DNA of 64,000 nt from contig CM120641.1 in assembly GCA_051362555.1 (NCBI GenBank), positions 38,136,401-38,200,400 on the forward strand, written 5' to 3'. Within the stretch, counting starts at the first letter, position 1. Each line of letters begins with the position of its first letter. Source of the DNA: Lingula anatina. Taxonomy: Eukaryota; Animalia; Brachiopoda. Made by a program: the position numbers and the translations under genes. The notes beneath the pieces were generated by a model. That model did not search any database, was not told the origin of the DNA, and saw only the letters and a program-made list of their open reading frames with translations. Of this stretch, positions 1-64,000 are shown piece by piece.

Positions 1-1465
1 AATTTTATGAGCTGATGACTTTCCTCCACATTAAAGCAGTTCGTACCTTGGTGCTGGACTTGAATAAAAACATTTTTTTAAAAAATTAGGGTTTTGTTTT
101 CATAATAAAGCCAACTGGCTAGGAAATATAGTTGTTCTCTAAATGTACATCGAGAAAAAAAGTGTTTTTCTCCTCTCAAACCGTTTTATTCTTGGATTCA
201 GTGTTAGTATTAAAGTGCTTTGGGGTTAAAGGTTTCCTTTACATGTCAGGGTGATTTGTCGAAATTCGATATATATATAGTTTATAGAGGGGTTTCCCCT
301 TTTTTTCTGAATTGTGAGATACGTGCACTCTTGTAACATTAATATGTACCTTTTAAATGTTTCTAGTTGCAACAAACGGTTTTCGTGCCATCATTATATT
401 CACAGAATTTACATAAAACATCTTTTATGTACATTTTTCCTCTCAAAACAATATGTTAGGAAAGACCTGTCACTCCTATAGCAATGAATATTTTGAATTG
501 CGTCAGCCCCGAACACAGCCATAAACGTTGTATATCATTTGTTTGTAAACTAAATAAGCTAGGCTTGCTTAATTTAGTTTGTATATTATTTACATTAATG
601 TTACTTTATATTACATGTACTTCGTTTGAAAATTTATGTATCTCAATTATTTTATGAAGCAAGTTAGTAATTCATTAGAAATTTATTACGCGCTCCTTTT
701 TTCCTCCTTTTCTTGTAAAGAGTTGGTTCGGATCCCCCAAAAACGATTATGTTGGCCCTGATTTTTCCCTTTTCTCGAGTTCACTGCAAAAACTTTCCCT
801 ATATTATTGCTAAATTCTCGTTGGAGGCGCTATTGTCAGAAGGTAATGACTCCAGCTAACTCTAGATTTTGAGTCTCTTTATTGCGTTCAAACGCGAATG
901 CACACTGGAAGCGTCAACTATTGATACATGTAAGAATAGATCGGTGTCAAATGCTTAAATGCTAATTGTAAATTACATCATGGATTATTTTTAACACATT
1001 GGTTCTCAATCGTGTGATATTGCTATCCTTTGCCATTTTACGATGTTGAACGCAACGACCCCTTTGTTCAATAAAATCAAACTTCTTGCGCTTCTGTTTT
1101 TCGTTATCGTTAATAACAAGAAGCGCAATATATCTGGATTTGAAGTGAAGCTTACTCCTCTCTAAACAGTTTTTATTTAAGAGAAAAAGAAGAGCCTTAT
1201 GACGGTATGAGCACAGTGTGGACTCTTCATACTCGATTGTTGTGAGGAATGCTGCCGCAAAACGTTCATTTGCCATTTTACTAATGCACCACCCCCTTTT
1301 TTTCCTTTGGAAAATGGGGTAATATACTGAATATAACCTTCTTGCGGCTGAAGGTTACCCAGCTTTAACGGGATTTTAATCTGTTGAAGTTACCGGGTAT
1401 GTACCTGTACCAGACCTCCCACTCCTCTGTCTCCTTGCGATACTTAATGATGATGACGATGATGG

Positions 1466-1498
<33 letters not shown>

Positions 1499-2455
1499 GA
1501 AGTCAAGGCTCTGTCACACCTCGCGTAAAGAGGTCATTATGAGTATTGGATGTGACATCGATTATACAATGTGCGCACAACTTTGAGCGTGTGAAATCAC
1601 CTTGTTTCCAGTTTCCTTGTTAAAATGGATACATGAACAATAAGCGTATGAAACTGTTTTTGAACTTGCTCCAAACATTTTATCTGCTGCTTCATCTTCC
1701 AACGTTTGCCTACTTATTCGAGGTGCATAGGCCTACAACGTAAGCCTAAAGAACTGAAACCCTTGCGTTTGTCTGTGTGTGGACGATTTTTTAAATACGT
1801 TAGTGCTATACAAAAAGTATGACAGTACCGGTAGTTCAAAGTTATATACAGTACATTGTAATCAACGAGTTGTGTCAAATTTTAAAAAAGCAAAGTAACG
1901 CCCAAAATAGGAGTGTACATGAATGTGCCAAATTATTCTTTTTCATTTGTTTTTATTTAGTGAGGATGTATCTTTTAAATAGGCCTATGTAATAAATTCT
2001 ATGATCTTTTTAATATAACGTTTATTATTAATAATACACACGCCTGAGCGTTGAAAGTTTATTAAGCTACACGTTATTGTACATTACACGAGATTTGCAT
2101 CCAAAATATTACCTATAGCCAATGATACAAGTGAAAGAGCGAGATTTCCTACAATGACGTACTGCGTTCTATATACACAATTGAACAATAGATGAATACA
2201 ATGCCGCATATCAACCAGGTAAACAGGTGTAAATACATGAACAAAATAACGTGACATGGTGCAAAAATTGGAATTATCTGTGCCCTTAGCCATCTAAAAT
2301 TTCAAACAAAAGCCCGTGTTCATTTGCTTAAAAATAAAGGTAATATTTTATCCAAACCAAGAGACTATTAATAATAAAATGCATTCACAGGATGTAAACA
2401 CGTCTCATCCACATGGTGACTATTTACGTTCGATTTGGGCTTATCTTGCATATCC

Positions 2456-2480
2456 AGCCAATCATAACGCAGTCACGTGA
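2456..2480 (+). promoter_or_regulatory. Probable SECISBP2L proximal promoter (CCAAT box plus E-box)
   Basis: AGCCAATCA at 2456-2464 and GTCACGTGA at 2472-2480, about 100-125 bp upstream of the ATG in a locally CpG-richer stretch. The TSS is not determined. Confidence 0.45.
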
Positions 2481-2582
2481 ACGTTGAATTTGGGAGGACG
2501 GACAGGGCTGCGACAAGCCGATCGAAGACTAGTACACATATCATGAACAGAAAGTGGAAGGATTTATGAGTCGAACCTAAAT

Positions 2583-4069
2583 ATGTCCCAGACAGATGAT
2601 ACAAGAGCTCAGGTAACCCAACATTTTATTTACTTCTCGTTTTCTTTCAATTTACGGCAAACGAATGGGCGTGGAAATGTCAGATATGTAAACCACATCC
2701 GCCATTTTCTCTATCAAAGTTGATCACAGGCGTCTTATTTTGTAGCAACCTTTTGAGAACCATTTAATCTAAGGTGTAAAGCAAAATAATTAGAAGCACT
2801 TGTGTTTCTCATTGCCCACTTCAAGTCTCAAAACGTGTCTCTTATAGGCACGCGTGCTCTGAAAGCTCTAAGCTGGGTGTCATGTTTGTATGACACGATA
2901 TATATTTTCTTTAAAATTTGCCTAAGATTCTTTTACAGGTACGTCGCCTGGATTATTTTAAACCTCTGGGTTGATGGAACGTACACTTTCTTAAAGCGTA
3001 TTGTTTAATCAAAATCAATGATTTATTAAATTAATTGGAAGGAATGTTTTTCGTACATCCCACTGTCACTGGTGCGTGTGGAGTAGCTGAACCAACTTGT
3101 CTTTGAACATGGTGTCTAATTATCCAGACGTATCTAGTCATTCTTACTATATGAAATGTTGGTTTAAGGAGAGCAATTTCAAGTTTTGTGACTATTTCAT
3201 GTCCATATCTCAAGTTTGAAAAGGTATGATTTAACAGCTGTCTAAATACATTTTGTACTTTTTTGGGCCTTGTGTCTTATTTTATTTACAGCAGCAGCCT
3301 GGTATCTATACAAAATTTTAGGGTAGCAATGTGGACAGAATGATTAATAAAAAATTGCGATACAGTTTAGTGTGTATTTTACAGGTAGAAGTAATATGTT
3401 TTTTTAAAATGATTTATACAACTCTGTTTCTGCTATTTCTTAAAGTTAACAATCTCTAGTGCAATATAACTGACAAAAAGGAAGGTCATTTTCAAGTCAT
3501 TGTGAGTCACTGTATCAGCAAAAGAGAGTAATTTTTCATAATCATACACCAAGGACACCCATAACTTGCACTAGTGGCAATCCTGAATATAGAAATACAC
3601 ACAATTGCAAGCTCACTGGCCAAAAACAATGATGAAATGTACTTTCTTTCTTTTAGTGCAAGAGATTGATTTATTACTTTTTTTGCATACATAGGTAAAT
3701 ACCCTTGGACATTTTATTTTTGAACCAAATATTTCACATTAACTTGTCCATTTCTAGGAGGATGTTCAATCTACCCTGTCTCCTGAGGCAACAGCTTTTG
3801 TACCAAAATATCTTGGATCAATGGAACAAGGTGCTGCTGCCAAAAATCCACCTGTCAAGGAACTGCCCCGGTACATGACAAATTGTTACCCTTTTGTCAA
3901 GGGTGACCCTGGTCCAAAGTATGTAGATTGCACTGATACATTGAATTTAGATAAACCATCATTATCTTTAGGTTATTCTGCTTGAGCTTTCTTTAAGATT
4001 CTACTATGATATGCTAGATATTGTGCATATTGATATTATGAGAGTGAAAAGCGATTCTTAAAGAAAAAA

Positions 4070-4114
<45 letters not shown>

Positions 4115-7100
4115 TAATCTACATAGACAAGCTGGACGGTGGCAAAATTTGCAAAGACCTAATGCAGGACAGCGACTGCCCATTCACCACCAGGGTAAGT
4201 TTGGTTCAGAAACATAACTTTTTAACTGAAGGTATCAGTATGTCAGAATTTTATTTTAAAAAAAGTAAAGGTAATACTTTTTTAATGTCCCTATTCTTCA
4301 ACCATAAAACATTAGTATTGCTTGGTATATTCTGTTTTTCATGGATTTTTTTTTCAAGAAGTGTTTTTTTTACCAGTTTAAAATGTTAGAATATGTAGAT
4401 TTTTTTCCTATGTATTTACTGTCTTAACTCATTCAGCATGTCTGTTTTAGGTGGCTATGCTTTCAATGGCCCAGGCCCTCCAGTGGGTTATCATGTAACA
4501 CCTCGTCAAGCATGGCCAAGTATCAACTCCTCACTACCAGTGCCCTTTGAAGGCCATGTATTGCCAGTTTCCATGGATGTTGTGCACCCAAATAATTCTG
4601 GTTTTAGTGCTTATTGCGCTAATTATCAACCAGCTCATTCACCTTCTCCATCAGCAACATGGAATGGGACAGGGATTTTATACCCAGAGATACCTATGAC
4701 TTATGCCACAGGTTATGGACCCGCAGGGCATTGTTATCCAGCTTCAGAGGCTGGGGATAGCTGTCAAAGTTGGAGTGGATCAGAAAATAGTAGAAACACC
4801 AAGATAATACGAAAGGTAAGCTGTCATTTACATCATTTCCTTGAAAAGGCCAATGTCTCCATCATCCTTCTTTTATTCATTGAAGAATGTTGATGAAAAT
4901 CATGTTTTCTTAACATTATTACTCATAGAAAAGAATAAGGATGGTTTCATAACTATTATTCTTTAAATAAATTGTTTTGAAATGTCAAAGAATGTCCTTA
5001 ACATCAAGTATATACAAGGATTAAGTCAGTAAGTTTTATTTTCATACTTCTGTTTAGCTACAATCTCTGCTAAGTTAAGTAAAGACTGGAATACCCCCTT
5101 AGTTCTCCTACTTTTGCAGACTCACCACCCTGAAATCTCTCTACTCCAAAAAAAATTAATGGACATTATAAAGCTTTCTGCAAATGTTTTTACTTACCTT
5201 TACCACCAGTTACATCTATTTCTGTTTTTACACTTTGTATTGTCAACAAAAATATTTACCTGAAAGGCTTGTGACTTTGAAGTCCAGGGGCACATAGTAT
5301 GTTTCTAAAACAGTTTGTCAGACATTTGATGTCAACACTGTGACAACATGCAAATAAACACGCTCATTACCAATTGCACCACTTGTAGACACCTGTTGAA
5401 TCAGACTCTTTCTATTAAAATATCTGAACCCATTCATGCTTTTTTTGAGAAGTTTATTGGAGACCTTAATGTGCTGAGACCTTACAAGTCCTACCTTCTT
5501 AGCCCTTAAATTTGAAATTATCATAAAGGGTGTTTTCTGAAGCTTCCATTCTAAGTATTAATCTGGTTATTGATCCACACTTTAGCTCCCCTTTTCCTAT
5601 ATCAAAACATGGAAATGCTTTCACTGAGTGAGCAAAAGATTGTCCTTTTACAAATTCAGATATTATACCAAGTTAGGAAAGCTCTGATGTGGAACATACA
5701 GCTGTTTCCTGGTCAATAAGATATTGGTTACTTATGCCCTGTAGTCATAGGCATATATGAAGAGAAACCTTTAAACAATGTACTTTTAACTAAACCTTCT
5801 GGAAATGTGTAAGAAAATGATTATCAGCTTTAAGGTTTTTAAGGTTAATTTTAATTGCAAACCTTCCAAGGTAGTGGAAATTAATACAATTTTGTTCTGA
5901 GTGACAAAAGGGAACAGCGGTGAAAAATTACCAGTCACAGTACCTAGATAAGGGTTTTTTCAAAGTAAAGTGAGGAAGTTGGCTTATCACAGATCAGCAG
6001 AATTATATACAATGAAAAGACAATTTAATCAGGTCCATGATAACATAGTTTATATTCAGTGCGTAGTGAATATGTAAATGCTGGGCAAGAAATACTTTTG
6101 TGCATATCAGTGTGAATGGTCTGCTGATAATGTGTGGTTTTCTCAGACTGCCTGACCAGGAAACTGTATTGTGATAAAAGTCTGTTTTATTGCCACAAAC
6201 ACCTTGCCAGGACACTTGTACTTCTAATTTGGTATAGACTTCACCATCTAACCCTTTCCTTATTTTTAATAACAAATCAATAAATCCTTAGGAGTACAGC
6301 TTTCTTACAACTAGACCATTGCATAATTATTGCTTACTGAAATTTACTTGAGTGTTTGTCGAGGTGTTTGAGTAAGTCTTGTGTACTTAAATTTATGAAC
6401 TTATTCTGTGGTAAGGAAGTGAATGAATAAAAGAGCAGTGACTGAAGTACTTGGTGTCAGAATGTGCAGTAGACATGAATAGATGATGCTGTGTGATTGT
6501 CTTGGAGATAACTAATAACACCCTAATACTCACCGGTGCATTTATGCTTGAATTAAGTGCTTTTTAGTTTAGAATGTGCTACATGATTATTATACATTTT
6601 TCTGAGATGGTGAAAAAACATATGTCTGTAGGTTTCTATGCACAAACACTGAAAATGTCTGTGCATGTCCTGATCACCTAGATTGTCGTTGTCACCACCT
6701 GATTCACTCATAAACTACCAAACTTAGTGGGTTATTTTCATAAAACTTATTTTTTGTTGTATTTTGCATGCTTTTTAGAATTATTTGCTTCCCAATTGCT
6801 AAACTTTTTTTACATTTGTATTTTCTAGGATTTGTTTAGTAAAAGTTGGATAATATGTACAGAAACCATGATTTTTAAAAAAAGTATTCCACCCACATTT
6901 CGATTTCACATACCCAAATACCCCCCCAAAGCAGCAGACTATTTGAATTTGCAGAAAAAGGACCTATTGTGTGACAGCATTTAATTTGTTCACCTACACG
7001 TCAACGGTCATGTGTCTGAAGTAAGAAATCAATTTCAGCTTGTTTAATTTTTTTATCAAACTTATAAATCAATGATTTATGCACAGAGTATTTTGTCTGT

Positions 7101-10100
7101 TGCAAATATAGTTTATTGATCATAAACTTTTTCATTGAAGGTACAAATTTTTTAGATGACATAGATAATAAAATAATTATGTGAAATTGTATTTTCATCT
7201 CTGAATGACGCACATCTCTGTTGGCACATGATAGATTATTACGAGAGAGAATTAATTGCTATATAGTTGAGAGATTGGACTGGGTAGTGTCACACAGGTT
7301 TCTCCTGGAAGCTTTATTGGGTGAATTCTCTGTTAACAAATTATTAAAGGGGTCACAATTGGTTTCAAGTGTAATTTTTTCAATATTTTAAGACACTGTT
7401 GACATTTTCAGTGATTGTTTAAGGAACATATGGAGAACAAAGCAGGTAGTTTTGATTTTTGATAAAGCCATTTGCTTTAGAAGTATGACCCCCCCCCCCC
7501 CCCCCATTATATCGAAAACAATTTTATAAAGGTGCTGATTTCAAATCATTGAAGATAAAATCTGAACTTCATACCCAAAGAAAAAATGTTGTGTAGGGCT
7601 TTTCATTAGTTACACAATGCCATTATGTTAATAGTTGCTCCGAGGACTGAGAAATCCCTGAATCCAAAATTTATATTTTAAGCCCCAAAATATATTTGTG
7701 CTCCAGTGAAGGCTGTGAGGTATGTGGTTGTTGCATGATCATATTTTTTTAGTCATTTGTTTTTGGTAACGGTGGTTTTGTAAATATTTGTGAAGGTAAC
7801 CCCCTCTCTCCTTGAAATAAGGCCTGTCATAAAAGGGAGTCAGTTTCTAAACTATTGCAGGATCTAATAAAGGTGGAGAACCAGCTGGATTGAGATCTCT
7901 GGCATGTAAAGCAATGAAGTTTTATCTTTTCTATTCCATAAATTAGTATTTGTTAATTCCACTCTTTTCGAGGTATCCTCATCTTGTAAAGTAAAACTTA
8001 TAGATTTCTCAGCATTGATAATAGCATCTAGGCATAATTAAGGATAACTAGTTTTTTCAATTTCATGGACATTTGACCTCCGTAAGAATGTAAATATAGT
8101 TGTTTATTCTGTGTTTTGGTAACAGGTATAGCGACCTACATTGTGTATCCCATAATCGTGACTGGGTAAATAATATCATTGTTGATTCTGCAGAGCTAGT
8201 GCTAATTTGTAAACACAACTTCCACAGCAGTTATAAAGTGCATTCTTCAAAATGCAAATTAAAACCTTGTTTTGGTTTGTATAGATTATTTGGAGACTGA
8301 TAATGCTCCTATTATGCAGAATTTTTTATAACTTTCTGCCAGTGGATGTTATTCAACAGTTTCTGTCCATCCAGGGCAACTGTTAGAGTGTTATAAGGCC
8401 AAGGTTAAAAATAATTTTGATGCACCTTATAGAAATTGATTCAAGTTACGATTGAATCTTTCCCAACTTTGACCAATCCACACACAATGAAAAGTAAATG
8501 GAAAAAGTGTGAAATGTAGAACAGAAATTGAAGCATAGATTAGGTGTTAAATGAATCTCTGATAGAATAGTAAGAATGCAGCAAGGCGTAAATAGGGGTA
8601 AAGCATGCATTTGAAATCACTTTATTTGAATATGCCCTCAGTCATGACTTAATTAAGACCCATAATGGGTGAAGCAAAGAAAAGATGCACATTATAATAT
8701 GTTCTCACATACATAGAACCAGTTGGATTTATCACATGTGCACTAACTGAGACTTCCTAATCATTTGCATTTTGTGTGTTGATAAATGTGAAAAGAATTA
8801 AGTGGCACATTTTATTTTCTGCCCACCTTTCACTATCAGCTTAATTTATGTACCAGTGCCTTGGTAAGAGAGGAGCATTTGAAGTATGTCCCTGACAAAC
8901 AATGGTTGGAAGTTTTATGTGACAGAATAAATATGCATTGTTTAGTATGCAACATAAATTACAAATTTAAGGATTCAAGATGAACACTTGAAATAAATGA
9001 CTTTGACTGCCTGAAAAAAAATCATCATGGCTCTGCTTTCTTGTGAGATATTGATAGATTGTCTTTGCTGAACATTGATCACATTAATTTAGGAAGAGCG
9101 AGGGATTAAAAAAAAGAACATTTAAGCATAGAGGTCAGCAATATTAGAGTTGTAGTCATTAGTTGCAGTTACATATTTTTAATAGGTCAGAATTAGCATT
9201 TCTTTTAGCTTTGCAAAATGTCTTTCTGCTATTTAAAATAGTACAATGCAAAGCAGTTTTGCCACAGAAGTATGTAATAGAGCATGCTTAGTGGGGAAAA
9301 TTGTCTTTGAATGTATGAATGAGTGCATGAATAAATAAATTTTGCCATAGTCTATCACCAGATAGACCACAAAGTCCTGCCATGCAATGATGTTCATCAT
9401 CAATTCTGCCTGTCATTGTCCTCTCTTTGCTTTCCTGTCTCTTTCTCCCTCAATTAAAGCAAGCAGCATCACTAGTATCAGTAATTCACCCTCTTTTTCT
9501 TTTAAGACATTTGTCAAAAATATTCCTACCTTATGCTTAATTCCATTTTCATGCGCTCAAAGGGTCATATCATTTTATGTTCTTATTCACTAATTGAGTC
9601 ATGAGTAGAATTTTGTGATTACAACTTTTCTGTCACTTAAAGGGGACTTTGGTTCAAATTTACCAACTCTAATATCTTTATATGTGGTTGTGCATGAAGA
9701 TAGATTTTGTGCTCAAGCATGACCCTGACTCTTGATTGTGACCTTTGCGCACCTTCCACAGTAAAATCTACAATGCAATTAAGTAACCCTAGTATCTCCA
9801 AAATTAGCAGAAATACACTGGTCCCATATAGTCTAAATTTAACTTGAATAGAAAATGACATGAGAAATCCAAATGTGACCTTGAATATGACCTTTAACCT
9901 ACATTTTATGGTGAAGTGCACTTTTTTTCCTAGCTTGCTTTTAATACAGATAAAGTATTAGTAGCATGTTAAGAAGATTGCTGCTTTTCATATGTTTGTA
10001 CAACTAGAAATGTTTTAGTGCTATAGTGATACAAAAAAAGCAATATTTATGATGGTCACTCTTTGGCGACTGACAACAGTATTGCACCATGCAACATACA

Positions 10101-13100
10101 AGGGCTCTGCACATTGCATAACCTAAGGGTGTATTGCACCACTGTGAAATGCACTTGTTTTAGAAATGAGAAATTCTATTGTCCATGAGTCAGGAAGTAA
10201 GAGATACATATATCAGTCTGACATACTGCCCCTTTCTGTAGTGATGACTGTCAGATACTTATCTTGTTAGTTTTCAATATTTATACTTCATAGCTTACAG
10301 GATGAAACCAGAAATTCATATGTATCACATGATATTTAGATCAGAGTTAAAGGGATATCAAATCTTCATGTGAAATTCATATTTTCCAATAAATGCATTA
10401 TAAACAACTGAATTATACAGTAAAAATATATTAAATTCCATTTTATTGAGAAACAGGTTATTGCAATTATTCTGGATAATAGTGCTTGCCATCAGACCGT
10501 GTAGACCTTCATAGATGGCTGTACCTCCATAATAATCTCCTCAGACATGATTAAAAAAAAAGAACCAACTTCTTAGAAAAAAAAAACATGGACCAACTTT
10601 GCATGTAGGAATGATTTCATTAACCATTGGTTAGTAGGGGGGAAATCCATTTTATGTTATCCCTAATGACTCTGATGAATTGAATGGCTTTGGCCATATC
10701 AGAGGAAATAATTGATTTACTGCCTGTCATACATATGCAAGTATGTAGTAGTTTTTACCAACATACATGCAAAGTTACCCCTCCTCCCCCCCCCCCCCCA
10801 AAAAAAAAAAAAAAAAAAAAAAAACAGAAAAGAAAAGAAATCCATTAATTACAAATTTAAATAACAAAGAAAACCAGTGCTTTCTAATTTTAAAAATGAT
10901 GTAAAGATACCCACATGCATTAACTCATTTGTTTCTTTCTCTTTAGAAGAAGAAGATTGAGACCAGTTATGGTCCAAACATGGTGAGCATTGGAATTCAG
11001 AATGAGTCTGGTACACAGAGTAGAAGTAATAGGAAGCCCAGGAGTAAAACTATTATACTGGTGGATGCTGCAATACAGACAGGTTTGTGCAGAAAACATA
11101 AGTTGGAATGTATATTACTTCACCCCACCCCCCTCTTTTTTTTTTTTTACTAAGAAAAAGTTAATTTTGCTATTTCAGTTGGTAAGAGTTAATAGTTTAA
11201 AAAATTGATAAGATCGTTCTTTGCACTGTTTTTAAATTGGCCTTAATTAGATACTGGGGGATACGTCAACATCTTAGATATTTTTTATTAAAAAATATGT
11301 GGGCAAATTTTATATAGATAGATAGATTTAGATTCTGGCTTTAAATATTTTTTCCAGTATTATTTTCATGAGAAAATATTTGGTTTCTCTTTATTTAGAT
11401 TTTGCTGATGACATAGCCAACTTAACATTAGCAGATAAGCCTAATGCACTTTTTAAGAAATCAAAAATGAGAGCTAGGCGGAAAAATGAACGCAATCCAG
11501 TAGGGACAACTTCAACTGATACAGAAGTAGATTCTGACAGTGGCTACAGTAGTCCACTGCACCGAAGAAATCAGATCTCAAATGGGACTCACCCAGTAGT
11601 AATCTCTCCACCTCCACTCAGTTACTCACAGCAGGGAGGAAGTGCAGCAGCGGTAGTTGTATCAGGGAATCAGTATTTAACAGATGCTTGTATCTCACAG
11701 AATGGACTGGATCCAGCATACTGTGATTCAACAGAAACAATGGTCAATGGTTACAAGTCTCAGACACAGAATAGTGGGTTATCTACCCCCATTAGTGGAA
11801 TTTCAAATGCTAGAGGGAGTTTATCAGGAACAGAACTTTTAGAACCTAACAATGGTAAGAAAAAGAAACGGAGGAACAGGAGGAGAAAGCGGAAAGACAG
11901 TGGTCTATCAGAGCCTGGTGCAATGAGTGATGGTGCTCCAAGTTTAGAGTATCCCTTGTCTAGCTCAAATATATCTCGCACATCCACAGACCAGCTGAAT
12001 TTAGAAGGAAGTGACGGATGTTTGCATTTCGAAGATGAAGAGGAGTTCCCAGAATTGTCTGGTCCTGCCCAAAGGTTCTCCCATTCCTCTGGAGACAAAG
12101 TGACATCCTATAGTGATATTCTGAAAATGCAGGTAAGGTATAAAAAGTTGTAAAGTAACATCCCTAGAAGGTATTTGGCATTTGCATGTTATATAATGTG
12201 TCGAGTCATGAGTTTAAAAGGATAGACCTGTCAGTGCAATGTAAAAAAGTCACAGATAAGGGGAAGCTGAACAGAGAAAGATTTATGTTGGGCCTTGTTC
12301 TTTTGTCCCTTTCACTGTCCTCCAGTCAGTGTGATCAAGTGAGCTATGACTTATCTTTTTTATTGCCAGATGCCTAAAGCACTTTTTTCTGGGTTTATAT
12401 AATTGGTTTATAATATTGGTTGAAAAATGAACTAAAAGTAAAAGATGTCGGATTGACCATAGATGGTAATTGACATCATTCTAAATGGTCAATAAAGAGA
12501 CTGACAACTTTGTTAGACTGTTGTGTAATAGGCTGCAATTTGACAGATCCTTTTGGATACAAGTAGTTGTGATGTTTATTAAAATGATTTGTCAGTATGT
12601 AACTGTCTTGTTTACATACTTCTGCCTAGAGCTGAAATACCATTTTCATGGCAAACAGCTACTCAAGCTGTCTTTTAAGTGTCTATTTTTTTTTTTTTTT
12701 TAATTTTTTTTTAAGATTGCAAATTTTAAAAGTATTGTGCCTGCATTGCATATTTGGAATCAGATTTTTCATGATAATTCTGTGTCAATATATATGTTTT
12801 ACCAATGTTAAGTTGAACATTTTAAATATATCCTCTAAAACAGCTGTTACTAAGAAAATACAAAGTCCTTAGCATTATCATTATCATTATGCTAGTCGGT
12901 AACATTTGAGGTGTCTGTCAGCCTAAATGTTTTTTGGTATCAGTCTTCACATTTTCACAATAGTAATCTAATGACTAAACCGAAATCTGTTTATGCACCT
13001 CTCACTGTAGAACCAAAGGAAGTATGGTTTGCATTTTGTTCAACGATTAAAGCCCAATGGCAATTGACAGTTTTGTAGTGCAAAAAAAATTCAAAATGGA

Positions 13101-16100
13101 AAAAAAGGTTCAAAATGTTTTTCAAAAAGCTTAAACATGGTGGCCAGTCATATTAAGGGAAACCTCTAAGCTACCGCAGGGACAGTATTGATGCACTGAG
13201 ATATAATATCCACAGCAACTTTAATTCTTATTTCTTTTCTTTACAGAATACTTCACCCCTACTGAATGCTGAAACATTTCCAGCAAGTGTTGCAGGTAAT
13301 TTGTGAAAAGGGCGTTTTTTTATTCTATACAAGTTCATTATTTACCCAATTTATTTGTAAATTAATCTATTTGCCATAAACTTTTTAAAAATAAGTTTTA
13401 AGATACTTTAGTATATTGAGTTTTTATTGGTTTCATTGTTTATAGCATCAAAGGAAGGGAAGAATGCCCGCAAGAGACGAAAGCGGCGTGAGATGGCTAA
13501 CAGGGCTGCTGAAGATGAATTGGCTGAGATTACAATTGAACAACAAATGTTAAAAGAAATTGGTTTAAAGAAACAAATGCAGCAGCAGGCTGCTTCAGGG
13601 AAGAAATCAAAGCAACCTATGACACTTAATATTGCTGATATGATTGATGCTTTAGAGGTACTTACTATTTCATTTTACTGATAACACTTCAGAGATGCCA
13701 GTGAATTATCGATAATTGAATAAAATTAAACCTCCATGCATTTTAATTATTTTGTAACCTTGAATTTCCTGCTGCCCTGTAGGTTTTTAAAAAATAACCA
13801 AAATATGATAAATTATATTTTAATTAAAATTTAATTAATTTTCCACCCAAGATGAAAATTCATTCCACTATTCATCTAAAATTATCCTGTTTAGAGTTTA
13901 CACAAGTCTGAGTATGACCAAATCTTGTGTTAATAGTATGATGTGGGTTGATTGTTTTTTTTTTTTACAAAATTTTACAAGTAAAAAGATGAGCATATAC
14001 ATTCTGTATAATGAGACTTGCTTTTTATTTTTAGAAACAGCAAGAGAAGGACAAGAATAAACAGCAGAAACACCCACCTTCAGTTGTAAAGCCAAAAGAG
14101 CTGGTAATTGGATTTAAAATGGTTTTGTATTAGTCAGTACTTATTGGGTGATATAACTTAAATGACATGCACATTGAATGGCTTTAAAAGGCAATTCTTT
14201 ACAGTTAATTCTTTAAGAACAGAAACATCAGGAGTGATTATGTCAACTTTGCGATATTGTGTGACCAGACAGTGTCATGATTTGCTATTATATGTCACAT
14301 TTTCCACATCATTTAGTGTATTTCTTTCCATCAGAACCCAGTCACTCCACATAATGTACTAGACAGCAGTGCCCCTTCTGTCAAAAGGGGAAAAGAGAGA
14401 GAAACTGCAAAGAACAAAAAGCCTAGTCCATTGAAAAAGGTTTGTTCAAAATCTGTCTCTTTATACTTTAAATAATATACTTAAAAAAATACTTGAGAAT
14501 ATGATTCAAAGTTGAGAATAAGGCAAGCATTCATTGCTAGAGAATGTTCATTAAAACTAACTTCTCTGAAAAAAATTAATGGTATGATTAACAGTTAGCA
14601 TTTAAATAATTTTTTCCTCAAGTATTTGTTCAAAAATCATTACTTAAAAGAGATTCATTTTCTCCTTGTCTGCTTTGGTGATGCACAGGTTATACTTAAA
14701 TGTCTTTCATGTCTTCTCCATTATTATTTATATACCAATTTTGATTCAAAACTGAGATAAATTTTTACTTAACTTGTTAGGTAATCTTGAAAGAAAGAGA
14801 GGAGAAAAAGAGAAATAGACTACTTGACGTTGGAGACAATGTTGGGTGAGTGTTGGCCTGATAAGATTTTATCAGTAGGGAGCCTTCATGTGCAACTTTC
14901 TAATATAAGCTCCCGAATGGTAATTACAGGGAATGTGCTTGGTCATTGCCATCTTTTTGTGGGGAAGGATGGGGGTGTTCACTGAAGCATTAAGTAACTT
15001 GATAAACCATTAGTGCTTACAGGTTGCATGTAGCACATTTTCTGAATGCATTAATAAACCCTCTAGTTATGTTTGTATGGTTCATATGAAAATATATATT
15101 GACCCCCTTCTTTTTTCAGTGCTGCATGTAGTATAGGAAATATGGGCATGTCAGTGGACAGTGACTTGTCCCAAGAAGGTAAATAAATTGACCATTGTAA
15201 CTAATGGACAACTACTTAATTTTAGAGCTACTTAAACATTAAAAAAAGTATGTATGCAGCTTGTAAAATTTTGACCACTGCCGTGATTTAATGAAGAAAT
15301 TATACTGCTGAAAACAAACCTTAAATTAATGCTAAAATACATTATGTTCCAGCTCTAAGTTGTAAAGGCTCTAGTTTTGAAAACAGTTTGGAGTCTGGCA
15401 CCCCTGCTAGTGCAGAACTTTCGCCTGTCAGCCAGACTTCTCCAATCTGCATCAGCCCCCCATCCCCAGGGGGAAGTCCTCTCAGCTCTGGTGTAAATAG
15501 TCCAACAGTGGGCACCAAGGCTCTAAACTCCAAGATTGTCTCTAAGATTCACAGCAGGAGATTCAGAGAGTAAGTACTATTTTCCTACATTGTATTAATA
15601 TGGCAGCTGCTTTGGCACAATATCTACTTACCATTTGCTATTTTTCAAGCGTCATGTGTTATGAAGGGGTGTGATTGCAATTGGCCTGGTGCATGTCCAT
15701 AAAAATTTTATTTGATTATATTCAGGTACTGCCACCAGGTGCTTGACAAAGAAATAGATGACTGCTGCACACAACTGTTACAAGAACTGGTGCGGTTTCA
15801 AGATAGGCTCTATCACAAGGATCCATCAAAGGTGAATTTACCTATCCTATTCCTGGGCTCTTTTGCATTACATACCTCTGCATTTCTGCCCGTTTTTTTT
15901 TTTTTTTTTTTTAATGCAACGTATGCAACTTAATAATAACCATTTTTTTCCGTTTAGGCTAAATCTAAAAGGCGGATAGTCCTCGGTCTTCGCGAGGTTA
16001 CCAAACATCTGAAACTCAACAAAATCAAAAGTGTGGTTATCTCTCCCAACTTGGAAAGGATACAGTCTAAAGGTTTGTACTTGAAAATCTGTTGTTGAAC

Positions 16101-17441
16101 TTTTTTTCACTTTGAACTTTTTATTTTTTATCAGTAGTATTCTTTGAGCTGTTATAAAAAAGTTATTTTTGGTAGTTTTTTTACTGTTTGATTTTTATAA
16201 ATCTAACAAATAAGTTTTATTTTATTTAGGTGGCTTGGATGATGCCTTGCACAACATCTTAGATCTTTGCCAAGAACAAGATGTACCATTTATATTTGCC
16301 CTGGGAAGAAGAGCATTGGGGCGTGCCTGTGCCAAATTAGTTCCTGTCAGTGTTGTGGGGGTCTTTAACTTTGAAGGAGCAGAGGTGATTAACATTTGAA
16401 ATGAGATCAACATTTTTGTCCATTAAGTCATAGACATTGTTTTTAAGTGTTGTTCATTTAGTTAAACTAACTGAACTGACTTTGAATAACTGAGACCTAA
16501 TATATTACTCTATTATTTTTAATGTTCTTCGCCATATTTATTAATCTGTGTACTATATATTTGATGTATTTCAGACTCACTTCCATAAATTGGTTTCCCT
16601 CACAGAGAAAGCCCGTCAAGTTTACAGAGAAATGGTCACAGTGTTAGAGAAGGAAATTCAAGAAAATCCCATGAAAACATCACCTACAGTTCCGCATTTA
16701 TATGCCCATATGGGGCACTCACGCACACCCTCTGCCTGCAGTGCAATCTCCTTCACAAGCTCCATTCTTTCAGAGCCCATATCTGAAAACTACCCCCAGT
16801 CAGAGCCAGAAACTGACAGTAGAGGGTACGAGGTCACAAAACATGGGGAGAATGGTAGCAAGCTGGACAACGAAATGCAAGGTGGGGATTCTGAAAAGAT
16901 CACTATTATTGAATCAATTCATGAGATTGATGAGGGGCATGAAGCTGACACAGAGGATCTGGAAAGCATGAAGCCACAAGTTCATAGAACTCCTACTCCT
17001 GTTGAGAGTGACAAGGGAGTGGAACTGGGTAATGCGGATGTTTCCGTGGAAAGTGATGATGGCTTACAAGACAGTGTAAGAGCTACAGACTTACCTTACA
17101 TTGATTCTATTCATTCTACAACGACAGCAACCACAGATAGTACAACAGATGTTGTATCACAGCAAACCTCAAATACTCTGAATAGTTGTGATGGTGAGAG
17201 TTGTAAAAGTTTCAAAGAAAACAAAAAAGAGATTAGGTCTCCTTCTCCAACTAAAGAGGCTTCCATTATAGATCTGAAGTCAGATCTCATTGAGGTGGAC
17301 CTGGGAAACTCGAACAAACTTAAAGCTATTAACAAAGACAGGATTGAAACATGGGTGGCAGATTGCATGCAGCAACTAAGCTTAGAGGGTGATGAAGATG
17401 ACACTATTCAGAACAATATCAAAAGTGACAGTGAAAAGTAG
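2583..17441 (+). CDS. SECISBP2L: Selenocysteine insertion sequence-binding protein 2-like (SBP2L-type), about 1170 aa, 17 coding exons
   Basis: Exons 2583-2612, 3758-3918, 4127-4194, 4451-4815, 10947-11082, 11399-12132, 13247-13295, 13446-13657, 14035-14103, 14335-14439, 14781-14845, 15120-15178, 15353-15569, 15726-15831, 15958-16072, 16230-16384, 16575-17441. All are GT-AG and total 3513 nt in frame. Motifs matching vertebrate SECISBP2L: LPRYMTNCYPFV, ILVDAAIQTDF, DSDSGYSSP, K-rich SID (KRGKERE...PSPLKKVILKEREEKK), KIHSRRFREYC, L7Ae domain (LGLREVTKHLKL...ISPNLERIQSKGGLDD...FALGRRALG...VSVVGVFN), GHSRTPSACSAISF, RIETWV. Confidence 0.95.
4070..4113. repeat. (ATT)n microsatellite
   Basis: About 14 ATT units just upstream of the exon 3 acceptor. 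Confidence 0.9.
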
Positions 17442-19044
17442 GTCAATTGAGATTGGCATAATATTGATTCTGGATTTCATTTTCATCTAGAAGATTAACT
17501 TTTTACTGCACTCGATACACATATGGTTATTATTGTCAAGAGTGTTGACATATCATCACTTTATTGAATAGCAGATTGAATTGTCAAACTAACAATGGGT
17601 AACTCGTTTTGAAATGAACATTTTCCTTTCTAGTCGTACTGGTATTTTTAAGCTGGAAATGTGATGTTTTTATTTTATTTTTGACCACCTGTCTCTAAAG
17701 CTGTAATGTCTGTACATATCTGTAGTGGTTTGGGGAAGGTTGAGGATTACTGCTGAATTTTAAGGCCCATCATCACACGATTATTGCCTTTGAGATAGTT
17801 ATTAATTTTGGGGAGGAATTATTCAACATTAGTATTTGCAGATATTTTATTCTAATTGCTCAAGTTTGCTACAGTTGTGATGGGAAAATGTGTATTTTAG
17901 TGCCAGGTATGTATTCTGATAAGTGTACATATCCCCTATATAACTGTGTGGTTTCTGGTTTATGTACTATTGAATGTACTCGGAACTGTGTTTTGATTGT
18001 AAAAACAATGATAGAAGTGAAAGCAATCTATTGCCAAATCATTGAATTGCTATGTATATTGGTTTGTGGATAAATGTAAATATATCAATACCATAGTACT
18101 TAAATATAAGCGGTGATCAGCAAGTTAAGTGATGAGAAGTTTGCTTGAATGTATATTTGTGAATTTGGACTTTTTAGTTGAAAAACATTTCAATATGTTT
18201 GTTAGGCTACAATGAATCTTATGCCTTGTATTCCTTGTCAGTGTTAAGGAAAATGTTCAAGGTATTTTGGATTTAAATACAGTTGTTATTTGTCATGTTC
18301 GTTTCTGAAGATGTGAATTGGCTTCAGTGGGTAAAAAGTATGAAGAATGTTCTGAAGAACAATTTTCAAGATTAAAAAGTATTTAAGTGTTTAAAAAACT
18401 TTGTTTTTAATTGATTTGTAAAATGTAAGTTTATTGCATTTTCATGTACCTATCTAAGCTGTGAACAATCACTATTTTTGGAGTAAGAAAAATTGTATCA
18501 TTATGTAGGGAAACCCAATTTATGTCTTGCCCAAAGTTAATTTCACTAAACATCCCTTGAAAACATAAGGTGCATGAAACTATTTTTAATTTCTCAAACG
18601 TGTGCACTGTAATTTACCATAAATGTAGATTCACTGGCTTTTGTCATGTTCAAGCACAGGAGGGAATTCCTCATTGCCTTTTCATGTCCACCAAAAGTAA
18701 ATTCTACCTATAGTATGAACCAAAATATCCAATCCTGCCTCTTGTTCATAAAATTGTATAATGCATACATGTAAGGGAGAAGAGAATTGAGGATTTAGAT
18801 AATATTGCAACTTCCTATCTAGCTACTGGAAATGTTCTTTTCCAGTGGAGAAGATTTGAAACCACGAGTCCTTGAAACAATTCTGTTCATAAGATTACTT
18901 CAGAAAGGGACAAAGTGATAATAATCTGTAATGTGCACAGTTGAAGTTTGTCTGCATTGAATCATTTTCCAAGTGGCATGCAGTCAAATGATAGCAAGTA
19001 CTGTAATTTAAAAGATTATTGTAGAATTTCCAAAAGCACAGGTA

Positions 19045-20006
19045 CAGGCCTTCCCAACTACCAGACTCGGCACCTACGGGTCCAGAATAAACCGGTATAT
19101 CTGACCACACTACCCGTTTTCAAGGTGTGTGTCAGATCGCATAAAAGAGTATCATACCCTACCACAAATTCTGTAAGCCTACCTGTCATCCGGGTATCGC
19201 GCCTCGTTTTCGTCAAGTAGGAGTCGCATGAATACAACAGACGACTCCCTCAATCAGGGGGTGGAAACGCGCTACTTATATGATTAAGACGAGCCTAGCC
19301 GTCAGTACCGGTTATTGTTTTGTGACCTTGAGGAGCAATTAGGTTTGGTCGTTGCGGCACGCATCAACAGTAGTTGAACTACCACACCTGGGTCTTTTGT
19401 TTTTGAAAACTGTTCACTCGTCATCGAGGCGCTTGTTCAAGACTACAGGCTGATATCTACTAGTACTACCAGTGGCTTCATTAGTAACGTTCCCACAATA
19501 CTTAAGTTTTCTGTCCGTGCGTACAAACCCTGAAAAAGGACAGCCTCGCTGACGAGAACAATGGACGTTTCTCACCCCTCTCTAGGATTACCCCTGCCCT
19601 CAATCTCGTCCATCCCGGTAGTCACAAGAATATTTAACCCCCGACAGAATATGCTTCTGCTATCAAAATTAGGTATACTTTTCTAAATTAATATATAAGT
19701 TTGCAAGTTCTTATTTACAAAACATCAATGGCTATGTCCGAACCTAAATTTTATGTTAAAAATTGCGGTACTGTCAGATTTGAGCATAAACAGAAAATTG
19801 CAGCAGCGCATGAATCTAGATGAGATGCACTACTTTCCAACCCCGCTTAGGATCATTGCTATCACATCGCGCACCTGGCAAAATCGGTGTGGTGGCTGAT
19901 ACTCTGTAATGCGATCTGACACACACCTTGAAAACGGGTAGTGTGGTCTGATAAACCGGTTTATACTGGACCCGTAGGTGCCGAGTCTGGTAGTTGGGAA
20001 GGCCTG
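19045..20006. mobile_element. Non-autonomous TIR DNA transposon, 962 bp, about 110-bp TIRs, 5-bp TSD (hAT5-like)
   Basis: Left TIR CAGGCCTTCCCAACTACCAGACTCGGCACC... (19045-19154) is nearly the reverse complement of 19897-20006 (...GTAGTTGGGAAGGCCTG). Direct repeat AGGTA on both sides (19040-19044, 20007-20011). No transposase ORF. Superfamily assignment is inference. Confidence 0.9.
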
Positions 20007-20029
20007 AGGTAGCAACGGACATGAGCCAG

Positions 20030-21103
20030 TTTTTTTTATGTACAGACACAGATGTGTCTGTACATATTGCCATCACCTGCGTCTGTCGTCGCCGATGGCA
20101 ATGCCGTCGCCGTGCACTTTCACTATAAACACGATAAGTGGAACACAGTTTTATTTTTTGGTTTTATATTTACAGAGCTGATGAATATTCATAAAACGCA
20201 GGTCAAGTTCGAAAATCAGCATGATCGGGCCATTATTGTATAAGTTATGCTGTTTTATCACTTTTCAGCATATATGCAACCCTGTAAACACATTTTAAGG
20301 AAAACCGATAGGCCTGTTGTCATGAAACTCACAAGAGTAATCAATCTTACTAAAATGCAGGTCAAGTTCGAAAATCGGCATGGTTGGGCCACTATTTTAG
20401 TAGTTATGCTGTTTTTTCCTTTTTTTCAGCATATGTGCAACACTGTAAACACAATATAAGAAAAACCGATAGGCCAATTGTCATTAAACTCACAGGAGTG
20501 GTCAATCTTACTAAAACGCAGGTCAAGTTCGAAAATCAGCATAATCGGGCTATTATTTTACAAGTTATGCTGTTTTTTCACATTTCCTCAGATTCAATTC
20601 TTAGGCATGTTAACAGTCTTATTATTTTACTAATAAGATACATTTAAATGTTTGTTTGACATTTCCTGCATCTTTACAACATTGTTAGTTGATTATGTAA
20701 AAATGATGGTAAACTTTTTATCGTGTATTGTGTAATAAAGTGTCACAAATGGAAATAAACTCATATCATTGCAGTTTGTCAGATTCAATCATCCACTATG
20801 TTCAGAATCTTAGAATGGAGGAAATTGGACATTTAACACTGTTATATTGATATTTTTCCAATCTCATCAATTTTCTTAGTTGATCATATAAAAATGGCAG
20901 TAAACTGTTCATTTTGTTTTATGTTAAAAAAGTGTTAAAAATGGAAATAAACCCATTTCAGAACAGTGTTGTCTTGTTAAAATTTGATGTTGAATTTGCA
21001 GTTTAACTTTATGTACTTTTGCATCAGAATTGGCAGTAGCCTATTTTGTGCATAGTTATTTCCTGCTTTTTGTCTGTACATTTGACAGCTTTGCTGCCTT
21101 GTT
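20030..21103 (+). mobile_element. Non-autonomous Helentron (HINE/DINE-1-like) carrying about 160-bp tandem repeats
   Basis: 5' T-run, sub-terminal repeat ATGTACAGACA within a hairpin (20037-20066), GTC-type micro-repeat, about 2.5 copies of a 160-bp unit (GGTCAAGTTCGAAAATC at 20201, 20360, 20521). 3' complementary sub-terminal repeat TGTCTGTACAT (21071-21081), then a short hairpin (21084-21098) and a T-run. Confidence 0.75.
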
Positions 21104-22318
21104 TTTTTTTTTTTTAAATCAGCTGAGAGTCCTGGGACACCTTAGGTCCCACAGCATTCAATGAAAATATCAAAATTCCAGGATTCCACTAAATAAGTTG
21201 CATTTATAACAGAATGATCATAACTGCAAAGTGTATAGATATACTATGATTGACCAACTGATAATCTTTATTGACTGGGGGTTTCGTAGTTTTCACTAAG
21301 ATTGTACGAATTCAAACATTTTAAAAATAGTTTTATTGAATAAAATGCCTTCACATAATATTCATAATAAATTATACCCTTTCAACTGAAAAGTTTGATT
21401 CTAAAACCTCAGTTAGCCTGGAATAATGACAAAATTGAGCTGAATCTAAAGAAACTGCTGCAATAACATGCTTAACATTGCTTTAAATTATGACAAGGAT
21501 GAAAAAAAAAGACCACTCCAACATTTGTCAGCTTTTTTGAAGTAACCAAGAAATAAAATTGTGGATCAAATAAATCGCTCCTACTGGTACATCGCACAAT
21601 GCTTTAAACAAGAAGAGCTATCAAAATAGATGCTTCTTTTCAGTGTAAGTACAAACATGACTTAAATGTTTTATTATTTAAAAAGAATATTCATAATGGA
21701 TCATTTTTTCCATTGGCAACAATTGAGCACCACCTCCTGACCATACACAAAGGTCAATGTAATAGCATGGATTTACTACTGATAAAGTCATTACCTACAA
21801 AAAGTGATGTGTAGTCATTCTTGTAATGGAAGTTCTGTAAGAAAGCAATTCTGTTGTTTTAATTTTTAGTTGTATTAAGCATTTTACCTAAAAAAATATT
21901 TGTATGTTAGTTTACTTCTCCTGGCTGAATTGTTCTTTTTCAATAATGGAATCCATGAAAAACATCAAGTTGTTTTTAAGTCCAAAGATAGATTGCATTA
22001 AGTATGTTTTTAATTTTTTAATTCAATTCATATTCTGAATAAACTCCACATTAAATTTTCCAAAAGTAACACCTGTCACCCAATAAAATTTAAAAAATTC
22101 CTCCATATTTTTATAGTACCATTTCAATCTAATCTTTTTCATGGACCTAGGAGCACTAGAACCAACATCATCTTCAACCTGAGAATGATATTGTGATCAT
22201 TACGAACTGGTAATAATCACAAAGAAATGCAACTTTCAGATGCTGGAAATTCTAATTAATTATAAATGGAGGTAAATTCAAATCCCATCAGTTATTGTTT
22301 TAACCATATAAATCTACT

Positions 22319-24028
22319 TTACCACTTAACCTTATCTTTGAATTCTTCTTTTACGCTGAATTTCTTTATGCTCTCATATAAAAAGATAATAGTAAAAGAA
22401 AAGGGCAGCGAGTGTGCCAGGCGAGCAGATAATCCCTTGTAAAACATGCTCATCCCCTCTTCCTTCCACAATGTTCTAGCTGTATAAATATATGTCTTCC
22501 TTTCAGTCTGAAAATAACAAAATGCTGTTAGATGACAGCCACAGTAAAGTAAGCAATTCATTTACACATATTACAGACATCATACAAATTGATTATGAAA
22601 TGCAACATACGTATCCATTTGTATAGTCATGGATGTCAACCATATGCTAATCTATATATATATTTATTTATCTATTTATTTGTCTGTTCTATGTTATAGT
22701 TACTAGTATTGTAATTGATTGTACATTTATGTGAAGGTGTTTGTCAATAAAGAATCTGAATCATATTTGTGTCTGTATCACAGCCACATATTACAGACAT
22801 TATCATACATATTCGTACCTGTACCCGGCAGTGTACCACAGCCTATAGTCAGATGGAAACTTTTTATTACTTGTTAAATAGACAGTTTGTGGGATCTTAG
22901 ACAGAAAAACAATATAATTACAGGCAATTTTTTCATAAATCTTCAATTAATTTTTGATGGAATTCAAACTGACTTTTGTGACAAGAAACTTGCATAATCC
23001 CACAAGTGAGTCATACTAGGGTGTTACCTGTATTCTAAGTCTAATTATATCTAAAACATTGGTAACACAGGTCGCACAGATACCAGCTGACAGTCCTGCG
23101 CCACACTGTATGCCAGTCATGGGGACTTTGGCAGAGAGGTAGTATGTCAATATGTCTGTAATAAGAAAGATAGAACGAATATTAATGAATACCACAAGTG
23201 ATACAGCCTTTAAAACCTTTTCAACATAAAAAAGAGACTTATGCATCATACTTTATACTGTGTGAAATATGTTTATGTGATATTAGATTCCTGTCTGCAA
23301 ACATTTCTAATAACAAGGCCATTTACTTTCCAGTACAATGCTGAGTCATTCATCCTAAATCCTATTGTTATAGGAATTGTTCAATTACTAGGCATCATAC
23401 CCGAGTTATATCCATAAATCCACCACCACAAAGCACTACTGGGTATGACCATACTCAAGGTTGCAAAATACCCTTTCCACAGGGCAAGTGGACCTTCTGA
23501 CCTCCATAGGTGCTGTATAATAGCCAGAGAAGGATAGCTTTGCTTATACACTTCAGGTGGAAGGGCCTTCATATGTGTCTTTTTAGTCTTGTGTCCTAGT
23601 TGTCTGTATTGCACCACATTATCAACTGGGACGCCTAAAGTTTGACCAGCTATGGCAGCGGAAGCACCACCAAGGCCAAAAAGCAAGTACCTGTTGTGTA
23701 AAAATTCAAACTTTTCCTGTGTTGATAGCAGCTGGCGTACATTCTCATATGTCCATATATATACTATACCAGGAATAATCTGTGCATTTTGTGACAAAAG
23801 TCCCCTGTACAACCCTCGTACCCCTTCTTTCCGAATTATCTTGCCAAAGGCATCAAGGGTGCCATTGTACACAGCAGTTTGAGTCTGTGCTTGAATCCTG
23901 GTCTTTATGAGAGAAAAAGGGTAAACTAATGCACGTGTAGTTATTCCAGATGCACAAATCAAAGGTATATATTTATAAAGGTTTAACATATCCAAACCTA
24001 TAACAGGTGCCTCGCTCAGAGCGTGCAT
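22319..24028 (-). CDS. SLC25A44: Mitochondrial solute carrier SLC25A44-like, 314 aa, 3 coding exons
   Basis: Exons 24028-23401, 23155-23028, 22507-22319 (945 nt, GT-AG). Three carrier repeats: YPFSLIKTRIQAQ...YNGTLDAFGKIIRKEGVRGLYRG; VPVDNVVQ...WRSEGPLALWKGY...PSSALWWWIY; TNVLDIIRLRIQ...LWKEEGMSMFYKGLSARL; C-terminal FKDKVKW. A 5'UTR intron is likely (acceptor 24074, donor about 24914). Confidence 0.88.
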
Positions 24029-24914
24029 TTTTCACCATGTCATCAATACAAGGGTATTTTATGCAACATGTACCTGAAAAGATAGCAAAAACTACACATG
24101 TACGTACTTAAGATGATTTCAAGAAATAAAGGACCTTCATTTTCAATATGTTTTTTTATTCTTGCAAATAAAATGACTTTTTCTTTACAAGCCCTCATAA
24201 TTTTAAGTCACACAATAAATTACAAGGATAAAATGGATTAAAGAAGCATACTTCCAAACATACTGTAAGAAAATACCAAATGTTAAAAAGTAATACATTC
24301 TGGCTATTCAACATTGTGGAATGGCACATTCATTGAAGAATTCTGACAAAAATTAGAAACTTACCCTATATATTGACTTTTTATATTTTCAACTTCTCTG
24401 TGCAGGAACACGTATACCATAGCCTGAAAAAATTAACCATATTAATCTGTGTCGCTTAGAATTAACTAAGAGAACACACGCACACACAGCTTGGGCATTA
24501 GGCTATTATTAGCGACAAAGAATAGGACTAGGGCTTGCAGGATCTGGATCCAAAGAGATAAATGAAGAGATGAGAATGCATCGTGAGCGCACCAAGAGAA
24601 AAGTGTAGAAAGGGGTTACACCCACGTTTGATTGACATTTGTCTCGGGGTAAAATTAAAACTGATCGGGCCTTCACGGAATAAAGACCTGTGTAAAGTGA
24701 GGCAAGACCGAATAAGAGAAGTCCCACAGAGTAAATTCCCAGAGGTCTTGATCTCTTGCGGTATCAAAACTCTTGCAGGTTCTCTGGCATTTCAAATTCA
24801 AGCGGCCATGACTATTCAGACACAGGCAGTTTCCCCATGTCTGCATTCGTATTCGCTGTCTTTCCCAAAAATCTACAAAATAATGCATCTCCAAACTGCC
24901 GGATGAAATCTTAC

Positions 24915-25167
24915 CGAAAATACTTCAGTGAGTAACTGTCCCAGTTCACAAGAAACCGTCTGATGAGAACATTACTCTGCCAAGGTCAAATTTTTAACCA
25001 ATCCCTGTTGGTTTTACAAACAGGTTTTTGGGAGACTAGACTCGTTTTCGATATAACAAAAATAATCCAAGGTTTTTCATACAGTATTGCTCATTTCCAT
25101 AACGAGACTTAAATTGGAGAATGATAAACATTTCTCGTGATCAGCCGTGATATCGTCATTTCCTATC
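24915..25167. promoter_or_regulatory. Probable bidirectional promoter and 5' leaders shared by SLC25A44 and ACO1/IRP
   Basis: A minus-strand donor (CTTAC ending 24914) and the plus-strand ACO1 ATG (25168) lie about 250 bp apart, head to head. CCAAT near 24998. Confidence 0.55.
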
Positions 25168-28100
25168 ATGGCGGCTGGACCGAAGGGTACGTAACTATGA
25201 TTATGAAGCATATTTATGCCTGGGAGGCATTTAGATTTTCGAGGACAAATTCAGTTACTATTTTTCATCGTACGCTTACTGTTATTGTATTTTTTACTTC
25301 TGGTCACTTAAGCAGGTGATAGCAAAGAACAATCCCCCACCTAATCTCTTGTCATTCTGACCCAATAAGAACTTACAAGTGTCAGTCAGTCCGTCAGTCA
25401 GTCATTCCGATAAATATGTCTTTTGATAGTGGTACGGACATGTTTAAGATAGGTTTAATTTTCAAGATGATACAGTTTTAATTGTCAGAATAATATTATC
25501 GATACGTAGTTACGTATATGTCGCTGTACTGGCGAGTAATGTTTGATAAAGATATAAGGTTCAAAGGTCAAGGTGTGTGAATGTCGAACCAAAAAGAAAA
25601 CCCATGTCTCTTCTCCTAAATTACGTTATGTAACATAATCGTGGCTGTGCTAGAGAATGGAAAAATGTACAGATACATGTTGTCACAATTATCACATTTC
25701 ACAGACTGCTGAAAAAATTGTATTTTTTGCTACTGATTAACGTGCACACTAATGTATTTGTTCAAATAAATCTGCCTAGCAAAACTAATCTTCTGTAACA
25801 TATTAATGGAGTCCATTGAATGTCACTACTCTCAAGATGTGTGATCTCTGAAGAAACTGTGGGTGTGTTGAAGGATTCAATGAAAGTAGACAGTCATTCC
25901 CAATTGAAGTACACTCAGTGATGCTTAATGACACTTATTTCATTTGTTCCTTAAAGCAGGAGTGAACACATATATGCTTTTTAGTATGTGCACACCCTAA
26001 ACTTGAAATGGAAGTGCTAGAGGTCAAAATTAAAGCCAAGATGTGAAAATTTGCAAAATGATATTATAATATATTTATAAATAAATCATACTAAATTAAG
26101 AAATTTGAAAAAAAAAACATTTTTCCTTCACACAAAATGGTTTTTATCATTATTATCATTATGAAAATAATATTTAAAGAGCTGTAGACTATGGAGAGTA
26201 AATTGTAACCAGTTATTAGTTAAACACGCCCATATGTAACAGCTGTTCTATCTATTTCTACATATGGTGTAATTCATCAGATGGAATGGATTTTGTTTTG
26301 GGAAAACACATATATATGATGTTTCCTTTTTAGTGCAACACATTTTCTTTGAACTTTGATATATAACATAATAATGATGCATGTTGCTGCATGTCTTACT
26401 GTATTAATTCAGGCTTAGTTTTTTAATCAAGTCATAGTGTATGTAACATGAGCCAGATATTGGGTAGGGACACTTTTTTTTTGCTTTTAGGTCTTACCCT
26501 TCAATACCTAAAAAATTCCAGTAATGAATGCTTATATTACTGGTAATAGATCTGTCTAATATGTTTTTTTTTTAAATAAATTTCAGACAATCCTTTCCCA
26601 TCCCACCTGCAGACATTGACTGTAGACTCCAAGGATTACAGGTACTATAGTTTACCAGCCTTTCAGGACAGCCGCTATGGTAAGTCCAATGTAAATAATG
26701 TATTACCCAGGTGTAGACGCATATTGTAATGCATTTAAGACTTGTTCATGCATAAAAAGTTATGTGTGGAAGAAGGCATTCATGAGTGAGAAATGTTTAA
26801 GTATCATGATGACCTTCACAGGTTGGCAAAGAAAGTGGAATGTTCTGGAAAACGTGCCTGTTGCTCCTTTTTATACATGGAATGGTTAGTAAACAAAAAA
26901 TAATAACAGTAGTGATGATGATGATGAAGAGATCAGAAAACTGCTATCAGAATGCTTAGATTTGTGATCCTGTTTTATTTATTTATTATTATTATTTTTT
27001 AATTTTTATTTTTATTTAGAAAAGCTCCCCTTCTCCATCCGTGTGTTGTTGGAATCTGCTGTGAGGAACTGTGATGAGTTTCAAGTTAAAAAACAAGATG
27101 TTGAAAATATCCTCAACTGGCAAGAAAACCAAGAGAAAAATGTTGAGATTCCATTCAGGCCAGCCAGGGTGATTTTACAAGATTTTACGTAAGTTTTCAA
27201 TAGCAAAAAATGCAAAGATTAATTTTAAAACTCTTACATAATTGCAAGTAATAGGCAACATCAAAACAAACCTGTGTGTGAATTTTTTTATTGTTATATT
27301 TAAAGAGCTTTTTATATGAATGGATTTGAACATCTCTAAATGGTTGGATTGTTACAGAATTTTGGTTTAAGTCAAATTTTGCAGATAAAATTTTTTTCGT
27401 CTTCTTTACTAGTGGTGTTCCAGCCGTGGTTGATTTTGCTGCAATGAGGGATGCTGTAAAGAGGCTTGGAGGAGACCCTGAAAAAATTAATCCCAAATGT
27501 CCAGCTGACCTGGTTATTGACCACTCAGTCCAAGTAGATGTAGCCAGAAGGTAGATATGTGCTGTGTGATTGAAAGAGTCATTTAGAGAATTGGTGTGTA
27601 GATATTTCAATCATGGGTGTCAGATGAGAAAGATTTTCTGAAAACAGTTTTTTATTCTTTTTATTCAAAACTTTTTGATTGTAAAAAATTGATTAAATGT
27701 AATTTTTAAATTTTGCCAATGTTCTTCTGTAAAATAGATTAATTTAATTCATAAATGTAAATCAGCACAACTCCATGCAATAGAAAAAAATGCCAGAATT
27801 CATGAGTTGCATGGGTGTGTAAACTGTTTATGGAATATTATTTTATACAGAGCGGTGATTTGATGCTTGGAATTGACAAGCTTTTGTTTGTGAAAATGAA
27901 AATATTTGGATGTGACAAACCACTACTTACGCTTATTTGGACTCACTGAATTATTATTATTAATATTATAATTCAATTTTTATATATATTGACAATATTA
28001 GAGAGGAACCATTCAAGTTTTACTTATTGGACTATGATTCATGTCATTACCTCCTTTTTTCAGTCTTCTCAATCGAAATTGTCCAAATCCTGGTGGCGGT

Positions 28101-31100
28101 GTCAGGAGCGGGTGTATCAGTCGGGCTGCCAAGTCTTCCTTGTGCAATATATGTTTAAACTCAGGCATCCCAGTTTCAGATGAACTTTGTCCATTTCACA
28201 ATCTAAAAAGCGAGGGGTTCGTACTTTGCGCTATTTGGAAATTTTTTTTCCCTAATATCACATAGCTCTGCATGGCTGGTTGTGTTGGTTCTACATTGTA
28301 GTCTGCCTGTCTTATGAAGTAAGATTACTATGCATTTCAAATCAGGTATATAATAGTTCAGCTTGTAAATATGCTGTGAACATTTTTTAAAATTTTGTGT
28401 GGTAATCTTACACCAGTGTCGGGTGGTATGTATTTGGTGGGACTGGTTTAAAGATATGCATGTGCTTTATATGTCATGTGTAGATTTAAAGCCAGTTTTG
28501 GTTTGGTGTTGTATTTTAATGCTTTATTATTTTAATACATTTAATAATATTACTTTGGAGAGTATTTATTTTTGCTTAAATGTAACCAATGGATGTTCTT
28601 TCTATCTTTTTGGTTGCAAAGGTTTGCCTGATAGGACCAAGTTTATTTGAAAAAAAAATTTTATAATTTTCAAGATGAGCTTGTGAAAATTCAATTTATT
28701 GAACTAAATTTTGAATTTGCATGACCTTATATAAATCCCCCTGTAGTGTCTAGTAGGTCGTGTTCTGAAAAACTACTTTTTCACCTGGAAGATTCCTTTG
28801 ACATTTGATTGACAACTCGATCATGTTGATAAACTGCAGGTGACTTTTTTTTATTTCATATTTGTTTTTCTTCTGGGCTAATGCCTTAGATGTGTCCACC
28901 ATATTTTTCTTTATAGTGAAAAAGTAAAACTGTATTCAAATAGACATTTTAACTTGATACTGTGTAGTCTTCATGAATGGCACAGAGTAAGCTTATTTAC
29001 CGCTGGTAAATCATTACAAGGGAACCTTACTAGACAAGGGAACCTTACTAGACTATGCTATAGGCTCTTAATGTGCTGACTTGCCAGTCTCATCAGGATT
29101 CCACCTAAAAATTGGCCTTTAAAACCTTATACTTCTTGGGGATTAGTTGGTGGTTTTAGGCATTATGCATTCAGTGTGCAGGACAAAATCAAGACATTTG
29201 TCAGTGTTTAGAGCAAAAATGTATCACAGATTTGTAAGCCCTTTTGTTGCAAAGTGATGCACATATATATAGGATGTCTTTACATATTCCCTAGTCCTTT
29301 TCTGTAAGAACAATGCCTTAAAATTGTTTTGATAATTTTATGGTAACAGAAAATCTTAAAATGATTAAAACATTGCTGTTTGGAAAAATGTGAAACTGGA
29401 GAAAATTTAACTTTGAATAATTAATAATCTTGTTTAAATCATCATGTACTTGGTAACATTGGTTTTGTGTTTACACATTAAGGTACGTGATCTTTTTAAG
29501 ATCAAACAGAGCTTCCAGGGGGCTGCCAAACTAACACTTCCACGTGCGAAAAGAATATCAAAATCAGTTGTGAATCTTATGAATTAATGTTAAAGAAGGC
29601 AGTCCTGTACTGCTTCACCTGATCTTGCCATCAACACCATGTGTCCTGCTTCTTAATTGAATTACTAATAATTTATGACAGTGGATTAGTTGTTATAAAG
29701 ATCCTGTTAATTGCTTATTTCAAAATACCCTGCATAAAATCCTTGGGGTTATTGTAGGTGGAATCTACTTTTTGCTGTTCTGTTGTATTTACTTAAGCAG
29801 CATTCACCTGTTGCTAATGGTTTTATCTTTACTGAATTTTTTTTACAGTTAGTAATCTAAAATAGGTAATTTTTTACTTCTGCATACTAAACTTTGCCTT
29901 GCTTTTATTGTGTTTGTAGTTTTTTTTTTTACCAAACACAAAATGATTGATCATGAAATATAGATGCATAATCTATGCACAATCAAAAAAGACAAAATTA
30001 TAATCCCAACCAATTATATAGCAATGTTTGAAATTCTTTTCCTGTAATATGATGTTTTATTTCTTTTTGATAACTCATGAAGCATAATAATGCAGCAGGT
30101 AGCTTCTCGCAGATTTAACTGTGAAATACTACGTTTTGCCCCTTGTTTGTTGTAGAAATTTTACAGCAGCATTGCTCTTTATTGAATTATGAATTAACCA
30201 GTTACTACATTTTCACTTTGAAAATGATATTCTTTTCCTGACATTGTATATTCATTTTCTGCTATTGACATATTGCAGCAATGTCTATTGACAGTTTTTC
30301 TTTGTTATGTTTAAAAAGAATTTAAACATTTTTTTTTATTGCAGTGCTACTGCTTTACAGAAAAACCAAGAATTGGAATTTGATAGAAACAAAGAACGAT
30401 TTGTTTTCCTAAAGGTCAGTATATTACTATCAACCAGACAAATTCTTAATATTGTGATTTAACAGTGGGAGTATTTGAAATGTGTGTGCAATGAGAGTTT
30501 ATACATTGATCCTCATGAACATCGTGCCCTTGATTTATTATGTATGCATACATGAATTTCAAAGATTGTTGTACAATTTTGTTGATTGCATTAAATCAGT
30601 ATTTTTCTTGAAGATAATTGCATGGTTGTTTGCCTTTATACTTCCTTCTGTGATAAGTATTTAATTATCAGCTGCTAATGGTTAAAATATGTCACTGATT
30701 ATCCAGTGGGGAGCCAAGGCATTGAAAAACATGCTCATAGTGCCACCAGGCTCTGGCATTGTGCATCAAGTGAACCTGGAGTACCTGGCCAGGGTTGTAT
30801 TTGAAGAGAATGGGATACTGTACCCTGACAGCTTGGTGGGCACAGATTCCCACACCACTATGATCAATGGGCTGGGAGTTGTTGGCTGGGGTATGTACAA
30901 CTTTTTGACCTTATTGAAAATTCTCCATCAAACTATTGACCTGGGTTTTGAATGTATAAATTGTAATTTATTTGTATTGCCTAGTATTCTTCAGTTATTA
31001 ATTTGTTTGTTTGGGCTTTTGAAAATCGCCAAGTAGTCTTTGAACAATTTTAAAGTGATCCATTTTCCTTAATAATCATTTAATTCAAGACTAAGAATTA

Positions 31101-34100
31101 AAACATGTCTTTGTTTATATGGATCAGAATTAGTGACATAAAGCATACATTTATACAAATATGTCTCTGTAGTCTATGTATGTAATGTCCATATTTTTGC
31201 TTATTTTTGTGTTTAGGTGTTGGAGGTATTGAAGCTGAAGCAGTGATGTTAGGCCAGGCCATCAGCATGGTCCTACCAAAGGTTGTGGGATATAAAATTA
31301 CTGGGCAGCTGAGCCCCTTGTGCACATCCACTGATGCTGTCCTTACCATCACCAAGGTAAGTCTTGTATCATCTTTAATGGTAGCAAAGGGGATTTAACT
31401 TATGAAATATACTTCAGCTCAAGGTAAGCATTTTAGTTCACATAGCAGCATTGAAATATGGGACAAGTATTGGAAGAAATCCAAATGCAAACTGTTTTGT
31501 ATTTTTTTTTTTTTTCATATGATAATTCCTTAACAACCCTTTTTCTTTAATGCTGTATATTTTAGCATCTGAGACAGATAGGGGTGGTGGGCAAGTTTGT
31601 AGAATTCTTTGGGGATGGTGTGGCCTCCCTGTCCATTGCTGATAGGGCCACAATCTCCAACATGTGCCCAGAGTATGGGGCCACCATAGGCTTCTTCCCT
31701 GTGGACCAGATGAGCATGACTTATCTGAAGAATACAGGTGCGGTATTAACCTGCATTGAAGTTGTAATCAGATGTTTTGTTCACCTTTATAATAGCCTCT
31801 TTCTCCCCAGCTCTCCCCCCTCATTCTCTCTCTCTTTTCTCTCTCTCATCTATTTTTTTCTCTTTCTCTCTCTCTCTCTGCAAAATTATAATATATCAAC
31901 CAGTCAAAATCATTTAGTTTCACTTCATTTATGTGGTTGTTTATTTGAAATAAACTAGAAAGTCATCTGCCTCCTTTTCAGCTCGTGATGAGAAAAGAGT
32001 TGCTCTTGTGGAAGCTTATCTGAAGCAAAACAAAATGTTCAGAAATTTCAATGATGCAAGTGAAGATCCAGTCTTTTCAGAGGTATGTACAGTTTGTTAA
32101 ATTATTCTGAGACCTTTTTCTTTGATGGAAAAACTGATGTCATAAGTAATTTGTTATTCATTGTTTGATGTGTAGATATGATTTCAAACTGCCAAAAGAT
32201 TTCCATGCAATAACAGACAAATCTCAGGGGCGGATCCAGAGATATTTTCTGACGGTCTTCCAAATTATTTTGTTGATCCATCCTCTTTTTTCACCGTCTT
32301 CCAACAGAAAACACCAGATACCCGTCAATGTAAACTTGAAAATCTGACCGTCTTCCGGAGAAGACGGCCTAAATCCGCCCCTGAATCTATTGCAGTATGT
32401 GTGAATTTTCAGATAGTTGAACTGAACCTAAGTGATGTGGTTCCATGCTGTTCAGGACCCAAGAGGCCTCATGATAAAGTGCCTGTTGCAGATATGAAGG
32501 ATGATTTCACCAAATGTCTCAGCAACAAAGTTGGCTTCAAGGTTAGCTTCTATGGAAACCTCATTATGTCTAATGAAGACACTTGGGAACTAAAAACCCC
32601 TTGAGTTGTATTTAAACATTTCTTTCTATACGAGACCTGACATTATACCTTGTATAAGTATTCAGTTGGTATATTTCAAAAACTAACAGTCACTTCCTTT
32701 AGATGTTCATAAAGTAAATCGCATTTTACCAACAGGGGTTTGCAGTTCCACAAGATAAGCTTGCTACCACTGTGCCAATGGTGTTTGAGGGAAAAGAGTA
32801 CACTTTGACTCATGGTTCTGTTGTCATTGCTGCTGTCACCAGCTGTACCAATACCAGCAATCCATCTGTTATGCTGGGAGCAGGTATGGATTAGTGGTTA
32901 TGTTCAGTAAGACTGAGACATAACAGGGTTTGAATACAGATAGAATACAGATTGCTCTTTATAGAATGCAATGTCATTATATGAACAGTGATGCCTTATG
33001 CAGTTCGGGAATGAACATGATCCAAGTAATATTTAATCTGTGTCATGTAAAATTCCAAGAAAACCTCTATTTGTTACTCTTGTGCACTATGGATGATAGT
33101 CTATACACACAGCATAACAATATTTTAGTCTGATTTTCCAGATTATTCTACCTCTACAATTTTGATTGAAATCAGAAATGATTGATCTGAACATTTTTTC
33201 AGGCTTGTTGGCTAAAAAGGCAGTGGAAGCTGGATTAAGTGTCAATCCATACATCAAGACAAGCCTGTCACCAGGAAGTGGTGTGGTGACCTGTTACCTG
33301 AAGGAGAGTGGGGTCATGCCATTCCTAGAGACCCTTGGGTGAGTAGAAACAAAGCTGAATCTTATTTCATGGTTCTTTTAATCATATTTGTATTGTTTTG
33401 TTGCTATTATATTTATGGTTATTTATGACAAATAATTTGATTTTCTTATTTTGATAATTAAACGGTAATTTATGTGATTCATGCAAGCGAGACACATTTC
33501 ATCATTTGTAATTCCATGTCTGTATTTCCAATGACAGTCACACCATTGCACTCAGTCATGCATATTTGTAATTGCAGGTTTGATGTGGTTGGCTATGGAT
33601 GTATGACCTGTATAGGAAACAGTGGACCACTAGCTGAACCTGTGTCACAGGCCATTGAAAAGGTGAGTACTTCCTTGAAGTCTATGAAACACCAGCCAAT
33701 GTGTTCCTCCTCATGATAAAATATAAAAGTTAAAGTAAAATGACTTTGGTAGCACTAAAACTTCAGACATGATTCCTTAGCTTTTGCTTGCAATTATAAT
33801 TTTTCATTTCTGGACATTTTCATTCAGAAGCCTGCATTATACAAGGATTTTTGGAAAGACTATTAAAAAATATTGTCCGTATGTTTTAACATCAACGAGA
33901 ACAGCTGTACATTACATTACATTACATCTGACTTACAAGTCACTTAAAATTCATATTCTTTAAACAACAAAAAAAATTTTGAAAAAAAAGTGCCCATCCA
34001 TATCTTCTATAACATTGTCATTTCAGGGTGATCTTGTTGCCTGTGGTGTTCTGTCTGGAAACAGAAACTTTGAAGGCCGTATCCATCCTCTGACCCGTGC

Positions 34101-37007
34101 CAACTACCTGGCCTCCCCACCACTGGTCATTGCCTATGCAATTGCAGGAACCGTGTGCATCGACTTTGAAAAGGAACCTCTTGGTAATTCTTCAGTCTGC
34201 AGGGGAAATTGTAGAATGTTTAAATGATGTATTTTAGAGAATTATAAAACGCTGTTATATTCAGCTTTTAACTTTGTAAAATATTTTTTAATGTTCTGTA
34301 TTAGCTTGCTACAAAAGTATTTCTTTATTTCTAAGTGAGGAAATTATAGATCCAAACTTGTTTTGTTTTAAGGCATCAATGGGGATGGGAAGCCAGTGTT
34401 CCTGAGAGACATTTGGCCATCAAGAGAAGAAATACAGGTGAGTGTTCTTGGCATATGTAATGGAAGGGTCTTTTTTGGAAGCCTTATGAAATAATAAAGG
34501 CCTGGGAATTAAAATGTGTTTGATATTTGATATTCTACTTTGGATTTTTTTTTCACATTTTATCTGTATCAATTTCAGTGAGATTTCCTTTATTATTTGT
34601 TAATTGAAAATTATTCTGTTTTTAGCAAATAGAGAGAAATGTTGTGGTGCCAGCTTTGTTTAAGGAGGTGTATTCCAGAATTGAGGTATGTCATCAACAA
34701 AGATTCTTATTTTTAGGGAAGTATTTTAAAGTATTTTCTCCTTAGTAAAACATTAGCCCACTTCTCTTATTTTCGGTTTACCAGAGTTCATGTTTTTATT
34801 CAGTGGGATGCAGTGACATTTAAAAGGAAGGAATATGACCTTTCATAAAAGTTGCTACCTTCACAAGATTTCAAGAATGTTTTATTTTCCTTGTAGGAAG
34901 GCACAGAACGCTGGAACTCCCTTGATGCCCCAGAGGGGATGCTATACCCATGGGACCCTAAGTCCACGTATATCAAGTCACCTCCATTCTTTGAAACTAT
35001 GGTATGTGCACCTTCAGCCATAGCTGATGAATTGATTTATTTAAAATATGTAATGGACATTAGGATAATAAATTTTTCACACTATAAAGTTGTCTGGACA
35101 TATATTTTTAATGCCAACTCTTGAAAGATGACATAGATTTCACTGGTGTAAATTTTTATTTGGCACTGAGGAATTGCTCAATTTTTGCCGCTTCAAGTGA
35201 GTGTGTATGCATGCTAACATGCATGTACTGGTATATGTGTAAATGGCACAATATAAAGAATTGTTCTCTTACCTTTACAGACCAAAGAACTGCCTCCAGT
35301 GCAGCCTATTACAGATGCCTATGCTTTGCTCAACTTGGGAGACTCGGTCACTACTGACCACATCTCTCCAGCTGGCAGTATTGCCAGAAATAGTCCAGCT
35401 GCAAGATACCTAGCAGGAAGAGGGTAAGTCCGGTATTCTTTAGTAAGCCAATCCTCCCAATACACTGCATTCCCAGAAACAGTCCATTTACTAGATACCT
35501 GACAGGTAAAAGGTGATTGATTGGTTTAAGAGAACTAGACCTTAGCGAATGCCCACATATATTTGTTACAATTTCTACAGTTTCAGAAAATGTTGCATTT
35601 GTTACACCTTTCAGTTTCAATTCAGTTTACTATTTTGTATTTACACATCTTTGTTATTGGCTTGAGATTCATCCTGGTGAATTAAAGTATACCTCATTAC
35701 TTTATGTATCAAGTTGTGACTGAAAATATTGTTGCATTTTTTCTGAACTGCAGACTGACTCCAAGGGAATTCAATTCATATGGATCACGACGTGGCAACG
35801 ATGCTGTCATGGCGCGTGGAACATTTGGCAATATTCGTCTGTTCAACAAGTTCATAGGGAAAGCTGGCCCTAAGACTGTCCATGTGCCCTCTGGGGAACA
35901 GGTGAGAATGGTTGAAATTTTTAAGAATAGCATGGAAATATTCGACACCAAATTTATTTGGCAATTGCTGGCAAAACTTTTTCAAAGAGATTTTGAGTAG
36001 TGTATCAAAGTGTCCATCATTTGTGATTTAAGAGTTCATATTATGGCAAGATGATGGAAAACAGTCTTTGAAATTTCTATAGGTCTTATAAGCACTGTGA
36101 TTGTATTCATTTTCAGATGGACGTCTTTGATGCAGCAGAGCGGTACCGCAGTGAAGGAAAGAACCTGATCATCTTAACAGGGAAGGAGTATGGGTCTGGT
36201 TCCTCCAGAGACTGGGCTGCAAAGGGACCCTGGATGATGGTAAATTGTTGTTTATGAATGGTATTAATGCTGATGAAGATTAGGTCAACAGTCAACATTG
36301 CACAAAGATGAGCCATCTTTCCAAGGTTGAAGATTTTTACGTATGATATAGTATTAACAATATGATTTATGTTTTGAGATGAAATGCAAATTATAGTGAT
36401 TTGCATCAAAGACAAAAGACCAAACCACATCCTTTTCTATTCACAGGGTATCCGTGCGGTAATTGCAGAAAGTTATGAACGCATTCACCGCAGTAACCTG
36501 GTCGGGATGGGTATCATCCCTCTCCAGTACATGCAGGGTGAGAATGCAGACTCTCTGAACCTCACCGGAAAAGAGACATTTACTATTGACCTGCCACAGG
36601 ATCTTGCCACTGGCATGGTTGTTGATGTCAAGGTACTTGTCTTTAAGAAAATTGTTTCACCAGTGAATAAGGCAGCATTTGAATGGACAGTTGTATTCCT
36701 GTTAGAAAAAGATGATTTTGTAACTATCAAATTGTCTTAAGGCTGTCAGAGTGGGCTCAGTTAAGAATTGCCATTTGTACAATTATTTGCTCAACTTGGT
36801 AAAAATTTTGAAAAATGAAGAATTAATGGAACAATTATTGTAAGCGTATGTTATTTTGAGTAATTTCTAACTACTTTGACATTTTCTGTTCTCCAGGCAA
36901 GCAGTGGCACCACATTTAAAGCCCTAGTGAGATTTGACACCGAAGTGGAACTGGCCTACTTCCGCAATGGAGGCATACTGAACTACATGATCCGTGGAAT
37001 GCTGTAA
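25168..37007 (+). CDS. ACO1: Cytosolic aconitate hydratase / iron-regulatory protein (probable pro-ortholog of ACO1 and IREB2), 893 aa without and 944 aa with the cassette exon
   Basis: Exons 25168-25186, 26587-26679, 27020-27188, 27413-27550, [28064-28216], 30345-30414, 30707-30890, 31217-31356, 31566-31737, 31982-32082, 32413-32541, 32736-32883, 33203-33338, 33578-33662, 34027-34183, 34373-34437, 34626-34685, 34897-35001, 35281-35423, 35754-35901, 36117-36239, 36447-36632, 36897-37007. Motifs: [44 protein letters not shown], Fe-S cysteines ([21 protein letters not shown]), [45 protein letters not shown]. Confidence 0.97.
28064..28216 (+). CDS. Cassette exon encoding an IRP2-like Cys-rich insert (51 codons, phase 2-2)
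   Basis: Acceptor CTCCTTTTTTCAG and donor GG|GTTCGT. Translates as (S)[50 protein letters not shown](G), with PNPGGG and LCPFH as in the vertebrate IRP2 insert. Confidence 0.85.
29016..29051. repeat. Perfect 18-bp tandem duplication
   Basis: ACAAGGGAACCTTACTAG twice. Confidence 0.85.
32225..32383. mobile_element. 159-bp MITE in an ACO1 intron, 5-bp TSD
   Basis: TIRs CAGGGGCGGAT...ATCCGCCCCTG, flanked by AATCT on both sides (32220-32224, 32384-32388). Internal repeated (C/G)GTCTTCC motifs. Confidence 0.85.
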
Positions 37008-38018
37008 CACCTTACAATAAAACTTGATTTAAGGGGAAATGCTGACAATTTTATGAATTCTCTAAAACTTCATCCTTGGTTATAACCAAACAATACTGCC
37101 ATAGAGTGATAATGAGAGGTTAATGTTGTGGGTAAAAGGTTATTCACATGTAAACTATAAACAATTTGTTGCGATGGTGATCAGTAATTCCCAATATAAA
37201 TCAAATTTACAGTTATACAGCTGTTAAACAGTGATAGATGATAAATATACTGGATGTTCTAGTATTTTATATGAAAAATTTAAGTAAGAAAAACTACTGA
37301 GTTTTTGTTAGATGTTGATTTAAGCTTAAACAATATGGTATAAGTTTCTAGAATATATTTGTAAATGTGACATAGTCTTCACAGAGATATTTAAAACTGT
37401 TAGGTTAGTGCCTAGATGAACTGCTCAAATCAAAGAGATACAAGTACACAAAATTTGTTCTTCTAATTGTGATGCACAACTAGTTGAATTTTTTGTTTTA
37501 TTTTTATGAAAGTGTGGTAATAACAATCCTGTTAAGTGATTATTATTATAATCACATGGTAATGATCAAAAATCATTTTGAAGAGATGTGGTTATACGTT
37601 TGATGAATAAATGGTCCTCTCATATTTATGTGCAACGTGGTAGCTGTTACCAGACCATACCAGTTGTGTAAACATGGGACGGCATATTTACTGAAACTCG
37701 CTCTTATATCTTGTTTATTTGTTGCAGTTCTCATAAGTCTAGCGACACGCTGTATTATGTGTAGCCTCTTACAAGCCTAAAGTCTACTTCAGTTTTCTAT
37801 CAAGCTGAAGGTGATAGTTGTATTCTGCTTAGAGGTGCAGTCCGTTTCTCATTACTTTTTACAGGTGACACTTCTGACAAAAGTACGCACAGTTCATTGA
37901 CAACCCCGACATCTTGTCTTTTTAACACAAGTACACTTAATAAGTGAACCGTGTAACTACATACCTTGGCTTTCTTTGTCCCAAAGTGTGACCATGGAAT
38001 ATAACGCTGGTGCTGAAC

Positions 38019-38066
38019 TTACTTATGCCCCGATTTCGAAAATCGGCCAAATCGGGGCATAAGTAA
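38019..38066. repeat. Perfect 18-bp inverted repeat with a 12-nt spacer
   Basis: TTACTTATGCCCCGATTT (38019-38036) and AAATCGGGGCATAAGTAA (38049-38066). Confidence 0.9.
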
Positions 38067-39941
38067 ACTCGTCATCTCTTCAATCTCCTTGTGCATGTCT
38101 CCATGCTGCATCTCCAACTTGCATTTTTTAACGAATACAGTTATACATTTAAAAAAAGAGATGAAGAGCAAACGGCAGAAGAACTGACAAAGTGGTTCCG
38201 AAACTTTTATTATGTATTTGTTTTTGATCTCCCCGATTTGGACAATCCTGGAGAACTGCACCCACTTACCTGTGGAATTTTTTAGCACGTCAAAATCAAG
38301 GTACAAGTTGAATGCACTGCCGAATAACTTTGGTCTTATTATCTATAATCAACCGCCACTACACCATCCGCTTGATAGAAAAATCGGTCCATTAGCCTAT
38401 GTACCGAGATAGACCCCTTTAAACAGAATTCTCCTCAAGGTTATTTTGTGGGTTGTTGGTACGTGACCAAACTCGTGCCAACCTGAATTTTCAGTTTTAT
38501 TTCCAATATTCAGTTTTCACTACGAGTTGACATCATATTTTATAACTCAAAGAAATGAAGTGAATTTCTTCTGAAAAAATTGTAAGTAAACGTCTGGTTT
38601 AGTAAATGCAAAGGTTTCTGAACAGACACCTTTCAACAATAAGGGCTATGAGCCTCACGCGGGAGTTATAAGAAACGCATTAACATCCTCATTAGCCACG
38701 TCATGTGCGAGAATGATGCAGAAGCCCCATCTCTACAGCCATTGCCCCAGACAACGATTGATAAATTGAGCCAATATAGTGATAGCATATTAAAGCTGGA
38801 CACGAGAAAGACACTCTCCTTGTAGATCTCCCCAGCAAGGCTAAGAACAAGTGCATTATCATGAAAAAACAAAGGCAAAGATACTGTCATCCAAAAATAC
38901 CGCTTATAATCTTGTGTTTGATAGGCACTTAATCCTCCACTCCGAAGGACATTAGATTTTATTATTAAACTTTAACCGACGGGTGTGGTTTTATTTTAAA
39001 CATATATAATAAGTGCTAGATTTAAGAATATTTTATAAATGATTAAACATATGCCATCTGCAATACTGAAAGATGGCGTAATACAGCATTGTCCAAAAAG
39101 GGTTCCATTTTATGTAGTTTACATAAAATATTCAACTTACTAAATGTCTTACTTTTTGAGCTCCGTGTTCTTCCCACCAGTCGTGGTTACTTCATAATTA
39201 ACAGGCTTTCCAAATAATTGATGTTGCGTTTCTTCAAAACAACGAATAAGTTTGTATATCAGCACCATGACAGTGGTTGCTTGTTTTGCTGTTTTAATTC
39301 ATCGTTATATAACTTAAAATACAACATTTTAAAATTGTCTCACAAGATCATTTATTTTCAATCGCAGAAAGGTTACAGTGCTCAAAGAATAAAAAGTTTT
39401 ATGAAATGTCAGTTCTTAATTTTGGCACAATCATTTGGCCTCAAAAGGTGTTATTCTCTTAATGTCGTTTATATGCAAGTGTATTTCAAATTGGTGATTA
39501 CTTTTCATCAAAATTTGTTATTACCTCATTTATATTTTTCATTTTCCTTAATTATCGTATTGATCGTGTAATATGATCCAGCCATATCCAAAGAAATAAT
39601 AATAATTGGTTCTTCTGCAGGTACCATCATTTGAAAGTGGCCATACTGCCAGCATACATGGAGCTATTTCTGAGCTGTTCTTTCCTCAGTTCTTCTCTTG
39701 GCTAGTACTGCTAGCTTCCTTAATTCGATCTAAGAATATTCTATCATGATCTTATATACCCTAGCTTTGGCCGTGATGCTGTGTCCTTTGTTGTTATTTT
39801 TGGAGATTTAACAATAATTTCCTCCCATTCGGTCCTCCAAGATCTTTCTGTCTTCCCACACTTATTTATTGTTTATCATATTCTCTTACATCTACGCACA
39901 TATCCATCAAATCTTTATTCTTTTAGGAAATTTCCTCAAGC

Positions 39942-39942
<1 letters not shown>

Positions 39943-39985
<43 letters not shown>
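39943..39985. repeat. Poly-T tract
   Basis: About 43 T. Similar homopolymers at about 1467-1496 (T), 10786-10824 (C then A) and 47434-47483 (C then CA). Confidence 0.9.
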
Positions 39986-39986
<1 letters not shown>

Positions 39987-40280
39987 ACTGGCTGTCGAGT
40001 GTGCTGTTTTGGCTTCTACTCGGACTGTTGCTAAGTGATCACCCAGCATGAGGAAAGGCACGTCCACTTGAATGTAAAAATGTAGGATAGAAAGGCAACT
40101 GCTGCAAACAAACCTTTCTCTCGTAGGTGTTGGTTTAACCTCTGCCGTTCTCAAATACCTATGAATGGAATCCAAATAAATGATACAGTAAACTAAAACT
40201 GAAATATACATTATTTTGCAGCGTCTTTATTGAACAATCCAACATAAGCAATGTTTTCATTTTGTCTCACCTTCACTTTA

Positions 40281-40968
40281 TTATGCCTCGTCAATTTCAT
40301 CTAGCAGATCCTCGACCACGTAATTCAACTCTTTACGGGAGAGCTTTGACATGTCCAGTTCGTCAGAGTCTCGTACTGGATCTTCATTTCTAAAACAGTA
40401 AAGGTGTATTTATTTTTCTATTATGGTTTAATTTGATTGAATTTAACAGAAAATAATACTATAGGTATTTGACAAGGTAGTTAGCTAATGACTGATTATT
40501 TAATTATTTATATATAACGGGGCTGGCCTGAGATAATATTACCTTTCCAACTGATCAATCTTAGCAGTGAAGATATCGACTGGGGAGCGAGGAGCGGCCA
40601 TGAGCTGCACAGGCACACCCAATACCATAAGATCCTCGGTGAGTTCATGAGATAAGCTTGGCCCGACTGCAATTAAAATGAAAGAAAAAAAGAAACGACC
40701 TTTATGTTTTTTATCAGCTATAGTTATTGACTTCACACCTTCGTCTTGAAATTTTGCGAATGTTTTCTCTTCTGGACTTTTGAAGACTTAAAAAAGGAAC
40801 GTAAATGTGAAATACTATGAGGTCGAGAGAGACAACTAAAAGCAAACCTTTATTTCCTCCTCCAAAGATATTTCTAATCCTCCTGCAGAACCCTAATTTC
40901 CGTTGACTCTCTGAAGTTAGATATTTCAAAAGATAAAAACTTGTTTCATCAAGGTATCTTGAAGCCAT
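40281..40968 (-). CDS. Small uncharacterised 3-exon gene, 117 aa
   Basis: Exons 40968-40848, 40666-40543, 40389-40281 (354 nt). Canonical GT-AG with phases 1 and 2 compatible, ending in a double TAA. A further GTGAG donor follows about 10 nt after the stop. Confidence 0.65.
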
Positions 40969-41474
40969 AACTGTGTTTATTCACTTATGACAGTGATGCC
41001 GAACTCACAACATCTCACATGTATCGCAATTTCTACAATGTTACACCTATATTTATTATTTCGATATTTATTTATTTATTATTTACATTTTTTCAATATT
41101 TATTTATTCGTTGTATTTTACATATATTCACCATCGTTGGACTCTTTCCAGTGATGACTGTTAATAACATCAACTACAATGAGAACAAAAAAAATATGCT
41201 TATGATAATTAAGGTTCAAGTTGAAAAATTCAGTTATAAAAAATATCGAATGTAACCTGCTAACTGCATTACGTTCGTTGGTAATTTGATTTTCCTCTAA
41301 AGTAAAAAAAGTAATGTGGAATAACATGAGACGTTTAGGAAAAAAATATTAATATACTTACTAGATTGCGTGCATCCCATTATTATAAAAAATCAAAAGC
41401 AATAACTTCAGCGTTAAGTCAGCGATTACTTTGCCGCTATGCGAGTTAAGTGCATTATGGTACAGTAATTATTA

Positions 41475-41508
41475 TGACGTCACCACCTGATGGTGTGTAG
41501 TGACGTCA
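41475..41508. promoter_or_regulatory. Two perfect CRE palindromes (TGACGTCA)
   Basis: TGACGTCA at 41475-41482 and 41501-41508, between the divergent orphan and desaturase genes. Confidence 0.5.
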
Positions 41509-43048
41509 CGTACAACAATGGATATCATGAGGTCTTCATTACAGCATTTTTCTTACATTTGATTTATGTGCAAAAAAGAATGTTCCATAACGTTCTATAG
41601 AAACTGAACCTAATTTTAAATCACCAAAGCAACCAAACCTTCAGATACCATCTCTTTTCTTATCCTCCTTGAAAAGGAAGACGACGGAGTCACGATGTGC
41701 TATAAGGGTGGTTTCGTCATAGGCCTAACGACCATCTATAACCTTCTCATCTCATATTCCGGCGAAGCTTTTTCTTAACGCTGTTAAATTTCTCTTAATT
41801 TAAATTTTTACAGGTATAGAGTATTGCATTTTGTCTTAAGCAAGATGCGCCATTTTATTTTTGTGCTGACCTTGCTTAAATTTCTGACAAAGTTAACTAC
41901 AGTTCACAAGTAATTTTCGTTCATGTTTGTAAACTTTGTTATCAACAATATTAGAACAGTACATAAGAGTCTAACGATGTACCATACGTCATTTTCAAAG
42001 TGAATATTTTGATAACGGTTATGTATTGGCCAGCCTTTGGTCATATTCATGTCCTATATGGGTTTGATGTCAATATTTGAGACTTTTAACCACAATTTTG
42101 AGAGGAAGTACCGAACAATGTACTAGCAGAACAGGATGGCTGGAAAAGCGCGTCTTTTTTCTCCGCCTTTTGTACATAAAGATAAACTTCTTTAGATAAA
42201 AATGACACATGCGTTCGTAGATACGAGTAAAGGCATACTAATTACTACTTTGCATATAATTACTCAAACAGGAACGCTTGTCCAATTTAATTATTATCTA
42301 AGCTTTACAATACTTATTTGAGGCCCAGTACAGGGGTGTATTCAGTACGGCTCTCAAAATGCCATGTACTTTCCATGACACGCGTTATCTGCACAAACTT
42401 TAATTAAACCCTTACTTTCCTATACAAATGAAAGTATCCCACTGACTTGATATCTTAGAGTGGACTACTACCCCGAGGTGATAGGTGTGTTGAATTTCCT
42501 GCCACCACTTCCAGCGTTTTTTCCTCTTCACCGTCTCTTCACCTAGAATTGGCTTTCAGATTTAGATCCCCAAGGGTTTAACAGGACAATACCAAATAGG
42601 TTTGAAAATGATTAATTTTGTACTCACAATATTACAAAGTGAACTCATTGTTTTAACAAATTTATCAGAAGTTGTCAACTTAGTGCAATGCATTTGAAGA
42701 AGGCCTCAATGCAACCTATATATATATATGCACTACATGCATATACACTTAAGACGGCATTGTATCTAGGGCTGCATGTGCATAAAGGCGCATGTACGCT
42801 GTGCAAGCCTAACAGTCTTTTCAATTCTTGGGTAATCTCGAAAATATCGATCGTGTTTGTTTTACCGACTGCAAGTTTTATGAAGCCTTGCGTACTACCG
42901 CAGTGCTATTGCACTGGCACAGATAATGTATGTACTGAATACCGATAGCCCAGAAGTGACCTACTTGTTGACATTTGTGTATATATATAATAATGAATCT
43001 ACGAGAGGAGCATTGTACGTGTGACATCCTCTACTTCCAGTGGCCATC

Positions 43049-46000
43049 ATGAAAGCTGACAACTACAAAGCCATCGATGGAAAGCAGGGTTGGTTGGCAG
43101 GAAAACTCGGGATATCTCTTGCTACTGTAGTGACGTTCATTTTAGGCGTCACTGTCAGAGGTATGACACAACTTGTTACTGTTCTGATGGGGGGGGGGGG
43201 GGTAATGTATGGACTGTTTTGTATTTATAAAATTATATTGTTTATCCGAGTTTGTGCAAAGGTATTCGGATGGCAACGTGAGACTCGTTGCTTATGCACT
43301 TCAAAACAGATGTCTTCACTTATTTGGGATGTTTTCTATAAATTTTAAAAGGAGTACTAGTATGTCACGGAGGGGGGGGGGGGGTGAAACAATTTTTACT
43401 CAATACTTGTCTGAACTTATGCCCAGCGGGTATTTTCTGCACAGACCAGTGCATCTTATAAGTGGGCCTAGTCATTTGTTTACGTGACGATGGTACAAGG
43501 GAGCTATTGATTTCTTTTCTATTGAATACAGACGTCCATATTTCATATCTTGCGTAATTCTTGACGTTTTGAAGACAAAAGCACTCCAGTTCCAAAAGCC
43601 ATTGTTGTACTGTATATCGTGTATAAGCAAGCTTTTAAATATGATTTTAGATTAATTGGTTAATTGGAAATACAAAAAAGACTGTACAGGTGGTCACAAA
43701 AATAAAGTCATGTCACGTATGGAAATAATATTGTTCCAGTTGTTCCACATGCAAATTTGCCCCGCCTGGTAACTATATATATATATTATCTTAAGTTTTT
43801 CCTTCCAAATGTAGTTTAAATCACATTGAAAACGTTGATAGGGAGTATATAACGTTGCTCTTAGAAGTGTGTCACGTAGAATATTAAAAAACAAAATCAT
43901 AGCGAACCGATGGATGTCTAACGTCTTATCTACTCGTGAGCAGGCTGCGTGGTCTTTGTCAGGTATTTTAATGTATTCTGGTTTATAGTGTAAAGGTCAG
44001 TTGAAATGTACACGTCCAAAAGTCGGAAGCTCTATCGAGCAACGTAAATAAAACAATATATTGATTTGCACGTAACGTCTATCCTAAAAATTATCAATTA
44101 TACTTTTTAAATGTACTTATTCGCTCGATTCATTTCAACGTCAAGTTTTTACGAATTGAATGTCGGATTCAATTATTCTTATAATATTCACGAAAAATAT
44201 TTCTACAGTCAATATTTCCTATGTCTGCAAATGTCTATCTATTTTGCAAATTGAAATTTCAGGCGACTGGTTGCTCGTAGTAGTGAACCTGTGGAAACAG
44301 TTCCAGCCTGAATACGAAAGTAACACGCCCTTTGGCTCGCCAGAAAATAACGCCACGGACTTGACTTGGCTAGAACGCCACCGATTACAAAATGTTCAAT
44401 ACTTTATACTCTTGTCTTTGCTGATATCCTTTAGCGTATTTTACTCCATGGGCGGGTATTTCCAATACTTTTACTACATCAAGAGAAGGGAACAGGTAAT
44501 CTATTTCAGAGGTTTGTAGGGTTTAGTTAAAGGGAAATTTAGCGTCATTTAATCAGATCATTTTTTTATTGAAAGTGCAATGCAAGCAAACTATACGATA
44601 ATCCAACTGTCTTAAGAAATACCTTAGCGTAATGTATGCAATCTTTTGATCTTGGTAGCGGTCAGATATACTCGCATATGTAGATAATGAGGCGTCTTAA
44701 ATGCTTATATCCCATTTATGATATTGGCCATACGTTCCTCTTCAGTCTGAAGAATGGAAATGCCAACCAAATAAATTTCTCACAAAGGAAAACGAACGTC
44801 ATGAATTTATTGCTGGTTCTGTGAATATGGCTTGCGGAGCTACTGTCTCTGGGATACTGGCCTGCTTTATTTTGAATGGAGGTAAGACAATGATTTATCT
44901 AAATTTTTTGTACAATATGAGTCGTGACTTCATGGAATTTATATTTAGTATGATTTATTTTATATTTATTGTTATTATTATTTTATTTTTGTCATTTGCT
45001 TCAATTGTTCAGTATTACTATGTTTTATTCATATATCAAAATATCAGAAAGAACCAACAAATTTTCTCTGTTCACTGATGTGCGTATATAACAATAACTA
45101 AGTATTTTATCGGGCAAAACACAATTTAATCATCCGCTCTAACATTCCAGGCTACAGCACGCTCTATTACTCGGCCTCTGAACGTGGATGGTTCTACTTT
45201 GTTCTCTCCGGTCCAATCTACTATCTGTACATCGACGGCGTGTCTTACTATCTACACAGGACTTTCCATAACCCGTACTTGTACAAGAAGATCCACAAGC
45301 ACCACCACCGTTACCACCAGCCTACGGCTTTCTCCGCCGTGGCCATGCATCCCGTGGAATTCTTCATGTATCAGGCTGTTATGGCTTTACCCATATTTAC
45401 AGTCCCCATACATGCAGGTATGATTTTTTTTTAAATTGTGATTTCGATTCCGCTTTATTGATTAATTGATCAGAACAATAAAAATGGCAAAGTAAAAATC
45501 AACAGAAAGAGAGAGAAAAAAATGAACATATTTTTTAAACAGATTACATAAATAATGTTTTTTTTTCTAACTAGGTGTATTTCTGACGGTATTGATGTAC
45601 TTCTACTACTACGGTATGATAGACCATTCTGGAGTGAAGATGGACGCCATTTGGCCTTGGCAACCGCCGTCCACTTTCCATGACAATCATCACCAGTATG
45701 TGTATAATTATATATTAATTTCTCTTACAAATCCCCGAATCTTTAAGAAAATAAGCGATCGATCCAGTTCTTTCTTTTTGTTCAATATTCTTTTGAGTGA
45801 AAAAGAAAAAAATGGGCTTTTCAATTCACAACTTATCAATTAATTAAACCTCAGATCTGGAGTGATTTAATTTCAATACGTTTCATCATTCAACATTAAT
45901 AACTGTGTACATTTTGGATTTCTGTCAACTCAGGTATTTCCACTGCAACTTCGGCTTCAATTCACTTTTATTCGACTGGATGTTTGATACCCTGCGAAAA

Positions 46001-46072
46001 GAGGGCAGAGTTTACGGAGAAGATATTTTTGGAGGAAGAGGAAGATCTATAGAAAATGACAAGGAGAAATGA
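43049..46072 (+). CDS. Sterol desaturase family protein (lathosterol oxidase/SC5D-like, fatty-acid hydroxylase superfamily), 335 aa, 6 coding exons
   Basis: Exons 43049-43160, 44263-44495, 44746-44881, 45151-45417, 45575-45695, 45934-46072 (1008 nt). His boxes HRTFH, HKHHH, HDNHH; PTAFSAVAMHPVE; NFG...FDWMFDT; several hydrophobic helices. Confidence 0.9.
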
Positions 46073-47020
46073 AGAAATTAACAGAATTAACACGATTATG
46101 ATTTATAAGAATCAGTCTACTTTCATGCACAAGATTCGTCCAATTTTATTCTAAAACCATTTTTTGAACTTCAATATTGGCGGCTTGCTTATAGTTTTCC
46201 CTTTACGCGTGTCAGAGGGGAGCCTGTTCCAAATTCTCCCAGTTCTCTAATTTTATTTTCATCTTTTCTATTTTTCAAAATTTATAGAACGTTGGCTGAA
46301 AATTAACCTGCAGAAGTCTATTTTTAAATTAAAATTGCATCAAATGCGTCATAAACGATCGTAATTATATTATTCATTTATTTCAACATAGTGTACGTTT
46401 TAAACGACACCATCATTTTCTACGTCTGATAAAGTTCTTGGTCTTCAACAATCTGGATAACACTCACCCCATGAAATCATTGGGTGAGACCAGATCGACG
46501 TGTATCAAATAGAGACTTACGCTTTCATCATGCCAAACCTAATGATTAAAAACGGTCTACTTTAACCTTGCAACAGAGGGTTGCATTACACAGTATGAAA
46601 TCAAAACCAAGATTATTCACAATCCCAACCCTTTGTATTATCATATATTATCACATTCCCTACCACAGCATATTATTCTGTATCCTGGTGAAGGTTAATG
46701 ACGAAATGCCATCTGTAATTTTCTTATCGCATTAAGATTGATCTTAGCCAAGCGTCAGAAATGTTCTTACAGTGCATGACCGAATACCATGCTCCAGCAA
46801 CAGAAAGCGAAATTCATTGCATGCTTTACGTTTATTCCTGTGTCTATGTAACTAACTGACATTTGAAAATAAAAGAACAAAATTCTATTTCATTGTATCT
46901 GTGTTCAGTGTTTTATGTCTTTTAAGACTCATAACAAGCCTCCACAGCAGATCTTCCAGTCTCTTTTAGACATTGTCAAAAAGTGCCTATCAAGTGGAAA
47001 AAGGAGCCATTTCAGTCCAT

Positions 47021-54355
<7,335 letters not shown>

Positions 54356-56125
54356 TTCAAAGTCAAATACCGGTATTTTTAGACCATCGATTCTCATGAA
54401 GCCCACAAATGGTGAGAGGATGCCAGGAAACTAACAACTGATTCCTAAAATAGATAATGCCAAGGGAAAAGTGAGTAGACTGAAGGACATTGTACGTGTA
54501 CAAAATGTATGTCAAAGGGAAAGTTACAGTGGAATCGCATTTGTATTACTTATATTTAAAGGAGCTTCAAACCTCGGACTAAAATACGGTAAGTATAAGG
54601 GCTTACACTACTTCTTACTTGTGGTAAGCGCTTGAGCAAGGCCTTAAAATGATACCTAATATTCAGGAGTTCATTCATGTAACGTGCTTCATCGTGAACA
54701 TTTATCGCTGCCGCCTTCATTTTCAACACCAGGCGATTCCAATCCAAGACAATCCATCAGTTAAAAAAAAAACTCACATGATCACTGTACAAAATTAATA
54801 CAGCATGCTTTCACTGAATAAAATATGTTTGTGTTATTTTCTAACATATTTACTTCTTGGTAATTTTGAAAACAGTGTGTTGGAATATTATTAGTTTTTC
54901 TTGAATGTACTACCACCTATGATTCAACAACAAAACTTTTCATAACAAACTTAGTCGCGCATAAACTTACCTGGATATTCACCTTTTATTGTGTGATACT
55001 GTCAGTAGCCTTGAAAATAGTTCAGTTGGGCTCTCAGAATAGCAAGGTAAGGACAAACGTGCAAAGATAATTAAGTGCACCTGTAAGGCGCATTCATTTT
55101 TGACTACGGTGTGTTTAGCTTTAAGACTTTCGAACTTCCAAATTTTATACTTCCGTGCTTTGGGCTCCATGATACAAGTGCATCTTATGCACCTGTTTAT
55201 TTTTTAACCTAGATTTTCATGTCAAAAACTTGAAATAGCATATTTATCGTGCTTACAATTCCAGCTGCATTCGATATATATATACGAATAAGTATTTTGG
55301 TGAGACTTTTAGTCTTATTTTATTGGGTGATACTACCTTTTTCATGTCAAAATAGGTACATCTGGTGACTAACAACAGCTAAATAATACATATTTTGAGT
55401 TTGTTCTGCAAAGTTTACAAAAATATTTTAGGTAACTTGAAGTCAGATATTTGCCACAAACCCCATCCTAAATTGTACTAGTGCTACTAGTATAGTAGCC
55501 AATGCCACCTTGTACCAGTAATTTCAAATAGCATTTAAAGAAATACCAAACAGTATCATTTCATATTTTCCCCAAAATGATATTTGAGCAGAGATTTCCT
55601 GCTTTCTTGCTATGCATATATACATATACCAGGTTCAGTGTATAACGCTTGGTTGTTTTCATCAAAGTTCTTCTGGATAATTATTATTTTGCAAAAGCAA
55701 GAGTAGTGGGTTAATGCAGAAATGTATGTCAATTGGAGGACTTTAAAGAACTGGGGGGATGGATAAGAAGATCAAATTGTATACACAGCAAGTTGTCAAT
55801 TTAACTTTCTACACATTAGGTTCATCAATATATGATTTAAATACAATTAAAGTACCTTTGTATAATACCAAAATTTTTATCTTTTTTTTTCCTTACTCAT
55901 AATTTCTTACTGTGTATCTGAATTTTCTTTTTTATATTTTTTTAGTACCTTGTATATGGAGAACCATTTGTGTTGGTAAATGCACTGCTGTGGGGAACTT
56001 GCACGTATAAATTGTAAAAAAGGCCCTGGAAAAGGGCTAACATTTATTTTATTAAAGATGTACCGTGTATGTTAATTGTTACTTTATTAATTGTCAATAT
56101 GAAACAACTTTAATGTTTCAGCACA

Positions 56126-59100
56126 ATGCGAGCCACAGTGCTTCTTGTGTTGTTAAGCCTTCTTTTTGAAGCAACCTTGGCCAGGCATGTTGATTGGGTT
56201 CCATGCCCCCACTCAGTATCTCCATCACCAACTGGGAAGAAACCTGTGATCACTCTAGCACCACAGTTTCAGATCAACATTGAGTGTAACATTTTGCAGG
56301 TAGGGTGCAAAATCTAATCTTTGTGTTCAAATTGTTGTTTTTCTTTTTATCAAGAGCTTGTAAAATATGTGGGTATTACTTATATATCTTGATAAAAAGA
56401 AAAACAACAATTTGAATTGATACATACAGAGCTAATGAAACTGTTCTCTCATAATCTTTGTGTTGTTAGTGATGTGGATCAGTGTTTACGATGCGTGCCT
56501 GCAGGATGCAGCTCACAGTTCTTTGACACTTGCCATGATGGACAAGAAATGGTTGTCTTTAATAATTGCAATAAGAAAGTAAAGAGCACACTGTACTTGA
56601 AAGTAAAATGCTTTAGATTTTCAGGTAAATCTTTAATTTGTACTCAGTGACAATATTAATGCTTTAGTGTCTTGCTGTACATTATTGTCTTAACTAACTC
56701 AATAATTCAGTTTCAAATGAGTAAAGAGATCACCAAATTTTATTTGAGCATTTGTATTTTTATTTTAGGTTTTTTATATAGAAAGTCGTACATTGGTGAA
56801 ATATTTTTCAGTTTGTTCAAATTGTGTTGATTGGGGAACATATTACAATTATTCCAAGAATTTTTTTAAAAATTTTTTTACAGAAAAACACAAGCTTTGA
56901 CATAATTGAGTATGTGGATGAGATAAACAACAAAGCTGCAGTATTTACAACTTCTTCTTACCACAGTGTCTCACAGTTCTATAACTATGAAAAATATGAA
57001 ATTTTCACAGTTATCAGTAAGTATCTAACCAACACCAATGTAAGAAAATTTTTAATACCCAATAGAACCATAGAATTTTAAGAGTTACTGTCCAATAATG
57101 GGGTAATCAAGAAAAAGATAAAATTGTAGAAACAACATAACTATTTGCGCTTAAAAAATGAATTAAACTTCCCAGAAGTACAAAGAATAGAAAAAGATTG
57201 ATAATGTGCAATATCCAACAGGTGACCCTGTATTGGCATTTTGGGGATAAAAGAAATGTTTTCTCTAGCACCATGTTAAATTACTCCATATTACAATGGC
57301 CTGATCACTTCAAAAGGAGATAACTTACATACACACACTTTTGGCAGTAATTCTTGATATCAATCTGTTTTCCACATGGTAATAAACATCTAGGGTAATT
57401 TTGGTAGCAATCAGTTGGTAAGATAGGGAGTTAAAGTTGAAATCATTAACTATTTAAAAACAGTGAAAAACGTCTGTTGTTGTAATCAAAACAGACTTTG
57501 TCACTACTAGAATCCGTATGTAGCTTGACCATATAGATTTCATTCACCTAAAATTATTCTTATTATACTTTGTAAAAGACCTTCTTAAGGATAATATCCA
57601 ATCTTTTCAAACTTCAGATGGTACATGTACGACTAAAGACATGAGGGCCAATGGCAGTTTTGGGTTTATTGGTTATACTCCTGGAAAGAGTGGTGGACAC
57701 GTCATGAGTGTTAAAGATTTGCTTATGTTTGGAGAGGAGTACAACGATACTTATGTTGGCCCAGCAACAGTAAGTTTAAAAAAATAAAAGAATTCTTAGA
57801 CTGCATTCCCACAGATTTTAGATCGATCTATCCTCAGAGTTTCCAGGTACAGTGTACTGAACTATGAAAAATGACTAGTGATAATTTATAATATTGCCTC
57901 ATTATCTTCCAGTTGATTTGATAAGAGTGTGTCCTTTGGAGTAGAGGGGGTAAATTTACTTATAATGTTCAAGGTACTCTCATTTGTCATTCAGAATTAT
58001 ATTAGCAAAAATGCAAAATCAGTATCAATTCATATTTTGTGGGATGTTGTAATGTCTCATCAAGGTTCCAGATGTCCAGGTTTCATTTGTTTTGTCACTG
58101 GTTGTTATTGGTGGGAAGTCATTGGCCTGTCTTCAAGTGCAATGTATAAGGCACTGTTTCAGCCCCTTTATGCTTACAGTTTTGTTCCAAAGACATTTTA
58201 TTAAAAAAAAATTCTTTCATTTAGTGACCAGTAAGAAAGAGCACCATCTTGAGTGCTCTTATCTTGAGTGCCCCCCCCCCCCCCCCCAAAAAAAAAAAAT
58301 AATAAATAAAATAACATATATTTTTATTTCAGGTACGTGGTATCCCAGTAGATCATTGGACAACTTGTGTTCATGCCCCTGCCTTCAACATAACAGTGAC
58401 CATGGATTACTACTTCAACAGGCCAGAGTATAAGACTTCCAGTGGGGACGTAGTGCCTGTTAGACTGGCAATCAATGGGACATGTAATAATATGTTTCTA
58501 TTTATAAAATTATTATATTATTTTGCTTAAGATATTTGAAATAGTTAATGTATATGAAATATATATTTTTTTCTGTTTTCTATTTTCTACACCTTAAGCT
58601 AAATATTTTTTTAAGTGAGTTATTTTTTCAAAGTTTGATGTGTTGGTTTAATTTGGTTGTTAGTACTTTTTCAGTAGGGTTACATGTAGCAACATTGGCT
58701 TGGTAACTGTAAAAGTGTATTAAATCTATAACTTGAAAGTTAATATGTTTAGGGCAAAAAATATTCAGATTAATGAATTGCACAAGATTATGTGTGGATA
58801 TAATAAACAAAGGAAATAATTCTGTTTAAAAACAGTGAATATTGACATAAAAACAGATTTATGATTCACGTATAAAAGCCAATCTTTTGTTGTTTTGATG
58901 TCCATGTGGCAAATAAGAGTTACCTTTTTTTAAAAATTTTATATAGCTCCAAATACTCGTGATCCCTCTGGCAAGTTGCAGCCAGGCTCACATGAGTTCA
59001 GGCACAACTATGAATTTATTTACTACAAACCTGGGGCCATGGATCCAACAATCTTTCAGGTAAGGTTTGTATCTGTGCCATCATTTATTGGCATGCATTG

Positions 59101-62100
59101 CAGGAAAGAAATTTATATAGTAAAAAAAAAAAAAAAACCTGGAAAATTCTTCATTTGGGTGTGCCCTGGTGATTAAGAGAAAACTTCCAAATAACTTGCC
59201 AAAGAAATTAGATAACTTGCCATAGAAATTAGATAACTTGCCATAGAAATTAGATAACTTGCCACAGAAATTAGATAACTTGTCATAGAAATTTACACTC
59301 ATTATGGTTGATGGCTCTGGTGCTTTGGAGCTGTAAATAAATTGATGTGTAAAGTGAACTGGATCAAAATGTTTTCTGATGATTAGTAAACCACTGGCAT
59401 AGAGCTGGATGTGTGGTTGATTTGGTCAGATACCAATTCTGTCACCATTGCATTATTTTCACAAGCTTAGGGTATGAAATCAAGAAAAAATTGATCCTGT
59501 TCATTTTCATGTAATTTCAGTCCTCATTACAGTGGAATAAGATCCCCACTTCTGCGCTTTATGTGTTTTATTTGATTTGGTCAACTACACTGTTAGAATA
59601 TGTAAAATGTCTGTCTTATTGTCGGTTTCAGACTCCAAAGGGAGTAGTGTGTCCAGGAAGGATCAATATCAAGTCCCTACCTAACATAACTGACCAGTTT
59701 ACTTTAGATGGGGAAACAGTACATCAATCATCCAAATCTGTTGATATGATTAAGGTGATGCAGCACTACTGATTAATTATTTTTGTTGAAAATTTTTTTC
59801 AGTTAAGAAAGTACACATGCTTTTGTCTTGTGAGTTCAACCCCCCTTGAAGTCAGCCCAGATAGGTGGTAGATTTTCAAAAAGAATATCTATATTGTAAA
59901 ATGACTTTCTTGTTAATTCTCTATCTGTATGATAAAGGCCTGGGTACTTAGCTTGATTGACAAATAAGTACCTCCAACAATGATTTAAATATTTATTTCC
60001 TATTTCAGGAATTTTATGACTTTTCAGCCAAGATGTTTCGTTTTGACAGGAAGCTGAAACACTCCACGAGACGCTGGAACAGAAACTTGACAGCAAAATA
60101 TGGTGCTGCAAATCTCAAGTTTATTCATGACTACAATGCAGGTAAGTGAAATTATATACTGTACCAGTACAGTGATTTTAAAACTTTTTTCAACAAATTA
60201 ATGTTATTGGCAGCTTCTACATCCATAAGGAGAAAGGGGTCAAATACAATGTAGATGATATGAGCGAAAAGTGTTCAAGTCAGTATGAATATAACTCAAA
60301 AGAATATGTAGGCATTTAGAATTAATAGAACTTATACAGTGTATATTTGAATATTTCTTCAGGCCTAGAGTATGTTATTGATAAAGAAAAGGGGAATTGC
60401 ACAATTCATCCCATTCCTTTACTTGCTTGGGATGGTGAGCAGATGCCAGATCATCATCATCTTAGGATGAAGCATTCTTATGAGATGTGGGAGGGTCAAA
60501 TGTTCAACAACCTGAACACTTCATATGAAGGCCAGGTGAGAACAGCTTGGGATTTACTGTATTTGTTACAGTGTCAGCTCAATGTGATGTCTTTATTTCC
60601 TTAGCCTTTGATTCAAGTCAATGTATAACAAAGCAGAAAAAGTGTTGTGGTTTTTATGATAAATGACTCCTTTGTTATAATCCCATGGTGAAAAGGAGTC
60701 CTAAGAGAGACTGTACTTGATTTTCCAGAGGATGATCAGAGACATTCCGGCAGATGTATGGGTCACCAGTTTCCCCTCAAGGTGGAACAAGAGTCATTAT
60801 GTGACATCAGAAGTATATTTCACCCCAGTAAGATAATGAAATATGTGTTATCTTAAAGTTTGTTGTGTCCTTCACTTGTTTTCATTTAAAAAGAATTACT
60901 TTTCACAGAAGCTTACAAAAAAAAGGCTATTTAATACTTTATGTCAAATTTCAACTCTTCAAGTGATGGGTGGTTTTATTTAAAATATTGCTAAACCCTA
61001 TGCATAAATAAGTTATCAGTTTGAATCAATTATATTTTTACAGGCAAATTGGACTTATACTGTTGAAAACAACGAAAACGAAACCATTGTTCCTGTTGCC
61101 ACTTGGATGAAGTTTGGAAGTGGCAACAAGGTAAGGAGAGTTTAAGTTAAATTTTTTCCTTTTTAATTTTACTGTATGTGAACCCAGTAGCAAAGATAAA
61201 CATTAAATTTTTTTTTTAATGACTTCGTCAGTAAGCATATTTAAGCATCATTAGATGCAATATGAAAAAAACTAAGAACTTTTTTTCTTGAATTCTTTGC
61301 ATCGTACATGTACCACCACTGCTTGGAACTTCTGGCCAAACTATTAATTTTCCTTTGTGATGGTCAAAATTACTGATACAATGGCAGTAGTATTTGTGCT
61401 TGAGGCATACATCTACAATTAGCTTTTTCCTCAGTAATGTCACATATCCTTTGCCCACAACTGTCTGTCTCAATTATTAATTAATACCTAGATAAAATTC
61501 TCTTAAATGTCTGAGAATGATATTCTCCCAATGATGTGCCTAACTTGTGGTACATACCCGGTAGGGAACCACTCCTCTCCTCCTATTGTAAAATTTGCTT
61601 CTTTTTATTTCAGTCTTATGAATTTTTTATGAACATCTTTGAATTTTACAATGGACATCCCGATGAAGATTCCTTTGATATCAGTTCCTGCTATGACCAA
61701 CCTAAGCAGAAGCAGGGCATGGTGTTTAGAGTAGTGGGTAAGAGGTTGTTCACGTGCTTTTAATTTCTGTTTTCTAATGTGTTTACCAAATTTATATATA
61801 TGGTTACACCGTAGCTGTGCAAAAGTCCTGGTACCTATGTTGAATGAAATTCCAATATCTGTATTTTTTTTTTTTTTTTTTGCACTGAAGATTTTATCTT
61901 GGCTACCTTACATACGCTCAACATACTATTTACTAAATATATAAAGGGTAAGACCAGGTTGGCCAGATATCTGGAAGTTTTAAGTTATACTGAGCATTTA
62001 GAGTTTCATAATAGCAGATGAATATTGTCAAAGATGTCACTTTATTCACACAGGCAACTACTTGGATTTGGTCTATGAAAAGAAACGGCCGTTACTTAAA

Positions 62101-63598
62101 GCTGTGAAAAATGCTATTGCCAAGACTGCTAACATCTCCAGCATTAGAGTCCATGACATTTTTGTGAGTTCATGAATTTATTCACAGATAAGTTAATCAC
62201 TGAAAGGTTGTTTGATCTCAGTTATCTTTAAATTCATATTGTAAATTTCTGTTGTTTTTTAAGTTTAGAATGATAACAGGAAGGAGTGACCCATAGTTGT
62301 TTTCTTGTAGCTTTCATATCTCCACTTGTCACTTTCAGTTTGATCAGACCAATGTGAACTATGTGGACGTCTGGTTTACCCTCCTAGAGAAACCTGCAGT
62401 AACTGGTGAGTGACACATACACTATATACTGTAACAACCTTTTTTATTTTGTCTCCAACTCTTAAATTAAAAAGTTATTTAGACCATTTTAAGCAGAAAG
62501 GCTGAAAAATAACCTTGGAAGAAATGAATTGATAAGGAAACTGAACCTAGTGTCTGATGTACATTTGTGATATTAAAGTTAGGCATTTGCTAAAAGTTGA
62601 CTTCAAACAGGAAAATTCATTGAACTCTCTCTGCTTATTGATTTGTTGATACATTTGTTTTGTATCATGGATAATATTTGTCATCTGTACACTGAATCTC
62701 TACTGAAACTTGGTCAAAATGAAGTTTTGAAGAGTTCCGTTTTGTATTTATTTAGGTGATGTGCTGAATGGCACCAAAGATAACACATCTCTCAGTGCTG
62801 CTAAGGCCAATCTAGAAAAGGCTGTTAAGAACAATATGGTTATCACTGTTACATATGATGACCAAAACATCAAGGTAAATATATAGCCATGACACCGTAT
62901 ACCAAAAGTACCTTTCCCACCCACCTCTCCTTCTGCTCACTGTGAGGGTGGTGCATGCAGGGATTGGATGGCCAAGGGTCCTTGTTTGTTCTTTTGTGGA
63001 GTCGATCTCATCCAGCGGTTTCACATTTTAAACTAGCTTGCAGTCAGTTTTTATGGTACTTTGCATTCTTTAAGAGTTTGGCATGGAACTTTGAATGGGG
63101 ATTTCTTTTTTGTGCGTGTGTGTGTGTTTTTGTGTGTGTTTTTTTCCACTTGCATAAGCAATATGAGATTAAAATGTGTGTGACATTGGGTTGTTATTTC
63201 CCTAAGATGTTGCTTTAACTCAATTCTGTTTATTTTTTTAAAAAAGTACTTTTGTCTGGTTATATTAAGAGAATTTTCTAGTGTGATCCATCATTTTTCA
63301 GTATTGTCTTAAGCATACCTAGTGAACAATCTATTGACAGTTGCATCAATAAACTGCTAAATTATTTCATAGCAGATATTTCATTACAGAAACTTTCAAC
63401 TTGTAACTTTCAACTGAAGGACAACATTTGTAGATTATAGCTGCATCTTGCTCACCAGCTTTATGATGAATAGTGAAAGTTTAATATTTTCTCTGTAGAA
63501 TTTGAAAGTGAGACAAGGCTCTTTGTTGACAAGTGAAGATGCACTGGATCCAAGAGTCAGCCCGAAGTATATATATACTACACAAGGTTTTACTGCAG
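56126..63598 (+). CDS. Uncharacterised secreted or type-I membrane glycoprotein with two LolA/ependymin-like repeats (3' partial)
   Basis: Signal peptide MRATVLLVLLSLLFEATLA. Exons 56126-56299, 56884-57016, 57618-57769, 58333-58483, 58947-59059, 59632-59754, 60009-60141, 60363-60535, 60729-60827, 61044-61130, 61614-61737, 62054-62163, 62339-62405, 62756-62874, 63499-63598 stay in frame (about 619 aa). Internal repeat VRGIPVDHW / IRDIPADVW and many N-glycosylation sequons. No stop within the window. The fold assignment is inference. Confidence 0.8.
59191..59293. repeat. 21-bp minisatellite, about 5 copies
   Basis: Unit ATAACTTGCCATAGAAATTAG with single substitutions. Confidence 0.92.
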
Positions 63599-64000
63599 GT
63601 ATGATTGTGGTGCAAATTCTTCTTGGGCACATATCTGGCCATTTTTACAGATCAGCTCTTGGTTATTTGAATGCTTTTCAGTTATTTCTGATAATTACAA
63701 CTAATTCCATCTCAACATTGTCTTCACAGATTTTATAAATTGCACAGTATATTGCTATAAGGAAAATAAGTCAGTTTCAGTTCTCTTCTGGTTTTAAAAA
63801 TGACCCTGTGAGCAAGGATGTGCATTATTGATAAGAGACACAAATATCCAAAGTTTGTACGATAGGGTCTGGGAATGGTCTCTACAAGGCTAATTCAATA
63901 TAGGAATGATGATGTACATCCCATTTTCCCTTTTTTTAAACAAGAAATGCCTATGAGCTTAATAAGGTATGTAAATCAATTATTTTAAAACTAGTTTTAT

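Follow-up and report, generated by a model that had tools for sequence, protein, structure and literature searches.

The Lingula anatina IRP gene and its cassette exon

The 64,000-nt stretch of Lingula anatina DNA analysed here (the window) harbours a gene for a cytosolic aconitase/iron regulatory protein (IRP) with 23 coding exons, all joined across GT-AG introns, from an ATG at 25168 to a stop codon ending at 37007 (Table 1). Pfam matches the protein to Aconitase (PF00330) and Aconitase_C (PF00694). With the cassette exon the coding sequence comprises 2835 nt and encodes 944 amino acids, without it 893. The exon walk and the RefSeq isoforms confirm an earlier note, made from the sequence alone, which had claimed a 153-nt exon of phase 2-2 that keeps the frame in both products. 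An AG|GT at 27550 closes the upstream exon, the introns on either side of the cassette exon are both phase 2, and its acceptor (...CCTCCTTTTTTCAG) ends at 28063 while the donor GTTCGT begins at 28217. The GC content of the cassette exon is 0.46, compared to 0.28 and 0.31 for the flanking introns.

Table 1. Features of the Lingula anatina IRP gene around the cassette exon (positions in the window)
Feature	Position	Strand	Basis
Cytosolic aconitase / iron regulatory protein gene	25168..37007	+	exon walk against RefSeq isoforms; Pfam
Upstream constitutive exon, 138 nt, carries active-site DHS, ends in phase 2	27413..27550	+	
Upstream intron, 513 nt, GT-AG, single TGCATG at 27808	27551..28063	+	
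Cassette exon, 153 nt, phase 2-2, AG/GT	28064..28216	+	exon walk, both RefSeq isoforms
PNPGGG codons (P147-G152)	28083..28100	+	sequence; alignment A1; also in human IRP2
CxxC-x11-CPFH codons (C167, C170, C182, H185), candidate 3Cys-1His metal/heme site	28143..28199	+	
Downstream intron, 2128 nt, longest of the coding region	28217..30344	+	
Downstream constitutive exon, 70 nt, phase-2 start	30345..30414	+	

The 51 residues contributed by the cassette exon (about 141-191 of the 944-residue form) include cysteines at positions 146, 157, 167, 170 and 182. A count thus recovers the five cysteines, the CxxC and the two Cys-Pro motifs previously described. Both Cys-Pro motifs are present in Lingula, but only the C-terminal one is conserved, C146 being Ala, Ser or Thr in relatives.

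The remainder of the protein had been assigned to the IRP1 type, and every catalytic and Fe-S motif checked is indeed present: the long form retains NRNFEGR, SRRGN, GSSRDW, DHS, DSH and the Fe-S cysteines C493, C559 and C562, unaltered at the aconitase motifs that differ in IRP2 (NKN versus NRN, GNS versus GSS). The Lingula core scores 1457 bits against IRP1 and 1278 bits against IRP2. IRP1/ACO1 (2B3X, 3SN2) is the best structural relative, sharing the Fe-S cysteines and catalytic motifs, and the short Lingula isoform is colinear with it. The insert following DHS is absent from the 893-residue isoform, as in IRP1, and present in the 944-residue isoform; the vertebrate ACO1 sequences compared are without it, whereas the Lingula gene can add it by splicing. 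The long form is therefore an IRP1-type protein plus insert, not an IRP2. SbIRP-1 of the ark clam (942 aa) corresponds to the long form and binds an IRE (PMC8947174).

Annotated optional use and conservation of the exon in invertebrates

Both Lingula products are on record, the included form being identical to XP_013409788/9 (P0122, 944 aa) and the skipped form to XP_013409790/1 (P0004, 893 aa). RefSeq isoform models draw on RNA-seq. The exon combines GT-AG borders, a length that is a multiple of 3, equal phases and a record of both forms. Among annotated proteins the same arrangement recurs in 24 of 24 long/short pairs, in which a single extra segment in the long form, at the same site, accounts for the whole difference between the two forms. 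These pairs, from 22 species and 2 hybrid assemblies in seven lophotrochozoan and deuterostome phyla, are not independent, as they include five oysters, four mussels and four amphioxus; the Owenia GenBank annotation is among the 24 assemblies carrying both forms. In Ptychodera and Amphiura the junction residue is serine in the short and arginine in the long form, as predicted if a phase-2 AG|N codon spans the junction. One contig of transcript length (P0021) lacks the insert and shares 90% identity with the mussel short form (P0056).

The optional use claimed earlier thus rests on annotation (24/24 pairs), one cloned cDNA (the 942-aa clam sequence, PMC8947174) and one transcript-length contig, and 28064..28216 is a frame-preserving cassette exon, optional by annotation. 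Were the exon effectively constitutive, or the skipped form noise, the short models would be by-products of annotation. The ordinary strength of its donor and acceptor, the long-only models of several species and the clam study, which cloned the long form alone and reports one band in hemocytes (PMC8947174), would be consistent with this. However, the annotation of both forms in 24 assemblies, the existence of an insert-free contig so close to the mussel short form and the finding of the short form only in two Patella species make a constitutive exon highly unlikely.

The insert is well conserved at its ends. P[ND]PGGG and CP[FY]H occur in all 24 long forms and CxxC in 22 of them, and the distance from the histidine to the [KQ]NQ flank is 12 residues in 24/24 pairs. 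Insert length ranges from 36 to 152 residues across the pairs (36-63 in 23 of 24, 152 in the bryozoan). In alignment A1 PNPGGG is invariant or nearly so, and insert residues C42, P43 and H45, i.e. the Cys-Pro and a nearby histidine, are invariant in 14/14 rows. Comparison with 500 shuffles bears out the conservation of the peptide in relatives that was to be checked, with z-scores of 4.1-15.9 across 11 relatives (9.0-15.9 for ten of them, 4.1 for the 152-aa bryozoan insert). Of the 44 distinct inserts 41 show the pattern C-x2-C-x(8-17)-C-x2-H, and 27 of these 41 have a spacing of 11. Nineteen of 22 insert-profile matches are read-throughs of the two-motif exon without aconitase flanks, and a phase-2 GTxxGT donor fits all 19 (chance about 0.06 each); the other three (P0212, P0215, P0217) were dropped as the two motifs are absent. 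The insert matches no Pfam family. A metagenome scan with the exon yielded one locus (L001) from 600 pattern matches, which was rejected as a chance match (66% GC).

Relationship to the vertebrate IRP2 insert

In reviews the 73-aa insert is the mark of vertebrate IRP2, with a largely unknown function (PMC2854138, PMC3048577), and it is encoded by a separate exon (PMC3048577). Human IRP2 (6VCD chain A) aligns across the Lingula insert as one stretch and has the two end motifs at the matching site, while the IRP1 structures (2b3x, 3sn2) split into two stretches at the insert site. The distance from DHS to PNPGGG is 16 residues in human IRP2, compared with 16-20 in invertebrates. The H204-K216 distance of human IRP2, 12 residues, equals the His-to-flank spacing of the invertebrate proteins. 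Assuming independent residues, both motifs would occur by chance in an unrelated 73-mer with a probability of about 8e-8. The inserts of both groups thus occupy the same site in domain 1 on an exon of their own, are rich in Cys, Pro and Gly, and carry PNPGGG near the start and CPFH (C201/H204) near the end. They differ in length (73 residues versus 36-63 in 23 of 24 invertebrate pairs and 152 in the bryozoan) and in the upstream cysteines, human C174-x3-C178 lying 22 residues before C201 where invertebrates have CxxC-x11. Moreover, the invertebrate insert is annotated as optional and resides in a protein retaining aconitase residues.

The earlier note looked to the 51-residue peptide for the link with IRP2. 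The insert alone misses IRP2, whereas the flank-anchored alignment matches the end motifs. An insert-only profile and the Lingula peptide failed to find human IRP2 in the PDB at E<=10 and returned chance PGGG matches (e.g. tau). In word-limited searches none of 7 candidates scored with the insert peptide against longer proteins, and 2 of 17 did with the sea urchin insert region, both urchins, with no IRP2 in either case; IRP2 is also absent among the 22 matches of the wider insert-profile search. The middle parts of the Lingula and human inserts show no alignment and low posteriors. Such failures and the differing middles could be explained if invertebrate and IRP2 inserts arose independently in the same tolerant loop. 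This is extremely improbable given that the two kinds of insert share ten motif residues, distributed over the two ends and precisely in register with the flanks (chance probability of about 1e-7 or less), and that both are separate exons. The same site and the gap-free register of both end motifs with the flanks agree with the homology claimed, and the sequence comparison supports the view that the cassette exon is a homologue of the exon encoding the 73-aa IRP2 insert.

The presence of the same exon in seven lophotrochozoan and deuterostome phyla is in line with the proposed pre-vertebrate origin. Given the long/short pairs in these phyla and the matching site and end motifs of human IRP2, the 'IRP2-specific' exon was very likely already a cassette exon before vertebrates arose. 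The common ancestor of protostomes and deuterostomes would have possessed the exon and been able to skip it. When the gene was duplicated in vertebrates, IREB2 would have retained it and ACO1 would have lost it, so that two splice forms would have become two genes. Taken as a whole, the best explanation, to which we assign a probability of roughly 0.7, is an ancestral optional exon that was the forerunner of the IRP2 insert, encodes a metal- or heme-binding loop tuning the IRP response, and was later split between IREB2 and ACO1. In subfunctionalisation ancestral splice forms are partitioned between gene duplicates. The present case resembles this model in that outgroups have one gene with two isoforms and vertebrates two genes each resembling one isoform, but the exon alone would have been partitioned, the loss of enzyme activity in IRP2 and its domain-4/FBXL5 turnover being separate changes.

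Alternatively, the exon could be homologous and ancestral while IRP1 and IRP2 separated before protostomes and deuterostomes, in which case the gene of invertebrates would be orthologous to ACO1 proper and would have kept the exon as optional, IRP2 would have been lost in invertebrates, and vertebrate ACO1 would have lost the exon later. The greater similarity of the core to IRP1 than to IRP2 would fit, as would the neighbour-joining tree of the clam study, which takes in Lingula XP_013409788.1 and groups invertebrate proteins with vertebrate IRP1, with IRP2 outside (PMC8947174). However, repeated losses of IRP2 would be needed, none being reported in the ark clam genome, Drosophila or sponges (PMC8947174, PMC6884552, PMC7034838), and identical distances and an identical neighbour-joining tree would be expected of an IRP2 that evolved faster, free of enzyme constraint. 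The two IRPs of lamprey, named in a title cited by PMC4693282, fit an early vertebrate duplication. We therefore consider an early split unlikely.

Possible role of the loop

AlphaFold models of the insert (pLDDT 58.2) and the full-length protein (54.2, with residues 116-178 below 50) are too weak to use. Foldseek with the weak insert model gives one match (E 8.6) and no fold match, and the ESM Atlas provides no family lead (highest feature score 0.88, for fragments of aconitase; top TM 0.40). According to PMC3048577 the vertebrate insert is unstructured, and PMC2854138 reports that it is required for an effect on growth distinct from the IRE targets. Its binding of heme is disputed (PMC3048577, PMC2267205), and PMC2267205, citing Dycke 2007, has it reported for a cleaved form only. 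A function as degron was set aside, since iron-dependent degradation of IRP2 does not require the vertebrate insert (PMC3048577, PMC2267205). Iron-dependent FBXL5 turnover of IRP2 is described as acting through domain 4 (PMC2267205, PMC2854138). As the insert is not needed for degradation and the long form keeps the IRP1 catalytic and Fe-S motifs, the earlier designation of this form as a 'heme/redox-sensing IRP2-like isoform' is overstated.

The conserved CxxC-x11-CPxH core suggests a candidate 3Cys-1His metal site. Inclusion of the exon would add a loop, predicted to be flexible, to an IRP1-type aconitase/IRE-binding protein; the core would bind metal or heme (Zn, Fe/[2Fe-2S] or heme), and the loop would tune the iron or redox response of the protein. 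As the loop starts about 10 residues past the active-site DHS, the likeliest effect would be a shifted balance between aconitase and RNA-binding activities or an altered redox sensitivity rather than a degron. Tentatively, the IRP2 insert may be what is left of a 3Cys-1His metal/Fe-S sensor of bilaterian age that was controlled by splicing and lay beside the aconitase active site. Invertebrates would switch this sensor on and off by including or skipping the exon of a single bifunctional IRP, and in vertebrates it would have been hard-wired in IREB2, human C174, C178, C201 and H204 being the surviving ligands. If true, the IRP2 domain would have a defined cofactor, and nature would supply a plus/minus pair in which to test it. 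With the same ancestry and splicing, the loop could instead bind no cofactor and act as a disordered site for docking or modification (binding of partners, localisation, phosphorylation or proteolysis), its short motifs being linear binding motifs. The variable insert length, the weak insert model, the unstructured nature of the vertebrate insert, its growth effect and the restriction of heme binding to a cleaved form are consistent with such a site, whereas the retention of four potential ligands in nearly all distinct inserts, most often with a spacing of 11, speaks against it, and we regard it as doubtful. Such conserved Cys/His spacing is more usual in metal sites than in linear motifs.

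In the literature searched we found no report tying the invertebrate optional exon to the IRP2 insert. The clam long form had been cloned without a link to IRP2 or splicing: the accessible text of that paper notes Ser138-Gly189 as absent from vertebrate IRP1 but does not tie the segment to IRP2 and contains neither 'isoform' nor 'splic' (PMC8947174). Should the insert go back to an ancestral cassette exon, the account of how IRP1 and IRP2 arose would have to change to one in which a splice switch became two genes. The invertebrate sequences pinpoint the important residues (PNPGGG, CxxC, CPxH and the fixed flank spacing), and studies of invertebrate 'IRP1' using one primer pair or clone may mix two proteins. 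In oysters, urchins and amphioxus, isoforms that are distinguished by the loop alone occur naturally on an aconitase-competent scaffold, and with such pairs the long-standing question of insert function becomes directly testable.

The idea that weak splice sites betray the alternative exon was rejected, the donor being only the 7th weakest of 22 and the acceptor above the median. An Rfam scan of the window gave no matches. TGCATG, an RBFOX-type motif, occurs in the downstream intron at 28269, 28457 and 28718 (Poisson p about 0.002, post hoc, for three in 600 nt) and is not enriched across the whole window (53 versus 47.4 expected); the three copies 3' of the cassette exon thus provide no more than a post hoc lead. 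An exon restricted to nerve or muscle is disfavoured, since a clam protein of long-form size was found in hemocytes.

Structure and probable optional use of the cassette exon

Walking along the aconitase/IRP gene yields 23 coding exons with GT-AG junctions throughout, from the ATG at 25168 to the stop at 37007 (2835 nt). The cassette exon lies exactly where the earlier note had placed it, at 28064-28216 (acceptor AG 28062-28063, 153 nt, donor GT at 28217), flanked by an upstream exon that ends in phase 2 at 27550 and a downstream exon that starts at 30345. It is symmetric and its splice sites are ordinary; as that note had stated, the frame stays intact either way, giving 944 amino acids with the exon and 893 without. 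The added loop begins ~10 residues past the active-site DHS motif. Searching with the upstream exon returned, among the 120 of 4702 matches listed, a 100% match to the cytoplasmic aconitate hydratase of the brachiopod Lingula anatina (short form, P0004), which maps along the window and shares a cluster with the 944-residue isoform (long form, P0122). The included form is contained letter for letter in P0122 and the skipped form in P0004, and therefore both isoforms are already in the public annotation.

The intron after the cassette exon is the longest of the coding region. Its first ~510 nt hold three copies of TGCATG, which we take to be an RBFOX-type motif, at 28269, 28457 and 28718 (post hoc p about 0.002); three such copies occur in just about 0.1% of the region's 520-nt windows. 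RBFOX-type control of the exon is a lead from these copies, not evidence.

Outside the loop the long form is IRP1-type, as had been claimed: DHS, DSH, NRNFEGR, SRRGN, GSSRDW and the Fe-S cysteines C493, C559 and C562 are all kept, whereas IRP2 has NKN and GNS at the catalytic motifs, and the long form scores 1457 bits to IRP1 versus 1278 to IRP2. The proposal of an IRP2-like isoform thus holds for the insert but not for the protein carrying it; judged by these motifs, the long form is an IRP1-type protein with an IRP2 insert and not an IRP2. According to the accessible text of PMC8947174, a 942-residue form was cloned from the ark clam, in which Ser138-Gly189 is described as missing from vertebrate IRP1, and this form binds the IRE by EMSA. 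In a mollusc, then, the exon is indeed included, and RNA binding survives its inclusion. Together with the annotation of both forms in 24 assemblies, the cloned clam form supports the suggestion that use of the exon is optional, which we regard as very likely.

Conservation of the insert and its relation to IRP2

These 24 assemblies, chosen from the clusters examined because each has named forms of both kinds, long and short, comprise one brachiopod, one annelid, one bryozoan, 11 bivalves, one hemichordate, five echinoderms and four amphioxus (two of them hybrids); a B. belcheri pair was excluded, its forms coming from different assemblies. In all 24 pairs, which are not independent, the long form equals the short form plus a single insert at the same site, and P[ND]PGGG, CP[FY]H and the 12 residues from the His to the [KQ]NQ flank are present; CxxC occurs in 22 of them. 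The insert measures 36-63 residues, and 152 in the bryozoan. An equivalent segment in bivalves, an annelid, echinoderms and amphioxus, which the earlier note had proposed looking for, is thus present in each. Of 500 shuffles, none reached the score of the Lingula insert with 10 of the 11 relatives compared (z 9.0-15.9), and one did with the bryozoan. The bryozoan (Watersipora, P0150) insert has 10 Cys and keeps both end motifs, as do three genomic fragments (P0209, P0214, P0216) with 75-84 residues and Ser-rich runs between the motifs.

Among the clusters examined, which are not a systematic test of loss, only a long model was found in a chiton, the pearl oyster, Tegillarca, Mactra and Diadema setosum, and only insert-less forms in two Patella species, two beetles and vertebrate ACO1 fragments. 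In the accessible part of PMC7034838, sponge IRP1 aligned with rabbit occupies 902 columns, too few for those sequences to contain the insert. Oysters have a third isoform in the annotation, X3 (837 residues; P0128, P0133, P0135), which lacks ~104 N-terminal residues and keeps the insert.

A profile built from 14 inserts matched 22 of 1.84 billion representative proteins. Nineteen have both motifs without an aconitase flank and look like gene predictions that run on into introns in animal genomic DNA; a phase-2 donor fits after the exon in all 19 (GTxxGT in 18, a stop at the donor in one; chance about 0.06 each). At the junction, the short forms of Ptychodera and Amphiura carry S and their long forms R, matching the prediction for an AG|N split codon. 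The nested pairs, the donor-phase fit and the split-codon residues thus indicate that exon, phase and optional annotation are common to lophotrochozoans and deuterostomes.

The long form aligns with human IRP2 (6vcd_A) in one stretch spanning the insert, whereas against human (2b3x) and rabbit (3sn2) IRP1 the alignment is interrupted at the insert and so comes in two stretches; the picture is unchanged with a profile built from 20 long forms. PNPGGG lies 16 residues past DHS in human IRP2 and 16-20 in invertebrates, and human CPFH (C201-H204) lies 12 residues ahead of the KNQ flank. For a Cys/Pro/Gly-rich composition, the chance of both motifs anywhere in a 73-mer is about 8e-8, and about 9e-11 in register, assuming independent residues and with motifs picked knowing the earlier claim. 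The IRP2 insert is itself encoded by a separate exon (PMC3048577, in excerpt). Searching for IRP2 with the insert alone, a check named at the outset, gave no match: neither peptide nor profile matched IRP2 in the PDB at E<=10, and IRP2 was absent from the results of word-limited searches with the insert peptide and the sea urchin insert region and of the profile search (1.84 billion representatives). As alignment posteriors in the middle of the insert are also low, the case for homology comes from the shared site, the two end motifs and their spacing, and on these the two inserts are almost certainly homologous.

Gene history and a candidate cofactor loop

Most simply, a single ancestral gene carrying the cassette exon would have been duplicated early in vertebrates, with IREB2 then keeping the exon and ACO1 losing it. 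Partial texts report no IRP2 in the ark clam genome (PMC8947174), Drosophila (PMC6884552) or sponges (PMC7034838), and a title cited in PMC4693282 gives the lamprey two IRPs. Against partition, a neighbour-joining tree places invertebrates with vertebrate IRP1 (PMC8947174).

The loop has a conserved core, C-x2-C-x(8-17)-C-x2-H, with CxxC in 41 of 44 distinct inserts and a CxxC-to-Cys spacing of 11 in 27 of the 41. Such Cys/His patterns are typical of Zn, Fe or 3Cys-1His [2Fe-2S] binding. The four ligands would most likely hold one of these, or heme at Cys-Pro, and the bound metal or heme would tune the balance of aconitase and RNA binding or redox sensitivity. We rate a cofactor role somewhat better than even; a 3Cys-1His sensor in particular and a plain docking loop are each less likely than not. 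Structure prediction and fold comparison of the insert did not help on function. For IRP2, the accessible text of PMC2267205 records proposals of iron binding at C168/C174/C178 and of heme binding at either C168 or C201, with heme bound by a cleaved form only; for degradation, these cysteines and the entire insert are dispensable and domain 4 is required. Excerpts elsewhere describe the insert as unstructured and the degron idea as experimentally rejected (PMC3048577), or its function as largely unknown and the insert as required for a tumour-growth effect (PMC2854138). For the full model of a cassette exon ancestral to the IRP2 insert, partitioned by duplication and forming a loop with a cofactor role, we estimate a probability of about 0.72.

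In the main text of the openly accessible literature searched, no publication was found that connects this segment of invertebrate proteins with either splicing or the insert of IRP2; many clonings of invertebrate IRPs are published in subscription journals, and an earlier remark may exist. In the searchable text of the razor clam paper (PMC12896564), 'isoform', 'insert' and 'splic' gave 0 matches, and the accessible parts of PMC4112806 and PMC11587613 held nothing further on the link. The exon is real and conserved, and its link to IRP2 is apparently unremarked; the IRP family and splice forms split between duplicates are already known kinds.

Neighbouring features of the window

Features flanking the aconitase/IRP gene, in window coordinates
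Feature	Position	Strand	Basis
Multi-exon gene with L7Ae domain	3700-17440	+	domain match
Near-identical translated peptide, two copies	about 18945-19250 and 19819-20163	+ and -	translation
Mitochondrial carrier gene	about 23040-24031	-	PF00153
Fatty-acid hydroxylase/sterol desaturase exon	45102-45431	+	domain match
AAA ATPase gene	about 47000-54000	-	domain match

The L7Ae gene presumably resembles SECIS-binding protein 2. Human SECISBP2 and SECISBP2L are on chromosomes 9 and 15, as are ACO1 and IREB2, and this neighbour is a lead for paralogon synteny. The two peptide copies are probably the inverted ends of a ~1.2-kb non-autonomous DNA transposon, and we take the AAA ATPase to be fidgetin-like. 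The mitochondrial carrier and aconitase genes are arranged head to head, with about 1.1 kb between the carrier gene and the aconitase ATG.
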